NCBI GenBank assembly: GCA_031413715.1
Contig: JANOFO010000007.1
Coordinates: forward strand, 90,338 to 154,337
Direction of reading: 5' to 3'
Length of the DNA stretch: 64,000 bases
DNA from: Minisyncoccota bacterium
GTDB taxonomy: Bacteria; Patescibacteriota; Minisyncoccia; Phycocordibacterales; UBA9973
The translations under genes were made by a program, and so were the position numbers. A model generated the notes under the pieces. It did not search any database. It had not been told where the DNA came from and worked only from the letters and a program-made list of their open reading frames with translations. Numbering within the stretch: the stretch's first letter is position 1; each line of letters opens with the position of its first letter. Shown piece after piece: positions 1 through 64,000 of this stretch.

Positions 1-633
1 CCAAAGCTCATCCTTTGGTCCATGACCGAATGAAGGTGGATCCATGATAATCGCATCATATGTTCTCCCGCGTTTGATTTCTCTTTTTAGAAACATAACT
101 ACATCATCGATGATCCACCTTATGGGTTTGTCTTCCATCCATGAAAGCTTGGTGTTTTCCCTCGCCCATGCAACTGCAGTTTTTGATCCATCGACATGAC
201 AGACCCAAGCTCCAGCCCGAGCACAAGCAAGTGTCGCGCCTCCTGTATAGGCAAAAAGATTCAATACTGAGATGGGATTATCTCTTTTAGTTTTTTCTTC
301 GGTGATTATTTTCTCCATCCATTGCCAGTTTGGAAGCTGTTCAGGGAAAAGACCGGTGTGCTTGAATGATGTCGAGCGAATCGAAAAAGTAAAGCCGCCG
401 AATGATATGATCCAGTTTTTTTCTATACCCTCTTTAATGACCCACTTAGTGCGATTAGCAGTGCGAGTAAATATAAGATCAGCATTTTCCCATATCTCTT
501 TTTCAAGTCCTTTTTTCCATAAGGCTTCAGGATCTGGGCGCATGAGTGTATACGAGCCATACCGTTCAAGCTTTTCACCTTCGCCAGAATCTAGGAGTTC
601 ATAATCTTTTTCTGTTTTAGTTTTTAATATCAT
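1..633 (-). CDS. class I SAM-dependent RNA methyltransferase, RlmI/RlmK-like; 3' end lies beyond the window start
   Basis: Manual minus-strand translation from the ATG at 633 gives MILKTKTEKDYELLDSGEGEKLERYG...FAYTGGATLACARAGAW...AIIMDPPSFGHG, with a SAM-binding glycine loop and a DPPxF motif. The ORF runs off the window edge, so it is absent from the ORF track. The + ORF 272..604 is its shadow. Confidence 0.6.
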   Translation of the reverse strand, partial: MILKTKTEKDYELLDSGEGEKLERYGSYTLMRPDPEALWKKGLEKEIWENADLIFTRTANRTKWVIKEGIEKNWIISFGGFTFSIRSTSFKHTGLFPEQLPNWQWMEKIITEEKTKRDNPISVLNLFAYTGGATLACARAGAWVCHVDGSKTAVAWARENTKLSWMEDKPIRWIIDDVVMFLKREIKRGRTYDAIIMDPPSFGHGPKDELW

Positions 634-669
634 GCTTGTCCGAAATAAATTTTAATAAATTTGGGCGGA

Positions 670-1602
670 TTATCTTAAGTACTTATTAATATTGGATATA
701 TGCTCTTTGTACGTTTTGGCTAAATGTATTGCTCCCGTCTTGTCGTGCAAGTAATAAAAGTACGCCGAATCTTCAGGATAAAGAGCAGCTTTGATCGCGC
801 GGAGTCCAGGGTTGCCAATCGGTTCACTTGGAAGCCCCATAGTAACATATGTGGAGCGATCTGCATCAACCTGAAGTAGCATTCTATTTTTTAGTCTTTT
901 CCATAAGATACCTGCAACAAGTGATGCGTCAGATTCACCTTGCGCCTCCTTCTCTACCAGTGATGCCATTGTTATGATCTCATCTAAGCTCCAACCAGAG
1001 CTCTCTATATCTGCCAGAAGAGAAGAAATGCGTTTCTTAAACGTATTACTTAATTCATCGATAAGTTCACTCGATGTGGTGAGTGGGAAAAAGAAATAGG
1101 TATCAGGAAACAAGTATCCTTGCTTGCTCTCGGGATCAGACAAAAATAAATCACGGCGGAAAGCTTGAAGGTTAGTCGCAAAGAGCGTGGCAATCTCTTC
1201 ATTCGTCATGCCTTCTTTTATAGTAATTCTTGTTGGATTAATATGGTGGTTTCCACGAGCAAGCATCCAGGCCACACTCCATACTGGCATATTCTCTGTA
1301 AAAAGATAGTCGCCGCGTGGAACATTCCGACGTGATCCAAATACTGTAACAAAGAATTTAAGCGCGGTGACACGACGCACTATATTGTGAGATTTTAAAT
1401 CCAGAGCTATGGATGTAAGTGTCTCTCCGGAAGCGATATGGATAAGGGTTCCTTGCCGATTTGCAATACTTTGGTTCCACACGGGAGCCCATGTCATGTA
1501 GTAGATGAAGATAAGAGCGAAAGCAACAATGAAAAAAATATTTAATATTTTATTATTGCCAAATTTTTTTCTCACTTCTGGAACAATCTCATTCATATTC
1601 AT
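670..1602 (-). CDS. mltG: endolytic murein transglycosylase MltG (YceG family)
   Basis: N-terminal TM anchor and C-terminal YceG-like signature ...LPSEPIGNPGLRAIKAALYPEDSAYFYY... Confidence 0.75.
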   Translation of the reverse strand: MNMNEIVPEVRKKFGNNKILNIFFIVAFALIFIYYMTWAPVWNQSIANRQGTLIHIASGETLTSIALDLKSHNIVRRVTALKFFVTVFGSRRNVPRGDYLFTENMPVWSVAWMLARGNHHINPTRITIKEGMTNEEIATLFATNLQAFRRDLFLSDPESKQGYLFPDTYFFFPLTTSSELIDELSNTFKKRISSLLADIESSGWSLDEIITMASLVEKEAQGESDASLVAGILWKRLKNRMLLQVDADRSTYVTMGLPSEPIGNPGLRAIKAALYPEDSAYFYYLHDKTGAIHLAKTYKEHISNINKYLR

Positions 1603-1605
1603 AGA

Positions 1606-2904
1606 TTATTGAGGCAAATTTGCTGGAGGTTTCGCAATTTTAGACTCAATACGCTTGAAGCTTGGAGTCTCTGATACCATACCTGGGAAGTGAAAAATTG
1701 TTGCAAGTTCACGACTGGATAAAACGAATATTTTTGGCGAGCCGGATGGGAAAAAAGCGTTGAAAATTTTTGGATATTTAAAAGAATATTGTATTGGTGG
1801 ATGAAAAAAGGTTCTCATGCGAAAGAAATTGAGTGTGCGTCTTTTATACTTGGTAAGTGCGCGACCAGTAGGATCTGACCATGGTGCATCAAACTGCGTA
1901 GAATTTACACGATCAAATTCATTAATATCTGGCTGAGCATATTGACGCCAAATCAAGCGAGAGGCGCGACGTAGATTATTAAACTGAGCCTCGGTGTTAT
2001 ACCTCTTATCTGCAAGAGTTACGACCCGAATACCACAATCAAAGTGAATGAGACTTATATTCTCAGTCACTACTTTAATGAGATTGGTCACCGGCGAAGG
2101 AGTACGGACGTCCATACCGAACGTTCCTTCATCATTTTCATTTTTTTGCGTACGCGTGTATGGTTTTAGTATTTCAAACATGAATTCTCGACCTGCTTGA
2201 TAGAAATCAACGTGTTTACCTGTGTGATGACTATGGTATGTTTTAATACATTGTCGCACGACAATCTGTATCCACATCTGCTGACCTTTTGGTAATGAAC
2301 CGAGAAGTTCGATAACCGGAGTAATCGGATCAATTTTGAATTCTTCTTTGGTGCCACTCTTCAACTCTTCCATATCTCGATATGTCCGAACAGGTAAAAA
2401 ATCTTCTTTGAGTTTAGTATATTCACAACCCCACATATACCAATCACCATTCTTTTTAAAATGAGACACGTGAAGAGTATAATCATCCACTTCCATCACT
2501 TTAGCCTGTGGATACTGAGCATATATTTGGGTTTCAATAAGATCGCGCATACGGGTTGGGGAACGGATAAAGAAATGTACTTTCCCATCAATTGATGCCA
2601 TTTCCAAAGAAAACCAAAACCATGGGGCACCTTGGATGTATTGTTCCCAGAAACCTTTATTACTTTTCTGATACAGAGCATTAGAAAAGAATAATTCCAT
2701 AGCAGCCGGAGATTTGATGACATCACGCGGAACATGAATTTCCAGAAGCACCCATTTGATCCCCATAATGAAGCGCTCCTGTCTGTAATGATGCCACAAA
2801 CGCAAGGCCACAATAGCCAGTGGAATAGGCATGAGATACCCAATAGCAACAAGGAGTATTTGCAGTACATTAAAATTGTGAGATGAAAAGAAATCTGAAA
2901 TCAT
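1606..2904 (-). CDS. hypothetical membrane-anchored protein
   Basis: 432-aa ORF with N-terminal hydrophobic helices; no motif recognised. Confidence 0.4.
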   Translation of the reverse strand: MISDFFSSHNFNVLQILLVAIGYLMPIPLAIVALRLWHHYRQERFIMGIKWVLLEIHVPRDVIKSPAAMELFFSNALYQKSNKGFWEQYIQGAPWFWFSLEMASIDGKVHFFIRSPTRMRDLIETQIYAQYPQAKVMEVDDYTLHVSHFKKNGDWYMWGCEYTKLKEDFLPVRTYRDMEELKSGTKEEFKIDPITPVIELLGSLPKGQQMWIQIVVRQCIKTYHSHHTGKHVDFYQAGREFMFEILKPYTRTQKNENDEGTFGMDVRTPSPVTNLIKVVTENISLIHFDCGIRVVTLADKRYNTEAQFNNLRRASRLIWRQYAQPDINEFDRVNSTQFDAPWSDPTGRALTKYKRRTLNFFRMRTFFHPPIQYSFKYPKIFNAFFPSGSPKIFVLSSRELATIFHFPGMVSETPSFKRIESKIAKPPANLPQ

Positions 2905-2915
2905 GTTATAAAAAA

Positions 2916-3056
2916 TCAGTTACCATAATACGTCGTAGTGGTAGTAGTGGTCTCTATTTCTTTCGTAAAAGATCCTGAGAACAACCCTATTAAAATAAGA
3001 ATAATCACGAGTCCTGCCACTATCATGATAATACTTAAAATTCCACGCTGATACAT
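2916..3056 (-). CDS. small single-pass membrane protein, 46 aa, poly-Thr tail
   Basis: Manual translation MYQRGILSIIMIVAGLVIILILIGLFSGSFTKEIETTTTTTTYYGN. It is below the ORF-track size cutoff and sits between two minus-strand genes. Confidence 0.25.
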   Translation of the reverse strand: MYQRGILSIIMIVAGLVIILILIGLFSGSFTKEIETTTTTTTYYGN

Positions 3057-3082
3057 GGGCTTATTATATCATACACAATATA

Positions 3083-3112
3083 AAAATCCCCACGTATATA
3101 TGGGGATTTTTA
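3083..3112 (-). terminator. rho-independent terminator-like hairpin (bidirectional)
   Basis: 10-bp perfect stem aaaaatcccca / tggggattttt with an 8-nt loop, flanked by A and T runs, immediately 3' of the CDS ending at 3122. Confidence 0.5.
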
Positions 3113-3121
3113 TAAGGCACC

Positions 3122-4153
3122 TTATGCTGTTATATAGAGTCCTTGCTTATTCTTTTTGAAGTATTTGGAATTCTGAAGATTGACAAGAATAGTGTTCTTT
3201 TTTAAATATCTCTCTTTCATAACTTGATCAACGATATCTTCTTTGGACATCGGGCCGTTTTTCTTCAAGAGTTCCTTGATGACATCGCGAACGACGCCTG
3301 ATTTGTAACCCCATTCAGAAAGTGCATAGATACCACGCCCAACGAGAACAAACCTTGAATCTTTAATGAGTTCATTGTGGCAGGTAGCTGTGTGGCACTT
3401 TTTATCAAACGTAGCTGCAACAGCTTTTGCAACTTCACGAAAATGCATCGGTGAGCCATGCTTACGCATCATTAAGAATGCATAGTCTTTGACACCGCGA
3501 GTCTTTATGCTCGAAGAAGTAGACTTACCCCATTCGCCGAGCGGATTTCGGGAAATAGTCTTTGACATAGCGAGCCAACGCTTGGCGATCTCTTCATTCT
3601 TGTATTGTTCTGACAATGCTTTGACTTCTTCAAGAAACCTTGCAACAAGTTCACTTTCTGAAACTAGTTCATCATCGGAAAGATTCTCATACAGATTCTT
3701 GAGTGATGCATGAACTTCCTCTGCGATTTCATCATCAACGCTCCAACGAGTTTTAAAATGGTCGTCTTCTTTATGTTTCTTGAAATCATCTCCAAGGGTT
3801 AGATACAAGTGTATATGATTCTGAGTGAGCTTGTCTTTTGAAATATGAGAAAGAAGTTCTTGTTCGGAAACAACCGCACCGAGAGTGTGCATGAGCTTCT
3901 TTAATTCTTCAAAAACTGCTTTCTCGTCTTTAAAAGTGGTGGACTTACGGATAAGCGTAAGCGCAGCATTTTCTATCTGTCTGACACGTTCGCGTGTAAT
4001 GCCGTATTTTTCACCAATGGCTTCAAGGGTCTTCCTTTGCGCGTCGTCAGTAAGTCCAAAGCGATTTACTACCACTTCATATGCCCTCTCTGGCAGATTC
4101 GAGAGCATTCGCTTAGTGACTTGTTTTGGTTTAAATGTAATAGTATTGGCCAT
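3122..4153 (-). CDS. DNA-binding protein with an N-terminal sigma-70 region-4-like HTH and a C-terminal HARE-HTH-like domain
   Basis: GEKYGITRERVRQIENAAL resembles sigma-70 region 4.2. C-terminal ...RFVLVGRGIYALSEWGY resembles the HARE-HTH motif of RpoE-delta and ASXL proteins. Confidence 0.5.
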   Translation of the reverse strand: MANTITFKPKQVTKRMLSNLPERAYEVVVNRFGLTDDAQRKTLEAIGEKYGITRERVRQIENAALTLIRKSTTFKDEKAVFEELKKLMHTLGAVVSEQELLSHISKDKLTQNHIHLYLTLGDDFKKHKEDDHFKTRWSVDDEIAEEVHASLKNLYENLSDDELVSESELVARFLEEVKALSEQYKNEEIAKRWLAMSKTISRNPLGEWGKSTSSSIKTRGVKDYAFLMMRKHGSPMHFREVAKAVAATFDKKCHTATCHNELIKDSRFVLVGRGIYALSEWGYKSGVVRDVIKELLKKNGPMSKEDIVDQVMKERYLKKNTILVNLQNSKYFKKNKQGLYITA

Positions 4154-4265
4154 TTGAGTTTAGATCTAATTTAATAATCATTTTCTACTAGTTTGATAAT
4201 ATCATTAGTATTAAATAAAGTCAACTTTTTATGATACTTCTTGTAAAATAAGGCTAGATGTACAG

Positions 4266-6077
4266 TTACCCTTTCGTTTTAGCTTTGGATCTTGATTGCT
4301 CCGTGAGGAATTTCTTGCGCAAACGGATATTCTTTGGTGTAATTTCAAGGTATTCATCGTCTGCCATGATCTCAAGAGCACGCTCAATAGAGAGTTTATA
4401 TGATGGCTTCACATTTACTGCCTCATCAGTACCTGATGAACGCATGTTTGAGAGCTGTTTGCCCTTTGTCGGGTTTACAGACATCTCATCGCCTTTAGTA
4501 ACGTTGCCGATAACCATGCCTTCGTATACTTCATCACCATGTTCGACATAAAGTATGCCGCGCTCTTGCAAAGTCCAGAGTGAAAATGCGACAACTTTAC
4601 CGCCAACCATCGATGTCATTGAACCAACATCGCGCTTCTTGATCTCTCCTGCATAATCTTTAAATCCAATGAACTGTGATGAGAGTAAGCCTTCACCTTT
4701 TGTGTCGACAACAAATTGTCCGCGGTAACCAAGAAGTCCGCGAGTTGGAATTTCAAGAAGTATACGAGTGATGCCTTCTTTCTCATGCATGTTCATAATC
4801 ATACCGCGACGCGCAGTTAGCTTTTCAATAACTGAGCCAGAAAATTCATTGCGTACATCTATTGTAACTTCTTCGTACGGTTCCAACTTTTTTCCATTTT
4901 CTTCTTTTATGATTACGTGCGGTTGTGAAACTTGAAGTTCATATCCTTCGCGACGCATATTTTCAAGCAAGACCGCGATGTGAAGTTCTCCGCGACCATA
5001 AACTAGATAACCTTCTTGCATCTCTTCTTCATCCGTTCCATCAAAATTTATCTTGAGGCCCACATTGATTTCAAGTTCTTTTTCAAGACGTTCGCGAATC
5101 TGACGGCTTGTAACATACTTGCCTTCACGTCCAGCAAACGGAGAGTCATTAACCAAAAAATTAAGAGAGATTGTCGGTTCATCTATAGCGATTGAAGAAA
5201 GTGCAGGAGTTTCTGCGTTGTTGACAATCGTCTCGCCGATGAAAACATCCGGAATACCTGCGATAATTGCGATATCACCTGTGTTTAGTATATCGACTTC
5301 CTTACGGGCAATGCCCTCGAATGTGAACATTTTAGTTATCTTTGTTGTACGGGATTTACCAGCATCATCCTTTACAATGATCTGCGAACCGGTTTTAATT
5401 GATCCCGCATATGCACGTGCAATGGCCAAACGTCCCAAGAAATTATCGTAGCCGAGATTGAAAACTTGAGCTTGGAATGGCTTATCCTCGTCTTTTGATG
5501 CTTCAGGTACCATTTCGAGAATAAGATCAAGCAATGGAGTAAGATCTTTTGAGTCGTCAGTGAGATTATTTTTGGCAATTCCTTGACGGCCGATAGCATA
5601 GATCGTCTTGAAATCAATCTGCTCTTCGTTAGCACCAAGCTCTAGAAATAGTTCCAGGACTTCTTCATGGACTCGGTTTGGATTTGCTGCCGGTTTATCA
5701 ATTTTATTGATAACAACAATTGGTTTAAGCCCGAGTTCAAGAGATTTTTTGAGCACAAAGCGAGTCTGCGGCATCGGACCTTCTTGTGCATCTACAAGAA
5801 GAAGCACAGAATCGATAGCACGAAGCACACGCTCAACCTCAGAACCGAAGTCCGCGTGGCCGGGGGTGTCGACGATATTGATCTTAGTACCTTTATAATT
5901 TACTGATGTATTTTTAGAATAGATAGTGATACCACGCTCAAGTTCAAGGGCATTTGAGTCCATAGTGGCACCTGTATCATTCATCCCGCATTGCTTCATA
6001 AGCTCATCAGTAAGAGTAGTCTTACCGTGATCCACGTGTGCAATGATTGCGATATTTCGTATTTCTGTAGGTTTCAT
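4266..6077 (-). CDS. typA: translational GTPase TypA/BipA
   Basis: [11 protein letters not shown]1 motif, [11 protein letters not shown]-like domain order, 603 aa. Confidence 0.95.
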
Positions 6078-6177
6078 ATAATTTTTATGTTTTGAGCGAA
6101 AATAAAATCGCCTCTCTGGCGAAATGTAGATTCAATATATCATAGATTTAATGAAATGTAAAATCAAAAAGATTATA

Positions 6178-7272
6178 CTAAAGCAACTTTACAATATCGT
6201 TATAGGTAATAACAATCATAAGAAGCATGAGGAGTCCGAAGCCGATAGCATTTACAGCATTGGCAACAGCGGGCTTTATGCGAGAACCTTTAATTTTTTC
6301 TATAAGTAAGAATAGCAACCGTCCACCATCAAGCGCTGGGAATGGAATCAGGTTAATAACTGCAAGATTAATAGAGATGAGTGCAGTAAAAGACAGTAGA
6401 TATATGAATCCAAATTTTGCTGCGTCACCTACAACTCCGACAATACCAATAGGTCCCGTAATAGCAGATATATCCCCTTGGCCTTTGATTCCATCGGAAA
6501 TAAGATGATAGAACCCAGAAACAGTGGCCACCGACAAATCCCAAGATAATTTTAATCCTTCCCATAATGCCTTATGGACTGGAAGCTTGAGTGTACCTAT
6601 TATATCCATACTGATGCCTATCATAGGTGTATTTTCTGTCTTACTTATTTCTGGAGTGACAACCGTCTCTTTATTTTCTGGCCCGCGCTTATAATCCAAA
6701 GTTATCTCTTCATTCCCATGTTTTTTTACGAAATATTGTACGCTTTCAACCGAAGGAGTCTCTGTTCTATCAATAGCGGTTTTCATCAAGGCAAGTTTAT
6801 CACCGACTTTAAGTCCAGCTTTCTCAGCTGGAGAACCAGGTAGGACGCTTGTGATTGTAAGAGCTTGATTTTCTAGAACAGAGCCAGTCGGTGTCGCACC
6901 AGCCGATGATGGTAGTCCAGACATGAAACCAATTGAAAGTAAGAGCCATGCTACAACGAAATTCATAGTTACTCCAGCAAGTAGAACAGATGCTTGAAGA
7001 TATTTTGGCTTGTTTACAAAACTCCTACTACTGTCGGGACCGTTCATTGATTCTTCATCAGGATTCTCTCCGAAAATTTTTACATAGCCGCCGATAGGAA
7101 ATGCATTGATACGATACATCGTCTCTCCTTTTCTGAAGCTCCATAGTTTCGGCCCCATACCAAAAGCAAATTCATCCACGCGTATCCCAGATTTTTTAGC
7201 AACAATAAAATGCCCCCATTCATGGGACACGACAAGGACAAGCAAAATTATCAAAAAGATTAGTATATTCAC
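6178..7272 (-). CDS. rseP: RIP metalloprotease RseP (site-2 protease)
   Basis: HEWGHFIVAKKSG HExxH motif in TM1, a central PDZ-like segment and a C-terminal LDGG motif. Confidence 0.85.
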   Translation of the reverse strand: MNILIFLIILLVLVVSHEWGHFIVAKKSGIRVDEFAFGMGPKLWSFRKGETMYRINAFPIGGYVKIFGENPDEESMNGPDSSRSFVNKPKYLQASVLLAGVTMNFVVAWLLLSIGFMSGLPSSAGATPTGSVLENQALTITSVLPGSPAEKAGLKVGDKLALMKTAIDRTETPSVESVQYFVKKHGNEEITLDYKRGPENKETVVTPEISKTENTPMIGISMDIIGTLKLPVHKALWEGLKLSWDLSVATVSGFYHLISDGIKGQGDISAITGPIGIVGVVGDAAKFGFIYLLSFTALISINLAVINLIPFPALDGGRLLFLLIEKIKGSRIKPAVANAVNAIGFGLLMLLMIVITYNDIVKLL

Positions 7273-7277
7273 TTTAT

Positions 7278-7811
7278 TTAACTCATTATCTCGGTTTCTT
7301 TCTTGGCAAAGACTGCTTCCAAGTTTTTGTTCGCTTCATCTACGCATTTCTGAATGTCCTCTTTGGCGCGATTCTTGTCATCTTCGCTCATCTCTGATGT
7401 CTTATCCATCTCATCTCCTCGCTCTTTCCTAACTTTAATACGAGCCTCTTCGAGCTTCTCTTTTAAGACTTTGGCGAGCTTGGTGCGATTCTCGGTAGTA
7501 AGCATTGGGAATATTACTCTTACCCCATCTGAATCTGAGGCAACGCTGAGTCCAAGGTTAGCGGCGGATATCGCAATCTCTATGTCTTTGATCTGATTTT
7601 TATCCCAAGGAGCTATGCGTAAAGTCTTTGGATCTTCAATATTTACAGATGCTACATTTTTAATAGGCATCCTTGATCCATAGCTTTCAACCTGGACGCT
7701 GTCGAGCACCATTGGCGTCGCCCGGCCTGTATGAACTTGCGCATACTCGTGACCAAGCCAATCTTCTGTCTTTTTTAATTCTTGCTTAAAATTTGTTGTG
7801 TTGTAAGCCAT
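7278..7811 (-). CDS. frr: ribosome recycling factor
   Basis: Full-length RRF-like 177 aa; ...VHTGRATPMVLD...IEDPKTLRIAPWDKN... Confidence 0.95.
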   Translation of the reverse strand: MAYNTTNFKQELKKTEDWLGHEYAQVHTGRATPMVLDSVQVESYGSRMPIKNVASVNIEDPKTLRIAPWDKNQIKDIEIAISAANLGLSVASDSDGVRVIFPMLTTENRTKLAKVLKEKLEEARIKVRKERGDEMDKTSEMSEDDKNRAKEDIQKCVDEANKNLEAVFAKKETEIMS

Positions 7812-7823
7812 ATACGTTGTTTA

Positions 7824-8522
7824 TTATATCACAATGGCCAGGTGTTCTAAAATCATTTTAACTGATGCACCAGGCAAAGACAAATAATCTCGCGCCTTAC
7901 CAAGCTCATCGAGTGCAAACTGTATATCTTTATTTGTTTTATCTGATAGAAACTTCTTACGCACAATCTCTTCAAGCCCGTTAATAAGTTCTGTAGCATG
8001 AAACCGTACACTCCCACTACCAATACTATCTTTATGTTCTTCAATAAGGTCACTCACTAATTTGATCCGATCTTTCGATTTGCTTTTATAAAATCCTAGA
8101 GCATTTTTTGCTCTATCCACATTCTCTTTTCGTACTTTAATAACATGTGCGCGAGATAGGATCGTATCGAGCAGCATTCGAGAATTCGGCACCACAATAA
8201 AAAAGTGAGTGTCCGCTTTTGGTTCTTCTATCATCTTGAGGAGCGTTCTTTCTGCGTCGTGATTTATAAATTTAGTTCCAATAATACAGATCTTCTTAGT
8301 TTCTGTTATCCCCATTTCACTATGCCACTCTTTTATCTTTTCACTATCTTCTACAGTAAATGAATTATAGACCTGACACAAAACATCCGAACTCGCGCGA
8401 CTGGCATCACCCCGCTCTTCTAAGTATACACGTAGATCGAGAGCAACCGTATCAGGGTCACCTTCTACTATGTAGCTATGATAGAGAGTGTTTGGAAATA
8501 AATCTTTGAACGAAGTGGTCAT
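7824..8522 (-). CDS. holB: DNA polymerase III delta-prime-like subunit (short)
   Basis: ...ERTLLKMIEEPKADTHFFIVVPNSRMLLDTILSRAHV resembles the LLKtLEEPP...tILSR box of the clamp-loader delta-prime subunit. Confidence 0.6.
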   Translation of the reverse strand: MTTSFKDLFPNTLYHSYIVEGDPDTVALDLRVYLEERGDASRASSDVLCQVYNSFTVEDSEKIKEWHSEMGITETKKICIIGTKFINHDAERTLLKMIEEPKADTHFFIVVPNSRMLLDTILSRAHVIKVRKENVDRAKNALGFYKSKSKDRIKLVSDLIEEHKDSIGSGSVRFHATELINGLEEIVRKKFLSDKTNKDIQFALDELGKARDYLSLPGASVKMILEHLAIVI

Positions 8523-8526
8523 ACAC

Positions 8527-9597
8527 CTATTCTACTCCAAGTGGGAAAATATCGGCAAGTTCACCAGAGTAATAAAATTCGTATGCAATATCTCCAAACG
8601 TATAGTCCACATTATTGATGTTTATTACCGTGCCTCCTACTTGAGGATTTGGTTTGGGTACAGAATAATAGAAGCCGAGATTATAGAGTGTGGCCAGAAC
8701 TTCTGGGCGATTGCTTATATCGTAGCCTGCTTTTTCCCACTGAGTTTCTATCTGCTTTATATATAAACCAACATACAAGTACGGGTAGTAAGGGTTTTTC
8801 GCATTGGTAATGCGGTCAAGTCTTTGGGATTCTAGACCATTCGGATTTGTATAATCGACGATATGTTCCATCTCGGAACCAAGATAAAATGGTGATGAGT
8901 CATCTTTTAAGTGCTCTTCAATTTGAAGTACTGTCTTGGGCTTAAGGCCAGCGATGCCGAAAGAAGTATTGGAAAGCGAGGCCAAAATTTTCAAAGGCTC
9001 GAAATAACTCTTGAATGATTCACGTCTGCTGTTAAAAAATCTAAATTGCTCGCCAATCACACCACCGAGTATTAATCGCGGCGAGACACCCACGTCAGCA
9101 GCCGCTTTTTTTATAATATCCTGATCGCGAGTGAAGACTTCACGCATAAGATTCCACTGATCCGTATCCGCCCAATTGTATGCCGAAATTGGCAATATTA
9201 TTTCTTTCGAACCAGTAGTATTGCATGTATCCATACTCGCTGTATAGAAAAAATCGTTCTCAAATCGCCTAGACGCAACTTGGATCATTTTTAGAAGCAC
9301 ATTTTCATCTGTTCCTCTGGAAAGAGAACGATATATATTTATAGCGGTAAGCGGAGCGTATTTACCAAGAGTATTTATTTGGCACGTAATCACAAGATCA
9401 TTAAAGGTATCTGTTTCAGAAGAGGAAGTTTTATTTAAATTGAAATAGGAGTTACGCTCCGATATTGAACCTTTTACATTAAATATTCCTGTATGCATAC
9501 CGACATATACGAGGCAAAATATAAATCCGATAGCGGCAAAACCACACAAAAGAATAAGAAATGCCTTTCGATGGATATGTTTCTTTGAAGTATTCAT
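8527..9597 (-). CDS. hypothetical membrane-anchored extracytoplasmic protein
   Basis: N-terminal TM helix followed by a roughly 320-aa Tyr/Asn-rich domain; no recognised motif. Confidence 0.4.
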   Translation of the reverse strand: MNTSKKHIHRKAFLILLCGFAAIGFIFCLVYVGMHTGIFNVKGSISERNSYFNLNKTSSSETDTFNDLVITCQINTLGKYAPLTAINIYRSLSRGTDENVLLKMIQVASRRFENDFFYTASMDTCNTTGSKEIILPISAYNWADTDQWNLMREVFTRDQDIIKKAAADVGVSPRLILGGVIGEQFRFFNSRRESFKSYFEPLKILASLSNTSFGIAGLKPKTVLQIEEHLKDDSSPFYLGSEMEHIVDYTNPNGLESQRLDRITNAKNPYYPYLYVGLYIKQIETQWEKAGYDISNRPEVLATLYNLGFYYSVPKPNPQVGGTVININNVDYTFGDIAYEFYYSGELADIFPLGVE

Positions 9598-10610
9598 TAT
9601 CTCTTGCTGAGAATTGTCTTCTTATAAGTTTCGAGGTGATTAAGTGCTTCACCCGTACCACGAGCAACACACAGAAGTGGCTCATCCGCAACATACGCTT
9701 TGACGCCTGTTCTGCGATAGATAAGATCCGCTAGATTGCGAAGCTGTGATGATCCTCCAGTCATTATTATTCCATCATCGATAATATCGGCGGCAAGTTC
9801 GGGTGGAGTGAGGGAGAGAACATCTTTAATGGCGTTTATCATCGTACGAAGTTCTTTGTCGATTGCACGGACGATTTCATTGGTAGAGATCTGGGCAGTG
9901 CGAGGCAATCCTTGGATAAAATCACGGCCTTTGATAGTAATGGTAAGCTCTTCTTCAAGCGGTACAGCTGCGCCAATTTTCATTTTGATAGCTTCAGCAG
10001 TTCGGTCCCCTATTGCTAGATTAAAAGTCTTCTTTATGTAGTCAGCGATAGCTTGGTCGATCTTATCTCCCGCGCATTTCACCGATGTAGAAGCAACAAT
10101 ACCACCGAGCGATATCACCGCGATGTCAGTTGTACCACCACCAATATCCATAATCATGTGACCCTTGGATTCGTGTATCGGAATACCCGCACCGATAGCA
10201 GCGAGAATCGGCTCCTTGACCACGTATGCGTTTTTTGCTCCAGCGCGAACTGCGGCTTCTACCACCGCACGGCGCTCAGTGGATGTTATGCCTGCAGGCA
10301 CTGAAACCATGACATCAGGCTTAAATAAATTATATTTTCCGAGTGCTTTGTTTATAAAATATCGAAGCATTGCTTCAGTTACTCTATAGTCTGCAATCAC
10401 ACCATCCTTCATAGGACGATAGACCATAATATTTTCGGGGGTTTTGCCGATCATGTCTTTAGCCTCAGTACCAATTGCGAGTATTGTATTGTCTTGCTCA
10501 GAAACAGCCACGACAGAAGGTTCATTTAAGATGATACCTTTACCAGGGAAATACACGAGTGTATTGGCTGTTCCGAGATCAATGCCTAATTTTTTAGAAA
10601 ATAAAGCCAT
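9597..10610 (-). CDS. mreB: rod shape-determining protein MreB
   Basis: LGIDLGTANTLVY phosphate-1 motif; actin/Hsp70-fold signatures throughout. Confidence 0.9.
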   Translation of the reverse strand: MALFSKKLGIDLGTANTLVYFPGKGIILNEPSVVAVSEQDNTILAIGTEAKDMIGKTPENIMVYRPMKDGVIADYRVTEAMLRYFINKALGKYNLFKPDVMVSVPAGITSTERRAVVEAAVRAGAKNAYVVKEPILAAIGAGIPIHESKGHMIMDIGGGTTDIAVISLGGIVASTSVKCAGDKIDQAIADYIKKTFNLAIGDRTAEAIKMKIGAAVPLEEELTITIKGRDFIQGLPRTAQISTNEIVRAIDKELRTMINAIKDVLSLTPPELAADIIDDGIIMTGGSSQLRNLADLIYRRTGVKAYVADEPLLCVARGTGEALNHLETYKKTILSKR

Positions 10611-10655
10611 ATATATAGAGCTACTATAGCACAGAAGTTATGCTAGGATAAAGGT

Positions 10656-12608
10656 ATGTATATCGCGACAGTTATACCGATAAAAAAAGGTCTTCAAAAA
10701 GAATATTTGACCTATTTCTCTGCTCAAGAAATACCGCTTGGAACTATTGTCACGGTACCAGTACGAACCAAAACTGTTGACGCTATTGTGATAAGTATGG
10801 AAGACGCGCGCTCAATGAAGAGTGATCTAAAGAGCGCGGAATATAAATTAAAAAAAATTATTGGAGTAAAAGGTCGCTCCCCTTTCACTCGAGAGTTTTT
10901 CGTGGCATGCGAGCGAATGAAAGACTACACCGTAAGTAACACGGGCAACATTATCAAATCAATGCTTCCTACCGTATTTCTTGAAAATATACCTCTGCTT
11001 GATCTATTACAAAATGTAGAAGCGACAGAACGATCAGAGAATATAAAACATGAGAAAGTTATTTTTCAGGCTCTTACGCCTGATCGTATTGCGTTTTATC
11101 GGACACTTATTCGTGAAGCATTTGCCAAGAAGCAATCTATTTTTATCTGCGTACCGACTCGCTATGATATTGAAGAATGGAGAGGAGCGCTTGTAAAAGG
11201 TATCGAGCAGTACGTTTTTGCTTTTCATGGCGAAATGACCAAGAAGATCCTCATAAATTCTTATAACAAGGCAGTTAATGAAGCACACCCGATCCTGATC
11301 ATCGGTACCGGTATGTTTCTATCTATCCCTCGAGTAGATATAAAAACAATTATTATCGAACATGAGAGCTCGGATGCATACAAGCAGATAAGCAGACCTT
11401 TTACAGATATACGCAGTTTCGCTGAGATTCTTTCCTCAATTCAAAAATCTAAGCTTATTCTAAGCGACACGCTTCTGCGACCAGACACACTCTATAGACA
11501 TGAAGAAGGTGAACTTGGAGAAGTAGCTTCCCCATTATTCCGTCTGCCCCAAGCAGAACGGCAGATTGTCGTCGATATGAAAGAAGAAACAGATGCTAAG
11601 GGCGCGAAAAAGTTTACCGTCCTCTCTGAAAAAATAAAAAAAATCATTGAGACTGCAATCGATAAAAATGAGTCGGTATTTTTATTTTCTGTTCGTAAAG
11701 GTCTCGCAGGTGTAACCGTATGCCACGATTGCGGACATACGCTTCTGTGCCCTAATTGCTCCGCTCCAGTTGTTCTCTATGGTGCCAAACAGCGCACTGC
11801 AACCAAGATGGCCACTGCGCGGATATTCATGTGCAACAAATGCGGACGAAAAGAAACTACAGAAATCCGTTGTCCGGAATGTACGAGTTGGAATCTGACT
11901 CCACTGGGTGTTGGTACTGATCGAGTCTGTGAGGAAGTCCGAGCACTTTTTCCAAAAACTTTTGTCATCCAAATAGACAAGGAAGCTACTCCAACTGATA
12001 AGGAAGCAAAAAACGCAATCAATTTGTTTTATAAAAAGCCAGGAAGCATTTTGATCGGAACTGAAATGGCATTCTCATATCTCCATAATGAAGTGACACA
12101 TAGCGCTATTGTATCCTTGGATGGACTCCTCTCTATACCCTCTTTCAATATTACTCAGAAAATTTTGCATATTATTGAGAAGCTACACTATATAACAGAG
12201 AGTAATATGATCATACAGACGCGCATCCCCGAGAATCAGATTCTTCGGTATATACTCTCTGGCAATGTCTTGCCGCTATATCGTGAAGACTTAAAAGAAA
12301 GGAAATCGTTTGGCTACCCGCCATTCAAACGACTTATAAAGATCACCTTCGCAGGCACTGCAGGAGAGACAGACAAAGCTCGCACCTTTCTCGATCGCTT
12401 ACTTGGTAACTACGATCCGCAAATATTCTCGGCGTTCATCGGCCGGGTTCGCGGCCAGTACATTACAAACACTGTCATAAAAGTAGATCCGTCTTTATGG
12501 CAGCTTCCGACAAGCGAACAACACCTGACTCCTTCTTCTTTACGAGAAAGCCTCTCTCATCTACCTCCATCTTTTTCTATTAATGTCGATCCAGAGGATT
12601 TGTTATAG
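10656..12608 (+). CDS. priA: primosomal protein N' (PriA)-like; helicase motifs degenerate
   Basis: PriA domain order with the Cys-rich zinc-binding insert CHDCGHTLLCPNCSAPVV...CNKCGRKE...CPECTS. Walker A, DEXH and motif VI positions are substituted (see findings). Confidence 0.7.
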   Translation: MYIATVIPIKKGLQKEYLTYFSAQEIPLGTIVTVPVRTKTVDAIVISMEDARSMKSDLKSAEYKLKKIIGVKGRSPFTREFFVACERMKDYTVSNTGNIIKSMLPTVFLENIPLLDLLQNVEATERSENIKHEKVIFQALTPDRIAFYRTLIREAFAKKQSIFICVPTRYDIEEWRGALVKGIEQYVFAFHGEMTKKILINSYNKAVNEAHPILIIGTGMFLSIPRVDIKTIIIEHESSDAYKQISRPFTDIRSFAEILSSIQKSKLILSDTLLRPDTLYRHEEGELGEVASPLFRLPQAERQIVVDMKEETDAKGAKKFTVLSEKIKKIIETAIDKNESVFLFSVRKGLAGVTVCHDCGHTLLCPNCSAPVVLYGAKQRTATKMATARIFMCNKCGRKETTEIRCPECTSWNLTPLGVGTDRVCEEVRALFPKTFVIQIDKEATPTDKEAKNAINLFYKKPGSILIGTEMAFSYLHNEVTHSAIVSLDGLLSIPSFNITQKILHIIEKLHYITESNMIIQTRIPENQILRYILSGNVLPLYREDLKERKSFGYPPFKRLIKITFAGTAGETDKARTFLDRLLGNYDPQIFSAFIGRVRGQYITNTVIKVDPSLWQLPTSEQHLTPSSLRESLSHLPPSFSINVDPEDLL

Positions 12609-12614
12609 CCATTC

Positions 12615-12902
12615 TTGCCTCGCATACATATATATGATACTATGTCCCCACATATGATTACTGTCATTGAGGTCAAGAAAAATACAAATGAAAGCAACAT
12701 GAACCTAGTTCGTCGCTTTTCACGCAAGGTTCAGGAATCTGGTATCATACAGAAAGTAAAAAGTAAACGCTATAACGAGCGCGATTTATCGAAACTAAAG
12801 ACAAAGCAAGCAACCCTCAAGCGCCTCGCTCGTCGTAAGAATCAGGAGAAGCTTATCAAGCTCGGCAAAGCTACCAAAGCTCCCATCCGCGGCCGACGTT
12901 AA
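12615..12902 (+). CDS. rpsU: 30S ribosomal protein S21
   Basis: ...NLVRRFSRKVQESGIIQKVKSKRYNERDLSKLKTKQATLKRLARRKNQ matches the S21 pattern. The track start at 12615 is a TTG; the ATG at 12654 is the more likely start. Confidence 0.7.
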   Translation: MPRIHIYDTMSPHMITVIEVKKNTNESNMNLVRRFSRKVQESGIIQKVKSKRYNERDLSKLKTKQATLKRLARRKNQEKLIKLGKATKAPIRGRR

Positions 12903-12905
12903 AAT

Positions 12906-13292
12906 ATGGCAGACAAAGAATTCTGCACAATTAGAAATACTACAAAAGACAAGCTTCCACGCTTGTCTTTTGTGTCTATAAAAAATAAAATACTTGGACA
13001 GAAATATGATCTGTCAGTGAGTTTTATATCTCCGCGAGAACAAAAAAAGATAAATAAAAAGTACCGCGGAAAAGACACGACGACCAATATCCTATCTTTT
13101 TCTCTTTCAGAAGATTCTGGTGAAATCACATTTGATCTTAATAAGGTCAAAGCCGATGCTCCCCAATTTGATATGACCTATCCTCGATTCTTAAAATATC
13201 TGTTTATCCACGGCTGCTTGCATTTGAAAGGTTTCGAACATAGTAGTACAATGGAAAAAGAAGAGAAGAAATTTCTCAAGATTTTTAAGTAA
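12906..13292 (+). CDS. ybeY: rRNA maturation endoribonuclease YbeY
   Basis: YRGKDTTTNILSF and HGCLHLKGFEH (H..HGxLHLxGyDH zinc motif). Confidence 0.85.
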   Translation: MADKEFCTIRNTTKDKLPRLSFVSIKNKILGQKYDLSVSFISPREQKKINKKYRGKDTTTNILSFSLSEDSGEITFDLNKVKADAPQFDMTYPRFLKYLFIHGCLHLKGFEHSSTMEKEEKKFLKIFK

Positions 13293-13311
13293 ACTCTTCA
13301 CTTTTTAACTA

Positions 13312-14487
13312 ATGGCAAAAATGAACTACACTTGCGGTATTGACGTGGGCACGCATACGACGCGGGTGGTAGTCGTGGGCTATACAAAAGAAGATAAATC
13401 TCCGTATACCTTGGCTGTCGGCCAAGCGGCTACTTCTGGTATGCGCTTGGGCTACATAACCAATACTGACCATGTGGCAACAAGCATCAAAGAGGCTTTG
13501 CGACAGGCTGAAAAAACTCTTGGATTCAAAATTCGCAAGGCATATGTATCGATCGGAGGCATAAGCTTGGGTTCGATTGTTTCTATTGGTTCAGTAGTTA
13601 TCTCTCGAGCTGATCAGGAAATAACTCATCTAGATATTTCTAAGGCTCTCGCCGACAGCGAGGAGAATTTAGAAATCTTGAATAAGAAAATAATTCATAT
13701 TATCCCGATCGGATACAAACTTGACGGCAAGGATATCCACGGCCGACCCGAGGGCATGAAAGGTGTGAAGCTTGAAATAAAAACACTCTTTGTCACGTGC
13801 TTGAAGCAAAATATAGAAGATCTTATTACTTCTCTTGCTCTTGCAGGAATAGAAGTGGAAGATGTTATCGCATCGCCTATTGCAAGTTCCGTTATGCTCC
13901 TTGGAACCAAGCAGCGGGCTGCCGGGTGCGCCCTTATCGATATAGGAGCCGAAACAGTGGCTATTGCAGTCTTTGAAAATAACCTTTTAATGTCACTTCA
14001 AGTCTTTTCTATAGGCAGCATGGACATTACCAAAGATGTTGCTCTCGGATTTAAGATCGCCTTGGAGGAGGCAGAGAGTATCAAGCTTGGCTCTGTTACC
14101 GGAGGAGACTATCCAAAGAAAAAAGTGGATGAGATCATTGAAGCGCGTCTTTCAGATATATTTGAACTGGTCGGCAACCACTTGAAGCGCCAACGGCGCA
14201 GTGAACTTTTGCCTGCAGGTGTCGTGATCACTGGTGGTGGTTCACACATCGGTCGTATAGAAGAACTGGCACGCACTCAACTGAAGCTTCCTGCACGAGT
14301 AGGACCAGTAGACAGCGCAATTATCAATAAATTTAAAATTCGTGATTCTTCCTGGTACACCGCATACGGACTTGCGCTATCAGCTACTGATTCATCTTTG
14401 AATAGCAATATCCATAGTTCTATTGGAGATAATATAAAGCAAGTAAAAGGATTTTTCAAAACTTTATTGTCTCAGCTTTTACCATAA
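13312..14487 (+). CDS. ftsA: cell division protein FtsA
   Basis: Actin-fold N-terminus CGIDVGTHTTRVVV; sits immediately upstream of ftsZ. Confidence 0.8.
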   Translation: MAKMNYTCGIDVGTHTTRVVVVGYTKEDKSPYTLAVGQAATSGMRLGYITNTDHVATSIKEALRQAEKTLGFKIRKAYVSIGGISLGSIVSIGSVVISRADQEITHLDISKALADSEENLEILNKKIIHIIPIGYKLDGKDIHGRPEGMKGVKLEIKTLFVTCLKQNIEDLITSLALAGIEVEDVIASPIASSVMLLGTKQRAAGCALIDIGAETVAIAVFENNLLMSLQVFSIGSMDITKDVALGFKIALEEAESIKLGSVTGGDYPKKKVDEIIEARLSDIFELVGNHLKRQRRSELLPAGVVITGGGSHIGRIEELARTQLKLPARVGPVDSAIINKFKIRDSSWYTAYGLALSATDSSLNSNIHSSIGDNIKQVKGFFKTLLSQLLP

Positions 14488-14593
14488 AACTCTCTTTTGT
14501 CAAAAAATGGAGGTGTAGCCTTTTTATAAATTTCTGCTATTATGTACCTACAAAAGATATATTATTAAAAGCAGTAATTCACCTATCATAAAT

Positions 14594-15766
14594 ATGGCTA
14601 AAATCACCACAGACGTTGAATCTTTCGCTCGAATCAAGGTTATTGGAATCGGCGGATCAGGCAAGAACGCCCTCAATCACATGATAAGTTGCAAAGTCAA
14701 AGGAGTCGAGTTTATCGTTATGAATACCGATACTCAGGACCTCCATAACTCCTTCGCTGAAAAGAAAGTCCACCTTGGCAAGAACCTTACCAAGGGTCTT
14801 GGCGCAGGTATGAACCCTGAAATCGGCAAGCGTGCAGCCGAAGAAACAAAGGCAGAGATCCAGGATGTCATCAAAGGCGCAGATATGGTTTTCATCGCAT
14901 GTGGAATGGGTGGAGGTACAGGAACAGGAGCAGCTCCTATTGTTGCTCAGGCTGCTAAAGAACAAGGCATACTTACTGTTGCTGTTGTAACAAAACCTTT
15001 CTCTTTCGAAGGTAACCAGCGCATGAAACTCGCCGATGAAGGATTGGCGCTTCTTGAACATGAAGTAGATGCAATTTTAGTAATTCCAAATGACAGACTT
15101 ATCATTATCTCTGGCAAAGAGGTAGGTTTCCGTGAAGCATTTGCGATGTGCGATGAAGTTTTGAAGCAAGCAGTTGAGGGAATTTCGGAACTAATTACTA
15201 CTCCAGGCATGGTGAATGTTGACTTTGCTGATATTCGTGCAGTCATGCACGATGCAGGTTCAGCACTGATGGGCGTAGGTATCGCAGCTGGCGATGGCCG
15301 TGCTGAAAAAGCAGCTCTAGCTGCTATCAACTCGCCTCTTCTTGACCTTTCTATCTCTGGTGCAAAAGGCGTACTCTTTGCAATATCCGGCGGTGATGAT
15401 CTGACAATTCATGAGATAAGTGAAGCCGCAAAAGTAATTACAGAATCCATAGACAAAGATGCAAAAGTCATTTTCGGTACTATCCGCGACGAGAAGCTTA
15501 AAAAAGGTGAGATGAAAGTTACCGTCATTGCCACCGGTTTCCCTACCGACATGCCACGTCGTTCACTTTTTCAGAGTCAAGCTCGTACAGGTGATCAAAC
15601 TATAGCCACAGCAACAAAAGAAGATATCATCCAAGCAGTCACGAAGGAAACAGGAAAAGACTCTGACTATATAAAAAAGACCGGCAAAGAAAAAGAGGAT
15701 GATCTATTCATAGATGATACAGATGACTGGAGCACTGTTCCAGCATTCTTGAGACGTAAAAAATAG
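14594..15766 (+). CDS. ftsZ: cell division GTPase FtsZ
   Basis: GIGGSGKNALNHM and the GMGGGTGTGAAP tubulin signature. Confidence 0.95.
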   Translation: MAKITTDVESFARIKVIGIGGSGKNALNHMISCKVKGVEFIVMNTDTQDLHNSFAEKKVHLGKNLTKGLGAGMNPEIGKRAAEETKAEIQDVIKGADMVFIACGMGGGTGTGAAPIVAQAAKEQGILTVAVVTKPFSFEGNQRMKLADEGLALLEHEVDAILVIPNDRLIIISGKEVGFREAFAMCDEVLKQAVEGISELITTPGMVNVDFADIRAVMHDAGSALMGVGIAAGDGRAEKAALAAINSPLLDLSISGAKGVLFAISGGDDLTIHEISEAAKVITESIDKDAKVIFGTIRDEKLKKGEMKVTVIATGFPTDMPRRSLFQSQARTGDQTIATATKEDIIQAVTKETGKDSDYIKKTGKEKEDDLFIDDTDDWSTVPAFLRRKK

Positions 15767-15773
15767 TATAAGC

Positions 15774-15885
15774 AAAATCAAAAATAGTCATCTTGTAGGA
15801 CACGCATATTTTTCTGTTGAAAAATTGCTCTGCTCGCGCCAGTCGCGCTTGTGCAAGTTCCTACAAGATGACTATTTTTGATTTT
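15774..15885. repeat. perfect 27-bp inverted repeat around a 58-nt loop, between ftsZ and trxB
   Basis: aaaatcaaaaatagtcatcttgtagga at 15774..15800 is the exact reverse complement of 15859..15885. Confidence 0.8.
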
Positions 15886-15896
15886 TAGTATAAAAT

Positions 15897-16850
15897 GTGA
15901 CAATGTACGATTTAATTATCTTGGGTGGCGGACCGGCTGGTACTGCAGCAAGTGTTTACGCTGCTCGTAAACAATTAAAAACTGCCTTGATCACCAGTGA
16001 ATTCGGCGGCCAATCTGTGGTATCCGAACTTATCTACAACTGGATTGGAACGCCCGAAATATCTGGCAAAGACCTTGGAGAGAATTTGAAAAAACACGCC
16101 CTTTACTACAAGGGGGCATTTCTTGATGTCATAGAAGGAGAAAAGATTACCAAAGTAGAAAAGAAAGATAAAGTTATTACTATTACTACAGAATCTGGAA
16201 AGACATACGATACTATGACATTACTCGTTGCTACAGGAAGTGGCAGGCGTAAGCTCGATGTCACAAACGCTGAAAAATTTGAAAACAAAGGGATCACCTA
16301 CTGTGCATCATGCGATGGTCCCCTTTTTGCAGATCAAGATGTTCTTGTCATTGGCGGAGGCAATGCCGGCTTTGAGACGGCGGCACAGCTCTTGGCATAT
16401 TGTAAAAGCGTGACGATGGTTCATCGAAGTGCAGATTTCAGAGCAGATGAGATCACAGTCAAAAAAATATTTGAGAATCCGAAATTCAAAGCGATTACCA
16501 ATGCAGAAATAACGGAAGTAAATAGCCTGCCCGTGCAGGCAGGTGATCCTCAATTTGTAAGCTCTCTTACCTATAAAGATAAGATTTCTGGAGGGTTAGT
16601 GACCATACCGACAACTGGTATATTCGTCGAAATTGGTCAGATCCCTAATACAGATTTTATGAAAGGAATTGTGGATATCGACTCGTTTGGTAAAATCGTT
16701 GTAGACCCTATGACCCAGATGACTAAGACCCCTGGCATCTGGGCAGCTGGAGACTGTACTAATGGCAGATACCATCAGAATAACATAGCAGCCGGCGACG
16801 CGGTAAAAGCACTAGAAGATCTCTATATCTGGGTGCATAAGAATAAGTAA
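15897..16850 (+). CDS. trxB: thioredoxin-disulfide reductase
   Basis: LIILGGGPAGTAASVYAAR FAD motif, CASCDG redox CxxC and GGGNAGFE NADPH motif. The track start is a GTG; the ATG at 15903 is likely. Confidence 0.9.
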   Translation: MTMYDLIILGGGPAGTAASVYAARKQLKTALITSEFGGQSVVSELIYNWIGTPEISGKDLGENLKKHALYYKGAFLDVIEGEKITKVEKKDKVITITTESGKTYDTMTLLVATGSGRRKLDVTNAEKFENKGITYCASCDGPLFADQDVLVIGGGNAGFETAAQLLAYCKSVTMVHRSADFRADEITVKKIFENPKFKAITNAEITEVNSLPVQAGDPQFVSSLTYKDKISGGLVTIPTTGIFVEIGQIPNTDFMKGIVDIDSFGKIVVDPMTQMTKTPGIWAAGDCTNGRYHQNNIAAGDAVKALEDLYIWVHKNK

Positions 16851-17597
16851 TTACTTATTTACTATTGTTTCAAGTCTTTCTAATTCTTCAATTGTATTCA
16901 CTCCAAGAGCTTCTTCTGGACTTATAGCAACAGATGCAATACTTTTCTCAGCGGCTGCATGCTCTACGAGATCTGTTAGATAGTACTCACTTTGTGCATT
17001 TTCGTTTTTTAGTTTTGCCAAGTGTTCAAAGAGCCATTTCTTTTCGAAACAAAAATAGCATGGATTTACTTCCTTCAATTCTTTTTCAAATTCGCTCGCA
17101 TCTTTGAATTCTACGCTACGGACAATTTTCCCATCTTCTGCACGAACAATCCGACTAAACGGTTTATAAAAAACTTGGTACCAATCATCGAACGATGGTA
17201 CCGTAACAGTCGCCATTGTAAGTGAGCAATTACTTTTGGCGTGAACAGCTATCAGGTTTGCAATCATAGCGCCTGTAACCGCAGGAGCATCGCCATAGAG
17301 CACGAGTATATGTTCCACAGACTCGGGAATACTTCCTTCAGTAACTCTTACGGCATGACCAGTGCCAAGTTGTTCTTCTTGAACTACATAAGTCGCTTCA
17401 GTTCCCAAGTGATTTATAATTTCTTCTTTTTTATATCCGACGACAAGAATAGGTTTTCCTACAACACCACTATGTTTAACTGCTTGCATGAGATAGTCAA
17501 TTATCGGCTTACCATTAAAAAGCACTAGCGCTTTTGGCATCTCAATATTCATTCTTTTTCCTTGCCCACCGGCCAGTATTAGGATTTGGGTATTCAT
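16851..17597 (-). CDS. sugar-1-phosphate nucleotidyltransferase (GlmU N-terminal-like domain only)
   Basis: ILILAGGQGKRM...MPKALVLFNGKPIIDY...QEEQLGTGHAV matches the GlmU/NTP-transferase N-terminal signature; 248 aa, so no acetyltransferase domain. Confidence 0.7.
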   Translation of the reverse strand: MNTQILILAGGQGKRMNIEMPKALVLFNGKPIIDYLMQAVKHSGVVGKPILVVGYKKEEIINHLGTEATYVVQEEQLGTGHAVRVTEGSIPESVEHILVLYGDAPAVTGAMIANLIAVHAKSNCSLTMATVTVPSFDDWYQVFYKPFSRIVRAEDGKIVRSVEFKDASEFEKELKEVNPCYFCFEKKWLFEHLAKLKNENAQSEYYLTDLVEHAAAEKSIASVAISPEEALGVNTIEELERLETIVNK

Positions 17598-17617
17598 AAA
17601 GTGTAATTAATTTTTTG

Positions 17618-17690
17618 TGCGCGATAGAGGAGTCGAACCTCTGACCTACCCCACGTCAAGGGGTCGCTCTACCAACTGAGCTAACCGCGC
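17618..17690 (-). tRNA. tRNA-Val (anticodon GAC)
   Basis: The reverse complement folds as a 73-nt cloverleaf GCGCGGTTAGCTCAGTTGGTAGAGCGACCCCTTGACGTGGGGT...TTCGACT...ATCGCGCA with anticodon loop TTGACGT. Confidence 0.85.
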
Positions 17691-17698
17691 ATTGCTTG

Positions 17699-17785
17699 CG
17701 GAAGCGGTGAGATTTGAACTCACGAGAAGTTTTCACCCCTGCCGCTTTTCGAGAGCGGTGCCTTCAACCACTCAGCCACGCTTCC
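17699..17785 (-). tRNA. tRNA-Ser (anticodon CGA), long variable arm
   Basis: The reverse complement is GGAAGCGTGGCTGAGTGGTTGAAGGCACCGCTCTCGAAAAGCGG...GTGAGTTCAAATCTCACCGCTTCCG. The anticodon loop CTCGAAA and a class II variable arm fit Ser. Confidence 0.8.
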
Positions 17786-17893
17786 GCCCGCCATTATACA
17801 GAATTGGAACTATATTATCAATAATCGTCGGAGCTTGTTAAAACTACAGAAATAGTGTAATCTACAGTTTAATTCGCAATTGGTGTATCTAAA

Positions 17894-17945
17894 AAAGGGC
17901 ACAGTGTTTTTCCTGGACAAGTACCAAGAGTGCCCTTTTTAAAAA
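17894..17945. terminator. bidirectional rho-independent terminator
   Basis: aaaaaagggcac...gtgccctttttaaaaaa: an 8-bp GC-containing stem flanked by an A-run and a T-run, 3' of the minus CDS 18054..18515 and 5' of the tRNA pair. Confidence 0.5.
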
Positions 17946-18053
17946 ATTTGATCTTTTAGTTTTCTCTGAGCCAATAAAAACGATTACCGTCTTCATAACA
18001 GGGTATATCGTTACCTCTCCAGATTCTGGAGAGGTTTTTTTATTGGAAGAGCA

Positions 18054-18515
18054 TTATTGAGATCCTGGCTTTTTTAAATCAGCAATTTGGAGTGGGCTTT
18101 GAATCTGAGGCGGTGTCATATCTATTTCTCCGAATTGCCTCTCATAATTTTTGATCTGACCATCTATCCATATAGCAATACTCTTCATCTGCTGGGGAGT
18201 AGCAGCAAAAGAGTCGAGGCTGTTGCCAGAAGTTATAGCAAAGGAAAAGAATTCCTTGCCATATGCTCCAATAGCTCCATCGCAGAACTTCTTGGGCAGT
18301 TGATTCATGTCTATTTTTGTTGGGTCAATCATGAATGTAATTATAGCATTAAAAACGATGAGGTAATAATAATTCCCTCTTTGATATCCGAAAGCTAAGT
18401 CACCCGATTGAACAGTTAGGCTATTTGGTAATATTCCAGAGGTGTGACCATTGTATAATCTAACATATTTCATATATCTTTTGCGATTTTTCCAAAAATG
18501 AAGTAATATAGGCAT
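18054..18515 (-). CDS. hypothetical protein
   Basis: 153-aa ORF with no recognised motif. Confidence 0.4.
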   Translation of the reverse strand: MPILLHFWKNRKRYMKYVRLYNGHTSGILPNSLTVQSGDLAFGYQRGNYYYLIVFNAIITFMIDPTKIDMNQLPKKFCDGAIGAYGKEFFSFAITSGNSLDSFAATPQQMKSIAIWIDGQIKNYERQFGEIDMTPPQIQSPLQIADLKKPGSQ

Positions 18516-18622
18516 TACTGGCCCTATATCGTCTAGCCTAGTTAGAATGTAGTGGATGTGGGCTTTTCAAACCGTAACAGGTAGCACAGTTGAAAATTAT
18601 TATGTTATTGTAGTTTAGTTAT

Positions 18623-18697
18623 GGCCCTATCGTCTAACGGTTAGGACATCGGCTTTTCAAGCCGGTAATCCGGGTTCGATTCCCGGTAGGGTCACCA
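18623..18697 (+). tRNA. tRNA-Glu (anticodon TTC), CCA encoded
   Basis: GGCCCTATCGTCTAACGGTTAGGACATCGGCTTTTCAAGCCGGTAATCCGGGTTCGATTCCCGGTAGGGTCACCA with anticodon loop TTTTCAA. Confidence 0.85.
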
Positions 18698-20309
18698 AAC
18701 GATTCACTTCATCCATAAATTCAGGTTCTATGTTGTAAACACAACATAATTCAGGAGTTTTAATAGTTGGATAGTGATAATAGAGATTGGAAGGAAAAAG
18801 TAGGGTTCTTAAAACTCTAAGGTCTTTCACATAGATGTCTTCCCAAATTTCAGGAAGATGCTTTAGAAATTCAACCCCTGTATCAACAACCCTATCTATT
18901 TCAAGTTCAGGAGAGGACAACTCACTCAAATCTTTTTGTAATTGCAATATTTCTATTTTGCACTTTTCATTTGCTGGTAAAAAGTCTTCATCTGATATCT
19001 TTGTTTCAAGTCTTAGATTTAGCAACTTATCTTTCTTGTCTCTTATTTCTGCAATCCTCATGTTAATTTTCTTTTCCGAGGTAGTAATAGAATTCAATTC
19101 ATTTTTATGAGCAAGTTTAATTGCCTCTTTGAGAACATCAAAGTGCTTATCATCAGGGGTCATCTTTGTAAGAAATTCAGTAAACTCTTCTTCCATATCT
19201 TTCTTTGGTATAGCAGTCCTCTTAGGACAATCACCACAAAAACAGCCATAATACTGGTAGTACTTGGTTTTACCTTTTGTCTTTCCTCCAGAGATACTCT
19301 TGCCACAACCACTGCATTTTATACCCCGCAGGGGATAGTCAGGACTATCCCTATTACGAGCTAACTTTCTTCCAGCCACACCTCTTTTATTACCACTACC
19401 ATTAGCTTCATTAAAGAGTTCAACAGAAATTATTGGTTTATGGCTACCTTCAACATCAACACCAAATTTTTGAACCACAATTCTGCCACAGTAAATTGGG
19501 TTTTTAAGGATTTTAGCGACTAGTTGCTTGCTTATTTTCATACCATGCCTACTTTTTTGTCCGCACTTATTTGCCAATCCTGCCAATTCCTTACAACTAT
19601 ATTTTCCCGTGATATGCTTCTCAAAAATCATTTTTATCACTGGTGCTCTTTCTGAGTGAGGAATAATAATTTTGTTGCCTAATTTATCTTTTGTATTTAC
19701 ATATCCCCAAGGAGCACCATTAGGCCATAAACCTTTGAGTGCTCTTGCTTTCATTCCTTCACCAGTTCTTTGAGACCTGACATCATTATCAAACTGAGCA
19801 AAGGCAGCCAGCATTGTTTCTTGCAATTTACCGCTAGGACTATCATCAAAAGCCTCTGTTACAGAAACTAAAGAGATATTTAATTTTTTAAGAAAGCTTC
19901 TAAATGCAAGATGTTCACCAGCGTTTCTGAAAAATCTATCAACTTTGTATATGACAACTCTGTCAATTTGTTTTTTGTTCTTATCACAGAACCTCAGCAT
20001 TTCCTGAAATCTTGTTCTGTTTTCCGTCTTCGCACTCTCTCCCTCTTCTCTAAATACTTTTAAGACAGTATGTTCAGTTCTTTTAGAGAATTCTCTGGAG
20101 AACTTTTCTTGATTGTCTAAGCTAAAATTCTCAACTTGTTCTTTTGATGACACACGCACATAGATGACATCATTTTTAGGTTTTTCTATTTTAGGTTTTA
20201 TTTTCATAAATTTGTTATTAGTTAATTTAAACTCTTTTCCCAAAAATCTCAAAATGTTTGTTCTGGAATTAAAGAGCTTATTGTTCTTGTAATTTGGTTT
20301 GCACGGCAA
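18657..20309 (-). CDS. large serine recombinase (integrase)
   Basis: VIYVRVSSKEQ catalytic-Ser motif, a recombinase domain, a zinc ribbon CSGCGK...YYGCFCGDCPK and a C-terminal coiled coil. The likely true start is the ATG at 20207 (MKIKPK...). The 3' end overlaps tRNA-Glu. Confidence 0.9.
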   Translation of the reverse strand: MPCKPNYKNNKLFNSRTNILRFLGKEFKLTNNKFMKIKPKIEKPKNDVIYVRVSSKEQVENFSLDNQEKFSREFSKRTEHTVLKVFREEGESAKTENRTRFQEMLRFCDKNKKQIDRVVIYKVDRFFRNAGEHLAFRSFLKKLNISLVSVTEAFDDSPSGKLQETMLAAFAQFDNDVRSQRTGEGMKARALKGLWPNGAPWGYVNTKDKLGNKIIIPHSERAPVIKMIFEKHITGKYSCKELAGLANKCGQKSRHGMKISKQLVAKILKNPIYCGRIVVQKFGVDVEGSHKPIISVELFNEANGSGNKRGVAGRKLARNRDSPDYPLRGIKCSGCGKSISGGKTKGKTKYYQYYGCFCGDCPKRTAIPKKDMEEEFTEFLTKMTPDDKHFDVLKEAIKLAHKNELNSITTSEKKINMRIAEIRDKKDKLLNLRLETKISDEDFLPANEKCKIEILQLQKDLSELSSPELEIDRVVDTGVEFLKHLPEIWEDIYVKDLRVLRTLLFPSNLYYHYPTIKTPELCCVYNIEPEFMDEVNRLVTLPGIEPGLPA

Positions 20310-20319
20310 ATAGCCACAT

Positions 20320-20526
20320 TTATGGGGAATTACCTGCTGACGCTAGTAAATCCTCCGCATTCTGTGGTTTTGGTGGTTTAAAGTGCTGTTTAATCTGTAG
20401 CCTGACGAGGAATAAAGCCAGTTCATATAGATTTTTGGCAGTTTTCTCTAAATCCTGTTCTGGAACTTTTGAATTGATTCTTTTCAGGTGTTCTATTATT
20501 TTTTGGACTTCTTCTGTGTTAAACAT
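20320..20526 (-). CDS. small hypothetical protein immediately upstream of the recombinase (candidate accessory or directionality factor)
   Basis: 68-aa ORF on the same strand, 11 bp from the recombinase track start; no motif recognised. Confidence 0.3.
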   Translation of the reverse strand: MFNTEEVQKIIEHLKRINSKVPEQDLEKTAKNLYELALFLVRLQIKQHFKPPKPQNAEDLLASAGNSP

Positions 20527-20598
20527 AAAAAATCCCCTGTTGGGGACTTCTTGAAGTCTATACTTTGAGTTTCTTTTAAGGTCCTAACTCATCCTAAT

Positions 20599-21327
20599 TC
20601 AGTAGTTTCTAAACACTGCTGGTTCTTGTTGGCGAAACAAGGATTGATTTATACCTTTTATTTTTAACTTCCTATTCAAATTAGCTACCAAATTTGAAAT
20701 TGATTTTTTCTCCCTCCCTCCCATTTTAGTATATTCATCTTTTTCACCTTTAATTGTTTCCCAGATATCACCATAGCTAACAGGTATTTTAGGTTTTGGT
20801 TTAAACATGATTTCACAGAAATAAGAATAATTTGTATTTGGATAAATCTTTAATTTTCTTTTACCAATAATAATTTCATTGTTTATATAATATGACTTTA
20901 GGTTAGATTTATAAATGCCTATATTTAATAATGTTTCAGTTTTTTTTAAAAATAATTTCCAGTTATATATTTCCAAAATCAATGAATCTTCATCATCTTC
21001 CAAGTAAACTCCTGAAACAGGGTTGATATCTTCTTTGGTCTGGGATACAATTTCATCCCCAATTTTAGTAATTGTTCCATTTAGAATATTTATCCATATT
21101 GACTCAGGATTAACTTCCCCTATATTCTGGTTTAGATATTGAATAAAATGCCTTGCCTCAGCTTTATTAATAGAAGATTCTTTTAGAGTATCAAAAGGTA
21201 TTTTCACTACCAAAGGCTCTTGTGTTGGAAATAGTACAGACTGTTCTTGAATCATTTTAAGCAACAGAGCTATTTGCTCTTCTTGGTGTAGGGTCAAGCT
21301 ATTTTCTTTCATACTTAAATAATACAT
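20599..21327 (-). CDS. hypothetical protein (element cargo)
   Basis: 242-aa ORF in AT-rich cargo; no motif recognised. Confidence 0.4.
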   Translation of the reverse strand: MYYLSMKENSLTLHQEEQIALLLKMIQEQSVLFPTQEPLVVKIPFDTLKESSINKAEARHFIQYLNQNIGEVNPESIWINILNGTITKIGDEIVSQTKEDINPVSGVYLEDDEDSLILEIYNWKLFLKKTETLLNIGIYKSNLKSYYINNEIIIGKRKLKIYPNTNYSYFCEIMFKPKPKIPVSYGDIWETIKGEKDEYTKMGGREKKSISNLVANLNRKLKIKGINQSLFRQQEPAVFRNY

Positions 21328-21589
21328 ACAAAAAGCAATAAAACAAAGCTTCTTTGATTTTTAGGTAAATAGAGGTAAAATGAAAGCATAATTTAATATA
21401 TAAAGTAGCCTAAACCTTTAGAAATAGAGGCATGGTGAAAAAACCAGTCAAGCATAAAGAACCTATCATATAGGGTTGCCTTGACTGGTCATATCTGGAA
21501 ACGGATATGGGGAGCGAAAGCTCTCACCTATGTGGTAGGCTTTTTGCGTCTTACCATGGGCTTATTATTAAAACGCAGAAAGAATCTTT

Positions 21590-22201
21590 ATGAAAAAATA
21601 TATTACAATTTTATTTTTAGCAGTATTAATAACCCCTTCAATTACTTTTGCTTCTTGGTGGAATCCTTTTTCTTGGTCAAAAGATTCCAAACAAGCTATA
21701 GATGTTATTGAGCCAACATTAATTCAAGCAACTGATAAATCCACCTCAGTAATTGAAACAAAACCTAAAGAAATTAAAGTTATTGAAAAAATAGTAGAGA
21801 AGCCAGTTATTCAGACTATTTCAGTTCAAGACCCTGCTTTACAGAAACGGATTAAACAACTGGAGTTAGAAAACCAAGAACTTAAATTACAGATAGAAAA
21901 ACTAAAGGCTTTACAACAACAAGTGCAAACACAAAAAGAAGAGATTGAATCATTAAAAAGTGTACCAGTCTTTTCAAAAGATAAAGAATGTGAGGAAGCA
22001 AAAGAATTCATTAATTCTACTGGTGAAAAAGTAACTGATTTAAGAGAACGGCAAGCAAAGGAAATTGCTGATTATATGAAGAACGGAATAAAATTGCAAA
22101 AAGACATAGACGCAATAAAAAATAAGTACCGTACAGAAGGAAGCCAAATTGACAAAAAAATCAAATCAGCTAAAGATAAAATTCAACTTTATTGTGATTA
22201 G
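21590..22201 (+). CDS. secreted coiled-coil protein
   Basis: Signal peptide MKKYITILFLAVLITPSITFASW, then a charged, Gln/Lys/Glu-rich coiled-coil-like region. Confidence 0.5.
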   Translation: MKKYITILFLAVLITPSITFASWWNPFSWSKDSKQAIDVIEPTLIQATDKSTSVIETKPKEIKVIEKIVEKPVIQTISVQDPALQKRIKQLELENQELKLQIEKLKALQQQVQTQKEEIESLKSVPVFSKDKECEEAKEFINSTGEKVTDLRERQAKEIADYMKNGIKLQKDIDAIKNKYRTEGSQIDKKIKSAKDKIQLYCD

Positions 22202-22235
22202 AAACTGTTGATTCTATCTAATTCTATCTACTTTT

Positions 22236-22552
22236 AAAAGACCCCTGAAAAGTGTTAAATAAACCAAATTAACCTAATTTAAAAAGACCTCAAAAAGTGT
22301 GTATTAAGCAAATTAAGCGAAATCTTTTTTGCTACTAAAACTTGGTATATATACCTAAATTAACCTAATTCTAGGATATTCCTCTAAACTGCTTATTTTA
22401 CAAATTTACCAAAATCATTTCTGGTCTCTAAAAGTGGTATTTATAGCAAATATAGCAAATCTCTTTTTGGGTCTGAAAAGTGTTAATTATATCAGTCTAA
22501 TCAGAATTTCTCTGGTGTCCAAAACTGCGAATTATATCAAAAGTATCAAACC
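22236..22552. repeat. about six degenerate direct repeats, 45 to 50 bp period, iteron-like
   Basis: Units share a core GGTCTnnAAAAGTGnTAnnTATAnC, for example gacccctgaaaagtgttaaataaacc, ggtctctaaaagtggtatttatagc, ggtctgaaaagtgttaattatatc and ggtgtccaaaactgcgaattatatc. They lie directly upstream of the CDS starting at 22590. Confidence 0.5.
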
Positions 22553-22589
22553 TTAAATTGGACTTTTAAATAGGCTTTATTGGTGTATA

Positions 22590-24107
22590 ATGCAAATTAT
22601 GTCTTCATACATTAAATCAATAAAAATTACTGAATTTGAAGGAGCTTTAGACCAGACTCTGGAATTTGAAGCGGGCTTAAATATCTTGAGCGGAGAAAAT
22701 GGAACTGGTAAAACAACGGTATTAAAGAAAATTAAAGAATTTGCAGGAGGTAATAATAGCAATTTAACTTTACTTTCTGACATTTCAGATATAACACTAC
22801 CAAACCAACTCAGTATTTACGCTCTTAGCCCAAAGAGAAATTCAGAAAAGAAGACTATAAATAATACTTTTTCACATCTCCGTTCTATAAGCAAAACGAT
22901 GGATACGCAGCTTGAGGAATTAAGAAATAGAGCAATTAACGATAATACTTTTGAAGCATATCCATCATTTGGAGAGTTATTTATTTTATATTTTGATGAA
23001 AAATGCAAAGACGGTGGAGAGCAAATTGGAAAGATGAATGAGGTAACTACTGAATTTAATAATCTTATACAAAAGGTTTTTCCTGAGTACTCCTTTGTTT
23101 CAAGTTGGGATTCCGTGTCTGGAAGACCAGATATAAACCTTAAAATCAGCAACCGCTCTCCCCTTAGTTTAGATAAATTAAGTTGTGGACAACAGGAAGT
23201 TCTGTCTTTGATATTTAACATTTATACTTCAAAGGGAAAATATAATATCTATTTAATTGATGAGCCTGAAATACATTTAAACTGGAACTTAGAAAAAGGA
23301 TTATTCCAATTTTTGGATTGGTTCTGTGTAAATCACAATAAGCAAATTATTACAGTTACTCACTCACGTACTATCTTTGAAGAACCATTTTATGAAAAGG
23401 CGAAGTTTTTGGTTTGGGAAGATGTAGTTATAAAATATCAAAGTGATATTTCTGATGCTCAGCGTGAAGCTATTGTAGGAGAATTAGCAGCAACCATAAA
23501 TGTTGTTGCTCCTACTTCTAAGACTTTCTTTGTTGAAGATAAAATGCATGAATTTGTTATTGATACTATTGCTCAAAAGCTAGGTAAAGTAATCTCAACA
23601 GTTAAGTGTGGAAACTCTGCAAATGTAAAAAGTTTCTATGGACTATCAAAAGATAAAAGTAGTGCTTGGAAAGAACATGGCTATTATGTTGTTGATGGAG
23701 ACAATGAGGGTAATCCTTTTCCAGGAGAACCAAGGTTTATCCACTTAAATAAATATTCCATTGATTCATATATATTTAACTTAGAGTTGCTTTCTGAGGT
23801 TCTAAATAAGACAGTTGAAGTTATACAAACAGAGATATTGTCTGTAATGCAGACAAAGAAATTAGCTATTTTTTCAAAAGGTAAAAATGCAAAATTTGGA
23901 CATGCATTGATAGACAAAATGACAAGCGATTACATAACAGAAGCACATTTGGCACTTGTAGATTGCACAGAAATTTTAGAAGGCTTTGCTCAATTACAAG
24001 GTAAATCATCGCAAGACTTGTTTGTAGAATATATTGAAAAGGCAAATCAAAAAGGAACATTGAATAGTATTTTTGACTCAGAACTTATTGACGTAATAAA
24101 TGCTTAA
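22590..24107 (+). CDS. OLD-family / PARIS-like ABC ATPase fused to a TOPRIM-like (DUF4435-like) C-terminal domain
   Basis: Walker A LSGENGTGKTT, ABC signature-like LSCGQQ, Walker B/D-loop IYLIDEPEIHLN and H-loop ITVTHS. The C-terminal FFVEDKMHEF...YVVDGDNEG fits a TOPRIM Glu followed by a DxD motif. Confidence 0.6.
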   Translation: MQIMSSYIKSIKITEFEGALDQTLEFEAGLNILSGENGTGKTTVLKKIKEFAGGNNSNLTLLSDISDITLPNQLSIYALSPKRNSEKKTINNTFSHLRSISKTMDTQLEELRNRAINDNTFEAYPSFGELFILYFDEKCKDGGEQIGKMNEVTTEFNNLIQKVFPEYSFVSSWDSVSGRPDINLKISNRSPLSLDKLSCGQQEVLSLIFNIYTSKGKYNIYLIDEPEIHLNWNLEKGLFQFLDWFCVNHNKQIITVTHSRTIFEEPFYEKAKFLVWEDVVIKYQSDISDAQREAIVGELAATINVVAPTSKTFFVEDKMHEFVIDTIAQKLGKVISTVKCGNSANVKSFYGLSKDKSSAWKEHGYYVVDGDNEGNPFPGEPRFIHLNKYSIDSYIFNLELLSEVLNKTVEVIQTEILSVMQTKKLAIFSKGKNAKFGHALIDKMTSDYITEAHLALVDCTEILEGFAQLQGKSSQDLFVEYIEKANQKGTLNSIFDSELIDVINA

Positions 24108-24158
24108 GGATGAATTCTCTAGATGTTTCTTTATGTAAAATTATGGTAAAATACAAAG

Positions 24159-24872
24159 ATGGAAACAGCAAGCCCTATTATAGTGGTTAGTACAGCAATT
24201 CTTACAAGCTTTTTTACATATTTTTTTACTTTCAATCAATACATAAAACAACGGCAAAGAGAAGAAGTAAGAAAAACATATATTGAAGATGGTATAGGTA
24301 GAGTAATGCAAGTCACAGAATCAGTTTCTCAGGCTTGTTATTTTAACTTTACAAAAGTAATTAGTGCACTAGATATTCTAGAAAGAAATTTTGGAGGGAA
24401 AGAGATTGAAAAAGAAATTTTAAATAATATTTTTCTGGAAATGCAAGATGTAAAAGTTGCCCCAGATTATGGAAATCTAAAATTGGCAATTTTTGATAAC
24501 CAAACCCTTATTATATGGGTAATTCAATCTTGGGCAGAATATCAAAAACTAAACGAATATCTAAGGCATTATATATTTCAAGAATTTAAAGCATACTTAA
24601 ATGATTCAACTTTATCCGAAGATAAGAGAAAAGAATTTTTGATTAAATTGAGAGAACAAGTTCGCAATCATTGGAACAGAGTAATTAACAACAATGAAAT
24701 ATTAAGGGGTCAGTTATTGTTACTACAAGTTGAAGCTGATAAAGCAAATATTTCAAATATTCAGGAGATAGATAACCTAGCAAAGAAAGAAGGGGTTTTA
24801 AAAGTTTTAAAAGCCATAGAAGATGGATATAAAAAAATTAAAGATAATCCAGTAGATATTACAACACTTTAA
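24159..24872 (+). CDS. hypothetical membrane-anchored protein downstream of the ATPase
   Basis: 237-aa ORF with an N-terminal TM helix, 52 bp after the ATPase stop on the same strand. Confidence 0.4.
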   Translation: METASPIIVVSTAILTSFFTYFFTFNQYIKQRQREEVRKTYIEDGIGRVMQVTESVSQACYFNFTKVISALDILERNFGGKEIEKEILNNIFLEMQDVKVAPDYGNLKLAIFDNQTLIIWVIQSWAEYQKLNEYLRHYIFQEFKAYLNDSTLSEDKRKEFLIKLREQVRNHWNRVINNNEILRGQLLLLQVEADKANISNIQEIDNLAKKEGVLKVLKAIEDGYKKIKDNPVDITTL

Positions 24873-25036
24873 AATTCAACTTCTAATTCCTAACATTTAA
24901 ATACCATTAAGGGAAGAGACTGGAAGTAGTTCTTGTTGGATAACCCTGTAATTTAAAGGTTTTTCAAAGTTAGAGATTATCTTTTCCAGCTCCTTAAAGA
25001 AGTTTACATAGGGTTTTGAGTCTGGTATCATTAAGG

Positions 25037-25085
25037 TCACACATACTTAAAAATCTGCACTGCTGCAGGTTTTTAAGTATGTGTG
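25037..25085. terminator. perfect 17-bp-stem hairpin between convergent genes
   Basis: tcacacatacttaaaaa ... tttttaagtatgtgtga around a 15-nt loop containing ctgcag palindromes. Confidence 0.4.
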
Positions 25086-25254
25086 AAAACGCAGGTATAA
25101 TTTTTCAGAAGAAAAATTGCCGAGTTGGGGTCGCGAGTACTTACGTAGAATTTGAGCAAAGCGAAAATTATACTTAGTAACTTGTGACCACATAGATTAG
25201 TACCTGTAAGGTTCGATAAGCGTACTCGCGGTCCCCATAGCTCACAAAGAAATT

Positions 25255-26394
25255 TTATTTACTATTTAACCCTCCAAAAGATGGGAAGTTGTGTACGTCG
25301 TAATCTTTTCTTATGTTTCGAAGATGTAATTTAATCGCCTTGTTATAGGTAAAACTTTTATCAAGAAGCAATTTTGCACCTTTAACGATTTCTGGAATCT
25401 TTTTTTCAATAAGATCATCTGCAACACAAGCCACTCTTTTACCCTCTCTCAAGAGCCTGTCACATTCTTTGGTTCTATTATCAAGAGAGGGGTATGAATT
25501 ACACTTAGGAAGAACCGAGTAAAATGGAACATCATTTAGGAAATATAATGGCCAACGACAGGTAGCAATTTCTAACCATGGCGTATCAACAAGAAAAGCA
25601 AGAAATGCAAAACCAGTATGTGGGGAAAGAAATATATCGCATTTTTCTATTAACGCTATCTGATTCCATAGACCGATATTGTATGCAGACTCCGCATTTT
25701 TAAGATGCTTGACCAAATAGTCTATATCATTCAAAGTAAAATCTTTTGTGAAAGTTCTATGATGGTCACTTTTGGTGATACCCGTAAAGTAAATTTTAAG
25801 ATTTGGTATTGCCTTTTCTAATGCCAAACAGATTTTAAGCCACATTTCAACAGACGGACTTTGCCTTAATCCTTTAGCGCCTCCAAGCATGATTACAACT
25901 GTAGGGCCACGATGCTTAAACTTCTTTGTGAATGTTTTTGCTTTTGTTGGAATAGGAAGGGTAATTTTTTGATTTGATACAGCCGGTAGAATACTACCTT
26001 CATTGTCTCCGTTTTGCTTAACATAGCCCTTTGCAATCTTGGCAACAAATATTTTATGTAACACTTCTTGAGTTTTTACTAACTCTGGTCTGTCGCTTAC
26101 TTTTACCAGTCGACCCGCTCGATTATCAGTACTTATATAATCCCAATTTTTGGGAATCCTTTGAAGACATTTTGCCTTTTCTCCGTCCTTGAAAACCTCA
26201 TCCGTTGAAATGGAATATGTTTTCTTAATCCATGGACATGCGTCTGCGAGTTCTGTCGGCGTATTAGCATTGAGCAACAAATATACATCAAGATTTTTGT
26301 TAGCGAGCGAATAACCCTTGGCAAGTTTTAATGCTTCAACTGCGTGCCCGACGGGTGGGTAGTATACCCAGTTAAGGAGTAGTTTTTTCTTCAT
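25255..26394 (-). CDS. glycosyltransferase family 9 (heptosyltransferase-like)
   Basis: VVIMLGGAKGLRQSPSVEMWLKICLAL and CDIFLSPHTGFAFLAFLVDTPWLEI resemble GT9 C-terminal motifs (KrWP...; DSGpmHlAaAlg.P). Confidence 0.55.
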   Translation of the reverse strand: MKKKLLLNWVYYPPVGHAVEALKLAKGYSLANKNLDVYLLLNANTPTELADACPWIKKTYSISTDEVFKDGEKAKCLQRIPKNWDYISTDNRAGRLVKVSDRPELVKTQEVLHKIFVAKIAKGYVKQNGDNEGSILPAVSNQKITLPIPTKAKTFTKKFKHRGPTVVIMLGGAKGLRQSPSVEMWLKICLALEKAIPNLKIYFTGITKSDHHRTFTKDFTLNDIDYLVKHLKNAESAYNIGLWNQIALIEKCDIFLSPHTGFAFLAFLVDTPWLEIATCRWPLYFLNDVPFYSVLPKCNSYPSLDNRTKECDRLLREGKRVACVADDLIEKKIPEIVKGAKLLLDKSFTYNKAIKLHLRNIRKDYDVHNFPSFGGLNSK

Positions 26395-26732
26395 GAGACA
26401 ATTATATCAAATCATGCGTATTTATCTTAGTTGTAAAATTGTGATAATTCTGATCTATGAGATAAAAATGTGAAAATACGCTTATACTACCAATAATCGG
26501 GTTCCAATTTGCACTAATATTAGGATCACAGATTTTAGCTTATATTATATAGCTCTATTCAAGTCGAAAGGCCTTGACTTTTGGGCTTATTTATGCTATT
26601 GTTCAAAGATAGGAGTGGATCTTTAACAAAATTTGTTTTCGAGATTGTTGCGAGAGTAGTTTTCGGCTTCCCTTTTTGCGAAGGTTAGAGCTACTCTCGT
26701 AAACAATCAAATTAAAAACAAAAAATAAACTT

Positions 26733-27236
26733 ATGACACCTGCAACAACTCCAGCTACAACAACTGGAACACCTACTCATCATGCAGCAGTACCTGCAAC
26801 CCCTGACAAAAAAAGTTATGGAGGCCTTGTGCTACTAATGGTAGTAATTGTAATTTTAATTATTATTTTACAATCAATACCTGGTAAAAAAACGACCAGG
26901 AGAGATACTCTGAAAAAACAACTTACTACTGTAGTACAACAAACATTTGATACCTATCCCCCAATTGATCCTCAAACCTTTGAGATCAATGGATCATTTT
27001 CAGAAAAGAAAATAATCCGGGACGGATATTATGTATCATTTGTATGTAATCAGCCGTATCAGATACGGAAAAGTAATGATAAATTAGTGGAAAGCGAAGC
27101 AAATAAATCTGCAAACATTGGTCTGTATAAGGCCGAGGAATCAATCGAAAATTCGCTTCTTGAATTCCGCACATTAAATGATGCGACCACAACAATGACA
27201 CTCATTTTCACACCGATGAAAATCAAAAAACACTAA
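26733..27236 (+). CDS. hypothetical membrane protein (Thr/Pro-rich N-terminus, one TM)
   Basis: MTPATTPATTTGTPTHH..., then the hydrophobic helix LVLLMVVIVILIIIL. Confidence 0.4.
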   Translation: MTPATTPATTTGTPTHHAAVPATPDKKSYGGLVLLMVVIVILIIILQSIPGKKTTRRDTLKKQLTTVVQQTFDTYPPIDPQTFEINGSFSEKKIIRDGYYVSFVCNQPYQIRKSNDKLVESEANKSANIGLYKAEESIENSLLEFRTLNDATTTMTLIFTPMKIKKH

Positions 27237-27241
27237 GAATT

Positions 27242-28111
27242 ATGAAAAAATTAGCCAAAGAGATAGTTTTCCATAAATGGAGTAACTATCTGACAGCAGT
27301 TTTGATATCATTCCTGCTGTTTATAATCCTGTACTTCGTCCTGTACGGAAGGATACAGAGTAAAATTGAAACAACTCATATAGTAGATCTCGTAGCTTTC
27401 TTTGGACTCCTTGCTGTAAGCATTGGAGCAGTATATGGATCAAAGCTAATTTCTCCACCGAGGAGAAAGAGGCATCTCATTGACATTTTCGGTGAAGAAA
27501 CTGAAGTGTGGATCACCGGAACAACCCGGTTCGGCTTTTATCTTTTCCATTTCGATATTGGTAGCCAGACAATTAGTGTTGAAGAAGATGAAATAATCGT
27601 TACCACTATTTGCGCCGATAGAAAAGGCAAACTAATAGAGATGAGATTAAGCGGCGTATGGAGAGTAGGTAAACATAACTGGCAAATGACTAACTTCAAA
27701 AAATTAGATGAGAATAGACAAGAGAATGAAGTAATTTTCAGTAACATGCTTGACAGAGCCAATGTTAGGCTGGGAGGAAGGAAAGAATTCTGGTCTCAGA
27801 TTCATGGAAAAGATTTACACAAGAGTATCCTCAACGATCCTATTTTCGTGGAGGATAAAAATGACTACGGCATAGAATTCCCATCACTATCATTGACTGT
27901 CAAATCAGCCGATCAAGCTACCGACAATTTCAACGCTCAGTATGATCGTGAGCTGGCGAAGTATATGTCCAAATACCCAATAGGTTACAAATTTACTCAC
28001 AAAGAATTAAAAGAAGCGAGTGATTTGATATTTGCTAAATTGGGTCGAGCTAAAATGCTTATTGTCAGAGGCGGAGCTATCGTACGAACTGATGCTGATG
28101 CATTGATGTAA
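27242..28111 (+). CDS. hypothetical membrane protein
   Basis: 289-aa ORF with two N-terminal TM helices; a 5-bp gap after the upstream ORF suggests an operon. Confidence 0.4.
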   Translation: MKKLAKEIVFHKWSNYLTAVLISFLLFIILYFVLYGRIQSKIETTHIVDLVAFFGLLAVSIGAVYGSKLISPPRRKRHLIDIFGEETEVWITGTTRFGFYLFHFDIGSQTISVEEDEIIVTTICADRKGKLIEMRLSGVWRVGKHNWQMTNFKKLDENRQENEVIFSNMLDRANVRLGGRKEFWSQIHGKDLHKSILNDPIFVEDKNDYGIEFPSLSLTVKSADQATDNFNAQYDRELAKYMSKYPIGYKFTHKELKEASDLIFAKLGRAKMLIVRGGAIVRTDADALM

Positions 28112-28140
28112 ATTAATTTGATCTTTTAGAGTTATAAAAT

Positions 28141-28178
28141 AAAGAAGCGCACGGTCTTACCGCAAGCGCTTCTTTTTT
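28141..28178. terminator. bidirectional rho-independent terminator between convergent genes
   Basis: aaagaagcgcacggtcttaccgcaagcgcttcttttttat: a GC-rich stem with an A-run 5' and a T-run 3'. Confidence 0.6.
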
Positions 28179-28186
28179 ATATCCAC

Positions 28187-29374
28187 TTATTTTTTATATT
28201 GTATAGCAATCCAATAATCGAAATTGCCTGTTACCGGTGGAGATTGGGTATAATATTGTTCTTCAAGAGAAAGCGCGCCCGCGTCATAGAGCGTAGAAGT
28301 ACTGGTAAGGCCTTTCAGCCTTGCAATCTCAATAAGAGCATTTCTTATAGCTTTTCCACGAGCTTTGCTGAGATCTTTGTCTACTCCCGAGTCCACTACA
28401 CGCCAGTACGTGGAATCAGATACATAGCTGTTAACGAGTGGGTTCGGCTTTGTACTTCGATCAGCTGGAGTTGGAAGTACTTCCGGCGCAGTAACTTCAG
28501 CCAGATTACAGTCATTGACAGTACCAGCGCCCAAGGGTCCTCGGACATCCCACCAGACATAGTAGAGCTTGGTTGATGGATCGTACATAGTCTTCCTATC
28601 ATAGACATGAGGATAGTCTAGACGGTCAGCAGGCGCAATACCGCTTGCTGCTATATATTTGGCTCTGGCATCAGCTCGTATGATTTGAAGGGCTTTATAC
28701 TCAGTACTATCACTTGCTGTGACTACTGCCTGCCAGCAAACTGTTGGTTTTTGTATATAGACCTTTGTAAATGGATTTGTTGTATACGTGCTAGCCGGCA
28801 ACTGTGGTGTGCTAGGAGCAATCCCTGGGGTCTGTGTAAGCGAACCACTAGATGTGAATATATCTTGGCCGGTGTTAGGTGAATTAGGAACATTGGTAGT
28901 GGGAGGAGTGGTGCCATCAACAGTATAGTCCCCGCTATTTTTGTTTATCTTAATATTCTTTACACCCAAGGTATCCAAGATTATATTCATAATCCCAAAT
29001 ACTGCCACCATAATAAAGAGTCCGATCACTCCCCAGAGCATATGAGATTTGCTTTTCTTCCGGATTTCCTCGCTATTGGGCGAAAGAAAGTACTGAGCTA
29101 CTCCATAAAGAAAGTAGGTCAAGGCACATGCAAAGAGAAAGAGAATAATCGGGTTGATGATAACCCTATTGATACTCATCATAAGCGTTTTCACGCTTGC
29201 CTCTGCAACCGGAATGAACTGGAAATCCATAAAGTTCCCTATTATATTATGGACAGAGTATGCCAGCAGATGGGATAGGGACACATGGTATATCACTCTG
29301 ATTGACTCTCGCACCTGTAACACCAAATGTACTTTGGAAGACTGCAATGATACCCCAGAAAGCCAAGATGACAA
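28187..29374 (-). CDS. pilin-like (TrbC/VirB2-like two-helix module) protein with a Thr/Pro-rich extracellular region; paralog 1
   Basis: N-terminal module ...ILFLFACALTYFLYGVAQYFLSPNSEEIRKKSKSHMLWGVIGLFIMVAVFG... is shared with four neighbours. The likely true start is the ATG at 29182 or 29179, because the track start overlaps the upstream paralog. Confidence 0.5.
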   Translation of the reverse strand: MSSWLSGVSLQSSKVHLVLQVRESIRVIYHVSLSHLLAYSVHNIIGNFMDFQFIPVAEASVKTLMMSINRVIINPIILFLFACALTYFLYGVAQYFLSPNSEEIRKKSKSHMLWGVIGLFIMVAVFGIMNIILDTLGVKNIKINKNSGDYTVDGTTPPTTNVPNSPNTGQDIFTSSGSLTQTPGIAPSTPQLPASTYTTNPFTKVYIQKPTVCWQAVVTASDSTEYKALQIIRADARAKYIAASGIAPADRLDYPHVYDRKTMYDPSTKLYYVWWDVRGPLGAGTVNDCNLAEVTAPEVLPTPADRSTKPNPLVNSYVSDSTYWRVVDSGVDKDLSKARGKAIRNALIEIARLKGLTSTSTLYDAGALSLEEQYYTQSPPVTGNFDYWIAIQYKK

Positions 29375-29615
29375 AGAGTCCGATAAGACCCTGGATGATC
29401 ATGCCGCGGGCTTTCTTTTTTTTCTCCTCATCGGTTGAAAGAGTGTATTGTATGACACCCCAGATAAAATAGACGACGGCAAGAGTAATGAGTACAGGAA
29501 TTATTCTGTTTAGAATATTAGCTGTAGTACTGATAATATCGAAAAATGTTACCGCTGAAACACTGAGTGGGGCTATGACAGCTGTTATAGCACCGATTGA
29601 AATGAATTTCTTCAT
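29247..29615 (-). CDS. pilin-like two-helix module protein; paralog 2
   Basis: ...IIPVLITLAVVYFIWGVIQYTLSTDEEKKKKARGMIIQGLIGLFVILAFWG... Confidence 0.5.
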   Translation of the reverse strand: MKKFISIGAITAVIAPLSVSAVTFFDIISTTANILNRIIPVLITLAVVYFIWGVIQYTLSTDEEKKKKARGMIIQGLIGLFVILAFWGIIAVFQSTFGVTGARVNQSDIPCVPIPSAGILCP

Positions 29616-29741
29616 GATAAATTATCTATAATAATAACGACTTTTTAATAATATTCATTGAACCCGCGACCGCAGGCAATGATAGGAACACACTGTTTTA
29701 CATGATTATTATATCACAAATGAGCCCTAAATTAGCAAGCT

Positions 29742-30038
29742 TTACTGAGAAAGCTGTGGAATAAGAGTTTTGATGCCAAAGGTGCTCGTAAGAACACCGA
29801 CCAGCCCCCAAATACTTATCATGACAAATAAGGCTATCAACCCCCAGATCATAAAACTCTTGCCTTTCTTGCGCTTTTCTTCATTGTCAGGATTCAGGAA
29901 ATACTGGATAATCCCCCATATGAATCCGGCAACGGCAAGCGTCAAAAGAAGAGGGATTATTGATTGGACGAGCGTACAGCTGGCCCAGTTGAAGATATTA
30001 CCCAAGGTGTTTAAATCAATTGTTTGGCAGTCTTTCAT
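29742..30038 (-). CDS. pilin-like two-helix module protein; paralog 3
   Basis: ...IIPLLLTLAVAGFIWGIIQYFLNPDNEEKRKKGKSFMIWGLIALFVMISIWG... Confidence 0.5.
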   Translation of the reverse strand: MKDCQTIDLNTLGNIFNWASCTLVQSIIPLLLTLAVAGFIWGIIQYFLNPDNEEKRKKGKSFMIWGLIALFVMISIWGLVGVLTSTFGIKTLIPQLSQ

Positions 30039-30044
30039 AATATA

Positions 30045-30830
30045 TTACGTCGTGCTTTTAATTTCGTCGACCGTTCCTTTAATAGCGTCTGCTACCACAA
30101 AAGCACCAAGCAAAAGAGCTGCGCCGATGAGAGTATAAAGGAGGGCTTGTTTTGCTTTCTTGAGTTTCTCGGAATTGCCGGCAGCGGTTACAAAAAGAAA
30201 ACCACAGTAAATAATGGCGAGTGCCACAATCGGTATTCCGATAAGAAGGACGAAATCAATTATAGCTCTTATAAAAGAAGGAATGTCCTGAAGATTCGGG
30301 CCTAGAGGATTCTTGATGCCGGAGTTTATCTTAACATCAGTACCATTTCCAGGAGGGATGGTACCATTATCTGGTGGAATAGTGCCGTTGTTTGGAGGAA
30401 TTGTGCCATTACCAGTTGTAGCTCCAGCTGTACGAGCATATCTAAACGGTACTTTTTCTGGATTAATTGAAACAACTCCATTAATGTATGGAAACGCTTG
30501 AACTTCAAGATCGTACGACCCTGGATCAAGAGTGATAGTTTTTTTAGTTACTGCTTGTTTAGGATCCATATCGCCAAATACAATTGTCTGGACCTTTTTT
30601 CCTCCTGTTGATGTATATAGATCGCCCATTACATTGTATTTAGTAGAAGCTACATTGGTAAGCGTAATAGTGAGTGTAGTCTTATCCGCTTTATAACTCA
30701 TAATGACAGGGCTCGCTGCAAGAACTATATTTGCAATGAATAATGAACCAGTAACAATAAATACAAAACTATGTCTCGCTATTATTGAAAGTAGACGATA
30801 TTTATTTTTTCTAAGTATATTCATATGCAC
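30045..30830 (-). CDS. secreted protein with NGTIPP repeats and a C-terminal pilin-like two-helix module; paralog 4
   Basis: Signal peptide, GNGTIPPNNGTIPPDNGTIPPGNGT repeats, and C-terminal ...IPIVALAIIYCGFLFVTAAGNSEKLKKAKQALLYTLIGAALLLGAFVV. Confidence 0.5.
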   Translation of the reverse strand: MHMNILRKNKYRLLSIIARHSFVFIVTGSLFIANIVLAASPVIMSYKADKTTLTITLTNVASTKYNVMGDLYTSTGGKKVQTIVFGDMDPKQAVTKKTITLDPGSYDLEVQAFPYINGVVSINPEKVPFRYARTAGATTGNGTIPPNNGTIPPDNGTIPPGNGTDVKINSGIKNPLGPNLQDIPSFIRAIIDFVLLIGIPIVALAIIYCGFLFVTAAGNSEKLKKAKQALLYTLIGAALLLGAFVVADAIKGTVDEIKSTT

Positions 30831-30861
30831 ATTATAACACTTATTATTTAATAGTAGTCAC

Positions 30862-31347
30862 TTAACAATCAGGTATTTCATTGCCAAGCCAATTTAAACA
30901 AGGATCGGCATTCACGATAGAAAAAATCGTATGTATTATGAGCCATGCGGCTAACGCTATGATAAAGCCAAAAATTGCATGCATAATCATCTTTTTGGCT
31001 TTGGAGCGACTTTCAGAATTACCTCCTGAAGTAATCAATTGAAATCCAGCATAGACTAGTATGAGAGCTACAAGTACCGGTGCTATAACGAAAATTAGAA
31101 AATCGATAACGTTATTTATCAGTCCCATGAGGAATCCAAAGTCACACTGCTTCGCGACCACACTCTCCATGACTGGTTCCCCTTTTTCAAGGACAGGTTT
31201 ACCCGTCGAATCAACCTTGGGTACTTGGATAACCTTGCCACACTCGGGAACCAAGCCCGCGGCATGAGCTATACCTAGTGGCACAATCGGGCTAATGATA
31301 AGGACAAGCCCAACGATATATCCGAGCAATTTTTTATTGAAAGACAT
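30862..31347 (-). CDS. secreted protein with a C-terminal pilin-like two-helix module; paralog 5
   Basis: Signal peptide, and C-terminal ...IAPVLVALILVYAGFQLITSGGNSESRSKAKKMIMHAIFGFIIALAAWLII. Confidence 0.5.
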   Translation of the reverse strand: MSFNKKLLGYIVGLVLIISPIVPLGIAHAAGLVPECGKVIQVPKVDSTGKPVLEKGEPVMESVVAKQCDFGFLMGLINNVIDFLIFVIAPVLVALILVYAGFQLITSGGNSESRSKAKKMIMHAIFGFIIALAAWLIIHTIFSIVNADPCLNWLGNEIPDC

Positions 31348-31348
31348 A

Positions 31349-32659
31349 TTATTTCTTAATTATGGAATCCAATTGGTTACTTGCTTTACCTAATGCATCT
31401 TCTACTGAAAGCTTGTTAGACACGATGTTATCTAAGAGCTCTCCAAATATTTCATCACTTCCCTTTGGATCCGGATCAAGCCACGCTCGAGAAATAATAG
31501 CAGAGTTAAAGAATGTAAAAAGATAAGGATCAGTAGGCTTGGTAGAGAGAAGCGCACGTGATGCTGGTGGAAGAGAGACTGCGGCTGCCAGATTCTTGGC
31601 TGTATCCCCTGCACTCAGAAGTGTAGCCACACCGAAATCTCCCGCAAGGTTGGCAGACTTCTTGTTAACCGCCACCGCATATATAGTACCATAGGTACGT
31701 TTGGTATTGGTGCCTCGGGTTTGCAGCACATCTGTGACATCAAAACTAAGATTTGGATTAACTGATTCTATCTTGAACAATTCGCTTGCATGACCAAGAT
31801 ACATTGCAAGCCTACCTCCGGTAAACATATCAGTAGAATTCGGGAGCGCCCTGCTCCATGAATAGGCGGCATCTGATGGGTTAGAGAATTTTATGAAAAA
31901 CTCAAAGATCTGTTCTGTAGGTGAAATTGGAAGCGAGGCGTTATTTCCGTTAAGTACTGACGAGTACGAGCCATTGCTTCCTAGGGCAACAATCTGATTG
32001 TTGCTTTGTAGAAGAAGCGTAGCGAGTATGTCTTTGACGTTTGTTATATTCTCGTATCGCCCGAGGGCTATAGCGCTCTGTAGTACAGTACCATCATCTT
32101 TCTTTTTTGTGAGTTTGGAAACAAAATTAAAGAGCTCATCCCAATATGCTGGCGGAGAGACGATGCCCTCATTGGAAAGAATGTCCTTATTGTAGTAAAG
32201 TACTACAGGATCAACAACAACTGGAAAGCCTATCAATCCGTCTTTTCCTAAATAAATATTTGCTCCATCAATATACGTATCGCGAAATGTTTTCTCTGGA
32301 TAGCTCGCATAAGGAATATTATAAATGAAATCTTTGTTTTTTAGAATCATATCCGGAGTTATAAAGAAAAGATCAGGACCCGTGCCAGAGGCAAACGCTT
32401 CAATCAGGTTTTGTTGGTATGTAGAAAGTGGTTTTTTGACATAGCTCACATTCAAATCCCTGTTGGTTCCTACCATATCAGAGAACACCTTATTGAGTTC
32501 TGAACTGCTATCAAACGTCCCCCAGATTACAACCTTACCCGAAAGAGTAGTGCTTGTACTCGACGATCCTCCGATTTTTAAAATTCCGGAAAATATCATA
32601 ACTGCAAATACAAAGAAGGCTAAAAAGATTGCGACCACGATTGTCTGAAAGTTATTCAT
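31349..32659 (-). CDS. extracellular solute-binding protein (ABC transporter family-1-like), orphan
   Basis: N-terminal TM/signal anchor and ...KVVIWGTFDSS...GPDLFFITPDMI..., typical of the sugar-type SBP fold. No permease or ATPase genes are adjacent. Confidence 0.65.
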   Translation of the reverse strand: MNNFQTIVVAIFLAFFVFAVMIFSGILKIGGSSSTSTTLSGKVVIWGTFDSSSELNKVFSDMVGTNRDLNVSYVKKPLSTYQQNLIEAFASGTGPDLFFITPDMILKNKDFIYNIPYASYPEKTFRDTYIDGANIYLGKDGLIGFPVVVDPVVLYYNKDILSNEGIVSPPAYWDELFNFVSKLTKKKDDGTVLQSAIALGRYENITNVKDILATLLLQSNNQIVALGSNGSYSSVLNGNNASLPISPTEQIFEFFIKFSNPSDAAYSWSRALPNSTDMFTGGRLAMYLGHASELFKIESVNPNLSFDVTDVLQTRGTNTKRTYGTIYAVAVNKKSANLAGDFGVATLLSAGDTAKNLAAAVSLPPASRALLSTKPTDPYLFTFFNSAIISRAWLDPDPKGSDEIFGELLDNIVSNKLSVEDALGKASNQLDSIIKK

Positions 32660-33179
32660 GCATTAAAATTATACCATACTGATGAGCCGAGGCAGAAATG
32701 TTTTCGAGATATTTGAACCCTCGACGTGTAAACAATTCCTTGGCCTCTAATTCTTTTACGACATACATTCTAGCTGGACCCATGCCACTGAAAGATTCCT
32801 TCCAGTCAACAACAAGCACTTTACCACCGGGTTTCAGTACTCTTTTTACTTCATCTACTAGACCAAGTTTATCTGATGCCGAAAAAAGGACATTAGAAAC
32901 AATGACTCTGTCTATACTATGCTCTTTCAATTTGGTGCCTCCTTCACATTCTATATCACCCCAAATAACATCGACATTCGTTATTCCTAATTCTTTCAGT
33001 TCAGCATCCAATTTTTTGAGCATGTCTTTCTGGATTTCTATTGCATATACTCGGCCTGTCGTTCCCACTTTAAGAGATGCTTCTTTTGTATAAAATCCAG
33101 TTCCTGCCCCAAAGTCAGCAACACGCATACCTTCCATAAGTCCAAGCGCGGCGACATTTTGTTTAGGATTTGCAAACAT
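32652..33179 (-). CDS. class I SAM-dependent methyltransferase
   Basis: RVADFGAGTGFYT motif I and an acidic motif II ...VYAIEIQ. Confidence 0.7.
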   Translation of the reverse strand: MFANPKQNVAALGLMEGMRVADFGAGTGFYTKEASLKVGTTGRVYAIEIQKDMLKKLDAELKELGITNVDVIWGDIECEGGTKLKEHSIDRVIVSNVLFSASDKLGLVDEVKRVLKPGGKVLVVDWKESFSGMGPARMYVVKELEAKELFTRRGFKYLENISASAHQYGIILMHE

Positions 33180-33235
33180 GATTTAATTATATCATGGGTT
33201 AGCTCTTAGCTACTAGCATAGCTCTTAATTAGAAG

Positions 33236-35710
33236 CTAAAGGCAAGTTATCGAAGCGATGCTATCGCCTGGGCGGAGCTTCATGATGGTAACACCTTGAG
33301 TTTGTCTGCCAGATGTAGGAATTGATTTGAGATCCACACGTATCACTTGGCCTTTTTGCGACACAGCTATGATCTCGTTCTCGTCTCCGACAATTTTGGC
33401 AACAATTAGTTTTCCTGTTTTTGGGGTCACTTTGGCAGTTTTAATGCCTGAGCCGCCGCGCTTTTGAGTTTTGTATTCTTTAATATTTGTTTTCTTACCA
33501 AGACCATTAGAAGAAAGTGAGAGGAGAGCTAAAGCAGTCTCACCTTTCGGAATGTTATCGACACCGATGACGAAATCCCCTTTTGAAAGCTTGATAGCGC
33601 GTACACCTCCGGCGGCACGACCCATTTCTCGTACGTCGGATTCTCTGAACCTAATTGATTGGCCGAGAGTTGTCGCAAGCATAACATCATCTCCTTTTGA
33701 GATAGCGAGTACAGCCTGAAGTTCATCTCCCTTCTCGAGCTTGATCGCGATCAAGCCGCTTCTACGGACATCTTTGAAACTCTCAGCGGCAACTTTTTTG
33801 ACCACGCCCATCGATGTCACCATCATCAAGTGTTCAACTGTTTTCTTTGCTTCCTTATCTATCGGAAGTATGGATGTCACCTTCTCATCTCCTTCAAGTG
33901 AGAGGAAATTCATAATAGATTTGCCTTTCGTAGCGCGCTTACCCTCAGGGATATCGTACATTTTAATCTGATAGGCTTTGCCGCGGTTAGTGAAAAACAA
34001 AAGGTCACTATGAGTACTTGCAGTAGTGAGCATTATGACAAAGTCTTCTTCTTTTGTCTCTATATCTATCACCCCCACACCGCCGCGCTTTTGAGTGCGA
34101 TACTCTCCAGGATCGGTACGCTTGACGTAGCCACCCTTAGTGAACACAAGAACTGACTCCTTTTCTGGAATAAGATCTTCTTCATTGATAGTTTTAACAC
34201 CACCCTTGACGATGCGTGTGCGACGCTCATCACTATATTTCTCCTTAATATCTTTAAGTTCTGTAGAAATGACGGTAAGCATTTTCTTTGGACTGGCAAG
34301 GAGCGCTTCGAGTTCTTTGATTAATTCTTGCTTATCTTTGAGCTCGAGTTCCACATTCTTGCGCTCGAGTCCGGCAAGTTTCTGAAGCTTCATTTCAAGT
34401 ATTGCGATCGCTTGGAGATCGGAGAACTTAAATTCCTTCATCAAGTTTGCTTTAGCGGTTGCAGTATCTTTGGATGCGCGAATAACTGAGATGACTTTAT
34501 CTATATGATCGAGCGCCTTCTTCAATCCGAGCAATATATGCTCACGTTCTTTGGCTTTACGCAGATCATATTCGGTACGACGACGGACAACAACCACTCG
34601 GTGGCTAATAAACTCGGAAAGCAGGCTCTTAAGCGACAAGGTTTGCGGTACGCCATCTACGAGAGCGACGATATTGAAATTAAACGACTGTTCAAGCTGC
34701 GTATGTTTATAGATATAATTGAGTACTTTCTCAGGAATAATTCCAGACTTTAGATCAATAGCGATACGAATATCCTTGGTCGATTCGTCACGAAGACCTT
34801 TTATGCCTTCAAGCTTTTTCTCTTGCACAAGCGCCGCGATGGATTCTATAAGCGCTGACTTATTTACGCGGTATGGGATGGAGGTGATGATAATCTGAAA
34901 TGTTCCGCTTTTTGCCTCTACGATCTCCGCTTCACCGCGAGTGACTACTCCGCCTCTACCAGTCGAATAGGCATGGAGCAAATCTGCTTGGCCATATGCA
35001 ATTCCGCCCATCGGAAAATCAGGACCTTTGATAAATTCCATCAAATCCTCCGTAGTAGCGTCTTTATTTTCAATCAAGTGAATAGTAGCATCAATTGTTT
35101 CAGATAGGTTGTGCGGAGGAATATTTGTCGCCATACCAACAGCGATACCAAGCGTACCATTGAGCAATAAGCTCGGAACTGCAGTAGGGAGAACCGTCGG
35201 CTCTTTGCGAGTCTGATCGTAGTTTGGACGGAAGTCGACTGTCTCTTTCTCAAGATCAAGTAAAAGCTGTGATGATAGGCGAGCCATCTTAGCTTCCGTA
35301 TAACGCATCGCTGCTGCATTGTCTCCATCAATAGAACCGAAGTTACCTTGACCAAATATAAGCGGATAGCGATATGAAAAGTCTTGAGCCATACCTACCA
35401 TGGAATCATAGACCGCCACATCACCGTGCGGATGATATTTACCGAGCACTTCACCGACAACTGTGGCTGATTTACGAAAACGACCCTGATATGTAAGGCC
35501 CATTTCGTTCATCGCATAGAGAATCCGACGATGTACTGGTTTGAGTCCATCACGCACATCAGGAAGCGCGCGGTCAGTAATAACCGACATCGCGTAGTCG
35601 ATGAATGACTCTTTCATTTCAGTACTGATATTTACCGAAACAACATTCTGATGATCCCCGCCTGAATGATCATCAGATCGGGCAGGTACTTTTGGCTCTT
35701 CTTTTGGCAT
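33236..35710 (-). CDS. gyrA: DNA gyrase subunit A
   Basis: ...[37 protein letters not shown]... contains the active-site Tyr region. The C-terminal beta-pinwheel has GyrA-box-like QKRGGVG. Confidence 0.9.
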
Positions 35711-35711
35711 G

Positions 35712-36029
35712 TTACTGGTTTTCTTTTGGTTCTACAACAATAAGATCTATCTGCTTTTGTGATGTTTCATCAGTCGCGTCTTTAGATGATGTCTTTCCGA
35801 CGCTTGCGCTTATGTCGTCATAGGTACTTGAAATGGAATTCGCAAAGAGTTTAAAAGGCTGCAGATTATCTTCTTGTTTACTTGCGACAGTTTCACTGCT
35901 AAACCGGTCAGTGAGATTATACACCCAGACGCCAATGACTAAAGACATGCATACGACCATAGAACCAAGTAAAATCTGCTTGCGAGCAACTTCGTTTTTT
36001 GATTGTAACTTTCTTATATATGAATTCAT
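35712..36029 (-). CDS. small membrane-anchored hypothetical protein
   Basis: 105 aa with one TM helix; start overlaps the gyrA stop. Confidence 0.35.
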
Positions 36030-36057
36030 AATTATTTTAAAAAATAGTTATAATAAT

Positions 36058-36738
36058 CTACGACGATAAAACTATTATTTCACCTTCACGGCCAACGAGC
36101 TCTTTGGCTTTAATTGTGAGCTTTTCGATTGGTGATACTTTCTCTTGTCCGCCTTCTTTAAGAAAGCTCTTCAGTGTCGCTTGGTCGTATTCCATCGGTA
36201 TAATAACTTTCGGCTCAAGTGATACTGCGAGCTTGTATGCCTCGGCTGGTGTAAGGAGTTCTTTATTGCCTATGGGCACAAACAATATATCAGGTGATTC
36301 AATTTCTCCTGCCACATCAGAACTCAACTTCCCTTCTGATACACAACCCAGGAAGCAGATTGATATGCCTTCTATGGTAAGCGTGTATATCGTATTGATA
36401 TATTTTTTTCCTGCCTGCGCAGGCAGGCCGCCAAGCTCAGTCTCGGTCATGATACCTTTTATAAAAATGTCTTTGATCTCGTAGTCGCCAGGGCCTTTGA
36501 CTTCAAAAGGAACCGTTTCGCCATGAGACACCAAGTCAAATCCGTTGTAATCAGGATGATTTGTGGTAGAAAGAGCGATCACTGAGCCAAAACGAGATAC
36601 AGACTCCTTGGAATCTTTACTAATAGGGTTCATTGCGATTACCAACTCTCCTTGCTGAATTTTGAAGAATTGCTTGCCCAAATACGTGATAATCATGCAT
36701 GCATTATAGCAGATTTTGGACAAAAAAAGAACCCTCAT
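36058..36738 (-). CDS. MBL-fold metal-dependent hydrolase (UPF0173-like)
   Basis: MIITYLG... beta-lactamase-fold pattern, with ...DILFVPIGN...PAEAYKLAVSLEPKVIIPMEYD at the C-terminus. Confidence 0.55.
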   Translation of the reverse strand: MRVLFLSKICYNACMIITYLGKQFFKIQQGELVIAMNPISKDSKESVSRFGSVIALSTTNHPDYNGFDLVSHGETVPFEVKGPGDYEIKDIFIKGIMTETELGGLPAQAGKKYINTIYTLTIEGISICFLGCVSEGKLSSDVAGEIESPDILFVPIGNKELLTPAEAYKLAVSLEPKVIIPMEYDQATLKSFLKEGGQEKVSPIEKLTIKAKELVGREGEIIVLSS

Positions 36739-36793
36739 ACTTATTTAATCAAATAAATATTGAGAGTTCCCGGTTTAGCCACCTTCCAAATGG

Positions 36794-37150
36794 TCAGTTT
36801 AAATACGGTTGGTATGCCATTTCATATACCAGCTCGTAAATTTTTTCTTCTGGTGGTGTAGTAATATTATACTTACCTATTCCAACGCCAAAGTATTGGC
36901 GGAATTCTGCGGCCATATGAGCATGCCATTCAAAAATGGCCACCAGTTTATAGGCTGCACTTCGTACAATAGTCTTAAACAAAAATTTACCTGAAGCAGC
37001 CAAATCTTTGATTTCATCTCTAAAGACAAGGATGCTGTAAGCTAAGTCTTTCTGCAATTCAAGAATTTTCTTATCACAGGCTTTTTGCATTAAAGAGCAT
37101 GGTACATTAAAGGCATTCACGGAATAGTCCGTTTTTTGGTTCAAGTTCAT
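36794..37150 (-). CDS. hypothetical protein
   Basis: 118-aa ORF; no motif recognised. Confidence 0.35.
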   Translation of the reverse strand: MNLNQKTDYSVNAFNVPCSLMQKACDKKILELQKDLAYSILVFRDEIKDLAASGKFLFKTIVRSAAYKLVAIFEWHAHMAAEFRQYFGVGIGKYNITTPPEEKIYELVYEMAYQPYLN

Positions 37151-37381
37151 AAAATAACAAATTTTGGGTTAGAAGATTGGGTTAATTCACTTATCTACAT
37201 TATATAACCTAACTACTAGTTAAAGTCAATAAATGATCTGCTTGCTAAATATAACTTTCTGTAGTATATTTACTGCATTATAAGCCCAGATTGAGAGTAA
37301 CCCTTTATGTTTACTTGGAAGGCCAAGAATCATTGAGAACCTCAAACTGTGCCGCAACCCATTCAACTTCGCTCAGGGTAA

Positions 37382-38569
37382 ATGCCCTCTTCGATTGTTC
37401 GGGATAAAGTGCGGTTTTTATTGTGCTCAGAGGGCACAAATTTAATTATGAAAAAAGACGAAACAAAAGAAAGTGATATAGTTACAAGTATCGCCGAGAA
37501 TGCCAAGATTGAGCTCTCGAGCGTCGGTAAGATGCTTGATAAGGCGGAACTACCCCCAGCTGTTGATGCGCTTGTCGAAGGCCCAGTGATTTCTATACAG
37601 AAATCATCTGTCTATATTGATCTCGCTCCATTCGGTACAGGTATCATTTACGGACGTGAGTTTATCAATGCAAAAGATATTATCAAGAAGGTAAACATCG
37701 GTGATGTCGTCAAAGCAAAAGTAGTATCTACTGATAACGATGAAGGATACATAGAACTATCGCTCAAAGAGGCAAAGCAAGCCCTTATCTGGAGCGAAGC
37801 CGACAAAGCAATCAAGTCTAAAATCCCACTTGAGCTTACTATTAAAGAGGCCAACAAGGGCGGACTTATTTTGGAGTGGCAAGGCATTCAAGGATTCCTT
37901 CCTGCATCACAACTCAAGAGCGAGCATTATCCTCGTGTTGAAGACTCTGATAAAGACAAGATATTGAAAGCACTCAAAATGCTCGTCGGTAAACGCATCA
38001 ATGTGGTTATGATTTCTGCATTGCCAAAGGAAGGCAAGCTTATCTTCTCCGAGAAAGACAACAACCCTGAAGAACGCCAGGAAATTATCGGAAAGTACCA
38101 TGTGGGGGATGAGCTTGAATGTAGTGTTGCCGGTATCGTGGATTTCGGTGTGTTCTTGAAAATTGAGGAAGGCTTGGAAGGTCTTGTGCATATTTCTGAA
38201 ATTGATTGGGGTCTTGTAGAAGATCCAAGAGCGATGTTTAAGGTTGGCGATAAAGTCAAAGCCAAGGTCATAGAAATAAAAGATGGCAAGATTTCCCTCT
38301 CCATCAAGGCTCTTAAGGAGAATCCGTGGCATGAATTCGAAAGTACACTCAAAAAAGGTGATATCGTTTCTGGTGTAGTGATCAAGTTCAACAAGCACGG
38401 CGCCCTTATCTCTATCAAGCAAGGTGTGGCGGGACTCGTCCACAACTCAAGCTTTGGTTCCGAAGAGAAGCTCAAGAAGACTCTGGAGCTCGGCAAGACA
38501 TATGACTTCCAAGTCACATTGTTTGAACCGAAAGATCAGCGCATGACACTCGTCTATCTAGAAGTTTGA
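37382..38569 (+). CDS. rpsA: S1 RNA-binding domain protein (ribosomal protein S1-like, four S1 repeats)
   Basis: Repeated S1 OB-fold patterns (GDVVKAKVV..., GDELECSVAGIVDFGVFL..., GDKVKAKVIEI..., GDIVSGVVIKF...). The likely start is MKKDE at 37448. Confidence 0.7.
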   Translation: MPSSIVRDKVRFLLCSEGTNLIMKKDETKESDIVTSIAENAKIELSSVGKMLDKAELPPAVDALVEGPVISIQKSSVYIDLAPFGTGIIYGREFINAKDIIKKVNIGDVVKAKVVSTDNDEGYIELSLKEAKQALIWSEADKAIKSKIPLELTIKEANKGGLILEWQGIQGFLPASQLKSEHYPRVEDSDKDKILKALKMLVGKRINVVMISALPKEGKLIFSEKDNNPEERQEIIGKYHVGDELECSVAGIVDFGVFLKIEEGLEGLVHISEIDWGLVEDPRAMFKVGDKVKAKVIEIKDGKISLSIKALKENPWHEFESTLKKGDIVSGVVIKFNKHGALISIKQGVAGLVHNSSFGSEEKLKKTLELGKTYDFQVTLFEPKDQRMTLVYLEV

Positions 38570-38675
38570 TTAATATTTTGCTATAATAATTTCATGGAAA
38601 AAGTTGAACTCAAATGAAATATCAACTCCCTATGTAAAAGTAGAATACTGGATGATCTACCTATAAAATATTACA

Positions 38676-39167
38676 GTGAATAAAAGAACACAACAAAAAG
38701 GTTTTACTCTCATAGAGCTACTAGTAGTAATCTCTATTATTAGCCTTTTGTCTAGTATAGTCCTCGCAGCTTTAAACTCTGCTAGGTCAAAGGGTCGCGA
38801 TGCTGTCAGATATCAAACTGCAAACCAGATAAAAACTGCGTTGGAGCTGTACTTTACCAATTACGGCTATTACCCAGTCTGTGGAGGAAACGTTCATTGC
38901 ACTACGGTAGGAACATATAGTGCTCTCAGTACGCTTGCAGTAGTGCCTACATATATATCAAGTATCAAAGACGATCCAATAAATGCCAACGGCTATGGAT
39001 ACTTTTATGGTAGAGGATATATAAAAACAGGAACTAATTCATTCTTATATACAGGAGCCGAAACAGACTATATTTTTGGCATGAGACTCGAAAATAGCTC
39101 TGCTCCCACTTATAGCGGCTGGACTAACCCTAATCTAAATTACCTCGACAGCAATAGAAATCAGTAA
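38676..39167 (+). CDS. type IV pilin / pseudopilin with a prepilin-type N-terminal cleavage/methylation domain
   Basis: MNKRTQQKGFTLIELLVVISIISLLSSIVLAAL has the class III signal GFTLIELLVV. Confidence 0.8.
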   Translation: MNKRTQQKGFTLIELLVVISIISLLSSIVLAALNSARSKGRDAVRYQTANQIKTALELYFTNYGYYPVCGGNVHCTTVGTYSALSTLAVVPTYISSIKDDPINANGYGYFYGRGYIKTGTNSFLYTGAETDYIFGMRLENSSAPTYSGWTNPNLNYLDSNRNQ

Positions 39168-39207
39168 GTGTCCAGAATGGAAGCTTTTAAGGGTTATCAT
39201 ATAAATT

Positions 39208-39792
39208 CTAGTTATACAACGTCATCGCTTTATCTTTGCCTTCGGCGGAGATAGTAACAATTATTTCAGTGACTTTTTTGGAAATCTTTTTTAGTTCCTT
39301 CAATTCATCATCTTTGAAATTACCGAGAAGAAATTTGAGTACTTGCTCTTCCCCTTTTGGTTTCTTAATTTTACCTGTTGGTGTATGAGGCGAGACGCCA
39401 ATACGGATCCTGACAAACTCCCGAGATTTTACCTTCTTGATGACTGATTCGAGTCCATTATGCCCCCCGGAGCTCCGATTGAAGGAAATCTTTAGGCTCC
39501 CAATCGGTAAATCGATGTCATCATATACTACAATAAAATTTTTGAGTTTCTTTGGGCTATCTATAATCTGCATGACTGCATTCCCAGAATTATTCATGAA
39601 CGTATTGGGTAAAAGGAATTCTGCTTTCTCTTTGTTGAGTTCCCCTTTTGCTCTCCATGATTTCAATTTCATATCGTTTTTCCAATCTGAAAAATCATTC
39701 GCTTTGGCAATGTTCTGTAAAACAATCCGCCCGGCGTTATGGCGATTGCTTTCATGTTCTTTATTTGGATTTCCTAAACCAGTGATCAGCAT
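39208..39792 (-). CDS. pth: peptidyl-tRNA hydrolase
   Basis: LITGLGNP...NRHNAG N-terminal signature. Confidence 0.9.
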   Translation of the reverse strand: MLITGLGNPNKEHESNRHNAGRIVLQNIAKANDFSDWKNDMKLKSWRAKGELNKEKAEFLLPNTFMNNSGNAVMQIIDSPKKLKNFIVVYDDIDLPIGSLKISFNRSSGGHNGLESVIKKVKSREFVRIRIGVSPHTPTGKIKKPKGEEQVLKFLLGNFKDDELKELKKISKKVTEIIVTISAEGKDKAMTLYN

Positions 39793-39861
39793 AAAAAAAT
39801 TATATCATACGATCAGGAATTGTACTAAAACACAATAAAACATCTTCTGTCAATAGTCTTT

Positions 39862-40485
39862 GTGTGTTACTATAATGCTTATATGGAGGATAACAATAAT
39901 AAGGAACGAATTGCCCCTGTTCAAAAATCCAAATTGGGGAAGCATGCCGAGAACGCATGGGATCTGATCAAGTTCGCAATTATCGCACTTGCGATTGTTG
40001 TACCGATCCGCATGTTCGTAGCTCAACCATTCGTAGTGAGCGGTGAATCGATGTACCCTACATTTGATGATGGACAGTATTTGATCGTCGATGAGTTATC
40101 ATACAATCTAAATGGCGCTCGTCGTGGCGATGTTGTCATCTTCCGTTACCCGCTTGATCCATCTCGATTCTTCATAAAGAGAGTCATAGGTATGCCGAAT
40201 GAAAAGATAGATATCAAAGACGGCAAAGTAACAATCATAAATAAAGAAAAACCTAATGGTTTTGTGCTTATCGAGGATTACATAGATGAGCCGTTCCATA
40301 CAACGGCCACATATACCACTGGCACTGACGAGTACTTTGTCATGGGCGACAACCGCAACCGAAGCTCTGACTCACGTATATGGGGAGTCTTGCCAAAGAA
40401 GTTAATGATTGGGCGCGCATTTGTGCGACTTCTACCACTCAAAACCTTATCATATTTGCCAGGAGCAATAGAAGAAACGAAATAA
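39862..40485 (+). CDS. lepB: signal peptidase I
   Basis: SGESMYPTF catalytic Ser box, RGDVVIF and GDNRNRSSDSRIWG box E. Confidence 0.9.
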   Translation: MCYYNAYMEDNNNKERIAPVQKSKLGKHAENAWDLIKFAIIALAIVVPIRMFVAQPFVVSGESMYPTFDDGQYLIVDELSYNLNGARRGDVVIFRYPLDPSRFFIKRVIGMPNEKIDIKDGKVTIINKEKPNGFVLIEDYIDEPFHTTATYTTGTDEYFVMGDNRNRSSDSRIWGVLPKKLMIGRAFVRLLPLKTLSYLPGAIEETK

Positions 40486-40492
40486 ATAATGT

Positions 40493-41788
40493 ATGAATAC
40501 TGAAAAGAAAAAAGGAAGTAAAGAAGTAACATCGGTCAAAGGAATGCGCGATATTATAGACACTCAATATTATCAATTCCAGGGGTTTTTTGAAAAAGCT
40601 CAGGAGGTGGCAGTTTACTATGGCTTCAAGCCGATCGACACGCCTATCGTAGAGCATGAAGAGGTTTTCACCTCAGCTATTGGTATCGGCACTGATATCG
40701 TCGACAAAGAAATGTATACCCTCAAAACAAAAGGGGGTGACCATTTGGCACTTCGCCCTGAGCACACCGCAGGACTTATGCGTAGCTACATCGAGAACGG
40801 TATGCAGACCCTTCCCCAGCCAGTGCTTTTTTATAACTACGGTCCAATTTTCCGCCACGACAATCCTCAAAAAGGACGCTATCGTCAATTTTGGCAATTC
40901 GACATGGATGCGATCGGGTCAGAAAAAAGCATTCTCGATGCGCTTGTCATCAAGACTGCCTGGACAGTACTTTGCGAGGCAGGTGCTTCAAATCTTTCCA
41001 TAGACATAAACTCTATCGGTGACAAGGAGTGCAGGCAAAGCTATATTCGCGAGCTGGTTTCATATTATAAAAAGCATTTGAATGCTCTTCCGCCTATTGA
41101 CCGTGAGAGACTAAAAGTAAATCCCCTTCGAATCCTCGATTCAAAAGAAGAAAAAACGATAGAGCTCAATCAAGGTGCCCCAGAAACGCTCTCGCACCTA
41201 TGCCCTGCTTGCAAGAAACACTTCAAGGAAGTGCTTGAGTACTTGGAAGAGATGGAGATACCGTATTCGATAAACAAATGCCTCGTGCGTGGACTCTCGT
41301 ACTATACTCGTACCGTATTTGAAATCATGATACCAAATGAAGAAGATGGCAAGCTCGTCACTATTGCCTCTGGAGGACGCTACGACTATCTGGGCAAGCA
41401 GTTGGGAGCAAAAAAAGATGTACCGGCCGTCGGCTCAAGTATCGGAGTCGATCGAGTCGTTGAGGCCCCGTGGTTTGCCAAGCTCTCGCCCCGTATCATC
41501 AAGAAGCCAAAGATATATTTTATCCAACTTGGCTTTGATGCAAAATTAAAATCACTCAATGTCATAGAAATACTTCGCAAAGGAAAAATCCCGATAGCTC
41601 AATCGATATCAAAAGACAATCTCGGTGCTCAGCTTGCAGTCGCAGAAAAGCTCGGTATGCACTATGCGATAATCTTTGGGCAAAAAGAAGCGATGGAGAA
41701 CTCGGTGATTTTCCGCGATATGATAAATCGCTCACAAGAGACAGTAAAACTGCCAAAACTTTTAGAATACATAAAAGAACTCAAATAA
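40493..41788 (+). CDS. hisS: histidine--tRNA ligase
   Basis: GMRD motif, FRHDNPQKGRYRQFWQFDMDAIG motif 2 and a C-terminal anticodon-binding domain. Confidence 0.95.
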   Translation: MNTEKKKGSKEVTSVKGMRDIIDTQYYQFQGFFEKAQEVAVYYGFKPIDTPIVEHEEVFTSAIGIGTDIVDKEMYTLKTKGGDHLALRPEHTAGLMRSYIENGMQTLPQPVLFYNYGPIFRHDNPQKGRYRQFWQFDMDAIGSEKSILDALVIKTAWTVLCEAGASNLSIDINSIGDKECRQSYIRELVSYYKKHLNALPPIDRERLKVNPLRILDSKEEKTIELNQGAPETLSHLCPACKKHFKEVLEYLEEMEIPYSINKCLVRGLSYYTRTVFEIMIPNEEDGKLVTIASGGRYDYLGKQLGAKKDVPAVGSSIGVDRVVEAPWFAKLSPRIIKKPKIYFIQLGFDAKLKSLNVIEILRKGKIPIAQSISKDNLGAQLAVAEKLGMHYAIIFGQKEAMENSVIFRDMINRSQETVKLPKLLEYIKELK

Positions 41789-41813
41789 ATCCACCAAAAT
41801 TTTTGTAAAAACT

Positions 41814-42362
41814 ATGATTGAAATTGTTCAAAATGGTCATCCTGCGCTCCGCAAAATTGCAAGCGAAGTATCACGTGCGACTATCTCAAAACCAAAAATA
41901 CAAAAGGTCTTGAAAGACATGGCTCAGGCTCTCCACTCGCAAGATGACGGAGTGGCTATCGCGGCACCGCAGATAGGAGTATCACTTCGGATATTCATCG
42001 TATCAGGCAGAATTTTTGAAGAAGATTTCATTCGAGGCAAAAAACCGGAAAAAACAGCTAGAAAAATAAAGTCGATTCATAAAGATTTAGCTTTCATTAA
42101 TCCAGTTTTCAAAAAAATATCAAAAGATAGAAAGCTTCTTGCAGAGGGCTGTTTGTCAGTGCGGCCTCTGTATGGCAAAGTCCGCCGGGCTACCAAGGCC
42201 ACAATGGAAGCTTATGATGAGCATGGCAAGAGGTTCACCATGAGCGCATCAGGACTACTCGCACATATTTTTCAGCATGAGACTGATCATTTGGATGGCA
42301 TATTGTTCATAGATAAAGCGCGTGACATCCATGAATCAACATCAGATGAAGAATATAAGTAG
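41814..42362 (+). CDS. def: peptide deformylase
   Basis: GIAAPQIG, EGCLSV and HETDHLDG metal-binding motifs. Confidence 0.9.
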   Translation: MIEIVQNGHPALRKIASEVSRATISKPKIQKVLKDMAQALHSQDDGVAIAAPQIGVSLRIFIVSGRIFEEDFIRGKKPEKTARKIKSIHKDLAFINPVFKKISKDRKLLAEGCLSVRPLYGKVRRATKATMEAYDEHGKRFTMSASGLLAHIFQHETDHLDGILFIDKARDIHESTSDEEYK

Positions 42363-42412
42363 GGATTATAGCAAATAGAGTAAAATGAATAGTGAGATAA
42401 GACAATAAATAT

Positions 42413-43261
42413 ATGAAAAACATTTCCTTTGCATTTTTTGGTACTCCCGAATTTTCACTATTCGTACTTGAGGAAATAATTTCTGCTGGGTATTCCCCTT
42501 CATTGATAATAACTACACCAGACAAGCCAGCCGGACGAGGACTCGAAATTTCCGAGTCGCCAGTAAAGAAGTTTGCTATCGAAAACAATATTCCAGTACT
42601 TCAACCAGAAAAACTTGATGAAAAGTTTATTAAAGAATTAGAAGAAAGGAACTTAGAGTCATTTATAGTAGCTGCTTATGGAAAGTTAATCCCAGAATCT
42701 GTTTTGTCGATTGCAAAATATAGAGCTCTTAACGTACACCCATCACTCCTGCCAAGATATCGAGGCACTTCACCAGTCGAAAGCCAGATACTCGCTGATG
42801 AAAAAGATGTAGGCGTTACAGTTATTGAAATGGATAAAGAGATGGATCACGGACCTATAGTTGTAAATGAACATATTGATATACCAAATTGGCCAGTATC
42901 TCGAGATACGCTAAATCATATTTTATGGAAAAAGGGCGGGCAGATACTCTCACAAGTTATTCCTAAATGGCTTGAGGGTAAAATCCAAACAGTAAAACAA
43001 AATCATGAAGACGCTACTTTTACAAAAAAAATACACAAAGAAGATGGGCTTATTGACATATCGAAGCAAGGAAAAGAAAATTTCCTAAAATACTTAGCCT
43101 ACGAAGGTTGGCCAGGAGTATTCTTTTTTAAAAATGGAAAAAGAATAAAAATAACGAGAGTGCGATATGAAAACGACTCGTTCATCATTGAACGAGTCAT
43201 TCCCGAAGGGAAAAAGGAAGTTTCTTATGATGAATTCTTAAAGTCTAATATTTCGAAGTAA
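42413..43261 (+). CDS. fmt: methionyl-tRNA formyltransferase (short form)
   Basis: FGTPEFS N-terminus and NVHPSLLPRYRG formyltransferase motif. Confidence 0.85.
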   Translation: MKNISFAFFGTPEFSLFVLEEIISAGYSPSLIITTPDKPAGRGLEISESPVKKFAIENNIPVLQPEKLDEKFIKELEERNLESFIVAAYGKLIPESVLSIAKYRALNVHPSLLPRYRGTSPVESQILADEKDVGVTVIEMDKEMDHGPIVVNEHIDIPNWPVSRDTLNHILWKKGGQILSQVIPKWLEGKIQTVKQNHEDATFTKKIHKEDGLIDISKQGKENFLKYLAYEGWPGVFFFKNGKRIKITRVRYENDSFIIERVIPEGKKEVSYDEFLKSNISK

Positions 43262-43628
43262 ATGGATTTCTATCAGAAAGGCCTTTGAGCATCTTTTTGA
43301 TGCTTGCTGCCCCCCGCTTAAATAGCGTTTTTTTACGATCTTTGTTATTGCTGATTTTCTGCGTTATTTCTTCTTTGGCATCATCGATAGCAGAGTATAA
43401 GTCACTTTTCTCTGACATAGCAAAGAATTTTTCACCGTTCATATTTATATCGAATTCGGCTTTGAATACATCACCTTGCTTGTGGTGATTTGTAGTCTTT
43501 CCGATTTCTACGTGGCCTGTAATCTCACCATCTTTTCTAAATTTTTCTATCGTACCCAGACGCTTGTTCACGTAATCATTAATCGCACCAGTTAATTCCA
43601 TATTTGTCGCTTTTATATTGATGTTCAT
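43245..43628 (-). CDS. hpf: ribosome hibernation promoting factor (RaiA/HPF, short)
   Basis: MNINIKATNMELTGAINDYVNKRL... sigma-54-modulation-protein fold pattern, 127 aa. Confidence 0.85.
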   Translation of the reverse strand: MNINIKATNMELTGAINDYVNKRLGTIEKFRKDGEITGHVEIGKTTNHHKQGDVFKAEFDINMNGEKFFAMSEKSDLYSAIDDAKEEITQKISNNKDRKKTLFKRGAASIKKMLKGLSDRNPFTSKY

Positions 43629-43800
43629 CCCGTTAGAGATAGTCCCCCGTAGGTGGACGTATCTTATTAATTATTATTAATATATAAAACTGAGGCGACC
43701 CATATTTATTATACTACAAAACTCAGATAAAACATCTCTCTAATGGGATTCAGAATTTTTATATCTAGCAACAAACAACAAATAGAGCTATAATGTAACT

Positions 43801-43926
43801 ATGAAAAAAGAAATTAAAATGCATCAAAAGAGTCCTGCCAATGGATTGTATCGAGCATCTCGCCTACCGACTGCTGTAAAAAACTTCGGCAACCGCCAGA
43901 TTCGTAAGGCAAAGAAGTCAAAATAA
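43801..43926 (+). CDS. small basic protein, 41 aa, unassigned
   Basis: Manual translation MKKEIKMHQKSPANGLYRASRLPTAVKNFGNRQIRKAKKSK; below the ORF-track size cutoff. Confidence 0.2.
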   Translation: MKKEIKMHQKSPANGLYRASRLPTAVKNFGNRQIRKAKKSK

Positions 43927-44022
43927 GACTCAGAAGTTTCATGTATCAATCAACTCGTATTTCCATTGACTACTTTCCTTATATATGACATAATGTATTT
44001 GAACCTTTAAAACTCGTTAAAT

Positions 44023-44430
44023 ATGACAACTAAAATCATGTTGTTTATCGCCTTATTTGTATTGTCATATCTTATGACTATGCAAATAATTTTGGGCATA
44101 AAAACCCGCAAGAATATCTGCCACTTGAAAGACGGTGTACAACCGTTTACAAAGCACAAAAAATATGGAAGGATTATATTCTTCTTTATGTTAGCTTTGG
44201 TAATTTCTATCGAATTAATGGTAAGAATTAAAGGCAGTGTAGTAAAGACAGATGATCTTTTCTACTTCCACATTGCATTTTCCAGCGCATTTTTTGTGAC
44301 TACTTTTTTCCTTAATTGGCCATTTAACGGTCAGAGGAGCAAACATCACAAAGAGATGGCGTATTGGGGGCTCACCTTCTTCTTAGTTATGATTGGAACA
44401 GCTGTTCCAATCATCTTACGATTAGAATGA
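44023..44430 (+). CDS. hypothetical multi-pass membrane protein
   Basis: 135 aa with four predicted hydrophobic helices. Confidence 0.45.
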   Translation: MTTKIMLFIALFVLSYLMTMQIILGIKTRKNICHLKDGVQPFTKHKKYGRIIFFFMLALVISIELMVRIKGSVVKTDDLFYFHIAFSSAFFVTTFFLNWPFNGQRSKHHKEMAYWGLTFFLVMIGTAVPIILRLE

Positions 44431-44447
44431 TAACCTTTTATTTTGTC

Positions 44448-44486
44448 GCAGCCCATTCCCTTCACAGAGAATGGGCTGCTTTTTAT
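44448..44486 (+). terminator. rho-independent terminator
   Basis: gcagcccat...atgggctgc 9-bp stem followed by a tttttattt run, 18 bp after the stop at 44430. Confidence 0.55.
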
Positions 44487-44539
44487 TTACCCTTGACTAA
44501 TTTATTTTCAAATGGTAATTTGAGCAAAACCGCAATGGT

Positions 44540-44911
44540 ATGAAAATTAGTGAAGATAAAACCATCTTAGATCTTCTCTTTCGTAAGGCACAAAAGAATA
44601 ATGTTAGGGAGTGTTTGAATTTCTTAAAAAACGTATTGACACTCAGTAACTCTTTCAGAACAGCACTTTTGGAGAAAGACCGAGTTGGAAAAAAATTTAA
44701 CAAAACTGACCGAATTAGAAACGAAATTGACAAGTTGGTGAATAAGGAAGGAGTAATCCCCCAGTTTATCAATGAGTTAATTGCCATCATTCGGAAGGGA
44801 AAAATTGAGACAATCAGAACAGAAATAAAAGACAAAAAAGTGGAGGTTACTGCCATCACTGATTTTGATCAGCTTTTATCAAAACTACTGATGCCTCAAT
44901 TACAAGAATGA
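44540..44911 (+). CDS. hypothetical charged protein
   Basis: 123-aa Lys/Glu-rich ORF, followed by the inverted repeat gaatgattt...aaatcattc and a T-run. The overlapping minus ORF 44497..44859 is judged a shadow. Confidence 0.35.
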   Translation: MKISEDKTILDLLFRKAQKNNVRECLNFLKNVLTLSNSFRTALLEKDRVGKKFNKTDRIRNEIDKLVNKEGVIPQFINELIAIIRKGKIETIRTEIKDKKVEVTAITDFDQLLSKLLMPQLQE

Positions 44912-45050
44912 TTTAGCTTTAATTTGGCAAATCATTCTTTTTTATTTAAGAGAAATAATTTTGCTTTTTTAAGCCAATTTTGATAGTATTCATACATTCT
45001 GGAGTAGACTGATATGGATCAGGACTTAGGATGTGAGTGCATAAAAGCAT

Positions 45051-45125
45051 TCCGGAGTAGCTCAGCGGTAGAGCAAGCGACTGTTAATCGCTTGGTCGCA
45101 GGTTCGATCCCTGCCTCCGGAGCCA
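45051..45125 (+). tRNA. tRNA-Asn (anticodon GTT), CCA encoded
   Basis: TCCGGAGTAGCTCAGCGGTAGAGCAAGCGACTGTTAATCGCTTGGTCGCAGGTTCGATCCCTGCCTCCGGAGCCA with anticodon loop CTGTTAA. Confidence 0.85.
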
Positions 45126-46727
45126 GATAGGATTAACATCAGCGAAAGCTGGTGTTTTTCCTTTATTGACGGGCTCTTTTGGCGGTTCGAAACTCTTTTT
45201 TTCGTCTACTTTTTCTCCCAACATCTGCATTACGCGGTCAGAGACCATTTTAAAGGCTTTGTGGTATGAAATCTCAACTTTCTTGCCATTTATCGTCGAG
45301 TTCGAAAATAAAAGGGACATAAGCAACTTCTTGTCGTCGACCATCTCGATACTGCTTCGGTTTACATAAATCTTTCGCGCTTCCTTTGCCATTTGTAGAA
45401 AGGTCGATCCCATATCGTAGTACTTGAGGTTGGCATTCTTATGCTTATTGAGGCTATCCATCACTTCCTCCTGCTCGATCTTGTACTGCTCATACTTTTT
45501 CTGATAGAAATCCTCGCTTATTTTGCCGTCGATCTTGTCGTCGTATATCTTGTCCAATCTCTGCGTGGCTACTTGGTAGCGTCGCTCGAGCTCGCCGGTG
45601 GCCTTTTCTCTGAATTCTATTTCCTCGCCGTGGCTTTCCTTGAGAGCTGTTTGGACCCAGCCAAGCATGTTTTCTATTGCCTCATCGTGCCTGGAGCTTA
45701 GTTGCTCAATATTCTCCATTACCTGCAAATCAACATTTTCCTGTTTGACCCATTCTCGCTGGGAACAGTTTTTATAATGGTTACAGTGGCCATACCAGTG
45801 GCCTTTCTGTATCTCCCACGTCACCTTTCCTTTGCATTCGTCACAGCGGAAGACATTTTTAAAAAGCGAATTATGCTTATTGTGTTTCGGCGTGCCGTTG
45901 CTATGCATAATGTCTTGGCACCGCATAAATAATTCTTTGGTGATCAATGGCTCATGTTCACCTTTACCGACCTTACCATTCCAACGATTCATTCCATAAT
46001 AAAACGGATCGCCGAGAAGCTGATGGACTCGCGAGTGACTCACTTTGTTTCCTCCTCGAGATCGCATGCCGAGCTTATACATTTCTTCGGCCAGTCTTTT
46101 TGTTGAGCTTACGTTTGTAGCATAGAGATCAAACATTTTCTTAACCAGTGGTGATTTTTCTTCGTCTAGCACATGAATTTTATGTCCTTTCTCGCCGATG
46201 GTTTTATATCCGAGCGGAGGCTTGCTCGGTAGCCAACCTTGAGCAAGTTTTTCTTTCTGTCCTTTCTTTACGTTTTCGGAAAGGAGTCGGATGTAGTATT
46301 CGGCCGTTGCTACTTTCACTCGCCACATAAACCATTCGTGCGACTTGGAGTCCTTGTGGAGAGTACATCCTTCTTTGACTAGATGGATCGTATGCTTTTC
46401 ATCGGCCAGTATCCACTCGTCGATTATCGGCACATCGGCAAAGTTACGGGTTAAGCGGTCAGTCGTTTCCACGAAGATCGTGTTGATCTTGGACTTGGTT
46501 ACATATTCCAACATTTCGTGAAATATCTTTCGCTGGATTTTTCCAGCGGCCGACTCTTGAATGGCAAAAACTTTTACGAGCTCAAAGCCGTTCCGGTCAG
46601 CATAATCTCGCAAAAGTTTCTCTTGAGCCGGAAGCGAATAGCCGGTGTCCTCCTGATCCTTGGAAGACACCCGGGCATAGCCTACGGCCTGCATCGATTG
46701 ATTTTCTTGATTCATTATCATAATCAT
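45084..46727 (-). CDS. large serine recombinase (integrase)
   Basis: AVGYARVSSKDQ catalytic motif, a recombinase domain, a zinc ribbon CDECKGK...HCNHYKNC and a coiled coil. The C-terminal 14 codons are antisense to the tRNA-Asn 3' half. Confidence 0.9.
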   Translation of the reverse strand: MIMIMNQENQSMQAVGYARVSSKDQEDTGYSLPAQEKLLRDYADRNGFELVKVFAIQESAAGKIQRKIFHEMLEYVTKSKINTIFVETTDRLTRNFADVPIIDEWILADEKHTIHLVKEGCTLHKDSKSHEWFMWRVKVATAEYYIRLLSENVKKGQKEKLAQGWLPSKPPLGYKTIGEKGHKIHVLDEEKSPLVKKMFDLYATNVSSTKRLAEEMYKLGMRSRGGNKVSHSRVHQLLGDPFYYGMNRWNGKVGKGEHEPLITKELFMRCQDIMHSNGTPKHNKHNSLFKNVFRCDECKGKVTWEIQKGHWYGHCNHYKNCSQREWVKQENVDLQVMENIEQLSSRHDEAIENMLGWVQTALKESHGEEIEFREKATGELERRYQVATQRLDKIYDDKIDGKISEDFYQKKYEQYKIEQEEVMDSLNKHKNANLKYYDMGSTFLQMAKEARKIYVNRSSIEMVDDKKLLMSLLFSNSTINGKKVEISYHKAFKMVSDRVMQMLGEKVDEKKSFEPPKEPVNKGKTPAFADVNPIWLRRQGSNLRPSD

Positions 46728-46826
46728 TTAGTTAATAATTTTGTTGGTTCGAATGCGACTTTTCGTACCACGACACACCCTATACTAATTTTTCGGACAC
46801 GCTAAGCTCGAGTTGCCCACAATCGG

Positions 46827-47435
46827 TTATTCTCCGTCTGCAAGCCACTTTTTTATTATCGCGGCTTTCGCATCGGGATATTGATTGCGTGCGAGTGCCA
46901 GTTGCATTTCATAAGGAATAAACTCCCAGCGTTCGCCTGGAGACATCTCGCTAAAGTTGATCTTATTAAGTTGAAGAGTTTCTTTCGGATGACCCTCCAC
47001 ACGATCCAGTAGTTCCTTGATAGCGGACAGCTTCACGCCATCGTTCTGGCTTCCCATAAGAGCGACGAGCATTTCGTTGGCCAAACGAAAGTTTTGCTCA
47101 CGAACACGTACACCGGCTTTTCGGACAATGTCCACGGTTTCCTGATGGATCGCATCCATTTCCTGTTCGTACAGCTCGTAGGTTTCCCGTAGCGTTCCCG
47201 ATTGCCTGAACCAGTCTTTGACGGTTTGCTCGGTGAATTTGGCTTTTCTACTTTTTTCAAACCGATGATTGATATCCTCGGCGATGTTTTGGTAGGAATG
47301 CCCTTTATATTTCAGCTCGAGTGCTCGCTCGTGGTATTTGGTTATGTGTTTAAGCTTGGCCATAAAAGTGGAGTTTAGTGGAGTCTTTTCTTGCTCTCGA
47401 TTGGGATGATGAGGAGCGGTCTTCCGGTTGTCCAC
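46827..47435 (-). CDS. hypothetical protein (phage-like cargo)
   Basis: 202-aa ORF; no motif recognised. Confidence 0.4.
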   Translation of the reverse strand: MDNRKTAPHHPNREQEKTPLNSTFMAKLKHITKYHERALELKYKGHSYQNIAEDINHRFEKSRKAKFTEQTVKDWFRQSGTLRETYELYEQEMDAIHQETVDIVRKAGVRVREQNFRLANEMLVALMGSQNDGVKLSAIKELLDRVEGHPKETLQLNKINFSEMSPGERWEFIPYEMQLALARNQYPDAKAAIIKKWLADGE

Positions 47436-47581
47436 TCGATGATGTAAGCGGCCGCTTGAGCTCTTACGACTTTGTCTTTGCTTCCCAGAAGTGAGATCAG
47501 AACTTTCGCCGCTTTTGGCATGTTCTTTCGGATGATCTCATCAGCGATTTCAATTTCAGTTTTCTTTTTATGATTGGTCAT
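47375..47581 (-). CDS. small hypothetical protein overlapping the downstream gene by 61 nt
   Basis: 68-aa ORF. Confidence 0.3.
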   Translation of the reverse strand: MTNHKKKTEIEIADEIIRKNMPKAAKVLISLLGSKDKVVRAQAAAYIIEWTTGRPLLIIPIESKKRLH

Positions 47582-47586
47582 GGATT

Positions 47587-48174
47587 TTAGTAATTACGCT
47601 TGTGTCGATTCGACGAGAACGACATCTTGGCCACGAGACTCGCTTTCATCTCGTTTATTTTCTTAATTTGGTTTTGGCCGTTAACTTCTTTATAATTTTC
47701 TTTAATTTCTTTTAAACCCTTAGCTTCTATATCATCGCCGTCTGACGCAGTGTGCATGTCATGCCGTCCGGTATTTCGTGTTGATCGGCCTCCGTCCTGC
47801 TTCAAATGTAGGACGGAGAGCAATGTAATGCTTCGGGGTTTAAACTTTGCATCTTCACCACGGATTTTAGTGATAGCGATAAAAGTCCACTCCTCGAGCT
47901 TGTCCAAACATTTCTTTATCGTTCGCCAATCTTTGAGGCCAGAGTAAATCAAAAGCGTCTTATTTGATGCTTCGATGGTCTGGCTTGCCTTATTGGAGGC
48001 AATTTCGGTTAAGGCGCAATAGACATTACGAAGATTCCGATATGCATCAACACCAATGTGCTTATCAAGCCACTGCTGGCGCATAAACCGCAAAGCCGGT
48101 TTGTCTTGGTAGGCAAACGGGGCTTCGCGGTAATCTCGGACCTTATGCTTCTTGTCGCTTGGGTACATTGTCAT
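47587..48174 (-). CDS. hypothetical protein (phage-like cargo)
   Basis: 195-aa ORF. Confidence 0.4.
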   Translation of the reverse strand: MTMYPSDKKHKVRDYREAPFAYQDKPALRFMRQQWLDKHIGVDAYRNLRNVYCALTEIASNKASQTIEASNKTLLIYSGLKDWRTIKKCLDKLEEWTFIAITKIRGEDAKFKPRSITLLSVLHLKQDGGRSTRNTGRHDMHTASDGDDIEAKGLKEIKENYKEVNGQNQIKKINEMKASLVAKMSFSSNRHKRNY

Positions 48175-48442
48175 ATGGTTCTATGAGCGTTCGACCACTG
48201 GTGATGTCCTCAGTGTAGAATCGCGACAAAGCATCGTAATAATTTACGAGATTGAATGCTATGTCGTGCAGGTCTTGGTCATTCACTTCCTGACCGAAGT
48301 CTCTTTTGAGAATCACGCGAAGCTTCTCCAGCGTTTCCGGTTTTATTTTCACAGGTCTTAGTTCTCGGCATAAATCCGTACTTTGACCTGTTTGAGCTCG
48401 TTGAAGAACGCTTGAGGCTCGACTTGAAGCTCGCGGCTCCAA
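48143..48442 (-). CDS. small hypothetical protein
   Basis: 99-aa ORF overlapping its neighbours, typical of compact phage operons. The alternative ORF 48358..48600 overlaps it. Confidence 0.3.
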   Translation of the reverse strand: MEPRASSRASSVLQRAQTGQSTDLCRELRPVKIKPETLEKLRVILKRDFGQEVNDQDLHDIAFNLVNYYDALSRFYTEDITSGRTLIEPYDNVPKRQEA

Positions 48443-48766
48443 TATCGCTTCACCAGAGAATCCAAGTCCGGGCTCTTGCCGAAGCAGAAGAGCACCTTGT
48501 GCGGATTTCCCCGATCCACGACCTCAAGAGAATCAGGAATAAATAATAAAAGCACCGCGACCAATGCCAGGTCGGCGGTTTTGTAGTAATTGTTTTCCAT
48601 ATTTTGGCATTTTCATTGTCATTAACTTCCTCTCACACACTTTTATTGTTGCAGTTGGACCGCACCTCTTTACATACTCTTTAGGTAAATTCAGAAACAA
48701 AAAAGATGGCTATTTATGCCGCTTGTAAAAAAGTTATCAAGAAGGGTCGGGAGAGTACCAGCGATT

Positions 48767-49396
48767 TTATTCCTTTTTCAAAATTATGCCCGGATAAATT
48801 CGATATCCGGAGTCTCGGTATCCTTCTATTAGTTTAAAGACACCGAGTTCTTTATGGGCGATCCTGTTCATGGCATCAACGGCACTCTCAAGCGATTTCC
48901 TGGATACGAAACCGCAGAGTTCTATCAGAGTTTCAGTTGGCACATAAGTTTTGTGAGCGATCAATGTCCGGAGCATCTTGTCCCGGTAGCTATTTACTTC
49001 CAAACGATAGCAATGGTCGCTTTTAGGTTCGCAGTAGAGTTCATGGTCAGTTGAAAAATAGACTATCGTTTTGTTTTTGATTGGCTGGATCGGCGTGGTT
49101 ACTTTTTCAAACCAATAATCCACCACGTCCTTAGCTATCCTTTTTCTCTCGCTTTTGTTTTGTTTCTGGTATTCCTGTATGCCGGATAAAATGTTTTCTG
49201 TTTTGGCTAGCCGGTTTTTGTATTCCAGTTGGGCTTCCCACATTTTTTGACTCAAAGTTTTTACGACTTCGGTCGCTTCTCTTAAAGCCAACACGAGTCC
49301 GGCATTATCAAAAGCATTTTGGACCGCGTCTTTCGTTGCGATAATATCAAATCTATAACAGCTCTCGATCGAGACTTTCGTCATTGTCATAATCAT
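48767..49396 (-). CDS. hypothetical protein (phage-like cargo)
   Basis: 209-aa ORF. The 10-bp inverted repeat gctcgcgatc...gatcgcgagc lies just upstream at 49413..49454. Confidence 0.4.
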   Translation of the reverse strand: MIMTMTKVSIESCYRFDIIATKDAVQNAFDNAGLVLALREATEVVKTLSQKMWEAQLEYKNRLAKTENILSGIQEYQKQNKSERKRIAKDVVDYWFEKVTTPIQPIKNKTIVYFSTDHELYCEPKSDHCYRLEVNSYRDKMLRTLIAHKTYVPTETLIELCGFVSRKSLESAVDAMNRIAHKELGVFKLIEGYRDSGYRIYPGIILKKE

Positions 49397-49664
49397 TATC
49401 AGTTAAACAAAAGGCTCGCGATCCGTAATCACAAAAGTGACGTAGATCGCGAGCTCTTGGGCCCGGAATGCCTTTCAGGTTTGCCTCGTAGGGCGCTTAT
49501 TTAACTGTTGGATTCATTTTATCACTTTTACCTGTTTAGCCATAGTTCAGCGCGGTGGACAAAAAGTACCGATTCTGTCCAGTACAGCGATTTAACTGCT
49601 CAAAATCGGCGTTTCCGTAATGATACAAAAGTGTACTAGTTCGGAAATGGTTAAACTAATTATC

Positions 49665-49693
49665 TTGCAATCGATTCAAATATAGCATATAAT
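49665..49693 (+). promoter_or_regulatory. sigma-70-like promoter for the abiEi-abiEii operon
   Basis: TTGCAA, then a 17-nt spacer, then TATAAT, about 40 bp upstream of the ATG at 49733. Confidence 0.35.
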
Positions 49694-49732
49694 GTACTGG
49701 AACTAACCTTTAAGGTTATTTCTAGTCTATAT

Positions 49733-50350
49733 ATGGACAATAAACCAACCAAAGGTGAATATGTAGAGGTCTTATTGAGATCTCCTAAAACCGTCTTTTC
49801 CACCAAAGATGTTGCTTTGTTGTGGGGTGAAGAAAAAGAACAGACCGTTAGCGGACGATTGTACAAATACGTTAAGGCTGGAAAGTTGATCAAAATTCAT
49901 CGTGGTATTTATGCAAAAGACAAAAATTATAATCGCTTTGAATTGGCTACTCGCATTTATACTCCCTCCTACATAAGCTTTGAGACTGTATTGACTCGAA
50001 CTGGTATCAATTTCCAATTCTACGGAAACATTTTTGTCGCCTCGTACGTGACTCGAAATATTGAAGCTGGTGATCAGAAAATATCATTTATCCGGATGAA
50101 AGACTATGTCTTGAGTAACACTACCGGCATTGAGCATCAGGATGGCATTGCTACGGCCACCAAAGAGCGGGCTTTCTTGGACCGGATTTATGTCAGCAAG
50201 GATTATCATTTTGATAACTTAAACGCATTGGATTGGGACAAAGTCTTTCAGATTTTGCCGATCTATAACAATAAACGGATGGAGAAAAAAGTTAAATCCT
50301 ACTTTAAGCATTATAAAAGTGATCAACCAACTCAATCAAAAAATATATGA
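49733..50350 (+). CDS. abiEi: AbiEi-family antitoxin / transcriptional regulator
   Basis: N-terminal winged-HTH pattern ...RLYKYVKAGKLIKIHRGIYA. It overlaps the downstream toxin gene by 4 nt (ATGA). Confidence 0.7.
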   Translation: MDNKPTKGEYVEVLLRSPKTVFSTKDVALLWGEEKEQTVSGRLYKYVKAGKLIKIHRGIYAKDKNYNRFELATRIYTPSYISFETVLTRTGINFQFYGNIFVASYVTRNIEAGDQKISFIRMKDYVLSNTTGIEHQDGIATATKERAFLDRIYVSKDYHFDNLNALDWDKVFQILPIYNNKRMEKKVKSYFKHYKSDQPTQSKNI

Positions 50351-51042
50351 AATTAGATTACTCAAAACACAAAAATATTTTGTTGCAGATTTTGAAGGAT
50401 ATTTATTCCGATACATCTATCGCGCCTCATTTGGGCTTTAAGGGTGGAACGGCCGCTCTGTTGTTCTATGGCTTGACCCGTGATTCGGTTGATTTGGATT
50501 TTGATCTATTGAACGAAGAAAAAGAAACTGAAGTATTTGAAAAGATTCAAAAAATGATTTCCAGTTACGGGACTGTCGTTGATTCTAGAATTAAGAAATT
50601 CAATCTATTGAATGTTCTCTCATATGCCCCTGGAGCTCAAAGAATAAAGGTTGAAGTTAATCGTAGAAATTTCAGATCGAAGTATGAGCTAAAGACCTTG
50701 CTTGGCATATCAATGTTGGTAATGGCGCAGGAAGATATGTTCGCCCATAAGCTTATGGCTATGCACGAGCGTATCGGTAAAACGAGCCGTGATGTGTACG
50801 ATGTTTGGTATTTCTTGGAAAATCACTGGCCGATTAATAAAGAGATTGTTGAACAGCGTTCCGGCAAGACATTCAAGGAAGTTTTGCAATTGACTGCCGA
50901 ACAATTGGAGAAAATGGACAATAAGCACGTTCTCGATGGCTTAGGTGATTTTCTTACGGAGCCACAGAAAGACTGGGCTAGAGCAAAGTTAAAATCCGAG
51001 ACTATCTTTCTTTTGAAAGCTCGGATGGAAAGCGAAAAATAA
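50347..51042 (+). CDS. abiEii: AbiEii/AbiGii-family nucleotidyltransferase toxin (DUF1814)
   Basis: FKGGTAALLFYGLTRDSVDLDFD NTase G-x(n)-DxD motif and SRDVYDVWYF motif. Confidence 0.8.
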   Translation: MKLDYSKHKNILLQILKDIYSDTSIAPHLGFKGGTAALLFYGLTRDSVDLDFDLLNEEKETEVFEKIQKMISSYGTVVDSRIKKFNLLNVLSYAPGAQRIKVEVNRRNFRSKYELKTLLGISMLVMAQEDMFAHKLMAMHERIGKTSRDVYDVWYFLENHWPINKEIVEQRSGKTFKEVLQLTAEQLEKMDNKHVLDGLGDFLTEPQKDWARAKLKSETIFLLKARMESEK

Positions 51043-51047
51043 CATTT

Positions 51048-51239
51048 ATGCCAAAGGAAATCGCCATCAAAACTGAGAAAGAAACCTACATCAAGTGCAA
51101 GAAGTGTGGCACTGAGATTTTTTCTATTACGTATGGGGATTTAACCTCATGTAAATGTGGGGCTGTTTCTGTCGATGGCTCTAAAGAATTAGTGAGAGTT
51201 GTCGGTAAACCAGAGGATTACGAAGAAATCCAAAAATAA
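51048..51239 (+). CDS. small zinc-ribbon protein
   Basis: CKKCGTEIF...CKCGAVS CxxC...CxC pattern, 63 aa. Confidence 0.35.
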   Translation: MPKEIAIKTEKETYIKCKKCGTEIFSITYGDLTSCKCGAVSVDGSKELVRVVGKPEDYEEIQK

Positions 51240-52917
51240 ATTTATGCCTGAAAAAGATTTACAAAAAGAAATAATAGATTTGAAAGCCGAAGTAAAAAGG
51301 CTGAAAAAAAGTCGTCAGTACGGCTTGGTTTGGGAGCATAAGCCCGAGGATATTGTTTTAGAGAGCAATGAGAATATTCCCATTCTTAAGGAAGTAAAAG
51401 GCAAAAAAGTCTTTATTGATAGTTTGGTGCCAAACAACTTTTTAATCGAAGGCGATAACTATCACGCCTTGGCAGTTTTGAATTACACTCACCGCCGACA
51501 ATTTGATGTGGTTTATATCGATCCTCCCTATAACACCGGCGCTAGAGATTGGAAATACAACAATGACTTCGTTGATATAAACGATGAGTACAGACACAGT
51601 AAATGGCTGTCTTTGATGGCTAATAGACTTGTGCTAGCAAAAAATCTTCTCAAGGAAGATGGTGTACTCGTTATTGCGATCGACGACAACGAAGTGCATC
51701 ATCTACGGGTTTTACTCGAACAGCTGATGCCCTCGTATGACGTTACTTCGATAACTCTTGTGCATAATCCGAGAGGAAACATAACAAATAACTTCGCACG
51801 TACCCACGAGTATGCTCTTTTCGTTATCCCGAAAGGGCTATCTGCTATATCCCGCACGAAAAAGGATAATTCGGTATTAAGAAAAATGCGAAGATGGGGT
51901 CATAATTCAACACGAACAGCACGACCCACGATGTTTTATCCGGTCTATGTCAAAGATGGGAAGATTTCCCGAATCGGAGAAGCTCCAGAGAAAGATTTTC
52001 ATCCAAAAAATAAAAACATCAAGTTGGCCACCGGCGAAATTGAGGTATGGCCTATCGATCAGGACGGCGTAGAACGACGTTGGAATTTCGGACTTGATAG
52101 AGTGAATGATGAACTTGAGAGAATGGTTGCTGTTGAAGCAAAGAGTGAGTTTGATATTTTCTTAACGCAAGAAGATACGACGACCAAAACAGTCTGGACG
52201 GAAACGGACCTAGAAGCCGGAAGACATGGATCGACTTTGGTGAAAACAATCACAGGAAAAGACTTTCCTTTCCCTAAATCCATTCACACAGTCAGAAAGT
52301 GTTTGGAATTAATTATTGGTAATCGTCCAAATGCAAAAGTCCTAGACTATTTCGCAGGTTCCGGAACAACAGGACATGCGGTATTGGAAATCAATAAAGC
52401 CGATGGAGGCAACCGGCAATTTGTTTTGTGTACGAACAATGAGAGTAATATCTGCGAGGAAATAACGTATGAGCGAGTTAAAAGGGTAATAAAGGGCTAT
52501 AAGAACGGAAAGGATGAAAAAGTAGTGGGTATTCCAGCAAACTTTGCTTATTACAAAACAGATTTAATAAGTGTTGGCTTGCTAAAGAAAATCTCGGACG
52601 ATGCAAAAGTTAAGGTTACCTACCAAGCTGGAGAGATGATCGCTGTGCGTGAGGATACACTGAATGAAGTCGAGAAGAACGACTGGTGGCAAATCTTCGA
52701 GGGACGAGGACGAATGACTGCAATTTATTTCAAAGAGGATAAAGCCAAGCTTGCCGAACTGATAGCAAAATTGGAAAAGAAAGATGAGCCTATTGCTCTG
52801 TATATCTTCAGCTGGGGCAAGAACGAGTACAAGGGCGAATATTCTTCCGCCAGTATCCGAGTCGAGGATATTCCCGAGCCAATCCTTGAGGTGTATAAGG
52901 AACTAAACCGCCTATAA
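51199..52917 (+). CDS. mod: Type III restriction-modification methyltransferase (Mod), N6-adenine/N4-cytosine class
   Basis: VVYIDPPYNTG motif IV precedes FAGSGTTGHAV motif I (beta-class order). The likely true start is the ATG at 51244. Confidence 0.85.
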   Translation: MSVNQRITKKSKNKFMPEKDLQKEIIDLKAEVKRLKKSRQYGLVWEHKPEDIVLESNENIPILKEVKGKKVFIDSLVPNNFLIEGDNYHALAVLNYTHRRQFDVVYIDPPYNTGARDWKYNNDFVDINDEYRHSKWLSLMANRLVLAKNLLKEDGVLVIAIDDNEVHHLRVLLEQLMPSYDVTSITLVHNPRGNITNNFARTHEYALFVIPKGLSAISRTKKDNSVLRKMRRWGHNSTRTARPTMFYPVYVKDGKISRIGEAPEKDFHPKNKNIKLATGEIEVWPIDQDGVERRWNFGLDRVNDELERMVAVEAKSEFDIFLTQEDTTTKTVWTETDLEAGRHGSTLVKTITGKDFPFPKSIHTVRKCLELIIGNRPNAKVLDYFAGSGTTGHAVLEINKADGGNRQFVLCTNNESNICEEITYERVKRVIKGYKNGKDEKVVGIPANFAYYKTDLISVGLLKKISDDAKVKVTYQAGEMIAVREDTLNEVEKNDWWQIFEGRGRMTAIYFKEDKAKLAELIAKLEKKDEPIALYIFSWGKNEYKGEYSSASIRVEDIPEPILEVYKELNRL

Positions 52918-52922
52918 AATAT

Positions 52923-55199
52923 ATGTTTGCACTAAAACCATTTCAGGAAACCGCAGTATCAAAACTCAAGAACGAGTTTCTTTCGCTGTGGAAGTTACCG
53001 AATCAAAACACACCGCTTGTTTTCAAATCTCCTACCGGCTCGGGCAAGACCATTATGCTGGCGCAGTTTTTGCGCGATATCGTAAGCGATCCACGCTTTG
53101 AAGGTAATGACGTAGCGTTTGTGTGGTTCTCGTTCAGCGAGGACTCATACGCACAGAGTAAGAAGAAACTCTTTGAATACTATGGTGGCGCATCAGAACT
53201 CGACTTGATTGACCTTAACGACCTTTCCCGTGGGAAACTTCATAAAAATGATGTTTTCTTTATTAACTGGCAAAAGATTAAAGGTAAAACAAAGGATAGT
53301 CGAAAGCTTCGCCGTGAAAACGAGCAAGGACTCACATTCGACAATTTTATAAACGAAACTCATGACGATGGACGCAAAATTGTTGTGATCATCGACGAGG
53401 AGCATATTGGTTCGGATACAGAACTAGCGCTGGAAGTCGTGGACGGACTCATCAAGCCGAAAATAACGCTTCGAGTATCTGCTACGCCAAAATATATCCC
53501 TACCCGCGCCGATACTGCGGGTTATGTCGAAGTAAAGCGAGCCGAAGTTGTGGAGGCCGGACTTATTAAAGAAAAGATTGTTTTTCAAACTGAAGAAGAT
53601 TTAGGACAAAAGGCAGTCAAGAAACTCGATCAAGATGAGATGCTTTTGGAGCTTGCTTATAACAAACGGCAGGACCTTATTGATCTATACAAAGAAATTA
53701 AGACTGAAGTAAATCCGTTGGTGCTTATCCAGTTGCCAAACGATGACCAAGCCACGAAAGAAACAAATGGTACGACCAAACAACAGATTGTTTTGGACTA
53801 CTTCAAGCGCAAAGGTGTGAAAGAAAACGAGATCGCCGTATGGCTCTCAAAAGAAAAGGAGAACCTTGAGGATTTGGAAAAGAGCAATTCTCCGGTCTCA
53901 TTCCTCCTATTCAAGCAAGCGGCCGCGACCGGCTGGGATTGTCCACGGGCTGGCGTGCTTGTGATGTTTCGCGAGATTAAGAATCCGACTTTTGCCATTC
54001 AAACTGTTGGCCGTATTTTGCGTATGCCGTTTGGAACTCATTTTGCTCATCCCGAGCTTAACCTCGGTTATCTCTACACAAACTACAAGCGCAACGAGGT
54101 GCTTGCGGAATATGCCAAGTCAAAAACGGAAAATCGCCCAGCGATCAATGGCAGTTATCGTAAGAAAAACATAAAGCCGGTCAAGCTTGAATCCGTCTTT
54201 ATGACACGTGCCGACTATAACGATCTCGGTGATACATTCCAACAGACATTCAAGAAAGTTGCGGATAAGAACCTTGATATTAAGAATTTGGATTTGAAAC
54301 CAAAAGTAACGAATGGTCTTATTGTTGGTGTCGAGATTGACGACTATGACAACTTTACGAAAGAGCTTTTTGAGGAAGGTGGGAGTCATGACCAAGAAAT
54401 GTCGAGGCATGACCTCGAACGACTCTATAACCTGCTTTGTTTCAAGATAATTGCCAAGCAGACAGATGAGAATAGAAAATTTGCGCCCGAACGTTCGTGG
54501 GGAAAGCTAAAAACCGCACTCAATATCTGGCTTATGGGTAAGCTGGGAGCTTCGCGTACTGATGCTTACAAAATTATTGTAAACGATCTTGTGAGTCCGG
54601 CAGGCGCTCTTGCTCCCGTCATTGGTGATGCACTTCTTGAGTATCGCCCTCTTCGAGAGCAGGAAGTTAACAAGAAATCTGCCCGAGCGAAGCGTATCGA
54701 GCACATCGAAATTCCGCGTGAGGCACTGTTCTTTACCGATCAATATGAGTCTATTACTACAAAGAAATCCGCGATGGAACCATTTTGGCTCGAGAAAGGA
54801 ATGTTTGGTGCGGTAAATGAAAAAGCTTTTATTGAATTTCTCGAATCTCCAAAGAATAAAAACGTAGTCTGGTGGTACAAAAATGGCGACTCCGGAAGCG
54901 AGTATTTCTCAATCTCTTACTATAATTCTGATGAGAACAAGGAGAAGCTGTTTTATCCCGACTGGATCGTTCAGTCTAAAGGCGAGGTTTATATCCTTGA
55001 TACCAAAGCCGGGATAACCGCCGAGAGCAATGACACAAAATATAAAGCTGAAGCTCTACAAGCATGGCTCAAAGGTAGGAAAGGTTTTGATGGTGGTATT
55101 GCAGTTCAAGACGGACCTAATGGCTGGAAGATAAATCGGAATGCTAAATATACTTACGACTCGTCAATGAAAGGCTGGGAGGTTTTTGAATTGAAATAG
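52923..55199 (+). CDS. res: Type III restriction endonuclease / helicase subunit (Res)
   Basis: SPTGSGKT Walker A, VIIDEEH DEXH box and QTVGRILR motif VI; 758 aa, 5 bp after mod. Confidence 0.85.
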   Translation: MFALKPFQETAVSKLKNEFLSLWKLPNQNTPLVFKSPTGSGKTIMLAQFLRDIVSDPRFEGNDVAFVWFSFSEDSYAQSKKKLFEYYGGASELDLIDLNDLSRGKLHKNDVFFINWQKIKGKTKDSRKLRRENEQGLTFDNFINETHDDGRKIVVIIDEEHIGSDTELALEVVDGLIKPKITLRVSATPKYIPTRADTAGYVEVKRAEVVEAGLIKEKIVFQTEEDLGQKAVKKLDQDEMLLELAYNKRQDLIDLYKEIKTEVNPLVLIQLPNDDQATKETNGTTKQQIVLDYFKRKGVKENEIAVWLSKEKENLEDLEKSNSPVSFLLFKQAAATGWDCPRAGVLVMFREIKNPTFAIQTVGRILRMPFGTHFAHPELNLGYLYTNYKRNEVLAEYAKSKTENRPAINGSYRKKNIKPVKLESVFMTRADYNDLGDTFQQTFKKVADKNLDIKNLDLKPKVTNGLIVGVEIDDYDNFTKELFEEGGSHDQEMSRHDLERLYNLLCFKIIAKQTDENRKFAPERSWGKLKTALNIWLMGKLGASRTDAYKIIVNDLVSPAGALAPVIGDALLEYRPLREQEVNKKSARAKRIEHIEIPREALFFTDQYESITTKKSAMEPFWLEKGMFGAVNEKAFIEFLESPKNKNVVWWYKNGDSGSEYFSISYYNSDENKEKLFYPDWIVQSKGEVYILDTKAGITAESNDTKYKAEALQAWLKGRKGFDGGIAVQDGPNGWKINRNAKYTYDSSMKGWEVFELK

Positions 55200-55201
55200 A
55201 C

Positions 55202-56386
55202 ATGATATTAGAACCAGAAAAATCAGAGGAAGAAATAGTTGATAACTATCGCACCGATACGCTTTATACGCATAAATTCAAAAATGATGCCGGTAAGTAT
55301 TTCACTATTGTTTCAAGAGATGGTAATAATGTGCCAGATGCAGTCGATGTAGAACATCCTTATCCTGTAATAAGGAATAAGATTAAAACCACATTTACTT
55401 TCATTAAACAAAATAATGAAATTACGGATGTATCGTTTAAGCGCTTCAAGTACTACAAGAATAAAGGCTATGTTGAGCAAGAAGAGCAAATTGTTTTTTC
55501 ATTCCCGTTTTTCAAACAGATTATCGGCTACCTACAACTTCTCTCGGAACTAAATCTTGTTGATGTGAATGAGAGGAGAATAGCACTTGCTGATGACAAC
55601 CTACCAAATTTAGACGATGAGACCAAGAAGAAGATTAAAACTCTTTTACTACGAAAGGACGGGCAACAAATCATAGAAGAGGTGTTGGCTAGTGGAATTA
55701 TAACCTCGACTGACATAGTTAATATTGGATATCGCAAGAAGCAACTTGAGATTTTCGACAAACTTATAAACCAAGCTGATTATTTCTCGACCTATGTATC
55801 AGAAAATGAACTTACTGATACCCGCCACGAATCGGTCTGGCAACATTTTTTCCATACTAACGATTGGATTTTTGGTTATGGATTAGATTATCGTTTTCTT
55901 GGCATCCTACAAAAAGAAGCTCATGTAACCGGCTCGGATGTTGCTGGGAAGGATTCTGTGATAAACGATTTTCTATTAGGATGTAGTAAATTTACAGTTT
56001 TAGTTGAATTAAAGAAGCACGACACTCCGCTATTTGGTAAAGACAAGAATCGCTCAAATTCTTGGACTCTTTCCGATGACTTAATATCCGGTCTTTCTCA
56101 AATCCTAGAACAAAAAGCGAGCTGGCAGATTTCGGCGGAAACAAATCCTAGTGGAAATTTTGATGATCAAGGAAACCCAATAAAACAAAAGACTATTGAC
56201 CCCAAAAGTATTCTTGTTATCGGATCAACTAAACAATTTGACGGGGATGAAAAAGAAAAACAAATCAAAGCAAAAACATTTGAACTCTTTCGGCGTGATT
56301 CTAGGAATATAGAAATTCTCACTTACGATGAATTGTACGAGAGGGCGAAGTTTATTGTTGAACATAAATTTAAAGCTAAAAAATAA
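55202..56386 (+). CDS. DUF4263 (Shedu SduA-like) PD-(D/E)xK nuclease-domain protein
   Basis: C-terminal ...WQHFFHTNDWIFGY...DFLLGCSKFTVLVELKKHDTPLF...SQILEQKASWQ...KSILVIGSTKQF...NIEILTYDELYERAKFIVEH matches the DUF4263 layout (D-x(n)-ExK, then ...TYDdLl). Its start is 2 bp after the res stop. Confidence 0.55.
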   Translation: MILEPEKSEEEIVDNYRTDTLYTHKFKNDAGKYFTIVSRDGNNVPDAVDVEHPYPVIRNKIKTTFTFIKQNNEITDVSFKRFKYYKNKGYVEQEEQIVFSFPFFKQIIGYLQLLSELNLVDVNERRIALADDNLPNLDDETKKKIKTLLLRKDGQQIIEEVLASGIITSTDIVNIGYRKKQLEIFDKLINQADYFSTYVSENELTDTRHESVWQHFFHTNDWIFGYGLDYRFLGILQKEAHVTGSDVAGKDSVINDFLLGCSKFTVLVELKKHDTPLFGKDKNRSNSWTLSDDLISGLSQILEQKASWQISAETNPSGNFDDQGNPIKQKTIDPKSILVIGSTKQFDGDEKEKQIKAKTFELFRRDSRNIEILTYDELYERAKFIVEHKFKAKK

Positions 56387-56535
56387 TGAGAAGAAAACGG
56401 GACCCGAAATTTAAGGTTGAGGTGGTTTATAAAGGGGTACCGGACAAGAAAGATAACGTGCGCCAACTTTGGGATTTGCTAGTTTCCTTGCCTGATCCAG
56501 AGAAAGTGTCAAGGGAGATTAAAAAGGCTAATTGA
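56386..56535 (+). CDS. 49-aa ORF translationally coupled (TAATG) to the DUF4263 gene
   Basis: Manual translation MRRKRDPKFKVEVVYKGVPDKKDNVRQLWDLLVSLPDPEKVSREIKKAN. Confidence 0.2.
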   Translation: MRRKRDPKFKVEVVYKGVPDKKDNVRQLWDLLVSLPDPEKVSREIKKAN

Positions 56536-56643
56536 GTATGTAAGTCTATTTTGAGAAGTGGTATAATATTATTAATCAATTTATAAATAATTAATCGCCA
56601 GCTATTTTATTGGATCAAAATACAATAAAGCGACTGGTTCAAT

Positions 56644-59013
56644 ATGAATATGAAAATATTATATAAACTCAGTTCGTTTTTATTAGTATTCTCTCTCGTT
56701 ATCCTACCAACCGCTCCGGCCTTTGCTCAACTGGGAGATGTATCAGCACCGACAGTTGAAGCTTCTCCGGCTCCAGCACCCGAGCCCACACCTCCTCCAG
56801 TAGTTGAACCTACACCGGCTCCCGTACCGGAAACAGAAGGTCTTGAACCAGAAGTTCAGACTACAACTGAAGTATCAACTCCTCCAGTAACTCAATCCGG
56901 GCCCGAAGTTTCCGTAGGAACTGGATCAGGAGTTACGGTTACGGATACAATTGCACCCACCATCTCCGGTGTGGCCGATCTCTCACTTGGTTTAAGCGAA
57001 GCCACGATCGTTTGGACTACAGACGAACTTGCCGTCTCCCAACTTGAATATGGCACGACACAAAGCTATGGCCAGAGCGTCACACTTCCCGCAACTGGTC
57101 TTCTTGCTCATACAGCCATACTTCTCAACCTTTCTCCAAATACCACATATTACTACTGCATCCACGCCACTGATCTAGTCGGCAACACGAGAAATTCCTG
57201 CGGGCATACGTTCCAAACAGCAGCGCATCAGAGTGTCGAGGACACGACACCGCCAAATGTCACCTTGATTACTGTTGCTCCCATCACCACCACATCGGCA
57301 ACGATAAACTTCACCACCGACCTTGTCGGTAATGCTCGCGTCGAGTACGGCATGACTGCAGGGTATGGAGAAAGCACACCGCTTGATACGACCTTGAGCT
57401 TGAACCACAGTGTCGCTCTTTCAAATCTAACTCCAAACACCTTGTACCACTATCGTGTCATTACAAGCGACGAGCTTGGCAATGAGAGCATCACTTCCGA
57501 CGAGACATTTACCACCGAATCTATTGCCGCCGTTGATGCGGGAGTGACTACTCCTGAAACAGTGAACGTAGGTACGGGACAAACGGGTGTGAATGCATCG
57601 GTTGTCATTTCCGCTGTCGATACCGTATCAATCAGCACCTCGGCGGCAACGATCACTTGGCACACCAATCTTCCATCGGATTCACAAATCGAATACGGCG
57701 ACAGCGAGAATTTCGGGTCGCAAAGCACTTTGAGTTCAGCATTGACGACTTCGCATTCCGTCACGCTCACCGGTCTCGCCCCAAATACCAATTATATTTT
57801 CCGGGTGAAATCGAAGCCTCTTGGCGCAAGCGTTGCTACTATTTCGCAAAACTATGAGTTCAATACGCTCAATCATTCGATTCCAGTCGTCGCTCCGGCA
57901 AACATCATTTCCGTTTCTTCCGGATCGGTGACGAACACTGGGGCGACTATCAGTTGGACGACGGACAAGGATGCAACATCGCAAGTTGAATATGGATTGG
58001 ACACGACATACGGCTCGCGCAGCACTTTCCAGTCAGGCCTTGTCACAAGCCACTCGGTTTCTCTCGCAGGACTTTCTTCCGGCACGACATACCACTACAG
58101 AGTCAAGTCGGTTGATGAAGCTGGTAACATTACCTTTTCGGAAGATTACACCTTCACCACATCGGGTACTTCTTCGGGTGTTGTGGCACCGCATGTCACA
58201 CCAACACCTATCGGTGAGGCAGTTACGCCCGTAGTCGACGTAAACGGAGCCGACTCGCAGGTGATCTTCGAGATCAATGAGGGGAATCCAGATATTGTCG
58301 AAGATGTCGTAATCGAGCGTGACGGACAAGTGATCTACGAAGGAACAAGCCAGACCTTTACTGACACTAATCTTGTAAACGGTCATGACTATCACTACAC
58401 CGTCTTTGCTCGTGGGGGCGGAGGATCAAGTTCGGGGAGAGTCAACATTACCATCGCTCCGCAAGCAGGAGTTCGACAGGTTCAGTTTAACGAAAGTGGC
58501 ACACTTGCATCATCAACCCCAGCATTTCACTTCGTGAAGACATGGCAAAAAGGTGACAAGGATATCGAAATCGAACATTTGCAGGAAATTCTCGTTGCAG
58601 ACAAAGATTCATATCCGGAGAAATATGTGACTGGTTACTTCGGCTCTTTGACTCAAGCCGCACTCAAACGTTTTCAGGCAAAGCATGGACTTTCGCAGAC
58701 AGGAATTGTTGATGTGGTAACCCAAGCAAAACTTAATACTGTCTCTCATTCTGAAACAAAGCTCAATGTCCCGCATGATTATGTTGTCTTCTCAACTGAC
58801 CTCAAACGTGGTGATCAGGGCGAAGCGGTCAAAGACCTGCAACAATATCTGATCCATGAGGGTAGCTACGTCGAGGCACTCGTCTCCGGCTACTTCGGTA
58901 ATTACACCCACAATGCGGTAAAGAAATTCCAGACCAAATATGGTGTGACTCCGGTATCAGGGTTCGTCGGTTACAAAACACGTCACAGAATGCAACAGCT
59001 TACTGGAATGTAG
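56644..59013 (+). CDS. secreted surface protein: Pro-rich linker, five tandem FN3-like (purple-acid-phosphatase-N-like) repeats, two C-terminal peptidoglycan-binding domains
   Basis: Signal peptide ...PTAPAFAQ, APAPEPTPPPVVEPTPAPVP, five copies of the Q(L/V)EYG.T..YG......L.T.HSV.L.GL.PNT.Y.YRV pattern, and two PG_binding_1-like GD(K/Q)...L(Q)..L......GYFG..T..A(L/V)K(R/K)FQ.K(H/Y)G modules. Confidence 0.7.
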   Translation: MNMKILYKLSSFLLVFSLVILPTAPAFAQLGDVSAPTVEASPAPAPEPTPPPVVEPTPAPVPETEGLEPEVQTTTEVSTPPVTQSGPEVSVGTGSGVTVTDTIAPTISGVADLSLGLSEATIVWTTDELAVSQLEYGTTQSYGQSVTLPATGLLAHTAILLNLSPNTTYYYCIHATDLVGNTRNSCGHTFQTAAHQSVEDTTPPNVTLITVAPITTTSATINFTTDLVGNARVEYGMTAGYGESTPLDTTLSLNHSVALSNLTPNTLYHYRVITSDELGNESITSDETFTTESIAAVDAGVTTPETVNVGTGQTGVNASVVISAVDTVSISTSAATITWHTNLPSDSQIEYGDSENFGSQSTLSSALTTSHSVTLTGLAPNTNYIFRVKSKPLGASVATISQNYEFNTLNHSIPVVAPANIISVSSGSVTNTGATISWTTDKDATSQVEYGLDTTYGSRSTFQSGLVTSHSVSLAGLSSGTTYHYRVKSVDEAGNITFSEDYTFTTSGTSSGVVAPHVTPTPIGEAVTPVVDVNGADSQVIFEINEGNPDIVEDVVIERDGQVIYEGTSQTFTDTNLVNGHDYHYTVFARGGGGSSSGRVNITIAPQAGVRQVQFNESGTLASSTPAFHFVKTWQKGDKDIEIEHLQEILVADKDSYPEKYVTGYFGSLTQAALKRFQAKHGLSQTGIVDVVTQAKLNTVSHSETKLNVPHDYVVFSTDLKRGDQGEAVKDLQQYLIHEGSYVEALVSGYFGNYTHNAVKKFQTKYGVTPVSGFVGYKTRHRMQQLTGM

Positions 59014-59069
59014 CATTTGGTTTTTCTCAGCCTTGCTTAGTATACCCCCTAGGGGGTATACTTGTTTAT

Positions 59070-59345
59070 ATGAAATATATGGATGATAAAAATAAAGGTC
59101 GGATCATTCGGCGACTCAAGCTTCTTGAGGGTCAAGTGCGTGGCCTTCAGAAAATGGTTGAAAATGATACCTATTGCATCGACGTGATCACTCAAACGTC
59201 GGCAGTAAAACAAGGACTCTCAAATGTTGAAGACTTGTTGCTCGAAAATCATCTCAGTGGATGTATCCTCGACCAAGTAAAATCTGGTCAAACCAAGAAA
59301 GCAAAGGAGGAAATTCTAAAGGTATATAAACTCAAGAGAAAATAA
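59070..59345 (+). CDS. csoR: CsoR/RcnR-family metal-sensing transcriptional repressor
   Basis: ...LEGQVRGLQKMVENDTYCIDVITQTSAVKQGL...HLSGCI has the Cys-His-Cys metal ligands of the DUF156/CsoR fold. Confidence 0.8.
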   Translation: MKYMDDKNKGRIIRRLKLLEGQVRGLQKMVENDTYCIDVITQTSAVKQGLSNVEDLLLENHLSGCILDQVKSGQTKKAKEEILKVYKLKRK

Positions 59346-59346
59346 T

Positions 59347-61653
59347 ATGCCCAATAATATTCATAGCCAAACCTACAGAGTAAAAGGAATGCACTGCGCT
59401 TCGTGCTCCTCGATCATCGAGAAGACCTTTAAGAAAGTAGAGGGTGTGCAATCCGCAGAGGTAAACTACGGCACAGAGAAAGCCAAAGTATCTTTTGATC
59501 CGTCAAAGACGAATCCTCACGACCTTTCAAAGCATATCGAGCCCCTTGGTTACTCACTAGAAGTTCCTTCCACTGCCGAGGAAATGGGAATGTCTGAAAG
59601 CGAGCATGCTGGACACCTAGGTCTCAATCAATCAAAAAAAGAAAAGCTTGCCGAGGTCGCTGATATGCGGACAAAGGTAATGACGGCTATCCCTCTCGCT
59701 ATTTTCAGCATCATCGTCATGGGCTGGGATATCTTTGCTCAATTTGGAATCTTTTCCGCAATGTCTACAGTTGTGTCTGAGTTCGTCCATCACCTTTTAC
59801 CGATCTTTGCGACATACGTACTCTTTGTGGTCGGCAAGCCCTACCTTTTAGGTTTCTATCGCTTCTTGCGTTACGGCAAAGCAAACATGGATACACTCAT
59901 CGGTATCGGTACGTCAATCGCATTTCTATACAGCTTTATCATCACCGCTTTTGAAGAACCGCTCCGCCAGTTTATAAATGTTGAGCATACATATTACGAC
60001 GTTACCATCGTAGTGATAGCTTTTATTACTCTCGGCAAATATCTCGAAGCGAAGGCAAAAATTAAAACCGGAGACGCTATAGAGAAACTACTTAATCTCC
60101 AAGCTAAGACAGCCATCGTCATCCGAGACGGCAAAGAGCAGGAAGTACCTATCAATCAGGTTGTTCATGGCGACAGTATTGTGGTCAAGCCAGGTACTCG
60201 CGTTCCGGTAGACGGGACCGTGTCTGAGGGCTCGTCATTTGTAGATGAATCAATGGTTACCGGAGAGTCCATGCCAATTGAGAAAAATGTCGGCGATCTT
60301 GTTGTGGCCGGTACGATCAATACGACTGGATCATTTGTATTTAAAGCAACAAAGGTTGGATCGGAGACACTGCTTGCCCACATCATCAAAATGGTTGAGG
60401 ACGCGCAAGGCAGTCGTGCTCCGATTCAAGCACTGGCTGATAAAATTTCGGCTGTATTCGTTCCGATTGTCTTAGTCCTCGCTTTTGTGGCACTAGGTGC
60501 GTGGCTTCTTTTAGGCACGTCTACGCTCGGTTTCTCTCAAGCTCTTTCGTACGGACTTACTTCGTTCGTTGGCATTCTGGTCATCGCATGTCCGTGTGCG
60601 CTTGGGCTTGCGACACCGACGGCGATTATTGTTGGTGTCGGTAAGGGGGCGAAAGAAGGAATTTTAATTAAGGACGCCGCGACTCTTGAAAAGCTTCATA
60701 AGGTCAATACGGTTGTGGTAGACAAGACCGGCACGATCACTAAAGGCAAGCCGGAACTTGTCAGTGTGCAGAATCTATCAACATTACCGGAAGAAAAACT
60801 CATCTCTATTCTTGCAACGCTTGAAGCCAAATCCGAACATCCTATTGCTCATGCCGTACTAGAATATGCGAAGACAAAAAATATTCCTCACATGTCAGCT
60901 TCTGGTTTCGAGATTATCAAAGGAAAAGGGGTAAAAGCCGTTATTGAAAACACCGAATACTTTGCTGGAAATACAAAACTCATTTCTGATCTCAAACTAT
61001 CTTTTGATCTAAATAAAATTGAGGCGGAAACCTTACAGGGCAAGACTCCGGTGATCCTTGCTACAAATGAGGTGGTGCTGGGTGTGGTTATGGTGGCAGA
61101 TGCTATCAAACCAGAGGCTGTTGAAGCGGTAAAAAGTCTGCACAAGCTTGGCATAAAAGTCATTATGCTAACCGGTGATCACAAAAACACCGCTCAGGCA
61201 ATCGCTAAAGAAGTCGGGATAGACGATGTGGTGGCCGAAGTGCTTCCGGAGGATAAGCTCAATAAAATCAAAGAGTTGCAGAGTCAGGGTCGTATCGTTG
61301 CTATGGCTGGTGACGGCATCAATGACGCCCCAGCACTTGCTCAAGCCGATGTGGGTATTGCTATGGGGACCGGCACGGACGTGGCTATCGAGACTGCTGG
61401 CATCACACTTTTACACGGTGATATCTCCAAGTTGGTAAAAGCCGTTCGCTTGTCCAAGCTCACTATGCGAGGAATAAAACAAAATCTTTTTTGGGCTTTT
61501 ATCTATAACATCATTGGTATTCCACTTGCCGGAGGATTATTTTTCCCGATTTTTGGTTGGCTCTTGAATCCAATATTTGCAGGGCTTGCGATGGCATTCT
61601 CAAGCGTTTCGGTGGTCGGCAACTCATTACGACTTAAGGCAATGAAAATATAA
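59347..61653 (+). CDS. copA: copper-translocating P1B-type ATPase
   Basis: N-terminal HMA GMHCASCSSI, TM CPC motif CPCALGLATP, DKTGTIT phosphorylation site and GDGINDAPAL. Confidence 0.95.
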   Translation: MPNNIHSQTYRVKGMHCASCSSIIEKTFKKVEGVQSAEVNYGTEKAKVSFDPSKTNPHDLSKHIEPLGYSLEVPSTAEEMGMSESEHAGHLGLNQSKKEKLAEVADMRTKVMTAIPLAIFSIIVMGWDIFAQFGIFSAMSTVVSEFVHHLLPIFATYVLFVVGKPYLLGFYRFLRYGKANMDTLIGIGTSIAFLYSFIITAFEEPLRQFINVEHTYYDVTIVVIAFITLGKYLEAKAKIKTGDAIEKLLNLQAKTAIVIRDGKEQEVPINQVVHGDSIVVKPGTRVPVDGTVSEGSSFVDESMVTGESMPIEKNVGDLVVAGTINTTGSFVFKATKVGSETLLAHIIKMVEDAQGSRAPIQALADKISAVFVPIVLVLAFVALGAWLLLGTSTLGFSQALSYGLTSFVGILVIACPCALGLATPTAIIVGVGKGAKEGILIKDAATLEKLHKVNTVVVDKTGTITKGKPELVSVQNLSTLPEEKLISILATLEAKSEHPIAHAVLEYAKTKNIPHMSASGFEIIKGKGVKAVIENTEYFAGNTKLISDLKLSFDLNKIEAETLQGKTPVILATNEVVLGVVMVADAIKPEAVEAVKSLHKLGIKVIMLTGDHKNTAQAIAKEVGIDDVVAEVLPEDKLNKIKELQSQGRIVAMAGDGINDAPALAQADVGIAMGTGTDVAIETAGITLLHGDISKLVKAVRLSKLTMRGIKQNLFWAFIYNIIGIPLAGGLFFPIFGWLLNPIFAGLAMAFSSVSVVGNSLRLKAMKI

Positions 61654-61655
61654 CT

Positions 61656-62669
61656 ATGAAAACCTACACATTCCATGTCACTGGTACCCACTGTGCATCA
61701 TGCAAAATCTTAATCGAGGATGTTTTAAGTGAGCAATCTTTTATTAAGAGCTCGCAGGTTAACTTGAAAAAGGAAACGGTCACTATCGAGATCGAGAGCG
61801 AACAAAGTGCCGAAGAAGTGGCGCAACTACTGACAGGTAAAATAAAACCCAACGGCTACACACTTTCAGTTAAAAAAGTGATTCAGGAAAAGAAATCTGA
61901 CGATGTTATCTGGAAAGCAATCCCAATCGGTCTTATATTCTTGATACTATTTTTTATATTGCAAAAGTCAGGCATTCTTAATCTCGGTATAGGCGGCACC
62001 ACAACACCGGCGACAAGCTTTATTATCGGCCTCATCGCATCGGTGTCGAGCTGTCTTGCGATAGTTGGCGGTCTGATCCTTTCGCTCTCTGCGAAAGTCG
62101 CGCAGGACGAAAGCACCAAGACCAGTAAAAAGCAGTTTATCCTATTCCACGGCGGTAGACTGTTTGGCTTCGCAGTACTCGGTGGTGTATTGGGTCTCGT
62201 CGGGCAAGCGATCGGTATCAGCTTCACCTTTTCTGCGATCCTTGGCCTCATTGCATCGAGCGTGATGATACTGCTCGGTCTCAATCTGGTGGGCGTTATC
62301 AAGAAAAATAAGGTCTCTCTGCCAACCGGCATATTCGCGTATTTTAGAAAAATAGAACATTCGACCTTTGCTCCGATCCTCATCGGTATTGGCACGTTCT
62401 TCTTGCCGTGCGGATTCACTCAAGCGATGCAGGTCGCCGCGCTTTCAAGCGGATCATTCGTGTCCGGACTCCTGATCATGCTTTCGTTTGCGCTCGGTAC
62501 GCTCCCAATGCTCGCGCTCCTTTCATTCGGATCGGTGTCATTCGCTCACTCGAAGCACGCGCCACTGTTTTTCAAATCAGCCGGTATTGTTGTGATCGGA
62601 CTCGGAATCTTTGCACTCCTTGCAGGTCTTGCCGGACTTGGAATCATCCGTCCTTTATTTAACATTTAA
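61656..62669 (+). CDS. HMA-domain protein fused to a polytopic membrane domain (putative metal permease, TauE/SafE- or CcdA-like)
   Basis: N-terminal HVTGTHCASCKILIE HMA motif, then more than six hydrophobic helices with SSCLA and LPCGF Cys motifs. Confidence 0.5.
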   Translation: MKTYTFHVTGTHCASCKILIEDVLSEQSFIKSSQVNLKKETVTIEIESEQSAEEVAQLLTGKIKPNGYTLSVKKVIQEKKSDDVIWKAIPIGLIFLILFFILQKSGILNLGIGGTTTPATSFIIGLIASVSSCLAIVGGLILSLSAKVAQDESTKTSKKQFILFHGGRLFGFAVLGGVLGLVGQAIGISFTFSAILGLIASSVMILLGLNLVGVIKKNKVSLPTGIFAYFRKIEHSTFAPILIGIGTFFLPCGFTQAMQVAALSSGSFVSGLLIMLSFALGTLPMLALLSFGSVSFAHSKHAPLFFKSAGIVVIGLGIFALLAGLAGLGIIRPLFNI

Positions 62670-62689
62670 CTTTTTGATATAATAAGCTT

Positions 62690-63094
62690 ATGAACAAAAC
62701 CGCCTCAATCATCATCACAATCGCCCTCGTTGTCGGTATCGGCATTGTCTTTCTTGGCGGTTCAAAATCAAATAACAATACTTCTGCTGTTTCTAGCCAA
62801 CCTACATCAAACGTCGAGATAAAAGGCGGCGTTCAATACGTAACGATTGATGCGAAAGCCGGTTATGCTCCAAAAGTATCAACGGCGAAAGCTGGCATTC
62901 CAACCAAGCTCGTTGTAAAAACGAACGGCACCTATGACTGCTCGGCTTCTTTGGCGATTCGGTCAATCGGATATCAAAAAATACTGCCGCAAACGGGAGA
63001 AGAAACAATCGACATTGGCACTCCGAAAGCCGGAGAGCCATTACAGGGAGTGTGTGGTATGGGAATGTATAACTTTTTGATTAATTTTAGTTAG
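62690..63094 (+). CDS. membrane-anchored cupredoxin-like copper-binding protein
   Basis: N-terminal TM anchor and C-terminal ...GTYDCSAS...GVCGMGMYNF, resembling the Cys...(H/C).M.M ligand pattern of cupredoxins. Confidence 0.45.
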   Translation: MNKTASIIITIALVVGIGIVFLGGSKSNNNTSAVSSQPTSNVEIKGGVQYVTIDAKAGYAPKVSTAKAGIPTKLVVKTNGTYDCSASLAIRSIGYQKILPQTGEETIDIGTPKAGEPLQGVCGMGMYNFLINFS

Positions 63095-63376
63095 ACTAAA
63101 CCAGTCATATTTGCTTAATGTTTCAAAAGTTAAGCAAATCGTCCCATGCGCTCAAATTTGGTTTTACGGCTCATCAGTGTCGCAATTGGTGCAAAGCTCT
63201 TACTCTCGACACAAAGCTCGCCACAGGGGCAAACAGCTGGGGAATCAGGGGTTACAGGTTCTCGTACTTGGCCAGCAATCCTTTCATCTGGTCTAAAACC
63301 ACGGTAGGATATTTGTACTCCTCCGCCCAGTCAAAAGTTCGAAAATCGTTGAGCAGGGCGAGCTCGTAAAAATCTT

Positions 63377-63410
63377 AAGTCCCCCATCTGGGGGCTTTTG
63401 ATTTTTTGAG
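63377..63410. terminator. rho-independent terminator-like hairpin (bidirectional)
   Basis: aagtccccc atct gggggcttt followed by ttgattttttg, with an A-run on the 5' side. Confidence 0.45.
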
Positions 63411-63505
63411 CTCCGGAGAGAAAGCAAACTGCTTTGCTTTCGTGCAGGGAGCGAAAGATTGGTGCTGTTTTGTTTACAAAACCACCAATTCACGCGCTGT
63501 AGGCG

Positions 63506-63525
63506 AGATCTCCTGCCTCCGGAGC
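63506..63525 (+). repeat. direct repeat of the tRNA-Asn 3' end (candidate attR of island 2)
   Basis: gatctcctgcctccggagc here versus gatccctgcctccggagc at 45105..45123; 14 nt identical plus flanks with one single-base indel. Confidence 0.45.
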
Positions 63526-63635
63526 AAAATTTTTAGCCCCGCCCGAACGACTGTTCAGTCGGGCTGGCATATATTTCAATGGTTATTTTTTCTACCTTCT
63601 TAGGAAGTTCGAACCTAGTTTGTTATAATTCAATA

Positions 63636-64000
63636 ATGGACAAAGTACCAGGACAAAATAGAAAACCATACCTAATAAAATTTGAACAAACAGATAAAGG
63701 TAAAGAAGGTTTACTAGAAGCAGAACTTATATCAGGAGAAAAAATTACACTCAAATTCTCCTCTCGCTTCCAAGGGAAAATAGAATTGCTCAAAAAAGCA
63801 TTATCTGCAAAAAATTACGAGGATTTATATACTGCTATATCAAGGATTCCATCAAATGAAATGGAAGAACTCACTAACGATGAAATTGTTTATTTTATAG
63901 AAAATAACCCTGAGGGTTACACTTTAGACGATTACAAAAAGTCATATCCGGAAGGAGGTCTAAAAACTGAAAATAATCCAATCGGTGTTGAATACACTTT
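63636..64000 (+). CDS. hypothetical protein, 5' partial view (continues beyond the window)
   Basis: Open frame from the ATG at 63636 (MDKVPGQNRKPYLIKFEQTDKGKEGLL...) runs uninterrupted to the window end. It is absent from the ORF track, presumably because no stop codon is reached. Confidence 0.35.
   Translation, partial: MDKVPGQNRKPYLIKFEQTDKGKEGLLEAELISGEKITLKFSSRFQGKIELLKKALSAKNYEDLYTAISRIPSNEMEELTNDEIVYFIENNPEGYTLDDYKKSYPEGGLKTENNPIGVEYT

Follow-up and report, generated by a model that had tools for sequence, protein, structure and literature searches.

A probable PriA pseudohelicase without motor motifs or winged-helix domain in a Patescibacterium

The window, that is, the whole 64-kb stretch of DNA analysed here, contains an intact open reading frame (ORF) whose product resembles PriA. 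It lies between a divergent mreB, recognised from its translation, and a tightly spaced group of co-directional genes assigned by Pfam matches.

9597..10610, minus strand: mreB, divergent, upstream
10656..12608, plus strand: gene of the putative PriA-like pseudohelicase, 650 aa plus stop
12615..15766, plus strand: S21-like gene, ybeY, ftsA and ftsZ, downstream

The closest PDB sequence match of the 650-aa protein upon phmmer search was PriA (K. pneumoniae and E. coli PriA, E=4.4e-26), with an identity to canonical PriA of about 17-19% over the aligned part. Scores with the curated PriA HMMs all lay below the cut-offs. TIGR00595 gave 189.5 bits against a cut-off of 230.35, and its match began at model position 14, i.e. 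past Walker A; the best PRK05580-type NCBIfam model gave 210.6 bits against 813. In Pfam, PriA_3primeBD was the sole match for the window protein and for diverse relatives, and DEAD, ResIII and Helicase_C did not match the 650-aa protein. E. coli PriA, searched as a control, matched 3'BD, WH, DEAD, ResIII, Helicase_C, Zn_ribbon_PriA and PriA_C. The AF2 model of the protein (pLDDT 77, pTM 0.70) was used for a Foldseek search, in which PriA accounted for all of the top 9 PDB matches (E 1e-31 to 4e-20, TM about 0.5-0.56 over multiple domains); Mfd and DEAD-box proteins followed at only ~1e-7. Both the model and the search indicate the overall fold specific to PriA, with two RecA-like lobes. On sequence and predicted structure, the ORF at 10656-12608 encodes a PriA homologue, probably the orthologue of primosomal protein N' (PriA) in a Patescibacterium of the Paceibacteria/Nomurabacteria type.

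The domains of the protein were placed as follows.

10656..10985, plus strand: 3' DNA-end-binding domain (3'BD), aa 1-110
10986..11051, plus strand: short variable linker in place of the winged-helix (WH) domain, aa 111-132
11052..11555, plus strand: RecA-like lobe 1 without ATPase motifs, aa 133-300
11721..11882, plus strand: Cys-rich zinc-binding region (CRR), C356 to C409, inside lobe 2
12291..12605, plus strand: putative C-terminal domain, aa 546-650

The 3'BD was recognised at aa 17-105 by Pfam PF17764, which scored 39 bits (E=7.4e-10; cut-off 22.7) and matched diverse relatives too. K61 of E. coli is K66 here and K/R in 96-100% of relatives, while the mapping of the E. coli pocket D17/Y18 is ambiguous because the two MAFFT alignments disagree (E16/Y17 in one, T19/Y20 in the other). 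The linker was defined by alignment gaps, pLDDT and omega: residues ~110-200 of E. coli PriA face gaps and 22 aa instead, and pLDDT falls below 50 at aa 122-129. The winged-helix family PF21213, which E. coli PriA matches at 1.2e-30, had no Pfam match in the 650-aa protein, and the WH-deletion PriA of E. coli (6dcr) was the second-best Foldseek match. Lobe 1 has a beta-alpha-beta core in the AF2 model. The CRR, which in PriA comprises two Zn sites, was recognised by its four CxxC pairs; the Zn_ribbon_PriA Pfam model did not match the 650-aa protein, and the MAFFT alignment places an insertion of about 10 aa between pairs 2 and 3, with low pLDDT at aa 378-385. The C-terminal domain likewise had no match to PriA_C (PF18074) in Pfam. 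It aligns to the C-terminus of the PriA models (aa 183-647 with positions 323-786 of 788 in NF004066), its VDPExLL ending lines up with LDVDPIEG of E. coli in MAFFT, and in the AF2 model aa 559-644 form a predicted alpha/beta domain. These results showed that the PriA architecture is retained minus the winged helix, with the 3'BD, two RecA-like lobes, the CRR within lobe 2 and a putative C-terminal domain. The initial annotation had taken the overall length to be conserved, which proved wrong: the protein has 650 aa against 732, because a WH domain of ~70-80 aa is absent.

Seven elements of the helicase core were located by alignment.

11067..11090, plus strand: degenerate Walker A, QALTPDRI (aa 138-145), replacing GVTGSGKT
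11346..11369, plus strand: degenerate motif II, TIIIEHES (aa 231-238), replacing VIVIDEEH
11379..11414, plus strand: aromatic-rich loop remnant, YKQISRPFTDIR (aa 242-253)
11457..11489, plus strand: degenerate motif III, ILSDTLLRPDT (aa 268-278), replacing ILGSATPALET
11682..11708, plus strand: retained motif IV (ssDNA-binding), LFSVRKGLA (aa 343-351)
12048..12077, plus strand: partly kept motif V, ILIGTEMAFS (aa 465-474)
12168..12224, plus strand: ablated motif VI, HIIEKLHYITESNMIIQTR (aa 505-523), replacing QxxGRxGR

This placement is the same in both MAFFT alignments made with E. coli PriA, and a phmmer comparison with K. pneumoniae PriA (4NL4) confirms it for motifs II and VI. In Walker A, G227/S228/G229/K230/T231 of E. 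coli correspond to T141/P142/D143/R144/I145. Among 270 relatives the K230 position is R in 100%, that of G229 is D/E and that of T231 is hydrophobic. In motif II, D320/E321/E322/H323 correspond to E235/H236/E237/S238; the position of the catalytic E321 is H236 here and R/K/H/N among relatives, and E237 is conserved in 97-100% of them. SAT of motif III became DTL, where the S356 position is D271 (D in 91-100% of relatives). Motif V retains G538 and T539, with Q540 changed to E470 and the KGHHFP segment after it gone. In motif VI, Q580, G583, R584 and R587 are gone and 5 residues are deleted, with the trailing QT retained. The aromatic-rich loop, whose roles in PriA have been described (PMC5175346), retains Y327, K328 and R338; W333 is replaced by P248 (P in 97-100% of relatives) and Y335 by an aliphatic residue. 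As aligned, all residues required for ATP binding and hydrolysis were shown to be replaced: the glycines, Lys and Thr of the P-loop, Asp of Walker B, the catalytic Glu, motif III and the arginine fingers of motif VI. The replacement residues (D/E143-R144, E235-x(+)-E237, D271) are mostly charged and themselves highly conserved.

The initial annotation had claimed the loss of Walker A, motif II and motif VI at their canonical positions from the strings IFQALTPDRIAFY (aa 136-148), IIIEHESSDAYKQ (aa 232-244) and IIEKLHYITE (aa 506-515). The strings are present and the three motifs are indeed ablated there, although the extent of loss had been given incompletely, as motif III and W333 and Y335 of the aromatic-rich loop are lost too. 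A regex scan found G....GK[ST], DExH and GRxGR nowhere in the 650-aa protein, and a scan of 340 relatives returned one chance Walker-A-like string and zero motif VI. The motifs are substituted rather than shifted, a shift being ruled out by these scans. The initial annotation had named canonical motifs elsewhere in the protein, or in relatives, as evidence that would speak against it; neither was found.

The DNA- and zinc-handling elements, on the other hand, were kept. In motif IV, R427 corresponds to R347 (R in 97-100%), R428 to K348 (K/R in 91-100%) and G429 to G349; in E. coli, the residues of this motif bind lagging-strand ssDNA inside the PriA pore (PMC13594977). The zinc cysteines C356/C359, C365/C368, C393/C396 and C406/C409 are equivalent to C436 through C479 of E. 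coli, and 8/8 are conserved at 95-100% in relatives, so that the Cys-rich insert is intact with its four Cys pairs, as first noted. At the CRR-UP interface, which keeps the CRR in the "up" position, H455/E492/D513 of E. coli are conservatively retained as Y375/D422/E443. The roles of the 3'BD, motif IV, the CRR cysteines and the CRR-UP interface residues in PriA are known (PMC13594977).

The relatives sampled (n=270) comprised 120 close orthologues (69-100% identity) and 150 diverse cluster representatives (35-65% identity). The motor motifs were absent, with the same substitutions, in 270/270, and R144 was invariant. A total of 1,532 clusters at 50% identity scored E<1e-30, and motif loss was checked in 150 of these diverse clusters, all above about 415 bits. 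The loss extends over a large group of very small, uncultured Patescibacteria; the named relatives are all Patescibacteria, Paceibacteria or Nomurabacteria, to which the profile search adds 'Candidatus Paceibacterota' and 'bacterium'. Over the whole gene dN/dS is about 0.07, and it is 0.01-0.07 in the closest orthologue pairs. By domain, lobe 1 (0.036) and the CRR (0.035) tie as most constrained, and the C-terminal domain has 0.069, the 3'BD 0.097 and the linker 0.21. Purifying selection on the gene is strong, and the gene order around it, within a housekeeping cluster, is conserved. The two comparative checks proposed in the initial annotation, on orthologues and on dN/dS, both bore it out, the former down to 35% identity.

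Our comparison with known systems showed that canonical PriA (E. coli, K. pneumoniae; PDB 4NL4, 6DGD, 8FAK), the best sequence and fold match, has the same domain order apart from WH, with the putative C-terminal domain as its last element. Common to both are the motif IV R427/R428 positions (R, K/R), GT of motif V, the CRR cysteines, the CRR-UP interface (conservatively) and the C-terminal VDP. Unlike canonical PriA, the window protein is without Walker A, DEEH, SAT, QxxGRxGR, W333/Y335 and the winged-helix domain, and has the 5-aa deletion in motif VI and the CRR insertion of about 10 aa.

PriA of D. radiodurans has a Walker A K-to-R change and matches motif II poorly; it is inactive as an ATPase and as a helicase but binds ssDNA, forks and DnaB (PMC4504706, Lopper et al. 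2015). Degenerate Walker A and B are found in PriA across the whole Deinococcus-Thermus phylum (PMC4504706). The window protein is similar to this pseudohelicase in the Walker A Lys replaced by Arg (R144) and in the degenerate Walker B (DEEH to EHES), a likeness across phyla drawn from the published description (PMC4504706). An ATPase-dead PriA was already known from Deinococcus, and motif degeneration is more extensive in the Patescibacteria form: the poor match in Deinococcus-Thermus was reported only for motifs I and II, whereas motifs III and VI, the aromatic-rich loop and WH are lost here as well. Inactivity was shown biochemically for D. radiodurans PriA, while for the Patescibacteria protein it is read from sequence.

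In E. coli, the K230R change (priA300) is by itself enough to abolish the ATPase of PriA (PMC5778457, PMC4504706), which is the one piece of experimental support, an indirect one, for a window protein without ATPase. With this ATPase- and helicase-dead protein, primosomes are still assembled and PriA/PriB restart proceeds (PMC5778457). The initial annotation had considered an ATPase-dead PriA unusual for a restart protein; it is less so, given the Deinococcus-Thermus pseudohelicase (PMC4504706) and the helicase-dead E. coli PriA that supports the PriA/PriB pathway. The natural protein resembles K230R and the winged-helix deletion (PDB 6DCR) combined. These two are, however, laboratory mutants of a canonical enzyme working with PriB and DnaT, whereas the Patescibacteria form is natural and long-diverged. 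Outside some Proteobacteria, PriB and DnaT would not be expected. Curators flag the lineage of Actinobacterial PriA (NCBIfam PRK14873, 'primosome assembly protein PriA') as without detectable helicase domains; nothing usable as published evidence for missing helicase motifs in Actinobacterial PriA was found in the literature searched. The PRK14873 models gave at most 80 bits with the window protein against up to 210 bits for the PRK05580-type, and the protein therefore falls outside the PRK14873 subgroup.

Taken together, the protein is probably a PriA orthologue turned pseudohelicase, serving as an ATP-independent scaffold for fork recognition and helicase recruitment. The structurally retained, ATPase-dead scaffold put forward in the initial annotation finds support in the predicted fold, the aligned substitutions, the 270 relatives and purifying selection. 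ATPase activity would be lost, and the 650-aa protein would bind forks and recruit DnaB. Abandoned replication forks or D-loops would be recognised without ATP, with the 3'BD pocket taking the nascent leading-strand 3' end, and the lagging-strand-template ssDNA would be clamped by the retained motif IV Arg/Lys and the mobile Cys-rich region. The replicative helicase DnaB might then be recruited to the protein as a platform, either directly or via a loader or SSB. D. radiodurans PriA binds its own DnaB directly, and E. coli K230R supports the PriA/PriB pathway. A motor-less PriA would not unwind the duplex lagging arm, so restart would be limited to forks with a lagging-strand gap or would rely on another helicase. 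Among possible restart partners, dnaB, dciA, priB, dnaT, ssb and recG were not found within the 64-kb window.

An alternative that we consider unlikely is that the gene is a neofunctionalised PriA relic working outside replication restart, perhaps as a nucleic-acid-binding factor that, like its operon partners S21, YbeY, FtsA and FtsZ, is tied to ribosome maturation or cell division. The loss of the WH domain and of all motor motifs, and the failure to reach any curated PriA HMM cut-off, would fit such a relic, as would the neighbourhood. The gaps 3' of priA are 6 nt and then 3 nt, and the order priA/S21-like/ybeY/ftsA/ftsZ is kept in most of 80 related genomes. The divergent mreB adjoins priA in 70/80 related loci, and the identical mreB in locus L082 has MreB_Mbl/Actin Pfam matches. 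However, holB (DNA polymerase III delta') belongs to the same gene cluster, and housekeeping super-operons of reduced genomes combine unrelated functions. Strong constraint moreover maintains the fork-specific elements, namely the 3'BD, the ssDNA-binding residues of motif IV and those of the CRR-UP interface, which argues against a relic. We know of no other PriA candidate for these genomes, and this also weighs against it.

It is very improbable that the protein is a non-canonical yet active NTPase, in which R144, D/E143, E235 and E237 would make up an unusual nucleotide site of a motor or an NTP-regulated switch. The replacements are non-random, with R144 invariant, E237 at 97-100% and D271 at 91-100%, and lobe 1 has one of the lowest omega values by domain (0.036). 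But the P-loop retains none of its three glycines and lacks the Mg-ligand Thr, R/K/H/N take the place of the catalytic Glu, and motif VI has lost both arginines and 5 residues. K230R alone abolishes the ATPase of E. coli PriA (PMC5778457), and the inactive D. radiodurans PriA carries the same Lys-to-Arg change (PMC4504706). As the charged residues in the old ATP site are conserved (R144, E237), some residual ligand binding is possible. A sequencing or assembly error or a decaying pseudogene is hardly conceivable and is ruled out by the orthologues and dN/dS, as the ORF of 650 aa is intact, an identical protein is present in an independent assembly, the same substitutions occur in hundreds of orthologues from independent metagenomes, and omega is about 0.07.

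The reading as an ATP-independent scaffold can be carried further, doubtful as this extension is. The whole Paceibacteria class (at least 150, possibly ~1,500 clusters at 50% identity) might restart with a motor-less PriA as its sole PriA. The pocket would be refilled by an intramolecular charge network (D/E143-R144, E235-(R/K/H)236-E237, D271) that locks the RecA lobes in a fixed, nucleotide-mimicking state, and the protein would be a constitutive ATP-independent fork clamp with the CRR as its sole moving part. If the motor-less protein is truly the sole PriA, the scaffold role would be the essential core function of PriA.

PriA is the near-universal initiator of replication restart in bacteria. 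The Paceibacteria would be the second lineage, a very large one under strong selection, in which PriA is motor-less, and here it is WH-less too. Their case argues for recognition of forks and recruitment of the helicase, and not unwinding, as the indispensable function of PriA. The 650-aa protein may serve as a natural minimal PriA with which ATP-independent restart can be dissected structurally and biochemically, and it bears on genome maintenance in ultra-small symbiotic Patescibacteria with a reduced repair toolkit. No report of a motor-less PriA in Patescibacteria was found in the literature on PriA, the primosome or DciA in Patescibacteria/CPR, or on degenerate PriA helicase motifs.

PriA has been mentioned together with Patescibacteria in a published account of gene context in the UBP6 phylum. 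In the databases, such proteins are labelled "superfamily II helicase" by JGI and mostly "hypothetical protein" by NCBI, and the PriA assignment corrects these labels.

Analysis of the window protein revealed a PriA fold from which the residues that bind or hydrolyse ATP are missing. It is encoded by one intact gene, and the sequence strings quoted for it in the initial annotation were all found in the protein (aa 136-148, 232-244, 506-515 and 356-409). A protein identical to it is carried by a second, independent public assembly.

10656-12608, + strand: PriA-like gene, intact ORF, 650 aa

A phmmer search against PDB sequences matched only PriA, namely 4NL4 and 6DGD of K. pneumoniae (E=4.4e-26) and 6DCR, 8FAK and 9ZBU of E. 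coli (~2e-23), with alignments spanning aa 188-563. None of the NCBIfam PriA equivalog models reached its curated cut-off on this protein; NF004066 scored highest (210.6 bits), and the alignment of TIGR00595 (189.5 bits) begins at model position 14, directly past Walker A. The sole Pfam match was the PriA 3′ DNA-binding domain (3′BD; E=7.4e-10), which was also the only one in four diverse relatives; in the positive control, E. coli PriA, 3′BD, PriA-like winged helix (WH), DEAD, ResIII, Helicase_C, Zn_ribbon_PriA and PriA_C were all matched. The AlphaFold2 model, built with 51 orthologues as input (mean pLDDT 77, pTM 0.70), has the expected strand-loop-helix-strand at the former P-loop. Its first nine Foldseek PDB matches were PriA chains (E 1e-31 to 4e-20), including at rank 2 the E. 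coli winged-helix-deletion PriA 6DCR, and generic SF2 proteins ranked below them (~1e-7).

The protein was aligned with E. coli PriA in two independent MAFFT runs, the first together with 120 close orthologues and the second with 150 diverse representatives. The two were concordant on the helicase motifs, and the phmmer alignment agreed within its span, including motifs II and VI. The ablation of Walker A, motif II and motif VI proposed in the initial annotation is therefore borne out:

Walker A: E. coli G227-S-G229-K230-T231, here T141-P-D143-R144-I145
Motif II: E. coli D320-E321-E322-H323, here E235-H236-E237-S238
Motif III: E. coli S356, here D271 (Asp in 91-100% of relatives)
Aromatic-rich loop: E. 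coli W333 and Y335, here P248 and T250
Motif VI: the E. coli motif aligns with KLHYITES here, with a 5-residue deletion

Residue 144, at the K230 position, is Arg in 100% of the 270 sequences; residue 143 is Asp/Glu in 93-99% of relatives, and the Mg-ligand Thr position is hydrophobic in all. The catalytic Glu position of motif II is R/K/H/N family-wide, and neither arginine of motif VI is conserved. In the aromatic-rich loop, Y327, K328 and R338 are preserved, but the W333 position is Pro in 97-100% of relatives and the Y335 position is aliphatic; W333 and Y335 are indispensable for coupling in E. coli PriA (PMC5175346). Regex scans for G....GK[ST], DExH and GRxGR found none anywhere in the window protein, so the motifs are substituted and not shifted. 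The replacements D/E143, R144, E235, basic residue 236, E237 and D271 are charged and conserved, and salt bridges among them may make up a network inside the protein that occupies the former nucleotide pocket. In the MAFFT alignments E. coli residues ~110-200, the WH domain, had no counterpart, and 3′BD is joined to the first RecA-like lobe (lobe 1) by a poorly conserved 22-residue linker of low model confidence. The losses of WH and motor may be coupled.

The alignments also show that the predicted DNA-handling and zinc elements are conserved in the family. The eight zinc-ligand cysteines of the zinc-binding insert noted earlier are preserved in 95-100% of relatives. Motif IV (R427/R428/G429, here R347/K348/G349) is 91-100% conserved; in E. 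coli it binds ssDNA of the lagging strand in PriA's pore and matters for restart (PMC13594977). The CRR-UP-stabilising residues H455/E492/D513 (Y375/D422/E443) are conservatively preserved family-wide, and G538/T539 of motif V and the 3′BD Lys (K61, here K66) are also present. The two MAFFT alignments disagree on the counterparts of the 3′BD pocket residues D17/Y18.

The same substitutions were common to the close orthologues and the diverse representatives. Full-length orthologues numbered in the hundreds in a word-indexed search; the top 120 show 69-100% identity and have lengths of 638-679 aa, save one 614-aa partial sequence, and their named sources are Patescibacteria, Paceibacterota or Nomurabacteria. 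When GTDB species genomes were scanned, 80 loci with identities of 52-79% came up, those of the large-contig genomes RAAC4_OD1_1 and GW2011_GWD2_36_14 among them. When the representatives of 50%-identity clusters were searched exhaustively with HMMER, 1,532 clusters came out at E<1e-30, and the motifs were absent from all of the best 150 (ranks 1-150, down to 415 bits; identity 35-65%, most of them 620-680 aa and a few partial and shorter). JGI labels the orthologues 'primosomal protein N' (replication factor Y) (superfamily II helicase)', and NCBI mostly 'hypothetical protein', with a few 'primosomal protein N''. Public annotation of the family is inconsistent, and the helicase label is misleading.

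The gene is under strong purifying selection, with omega of 0.01-0.07 in the least saturated pairs (Nei-Gojobori, 70 orthologous CDS). Pooled by domain, omega was 0.035 in the Cys-rich region, 0.036 in lobe 1, 0.049 in lobe 2b, 0.069 in the C-terminal domain, 0.097 in 3′BD and 0.21 in the linker. Given the values of lobe 1, the dead ATPase lobe, and of the Cys-rich region, the former motor core is under the strongest constraint and is no decaying remnant.

In E. coli PriA, K230R alone ends ATPase, helicase and translocase activity, with primosome assembly and PriA/PriB-dependent restart still intact (PMC5778457; PMC4504706). D. radiodurans PriA, which has the same Lys-to-Arg change as the window protein, is without ATPase/helicase activity and binds ssDNA, forks and DnaB (PMC4504706). 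The Patescibacteria protein would act as an ATP-independent sensor and clamp for a fork or D-loop and would bring DnaB, either directly or with a loader or SSB as intermediary, to forks where a lagging-strand gap is already present. A neofunctionalised relic, tied to the operon partners of the gene, is improbable because the fork-specific elements are retained. A non-canonical NTPase is less probable still, since the P-loop glycines, the catalytic Glu and both arginine fingers are lost. An artefact or pseudogene can be excluded.

The PriA pseudohelicase concept is already established, and the Deinococcus-Thermus protein is the closest known analogue. Both have the Lys-to-Arg change and a degenerate Walker B. 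However, the window protein belongs to another phylum and has also lost motifs III and VI, the aromatic-rich loop and the WH domain. No description of a motor-less PriA state in Patescibacteria was found in the literature searched; neither the lineage nor its scale nor the degree of degeneration seems to have been reported before. The finding would be weightier if this is the sole PriA in these genomes and a whole radiation restarts without a PriA motor.

In most related loci the gene order is conserved, with frr, holB-like, a gene without assigned function and mreB on one side and, divergent from these, priA-like, S21-like, ybeY, ftsA and ftsZ. The neighbours in the window include:

7824-8522, − strand: short HolB-like DNA polymerase III delta′, 232 aa
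8527-9597, − strand: protein of 356 aa, membrane segment predicted at the N-terminus
12615-12902, + strand: small basic protein, 6 nt 3′ of the PriA-like gene

In the HolB-like protein the match to the DNA_pol3_delta2 profile is confined to its second half (profile positions 79-159 of 161). It is a further pared-down replication protein from the conserved cluster that includes the PriA-like gene, and it is present in 61/80 related loci. The 356-aa protein had no significant Pfam family (DUF1402 was under its cut-off), and its gene is flanked by holB-like and mreB in 51 of the 80 loci. The small basic protein is taken as a divergent S21, because its Ribosomal_S21 match is weak and under cut-off (E=0.0018). 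After it ybeY, ftsA and ftsZ are closely packed, in the same order clade-wide.

Elsewhere in the window, two regions contain tRNA genes, the first at 18623-29400 and the second at 45051-56386:

18623-18697: tRNA-Glu, overlapping the 3′ end of the recombinase gene
18657-20309, − strand: large serine recombinase gene
22590-24107: AAA_15 ATPase, 505 aa
45051-45125: tRNA-Asn, adjoining the second recombinase
45084-46727, − strand: second large serine recombinase
51199-52917: type III restriction-modification methylase (MTase_III 2e-70)
52923-55199: Res helicase of the same pair
55202-56386: full-length Shedu SduA nuclease (PADLOC 8.9e-148)

The first recombinase is followed by a low-GC block (31-32% vs ~41% elsewhere, about 20-26 kb) of ORFs without Pfam matches and the one ATPase, for which PADLOC ranks the PARIS AriA/AriB family first (1e-29) and also gives GajA-like matches. 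This region has the appearance of a mobile or defence island that has integrated. Downstream of the second recombinase lie the restriction-modification pair and then Shedu SduA, and this region is probably a second integrated defence island.

Follow-up and report, generated by a model that had tools for sequence, protein, structure and literature searches.

What does a large serine recombinase (LSR) do at a tRNA gene into which its own reading frame runs, and where does the DNA that accompanies it end? The question arises in a stretch of 64,000 nt from a Minisyncoccota bacterium (GCA_031413715.1 JANOFO010000007.1:90338-154337), referred to here in its full length as the window. A preliminary description had seen here an element integrated at tRNA-Glu by a serine recombinase, with AT-rich cargo of foreign origin and an LSR ending inside the tRNA, and both points hold: the LSR open reading frame (ORF) at 18657..20207 (minus strand) overlaps the tRNA by 41 nt, and the GC content at 20-25 kb is 0.29-0.32 against ~0.41 in the flanks. 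Most likely, window positions 18696..25040 are a 6.3-kb integrative element inserted by the LSR at the tRNA-Glu 3′ end. Two of its features had been missed, namely that the recombinase gene spans attP and that a LOOT RNA is part of the element.

tRNA-Glu and the Attachment Sites

The integration target, tRNA-Glu(TTC) at 18623..18697 (plus strand; ARAGORN; Rfam tRNA, 65.5 bits), forms the B arm of attL. The attL core, GGTCAC at 18690..18695, takes in the final four bases of the acceptor stem, the discriminator base, and the C that opens CCA; the same hexamer is present at attR, and Logan contig L008 ends exactly at 18695. The attR core at 25035..25040, where the tRNA 3′-end core recurs beside a conserved far-end segment, is the right end of the element. 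The two cores are identical and only 6 bp long, whereas in classical islands the far boundary carries a direct repeat of ~15-50 nt from the tRNA 3′ end; no such repeat is present here, GGTCAC alone being shared. Neither a search of both strands of the window with ≤3 mismatches in 28 nt nor local alignment, which stayed within noise, turned up a long copy of the tRNA 3′ end. The preliminary description was therefore correct that no clean repeat is present as far as a long one is concerned, but it overlooked the short core, and the alignment of the tRNA 3′ half with mismatches that it proposed brought no degenerate attR to light in the window.

The predicted crossover dinucleotide is TC (18692-18693). 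On the window plus strand, the predicted attB junction is CCGGGTTCGATTCCCGGTAGGGTCACACATACTTAAAAATCTGCACTGC and the predicted attP junction is GTCTGGTATCATTAAGGTCACCAAACGATTCACTTCATCCATAAATTC. The reconstructed attP is a quasi-palindrome, AATCGTT..GTGACC..AACGATT, with its dyad centered on GT[GA]CC and a maximum symmetry score of 0.39 (background, about 0.25). Inverted arms of 7-8 bp surround the non-palindromic central GA both in the reconstructed attP and in the real attP of contig L007, as expected for serine integrase sites, and attP × attB integration by the LSR is the predicted reaction.

The Recombinase Gene and Its Detached 3′ End

In its integrated, truncated form, the LSR comprises 516 aa from an ATG, and 550 aa from an upstream TTG start, to 20309 (minus strand). 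It matches Pfam Resolvase (PF00239, E = 5e-31) and Recombinase (PF07508, E = 5e-14), as well as Zn_ribbon_recom (PF13408) with 18 bits, which is under the cut-off of 25.3 for that family, and a PHROG integrase (E = 3e-85); it has >1200 homologs. The Y-x-R-V-S motif, the R/E/D residues, and four cysteines are invariant in 25 homologs, and the window LSR is full length with these catalytic and zinc-binding residues kept. An AlphaFold model of the homolog P0014 (pLDDT 85) contains beta hairpins and a long helical hairpin at residues 348-425. The sole recombinase in the element is of the serine type, and no tyrosine integrase was found there. The stop codon, TGA (18657-59), lies within the tRNA anticodon loop; the C-terminal residues LVTLPGIEPGLPA are encoded by the antisense of the tRNA 3′ half, from which the final nine residues, following VTL, derive.

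The missing 3′ end of the gene was found at the other end of the element. Minus-strand translation of 24897..25040, which is also the P arm of attR, carries on the LSR reading frame for 47 codons and a stop (VTLMIPDSKPYVNFF..., VTLMIPDSKPYVNFFKELEKIISNFEKP...) and matches the C-terminal extension of the longer homolog P0014. This homolog is encoded on contig L007, in which the LSR body and the tail are contiguous, in frame, and free of any tRNA. Since the tail continues the LSR frame and the two are fused in L007, attP lies inside the LSR gene, and integration trades a 44-residue tail for nine antisense-tRNA residues. Window positions 24902..25041 are conserved at the distal end of related elements, terminating in the tRNA 3′-end hexamer, and the tail region has 80-82% nucleotide identity with the far end of the L002, L005, and L017 elements. 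When every stop-to-stop fragment on both strands of all loci was searched with a tail HMM (E = 5e-24 for the window tail), all hits with E<0.01 lay upstream of the LSR on the same strand, the sole exception being the in-frame tail of L007. The split form is found in the window and about 30 loci. The fused form of L109 belongs to a chromosomal contig of 67 kb, and fused forms may therefore represent tandem-array junctions rather than free circles; L007 itself has no terminal overlap, and its end-to-start junction does not complete a LOOT RNA.

We propose the following mechanism. With attP, the phage-type site, inside its own reading frame, the recombinase gene of the unintegrated or tandem form would read ...NRLVTL-MIPDSKPYVNFF...NGI and encode about 551 aa. 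The LSR would insert the element at the tRNA-Glu 3′ end by recombining sites that have only a 6-bp core (GGTCAC, tRNA sense) in common, with crossover predicted at TC. The first 507 codons would then adjoin the tRNA, and the frame would continue through the antisense T arm to the stop in the anticodon loop, giving the protein end PGIEPGLPA, while the last 44 codons would be moved to the opposite end, at attR. Integration would leave the tRNA intact, and the long LSR would return upon excision. Exchange of the C terminus may change the activity, stability, or directionality of the recombinase, an effect of the kind shown by phage Mx8 for a tyrosine integrase. A bolder and doubtful possibility is that the swap acts as a built-in switch between a long circle-encoded and a short chromosome-encoded protein differing in stability or directionality, with LOOT serving the element as its regulatory or maintenance RNA.

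Conserved Core and Cargo

In order, the conserved core comprises the divergently transcribed LOOT RNA, a 68-aa protein, and the LSR, and the remainder is exchangeable cargo. The 68-aa helical protein (20320..20526, minus strand) is encoded directly upstream of the LSR and has homologs at the same position in 17 type-1 loci, with a second family in 5 type-2 loci; it had no match in Pfam, PHROG, or PADLOC, and is a candidate regulator or directionality factor. The LOOT RNA (Rfam RF03000; 21407..21525, plus strand) scored 89.8 bits against a gathering score of 46.4 over model positions 1-121. It is directed away from the recombinase operon at the head of the cargo genes, and its position and orientation are alike in L001, L002, L005, and >20 further Patescibacteria loci. 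The RNA and the 68-residue protein belong to the conserved core in Patescibacteria. We considered LOOT as a guide RNA for the att sites and rejected this role, the longest identical or complementary runs being equal to those of shuffled controls (15 loci, mean z = -0.06). In the literature, LOOT is named in an RNA-structure-prediction paper, and the main text of its discovery paper is silent on it. A promoter and terminator scan gave counts no higher than the shuffled expectation.

Between the 68-aa protein and LOOT, a 242-aa protein (20599..21327, minus strand) is encoded in only a subset of related elements (L001, L002, L009, and L017) and is missing from many others; 5 homologs were found. 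It has no family match in Pfam, PADLOC, or PHROG, and its AlphaFold model (pLDDT 57) has no Foldseek match with E<0.1. Downstream of LOOT, a 203-aa protein (21590..22201, plus strand) has coiled-coil-like sequence and an N-terminal hydrophobic segment that looks signal-like by eye, and its family matches are all subthreshold. The iteron-like repeats of the preliminary description are real: four copies of a 19-mer (AAAAGTGTTAATTATATCA-like) lie at 22248..22539 in a 390-nt intergenic region, for which conservation amounts to 84-86% in L001 and L009, the closest elements. None of the element proteins matched a Rep family in Pfam, PADLOC, or PHROG, and the array lacks the neighboring Rep initiator of a plasmid replicon. 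The gene earlier called OLD-like (22590..24107, plus strand) does encode an ABC-type ATPase, with Pfam matches to AAA_15 (E = 1e-16), AAA_21, and SMC_N, but its best match is to the PADLOC model of the fused PARIS protein AriAB (E = 1e-29; AriA, E = 4e-21), spanning model positions 264-537 of 694, and neither a Toprim domain nor DUF4435 was detected with Pfam. Homology makes this fused AriAB- or OLD-like ATPase a candidate anti-phage defense gene. The last cargo gene (24159..24872, plus strand) encodes a 237-aa protein with an N-terminal hydrophobic helix, judged by eye, and no match among Pfam, PADLOC, and PHROG families.

Related Loci, an Empty Site, and Assemblies

Overlap of the LSR frame with an antisense tRNA is found in 61 of 80 loci and extends over 22-84 nt depending on the tRNA (65 nt for tRNA-Lys). 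In 18 loci, attL and attR have a core in common that follows the acceptor stem of the tRNA concerned (among them GTGACCC, GTAGCCC, GTCCCC, GTGCGCC, and CGGCCC), core length being 6-10 bp across loci. A search anchored on each tRNA's own 8-mer located tails in Verrucomicrobiota, Acidobacteriota, and Nitrospira loci. The split-integrase design is recurrent across many bacterial phyla, usually together with LOOT. Only 5 distant relatives were found in viral contigs, indicating that the family is not mainly phage-borne. At tRNA-Asn, a second recombinase gene also has its stop codon within the anticodon loop, and a core-anchored search for its far end gave no convincing tail.

Among close relatives, recombinases 72-91% identical are found beside different host genes (RmuC in L001 and L002, a deaminase gene in L005). 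An unoccupied tRNA-Glu, which the preliminary description had proposed looking for, is present in L090 (about 80% protein identity): synteny holds on either side of this locus, from which the entire segment is absent, with 2 kb where the window has 9.6 kb, so there is insertion polymorphism at this tRNA. The refuting condition set in the preliminary description, identical gene order in relatives without such polymorphism, therefore does not apply. The element itself was found in Logan contig L108. When run SRR20217197 was assembled independently, the assembly broke exactly at 18695 with a k-1 overlap; its graph has no break at attR and another break at 25140-25155. The break at 18695 fits an empty site but is suggestive only, and it could also stem from another genome with the same tRNA 30-mer. 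Exact-protein look-ups of the recombinase and the ATPase returned no match because the gene calls used other start codons.

Sequences Flanking the Element

Upstream of tRNA-Glu, the preliminary description had noted a fragment resembling the anticodon arm. The resemblance is genuine, GGCTTTTCAAACCG (18561..18574) agreeing with the arm at 13 of 14 positions against a chance expectation of 0.07 matches per window, but it is a part of something larger: alignment to tRNA-Glu reveals a whole degenerate pseudo-tRNA-Glu at about 18520..18591 (plus strand), which is not part of the element and lies to the side of tRNA-Glu opposite to the crossover. Its 5′ acceptor and D stem match throughout (16 of 16 positions) but for a 2-nt insertion; the T arm has been lost, and GGTAG..CAC remains at the 3′ end. 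The suggested origin as an att-derived relic does not fit the window element, since a crossover at the tRNA 3′ end leaves debris downstream only, and the decayed copy retains the ancestral upstream flank of tRNA-Glu, as in L005 and L009.

On the opposite side, a hairpin (25037..25086; 23-nt arms, 96% complementary) had been proposed as the right end. It starts within attR and so nearly marks the right place, but it is flank (B′) sequence immediately outside attR rather than a recombination site, and would directly follow the tRNA in the empty site; similar hairpins adjoin attR in L011, L015, L045, and L054. The inverted repeat at 25127..25242, the other proposed end, closes a fold of -42.9 kcal/mol (z = -4.0) and lies beyond the true end at attR. 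The variable region reaches about 28 kb; among the older debris in it is a weak type-2 tail relic near 26.5 kb, and additional tail relics occur in L015, L023, and L064.

Alternative Explanations

The geometry of the locus at first suggests a classical tRNA replacement, in which crossover in or near the anticodon loop would have supplied a new tRNA 3′ half overlapping the recombinase gene and displaced the original half rightward. The recombinase stops in the anticodon loop both here and at tRNA-Asn, and a copy of the anticodon arm is nearby. That copy, however, is part of the upstream pseudo-tRNA, and a displaced 3′ half, even a degenerate one, was found nowhere in the window by mismatch search and local alignment on both strands. 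The acceptor 3′ end is where both the shared core and the conserved far end map, and because the stop falls at different positions in different tRNAs, its location in the anticodon loop is a consequence of the reading frame. We regard replacement as highly improbable. It is also unlikely, if less strikingly so, that the element is fixed in place as a remnant, with a recombinase that has ceased to excise and a detached tail that is a fossil. No excision product (the attB or attP junction of the window element itself) was seen, the assembly graph is unbranched at attR, and the element is located in a larger variable region with older debris such as the type-2 tail relic. Against a fixed remnant stand the full-length recombinase with its invariant residues intact, a tail frame open for 47 codons, identical attL and attR cores, the 72-91% identical recombinases beside different host genes, and the absence of the element from L090. 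We infer that the element is still active.

A further possibility concerns the tail alone: the far-end segment may be conserved only as a DNA-binding site (the P arm), the 516-aa form being the working recombinase and the tail never a meaningful protein. The first ~25 bp past the core must bind recombinase, and the strongest motifs (TAACGAT and AATTGGAAC) fall within that span, so protein binding by the P arm, not coding, must account for part of the conservation. The tail is also predicted to be disordered (pLDDT <50 in the P0014 model), so its structure offers no clue to function. The conserved stretch and the open frame nevertheless span 130 nt, well past a half-site. The frame in LSR phase is open for 42-49 codons in 12 of 12 loci, the other frames closing within 18 codons, and synonymous change exceeds nonsynonymous change (pS>pN) in 28 of 28 pairs, also with only codons 10 onward counted, although a pN/pS of about 0.5 denotes moderate constraint only. 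At the peptide level, a WNQ..W..L motif is retained from phylum to phylum although the DNA has diverged. Binding-site conservation as the whole explanation is thus quite improbable, and the reading of the tail as the displaced end of the recombinase gene is preferred.

Significance and Comparison with Known Systems

Serine integrases are prized as tools for their short sites and one-way reaction. A clade of >1200 proteins from several phyla that targets the near-universal tRNA 3′ end would widen their known targeting and control, and enzymes that rewrite their own C terminus on integration would likewise broaden recombinase biology. If the swap is indeed a switch, serine integrases would possess self-contained state sensing, and an orphan RNA class would acquire a testable function; in any case, LOOT gains a genomic context as an experimental starting point. 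For host biology, the locus represents a small mobile element of Patescibacteria, often with defense genes. For annotation, the consequence is that gene calls for such recombinases end in tRNA-derived tails while the true, exon-like 3′ piece lies kilobases away.

The LSR resembles the phiC31, Bxb1, and A118/LI integrases in its Resolvase domain with the RVSS serine, its recombinase domain, and its zinc ribbon with a long coiled coil, and shares with serine integrases the short att sites, inverted half-sites around a 2-bp non-palindromic center, and attP beside int. It differs in targeting a tRNA gene 3′ end and in having attP inside the integrase reading frame; to our knowledge, characterized serine integrases have protein-coding or intergenic targets and attP outside int. 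The word tRNA is absent from a large discovery paper on serine integrases. The integrase of Mx8 (intP/intX) has attP within its coding sequence, a tRNA-locus target, and two neighboring attB sites, and integration gives int a new 3′ end and thus a different protein C terminus (PMC6070905). Replacement of the int 3′ end is paralleled here by the fused L007 and the split forms, and the two attB sites recall the tandem tRNA-Glu copies in the window; Mx8, however, is a ~50-kb phage with a tyrosine recombinase, whereas here a serine recombinase is found in a 4-10 kb element without recognizable phage genes.

Tycheposons are small cargo-carrying elements at tRNA genes that push older debris away from the tRNA and leave partial tRNAs as repeats, with tyrosine recombinases in 910 of 937 tycheposons and cryptic elements (10.1101/2020.12.28.424599). 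The position of the window element at a tRNA, the variable region to about 28 kb, and the tail relics in L015, L023, and L064 are similar, but the repeat here is only 6-10 bp and the recombinase is of the serine type. SSV1-type integrases, tyrosine recombinases of archaea, likewise carry attP inside int, where it matches a tRNA gene in part; their gene is split on integration, which disrupts the enzyme body. The split here takes off only the 44-residue C-terminal tail and leaves the catalytic, recombinase, and zinc-ribbon domains in one piece. In mycobacteriophages BPs and Brujita, which encode tyrosine integrases, attP lies inside the repressor gene, and integration removes a C-terminal segment and alters protein stability; here, the gene that is cut is that of the integrase itself. 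The LOOT motif, classed as an sRNA in Rfam, acquires a defined genomic home in the recombinase-element core of Patescibacteria.

The recombinase gene and its overlap with tRNA-Glu

The element at tRNA-Glu carries a minus-strand gene for a large serine recombinase (LSR). The gene begins with an ATG at 20207 and its stop codon is at 18657-59; a mechanical ORF call places the start further upstream, at a TTG (20309). The product matches the Pfam families Resolvase, Recombinase, and, weakly, a zinc-ribbon family, together with a PHROG integrase family. tRNA-Glu(TTC), called by ARAGORN and Rfam at 18623..18697 on the plus strand, overlaps the gene by 41 nt: the last LSR residues (LVTLPGIEPGLPA) are the antisense of the tRNA acceptor and T arms, and the stop codon falls in the anticodon loop. 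The preliminary description had a serine recombinase ending inside tRNA-Glu, beside AT-rich cargo and without a clean direct repeat of the tRNA 3' end, and these points hold, since the cargo has a GC content of 0.29-0.32 vs. about 0.41 in the flanks, and no second copy of the tRNA 3' half was found anywhere in the window. The window encodes another LSR on the minus strand, at 45084..46727, that shares only 25% identity with the one at tRNA-Glu and overlaps tRNA-Asn (45051..45125) in the same antisense manner, its reading frame closing in the anticodon loop. When the far end belonging to this second LSR was sought with the core as anchor, nothing convincing emerged.

A protein search detected more than 1200 LSR relatives at E<=1e-20, mostly in Patescibacteria. 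C-terminal peptides such as VTLPGIEPGL, VTLRGIEPRF, and GFEPV occur in nearly all of the 120 matches listed, these peptides being antisense T arms. The LSR frame runs over an antisense tRNA called by ARAGORN in 61 of 80 evaluable loci, with an overlap of 22-84 nt (mode 41), and T-arm-like tails are also present in most loci outside this set. The target tRNAs are Glu (40 loci), Lys (12), Ala (8), Arg (2), Ile (1), and Val (1), and the phyla represented include Patescibacteria, Acidobacteriota, Verrucomicrobiota, Myxococcota, and Nitrospira.

The attachment site within the recombinase reading frame

Nucleotide comparison with the related elements L002, L005, and L017 identified 24902..25041 as the only common segment beyond the LSR module, located at the far end of each element compared. 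It terminates in ...TTAAGGTCAC; the hexamer GGTCAC likewise forms the 3' end of tRNA-Glu (18690..18695). Minus-strand translation of the segment from GTGACC yields VTLMIPDSKPYVNFFKELEKIISNFEKP... over 47 codons and matches the C-terminal extension of a longer LSR homologue, P0014 (543 aa). In the contig encoding P0014, L007, which lacks a tRNA, an LSR body 72% identical to window 20171..18684 runs directly into this tail. Because the far-end segment matches an extension that is fused to the LSR in L007, we place the element's own site, attP, inside the LSR reading frame. A crossover in the anticodon loop is ruled out by the fused tail and by the identity of the far-end core with the tRNA 3' end, which together put the crossover in the 3' end of the acceptor. 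As judged from sequence, the element is 18696..25040, about 6.3 kb.

Paired attL (tRNA 3' end) and attR (far end) sites were found in 18 loci, with element sizes of 3.8-10.4 kb (n=18) and a common core of 6-10 nt that varies with the tRNA: GTGACCC, GTAGCCC, GTCCCC (Arg), GTGCGCC (Lys), and CGGCCC. Identity between attL and attR is 7.8 of 9 positions within a locus vs. 6.7 between loci, and 7.2 vs. 5.5 for loci with unusual acceptor stems. Reconstruction of attP gives a quasi-palindrome; L007 has a real attP with the sequence GAATCGTT-GG-GTGACC-CT-AACGATTC, and the symmetry score peaks at the centre GT[GA]CC. Such an architecture is expected for serine-integrase sites, and the predicted crossover dinucleotide is TC at 18692-93 and 25037-38.

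HMMs for two tail types were run against all stop-to-stop fragments of both strands in all loci. Matches at E<0.01, from about 30 loci, all lie upstream of the LSR and on its strand, and L007 has the sole in-frame tail. Anchoring the search in each locus on an exact 8-mer from the 3' end of its own tRNA recovered tails with a common xSWNQ(L/I)xxWL motif in Verrucomicrobiota (L028, L034), Acidobacteriota (L050, L064 twice, L070, L077), and Nitrospira (L057). In all 12 loci compared, the detached tail has 42-49 open codons in the LSR phase, whereas each of the other two frames meets a stop within 18 codons. In every one of 28 pairs, pS is higher than pN, including past the first ten codons, and variation is highest at third codon positions. 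Constraint on the tail is moderate, and its AlphaFold structure is a low-confidence prediction.

Another fused, attP-form LSR, P0040, is located at 10001..11599 of L109, a 67-kb chromosomal contig, without a tRNA at the LSR end, which fits a junction between two elements arranged in tandem. Separately, an extra ORF of 126-133 aa lies between a small protein and the full-length LSR in L007 (3978..4361, with Pfam Resolvase recorded), L009 (3582..3962), L013, and L017; tblastn extends the LSR match over this stretch in L009, L013, and L017. The window lacks this ORF.

Conserved RNA, small protein, and cargo

The structured RNA LOOT (Rfam RF03000) is found at 21407..21525 on the plus strand (89.8 bits), in the related loci L001, L002, and L005, and, using a model built in this analysis, in more than 20 further Patescibacteria loci. 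Its location is constant: it is encoded on the strand opposite the LSR, 0.3-2.3 kb upstream of that gene, at the head of the cargo genes. The same model did not detect LOOT in non-Patescibacteria loci of the LSR family. Pairing of LOOT with the att sites was considered and rejected, complementarity being no greater than chance. Directly upstream of the LSR is a helical protein of 60-80 aa without any database match, in two families that match the two tail types; a 242-aa protein is encoded in only a subset of elements.

The cargo here comprises genes for an ATPase, for a 203-aa protein that looks secreted, and for a 237-aa protein whose N terminus has a hydrophobic helix, together with an array of 19-mer repeats, conserved among the closest elements, that accounts for the iteron-like repeats noted earlier. 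The gene previously called OLD-like encodes the ATPase, whose best match is a fused PARIS AriAB (E=1e-29). In related elements, type IIG restriction-modification enzymes or methylases take the place of this cargo. A 14-bp stem closes a 115-nt region at 25127..25242 whose plus-strand fold has an energy of -42.9 kcal/mol (z = -4.0), with a TATAAT box, identified by eye, about 30 nt upstream. Neither Rfam nor any of the loci compared yielded a match to this region, which may be an unrecognized small RNA.

Insertion polymorphism and probable successive integrations

Comparison with an unoccupied tRNA-Glu, as proposed in the preliminary description, was possible with L090, the closest relative with an empty site, a metagenome contig sharing about 80% protein identity with the window. 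Synteny extends up to 17.6 kb and resumes from about 28.3-28.9 kb to 34.2 kb, the near-identical tRNA-Glu of L090 has no insertion at its 3' end, and 2 kb replaces the window's 9.6 kb. The tRNA-Glu of L090 is inverted and adjoins tRNA-Val (11607..11766, reverse-complement coordinates), and tRNA-Ser is missing; there has therefore been local rearrangement between the two lineages. The variable region is bordered by runs of paralogous genes similar to type IV secretion pilins (window 28187..30138; L006/L090), which, with Candidatus Nomurabacteria (L009) as closest named relative, indicate a Patescibacteria host.

The element fills only part of the variable region, which spans 18.7 to about 28.2 kb. 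At about 26465..26528 on the minus strand is a frameshifted relic of a type-2 tail (GTGATCCTAATATTAGTGCAAATTGGAACC), weak (HMM E=0.14) and in the expected orientation, with a core-like GTGATCC followed by AAATTGGAACC; an older, decayed element, 25041..26528, would end here and include a 379-aa gene. Extra tail copies lie in series upstream of one LSR in L064 (6633, 7465), L023 (4718, 6873), and L015 (1686, 3500, 4170), which suggests repeated integrations at the same tRNA. The larger variable region, the relic, and the extra tails thus point to successive integrations that displace older material outward from the tRNA. Three Logan contigs of run SRR20217197 tile the region at 100% identity (8069..18695, 18666..25155, 25140..35455), the first breaking exactly at the core (18695) with a k-1 overlap; because there is no break at attR, these boundaries are only suggestive.

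The decayed tRNA-Glu copy

The degenerate fragment reported upstream of tRNA-Glu is real (chance expectation 0.07 matches per window) but is more than an anticodon arm, forming part of a complete, decayed pseudo-tRNA-Glu at about 18520..18591, with the intact tRNA 31 nt beyond it. Its suggested origin as a relic of integration or an att-derived duplication is not sustained for this element, because crossover at a tRNA 3' end can leave no upstream debris. Since 18476..18535 matches the native upstream flank and first bases of tRNA-Glu in L005 and L009, the decayed copy is in the original position and the intact copy is additional. The pseudo-tRNA is absent from the relatives L094 (occupied) and L090 (empty). 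Tandem duplication of tRNA-Glu followed by decay of the redundant copy would be the simplest reading.

Spacers between tRNA-Ser and tRNA-Glu are only 52-85 nt in L094, L090, L005, L012, and L055, so that ORF153 (18054..18515) is also an insertion; with the pseudo-tRNA it occupies 17786..18622 between the two tRNAs. L009 has two other ORFs and a duplicated tRNA-Glu upstream flank in this interval. Fragments of the tRNA-Glu 5' part (D arm and acceptor strand) in L015 (about 11716..11737) and L025 (about 2322..2343), 72-163 nt upstream of an intact occupied tRNA-Glu, echo the pseudo-tRNA.

Proposed mechanism and comparison with known systems

Alongside the observed site anatomy, split and fused gene forms, recurrence across phyla, and empty site in a relative, we propose that integration at the tRNA 3' end is carried out by the LSR in the form that the fused gene encodes. 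The tRNA would remain intact, the element here supplying the last two bases (CA) of the CCA end, and in the chromosome-encoded LSR a 9-residue tRNA-derived tail would replace 44 residues. Excision would restore the long form, perhaps with the small protein as directionality factor.

A limited literature search, on which priority cannot be claimed, did not reveal any earlier account of a serine integrase whose reading frame contains attP, of an LSR gene overlapping a tRNA in antisense, or of a genomic context for LOOT. Integrations that push older material away from a tRNA have already been described for tycheposons (10.1101/2020.12.28.424599), which the apparently displaced debris in the window's variable region resembles. 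The nearest precedent for the C-terminus swap is phage Mx8, in which attP lies within the integrase gene and the prophage Int has a different C-terminus (PMC6070905), although that enzyme is a tyrosine integrase and the one here a serine integrase. We regard the system as a serine-integrase element whose integrase gene is self-modifying in an Mx8-like way and with which an orphan RNA is associated.

Follow-up and report, generated by a model that had tools for sequence, protein, structure and literature searches.

A degenerate direct-repeat array in a tRNA-Glu-integrating serine-recombinase/LOOT island of Patescibacteria: a possible protein-docking or boundary module

Results

Components of the Island

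The repeats described here are carried by a small mobile element that integrates into the genome of an uncultured Patescibacteria bacterium. The element is a 6.35-kb island (18690-25040 of the window, i.e., the whole 64-kb stretch of DNA analyzed) that lies in a tRNA-Glu gene and was integrated by a large serine recombinase. Its features are as follows:

18623..18697, + strand: tRNA-Glu(UUC), the integration target; left junction core GGTCAC at 18690-18695
18657..20309, - strand: large serine recombinase (Resolvase, Recombinase, and Zn ribbon); 3' end overlaps tRNA-Glu
20320..20526, - strand: 68-aa protein; family found in 21 of the 23 element loci examined
20599..21327, - strand: 242-aa two-winged-helix protein; C-terminal domain with OmpR/PhoB/ToxR-type fold
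21407..21525, + strand: LOOT RNA (RF03000, 89.8 bits), followed by a hairpin and T-run
21590..22201, + strand: gene-1, the first cargo gene; 203-aa secreted coiled-coil protein
22201..22560, no strand assigned: repeat array, eight head-to-tail units (A-H) with a period of 44-47 bp
22563..24107, + strand: ATPase cargo module (AAA_15/AAA_21); best defense-library matches AriAB/AriA, weaker match GajA
24159..24872, + strand: 237-aa partner gene of the ATPase; N-terminal membrane helix
24954..25040, + strand: conserved right arm, with core GGTCAC (25035-25040) at its end

Right-arm homology with related elements (L134, L136, and L137) ends at that same core. A domain search of the island genes identified the large serine recombinase as the sole recombinase, with no tyrosine recombinase; we likewise detected no cas genes and, within the island, nothing ParA- or ParB-like. 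The 68-aa protein is possibly a directionality or regulatory factor. LOOT RNA is a backbone component in every related element examined, and the first cargo gene of these elements always starts 33-60 nt after it; we found no literature on the function or context of LOOT. Gene-1 and its equivalents in L123, L124, and L145 have only the signal peptide and an ASWWNPFSW motif in common. No family match was obtained for the 237-aa partner protein, and the place of its gene is taken in L001 by an HNH gene and in L002 by a 243-aa gene.

Anatomy and Statistics of the Array

The left edge of the array is the stop codon of gene-1 (22199-22201), and on the right it is followed by a block of ATPase homology beginning at 22563. 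Each unit combines a linker (T-run, G+C core, and A-run) with an AAAAsTG anchor and its own 9-10-nt word, which occurs twice in tandem; the conserved anchor and core common to the units amount to only ~14 nt, and the orientation of the G+C core is reversed (GACC) in units B and C. The units are:

Unit A, 22201..22247, +: anchor GAAACTG (22201-22207); word ATTCTATCT(A) twice (22211-22230); then linker CTTTTAAAAGACCCCTG
Unit B, 22248..22291, +: anchor AAAAGTG; words AAATAAACC / AAATTAACC (22257-22274)
Unit C, 22292..22336, +: anchor AAAAAGTG; words ATTAAGCAA / ATTAAGCGA (22303-22320)
Unit D, 22337..22384, +: anchor AAAACTTG; words ATATACCTA / ATTAACCTA (22349-22367)
Unit E (degenerate), 22385..22429, +: anchor TAAACTG; words ATTTTACAA / AATTTACCA (22395-22411)
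Unit F, 22430..22475, +: anchor AAAAGTG; word TATAGCAAA twice (22442-22459); linker CTCTTTTTGGGTCTG
Unit G, 22476..22520, +: anchor AAAAGTG; words TTATATCAG / TCTAATCAG (22487-22504)
Unit H, 22521..22560, +: anchor AAAACTG; words TATATCAAA / AGTATCAAA (22533-22550)

An earlier note on this DNA had described about six degenerate direct repeats of 45-50 bp. The array is real and above chance, but it contains eight units of 44-47 bp, the degenerate unit at 22385 (unit E) having been overlooked. The separate 10-bp tandem duplication that the note placed before the repeats (ATTCTATCTA, twice) is the word pair of unit A, and the core quoted as common to the units (GGTCTnnAAAAGTGnTAnnTATAnC) fits exactly in unit F alone.

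Autocorrelation of 22202-22589 gave peaks at lags 45/46 and 91/92 (z ~6), and the maximum of 0.458 exceeded those of all 500 dinucleotide shuffles (highest value, 0.41). In a sliding scan, the array was the top-ranked periodic signal of the whole window; its 45-bp period went unreported by TRF because the units are too degenerate. The two word copies of each unit start 8-10 nt apart and have a mean identity of 7.6/9, compared with 5.7 ± 0.3 in shuffles (0 of 2000 reached 7.6) and with only 3.25/9 between words of different units. The proportion of invariant columns is higher in words (85%) than in linkers (66%; Fisher p = 0.0014). A 19-mer in unit C (TGTATTAAGCAAATTAAGC) and the unit H sequence TATATCAAAAGTATCAAA show no difference among all four related arrays. 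The weaker conservation of the linkers may merely reflect slippage in homopolymer runs.

The array contains no ORF of at least 50 aa on either strand, and its RNA folding is not significant on either strand (z = -1.7 and -0.95). These two results point to a role at the DNA level. No Rfam family matches the array, and interpretation of the window array as a structured RNA was dropped on the folding and Rfam results. Outside the array, the window shows no enrichment of the core pattern. Two further ideas were also abandoned: that of an uptake signal, since core plus anchor shows no enrichment in the window, and that of guides and targets, since the unit words are no more common elsewhere in the island or window than expected by chance. 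A search of viral contigs with a three-anchor DNA pattern returned, among the matches listed, only unrelated and mostly coding 45-bp tandem repeats. The unit C 19-mer gave two chance matches within one phage gene, and five in GTDB genomes, a collection that apparently lacks the window's own genome.

Relationship of the Array to the ATPase Gene

The -10 element of the ATPase gene, TATAAT, lies at 22586-22591, not at ~22577 as first reported. The ATG at 22590 was the start called by the ORF finder and adopted in the note; the start is most likely ATG 22599, which would give a protein of 502 aa, as in the homologues. The array had also been assigned to the leader of this OLD-like gene. The block 22563..24107 is exactly the stretch of DNA homology shared with L001 and L002. 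Upstream of the two closest ATPase homologues (88% and 84% identity) lie regions of 85 bp and 50 bp from which the array is absent, and homology with these two begins only at 22563. Conversely, the same array stands upstream of unrelated genes in L120 and L123. The leader assignment was dropped because close homologues of the ATPase lack the array, and the combination of array-free homologues and unrelated downstream genes also conflicts with an operator array inherited with the ATPase. An operator that autoregulates the ATPase is therefore not upheld, but binding of the array by a protein is still a viable reading if the array is taken as a feature of the element backbone. As judged from these sequence comparisons, the array is a module of the mobile element and not part of the ATPase gene.

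Conservation and Rearrangement in Related Elements

The note had named lack of conservation in homologous elements as grounds for refutation; the repeats are conserved there, which favors the note. L120 and L124 have the array at ~86% identity, and it is recognizable in L123, where the units are reordered. Backbone identity is 84% for L120 and 74-77% for L124. The gene between LOOT and the array has no DNA similarity past its first 15-86 bases, and the downstream genes also differ. Homology between elements ends exactly where the array does, at 22199-22202 on the left side and ~22554-22563 on the right. Two units have been lost in register in L120, and in L124 a 2-kb R-M cassette lies inside the array, in the F-to-G linker, with the direct repeat TTGA(G)TTGTT on its flanks.

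More distant relatives carry other arrays at the same position, with words present as inverted and direct copies that show compensatory changes. Unit-specific stems with such changes occur in L144, L148, L136, and L139. The L144 array folds far above shuffles (z = -6.2), and the words of L144 and L148 show three-way covariation (0 of 5000 permutations). The words of the window units are direct, not inverted; a partial inverted copy occurs only in units D and F, that in D (GGTATAT/ATATACC) being retained as in units of the more distant relatives. In relatives that have an array, the next cargo promoter always follows closely downstream of it, and the cargo itself is defense-like (R-M, PDC-M36A, DUF4365, and HATPase+DUF4325). 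Approximately half of the related elements lack an array. Array orientation is constant relative to LOOT and gene-1.

These comparisons bear on several explanations. The array could be a decaying tandem duplication with no selected function, in which an AT-rich spacer was amplified once and slippage keeps the words similar. Such a history would fit units so degenerate that TRF does not call the array, its absence from about half of the related elements, and the tolerated loss and reordering of units. However, array conservation equals or exceeds that of the coding backbone (86% versus 74-84%), the words are conserved above the linkers, and independent array types occupy the same position in diverged elements, with the covariation of L144 and L148 in addition. 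Decay without function is consequently quite unlikely; if it were correct, the finding would be ordinary.

A possible but unlikely alternative is that the units are recombination sites at which gene cassettes would be acquired, lost, and reshuffled, defined by structure or core in the manner of integron attC sites or plasmid dif modules, with gene-less units representing empty cassettes. The exact coincidence of homology breaks with the array edges would be explained, but any conserved module would show a sharp edge. The changed unit order in L123 and the in-register loss in L120 are also consistent with such sites, but the latter is equally expected from ordinary unequal crossing-over between tandem repeats. 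The R-M cassette of L124, positioned precisely in a linker and flanked by a direct repeat, fits as well, but it is the one clear insertion event. ORFs abut or run into anchors, the units of relatives are sequence-variable and hairpin-forming with compensatory changes, and the constant distance from LOOT to the first cargo gene resembles a fixed first slot. Against this, window-type units form no hairpins, most cargo genes do not have units on their individual flanks, and the island's only recombinase is of the serine type. Furthermore, the linkers are no closer to attP/attB than shuffles are (p ~0.25-0.36); in local alignments of the array with attP/attB reconstructed around GGTCAC, 126-178 of 500 dinucleotide shuffles reached the attP score. 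The proposal that units are pseudo-att sites of the serine recombinase was dropped, because their ATCATT..GGTC.C resemblance is no better than that of shuffles.

In a broader and decidedly improbable extension, the serine-recombinase/LOOT islands of Patescibacteria would constitute a cassette-capture platform analogous to integrons, with LOOT marking the fixed first slot. The units would then be docking sites defined by their design (a unit-specific word in direct copies, joined in relatives by an inverted one) and not by sequence, defense cassettes would be inserted, excised, and shuffled at them, and the window's array would be a string of empty slots before the ATPase cassette.

An RNA-level element is a further candidate suggested by the relatives: the array would be transcribed with gene-1 as a 3'-UTR or sRNA of independent hairpins that stabilizes or terminates the transcript or sponges an RNA-binding protein. 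The strong folding of the L144 array, the compensatory stems of L144, L148, L136, and L139, and the constant orientation relative to LOOT and gene-1 all agree with this possibility. The window array, however, has no significant fold on either strand or matching Rfam family, its words are direct (with partial inverted copies in D and F only), and a simple hairpin leaves the third, direct word copy in the relatives unexplained. We give an RNA-level role little credence.

The minus strand of the array offers another possibility, a cluster of promoter-like units that would either drive antisense transcription toward the genes for the regulator and the recombinase or trap RNA polymerase and so oppose read-through. 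In promoter terms, a minus-strand unit has a -35-like core, a TGn-extended -10 that lies in the word, and 16-17 bp between the two. Five copies of the motif TGnTAnnnT lie on this strand, where 0.5 would be expected (0 of 1000 shuffles), and none on the plus strand; a consensus scan returned three full promoter-like matches on the minus strand, L120 is likewise enriched (3 versus 0.58; 7 of 500 shuffles), and cargo promoters of these elements are apparently of the extended -10 type. Antisense transcription of this kind would cross gene-1 and LOOT. Nevertheless, the enrichment is not significant in L124, marginal in L123, and absent from all other array types; the count is inflated by duplication of the words, and the unit G element is not kept in orthologues, leaving a promoter cluster very unlikely.

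A Candidate Array-Binding Protein

The 242-aa protein yielded a confident structural model (pLDDT 88.5) with two winged-helix domains. The model was built from a 25-sequence alignment; a five-sequence version was too poor (pLDDT 57) for its matches to be meaningful. In Foldseek, the C-terminal domain matched the DNA-binding domains of ToxR, AdeR, BaeR, PhoP, and OmpR/PhoB with probabilities of 0.85-1.0, with weak E-values (0.03-0.1) and only ~100 of the 242 residues aligned. Sequence searches of Pfam, NCBIfam, PHROG, and PDB returned nothing for the protein, and tblastn against the loci gave no matches; presence of the family across loci was judged by blastp clustering of called ORFs. By this measure, arrays are found in 7 of the 8 loci with the family and in 3 of the 15 without it, counts that are not phylogenetically independent. 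The exceptions are L136, L140, and L148, which have arrays in the absence of the family, and L145, which has the family and no array.

Regulators of the OmpR/PhoB/ToxR class bind head-to-tail to direct repeats ~10 bp apart. The spacing of the half-sites in the array (8-10 bp) and the predicted fold are in line with this class, but each unit has a different word, and other domains take the place of the C-terminal winged helix in the L123 and L124 homologues, whose arrays are the same as the window's. Because of this swap, only the conserved N-terminal domain could be a common reader. The divergent promoter region of the 242-aa gene itself contains a similar 10-bp-spaced direct repeat, AGGTAAAT/AGAGGTAAAAT, which is conserved in L120, L123, and L124.

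The note had also likened the repeats to iterons. In that case, the 242-aa protein would be a Rep-like initiator, and the excised island would replicate. The two-winged-helix architecture, the location of a direct-repeat array <1 kb from the gene, and the co-occurrence of the family with arrays are all compatible with an origin, as are Foldseek matches to RepE, TrfA, and RctB (full-length and weak) and to the RepA WH1 domain (partial). However, the probabilities of all Rep matches are <0.2, the protein has no Pfam, NCBIfam, or PDB sequence match, a variable gene separates it from the array, and arrays also occur without it. The units are not copies of one site, and their period is 44-47 bp. 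No DnaA box (TTATCCACA, ≤1 mismatch) was found in 21099-23183, which includes the array, and the window-wide count equals chance expectation. A perfect TTATCCACA follows gene-1 in L137 and is also found in L153, and TTATTCACA is present in L140 and L150; no counterpart of the L137-type box lies near the window's array. An iteron-type origin is thus highly improbable.

Discussion

The array is best explained as a self-contained, non-coding module that probably acts at the DNA level in a tRNA-Glu-integrating serine-recombinase/LOOT island. As to what it does, the leading proposal is tentative, with a probability of roughly 0.3. In this proposal, the array would dock proteins or mark a boundary at the DNA level, with the two-winged-helix protein as a possible binder, and would double as a seam for cargo exchange. 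Each 45-bp unit would present a conserved AAAAsTG anchor and two identical half-sites one helical turn apart, and the eight units together would form a docking platform for a DNA-binding protein, for which the island's own two-winged-helix protein (20599-21327) is the best candidate. Coated in this way, the array may serve as a regulator or boundary that separates the LOOT/gene-1 transcription unit from the cargo promoter at 22586, and over evolutionary time as the seam where cargo is swapped or inserted.

The docking proposal is supported by periodicity and within-unit tandem words far above chance, by conservation of the array in L120 and L124 despite different neighboring genes, and by words that are better conserved than linkers and whose copies are spaced 8-10 nt apart. 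The fold of the 242-aa protein, its co-occurrence with arrays, and the repeat in its own promoter suggest the binder, and the location of relatives' arrays just upstream of defense-like cargo promoters fits a regulatory or boundary effect; binding by any protein, the identity of the binder, and that effect are what we infer from these observations. Conversely, the proposal is weakened by words that differ by unit, which one sequence-specific protein does not account for, by the swapped OmpR-like domain in L123 and L124, and by the arrays of L136, L140, and L148, which occur without the protein. At least in L144 and L148, word covariation and (in L144) the strong fold (z = -6.2) speak for pairing of nucleic acids rather than recognition by a protein.

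If the array is a docking module for protein or cargo, it would be a previously undescribed cis element, and it would organize cargo regulation or exchange in tiny defense islands of the candidate phyla radiation (Patescibacteria). Whatever the array does, the orphan LOOT RNA is now placed in the backbone of tRNA-integrating serine-recombinase islands, always immediately ahead of the first cargo gene. Several array types follow one design rule, in which each unit has its own short word repeated inside the unit; this rule is unusual and provides a clear search pattern.

Comparison with Known Systems

At least one test goes against each of the following readings: CRISPR, recombinase att-site mimicry, classical iterons, an RNA repeat array, and an operator specific to the ATPase. 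In ToxI and CRISPR systems, the repeats are nearly the same from copy to copy; an endoribonuclease gene follows ToxI, and CRISPR combines 24-48-nt repeats with unique spacers and cas genes. The window's array shares with them a short-period tandem organization immediately upstream of a defense-type gene. Unlike ToxI, its repeats are degenerate and without significant RNA fold, and the downstream gene encodes an ABC/AAA_15 ATPase. Unlike CRISPR, the total period is 45 bp with a conserved part of ~14 nt, the "spacers" are internal tandem duplications, and cas genes were not found. The array also differs from both in being independent of the downstream gene.

At a given origin, iterons are near-identical 17-22-bp sites spaced ~22 bp apart, accompanied by an AT-rich unwinding region and DnaA boxes. 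Like those of pPS10, F, and R6K, the repeats of the window are several, non-coding, direct, and carried on a mobile element near the gene of a two-winged-helix protein. They differ in that the 44-47-bp units have a short anchor and core in common and an individual word each; no set of at least three near-identical 17-22-bp copies is present, and neither a DnaA box nor a recognizable Rep protein was found. The sopC site of the F plasmid, which works with SopA/SopB, is a tandem series of twelve near-identical 43-bp units that each include a short inverted repeat. The array resembles it in having tandem units of ~45 bp, in the short quasi-palindrome of every unit (here CACTTTT...AAAAGTG), and in lying directly downstream of a gene, whereas the window units are degenerate, no ParA/ParB-like gene was found in the island, and the product of the upstream gene is secreted.

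Integrons and their attC sites combine traits found here with others that are not. Unlike integrons, the island has no IntI tyrosine recombinase, and its units are tandem and gene-less; unlike attC sites, the window units are direct repeats and not hairpins (z = -1.7 and -0.95), folding of the attC kind being seen only in L144/L148, and the third word copy has no attC counterpart. The resemblance lies in the variable genes next to a site-specific recombinase gene, the fixed first slot, and tight packing, together with the sequence-variable sites of conserved palindromic design in L144/L148 and the one cassette inside an array (L124). Finally, known OmpR/PhoB/ToxR-family sites conform to a single consensus, and a promoter has one or a few of them. 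The window's array differs in having eight units with eight different words and in relatives that keep it while the OmpR-like domain is swapped; it resembles them in its pairs of half-sites about one helical turn apart, with a protein of the same fold encoded 0.9 kb away.

Organization of the Repeat Array

Autocorrelation of the intergenic region 22202–22589 revealed strong periodicity, with peaks at lags 45/46 and 91/92 (z ~6) and a maximum (0.458) above all 500 dinucleotide-preserving shuffles (highest 0.41); in a sliding scan, this region was the first-ranked periodic signal of the 64-kb window. The periodic repeats described in the earlier note are upheld by this result, but not their number: anchoring on the A-run/sTG motif delimited eight units (A–H) rather than six, unit E having been overlooked. 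The anchors lie at 22201, 22248, 22292, 22337, 22385, 22430, 22476, and 22521 (spacing 44–47 bp). Each unit comprises a linker (a T-run, then a G+C core, then an A-run), the anchor AAAAsTG, and a 9–10-nt word in tandem duplicate. The G+C cores read GGTCTCT, GGGTCTG, GGTGTCC, or, in inverse orientation, GACC. Each unit has its own word: copies inside one unit are identical at a mean of 7.6/9 positions versus 3.25/9 between units, and shuffled tails gave 5.7 ± 0.3, with the observed value reached in 0/2000. The pair in unit A is ATTCTATCTA twice, and the 10-bp duplication formerly listed as a separate feature is this pair. The 45-bp units have diverged too far for TRF, which returned short internal 9–10-bp duplications only. 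Neither strand of the array contains an ORF of at least 50 aa.

The Array Lies within a tRNA-Integrated Island

GyrA cluster names identify the host as a metagenome-assembled genome of Patescibacteria (CPR). G+C content is 31–37% at 18–27 kb versus 40–45% in the flanks. A block at 24954–25044 is kept in more distant elements, and aligned homology stops at GGTCAC (25035–25040), a hexamer also found at the tRNA-Glu 3' end (18690–18695). GGTCAC at both ends thus delimits an island of ~6.35 kb, with the array between the first cargo gene (gene-1) and the ATPase cargo.

Features of the island
18690–25040, island integrated at tRNA-Glu
20599–21327 (−), gene for the 242-aa protein
21407–21525 (+), LOOT RNA (RF03000; 89.8 bits), followed by a hairpin and T-run
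21590–22201 (+), gene-1
22201–22560, repeat array
22586–22591, TATAAT

Several structures were noted around the island limits. Directly to the left of the intact tRNA-Glu, 18518–18590 is a degenerate copy of the tRNA-Glu 5' half that takes in the anticodon loop, possibly a scar left by previous integrations. An inverted repeat of 23 nt (25037–25086; near-perfect, 96% complementary, 4-nt loop) begins at the right junction. Just beyond the island, 25122–25247 (+) is an RNA-like element that folds strongly (MFE −47.9 kcal/mol, z = −5.06; equal stability in 0/200 shuffles) and is closed by a 14-bp stem; it contains a T-loop-like motif (GGTTCGAT), has a TATAAT ~25 nt upstream, and matched no Rfam family. 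Farther right, a long stem (CGAGAGTAG...CTACTCTCG; 26640–26710) precedes an ORF at 26733, and an Rfam E-value search of 24900–26800 gave no match.

The Array Is Separable from the ATPase Gene

The island carries as cargo an AriA/OLD-like ATPase and a 237-aa membrane protein. The ATPase is of the AAA_15/AAA_21 ABC type, and its best defence-library match was AriAB/AriA (PARIS-like), with GajA weaker. Its likely start codon is ATG 22599, which gives the 502-aa length of its homologues. The closest relatives (88% in locus L001, 84% in L002) are preceded by intergenic regions of just 85 and 50 bp, and DNA homology to the window spans 22563–24107 and 22598–24107, respectively, with none beyond the ATPase gene block. 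Upstream of the L001 gene are two short unit-like repeats (TTCGGGTGT twice and AAGCTTT twice), which are not the window array. On these sequence comparisons, the array is not part of the ATPase gene. Its earlier placement in the leader of the OLD-like gene is contradicted by these close homologues, which lack it, and by other elements, where a window-type array precedes other genes.

ATPase gene identity to L001 and L002 is 82–83% as far as the stop codon, and the gene behind varies by locus (237 aa in the window, an HNH protein in L001, 243 aa in L002; window 24108–24158, L001 3333–3347, L002 7364–7400). Cargo promoters appear to have −10 or extended −10 elements only ~6–8 nt ahead of the start codon (window 22586–22601; L001 1810–1826; also L123, L136, and L144), a spacing that suggests leaderless or near-leaderless cargo mRNAs in these elements.

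The Array Is Conserved in Related Elements

The 242-aa protein has four homologues, and the contigs of three (L120, L123, and L124) were compared with the window by blastn. All share a backbone of a large serine recombinase gene overlapping a tRNA at its 3' end (the L124 contig ends just inside the recombinase gene), a 68-aa gene, the 242-aa gene, and a divergent LOOT RNA; behind LOOT come a first cargo gene and a long intergenic region with a window-type array.

Identity of three related elements to the window
L120: backbone 84%; gene after LOOT, DNA similar in the first 15 bases only; array 86%
L124: backbone 74–77%; gene after LOOT, similar in the first 86 bases only; array 86.7% (units A–F)
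L123: backbone ~80%; gene after LOOT, similar in the first 86 bases (signal peptide) only; array 69–81% in pieces, units reordered

The repeats reported earlier are therefore conserved in homologous elements (~86% in L120 and L124, recognisable in L123), and unit-specific words can be traced singly across all four. The proteins after LOOT have in common a signal peptide ending ASWWNPFSW (window, L123, L124, L145) and unrelated mature parts; homology breaks off 15–86 nt into the gene. Downstream of the array lie the ATPase (window), a 90-aa ORF (L120), a DUF4365 protein (L123), or a methylase with R.HinP1I (L124). The array belongs to the island backbone as a conserved module in cis; the lack of a significant RNA fold and of an ORF of at least 50 aa on either strand points to action at the DNA level.

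In L124, the restriction-modification pair sits within the array, with units A–F before and G–H after (88% identical to the window); it was inserted in the F-to-G linker and has TTGA(G)TTGTT as a direct repeat on both sides. L120 lacks two units, the head of F being joined in register to the word of H. An array of genuine recombination sites for docking cargo is a doubtful reading; linkers resembled reconstructed attP/attB no more than shuffles did.

Arrays and LOOT across the Element Family

From recombinase homologues, their contigs, and a metagenome scan, 23 element loci were assembled. LOOT occurs in every locus with the region available, always directed away from the recombinase and with the first cargo gene starting 33–60 nt further. 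This orphan RNA, for which the searchable literature gave no function or context, is a constant component of the backbone in Patescibacteria islands that integrate at tRNA genes and encode a large serine recombinase (window, L120, L123, L124, L127, L128, L134, L136–L142, L144–L146, L148–L153, L155–L160), and a hairpin plus T-run follows it. Of the 23 loci, 21 have the 68-aa family, 8 the 242-aa family, and 5 a small resolvase-like family. Arrays of several designs occupy the equivalent position in ~10 loci, and none was seen in the other elements.

Array designs
Direct word pair after the AAAAsTG anchor: window, L120, L123, L124; unit 44–47 bp
Two rudimentary units: L134
Inverted copy, then two direct copies: L136, L139, L140; unit ~37 bp
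ACCnnTATT-TAnnGGT-AAAAC-ACCnnTATTCAG: L144, L148; unit ~35 bp

In the L144/L148 design, direct and inverted matches are unit-specific (observed value reached in 0/5000 permutations). Wherever classifiable, cargo downstream of arrays is defence-like (in relatives, R-M, PDC-M36A, DUF4365, and HATPase+DUF4325). Behind a PD-(D/E)xK-like first cargo gene, four loci (L137, L140, L150, and L153) carry a conserved motif, TTTGTTTAT(C/T)CACAAA..AGAGGGATACTTAAAAAA; the L137 and L153 copies include a perfect DnaA-box sequence (TTATCCACA).

Candidate Functions

An array of RNA hairpins is very unlikely: the window array shows no significant fold on its two strands (z = −1.7 and −0.95) and has no Rfam match. 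In favour of this reading, the L144 array is folded far more stably than shuffles (z = −6.2), and L144 and L148 units, paired by position, show three-way compensatory changes. A leftward promoter cluster is similarly improbable. The minus strand of the array has 5 copies of TGnTAnnnT, an extended −10 motif, versus 0.5 expected (0/1000 shuffles), together with three full promoter-like matches, but orthologues keep this enrichment only in part and other array types lack it. The iteron origin proposed earlier has an equally slim chance, as no DnaA box lies near the window array, no recognisable Rep protein was found, and the array failed the iteron tests for near-identical repeats and adjacent DnaA boxes. 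That the array is a functionless, decaying duplication is unlikely. In a three-way alignment, invariant columns make up 85% of words versus 66% of linkers (p = 0.0014), although linkers are homopolymer-rich and their lower conservation may just reflect faster mutation. All five alternatives leave the duplication of each unit's own word unexplained, as well as the triplicate with an inverted copy in relatives. This per-unit duplication is the core of the finding.

The favoured reading, to which we assign a probability of roughly 0.3 for both parts jointly, is that the array, lying between the LOOT/gene-1 unit and the promoter of the defence cargo, would be a boundary or an element of multiple units that dock protein, and an evolutionary seam at which cargo is exchanged. 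The best candidate for the protein reading it would be the island's 242-aa protein, modeled with two winged-helix domains (pLDDT 88.5; 25-sequence alignment). Its C-terminal domain matches the DNA-binding domains of ToxR, AdeR, BaeR, PhoP, and OmpR/PhoB (probability 0.85–1.0; E 0.03–0.2). Arrays are present in 7/8 loci with the 242-aa family versus 3/15 without, counts that are not phylogenetically independent. The divergent promoter region of its gene carries a direct repeat (AGGTAAAT/AGAGGTAAAAT, 10-bp spacing) conserved in window-type elements. Against this candidate, words differ between units, and the OmpR-like domain is swapped for others in the L123 and L124 homologues despite their window-like arrays. 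The family numbers 26 representatives in 1.8 billion proteins; the N-terminal domain is kept, and the C-terminal OmpR/ToxR-like domain is swapped among close relatives. If one protein serves all four elements, the conserved N-terminal domain would be the reading part.

Comparison with Known Systems

The array failed membership tests for sopC-type centromeres, integron attC sites, ToxI, and CRISPR, and the searchable literature yielded no account of arrays like these. Membership in an integron-like cassette system is distinctly unlikely and, if true, would be of high interest. Proteins of the OmpR/PhoB/ToxR class bind direct repeats spaced by about one helical turn in a head-to-tail arrangement, and the word pairs of the array have the geometry of such sites. 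In its working, the array is most like regulator-binding or iteron-type repeat arrays, and the broader kind to which it belongs is the non-coding repeat arrays of mobile elements.
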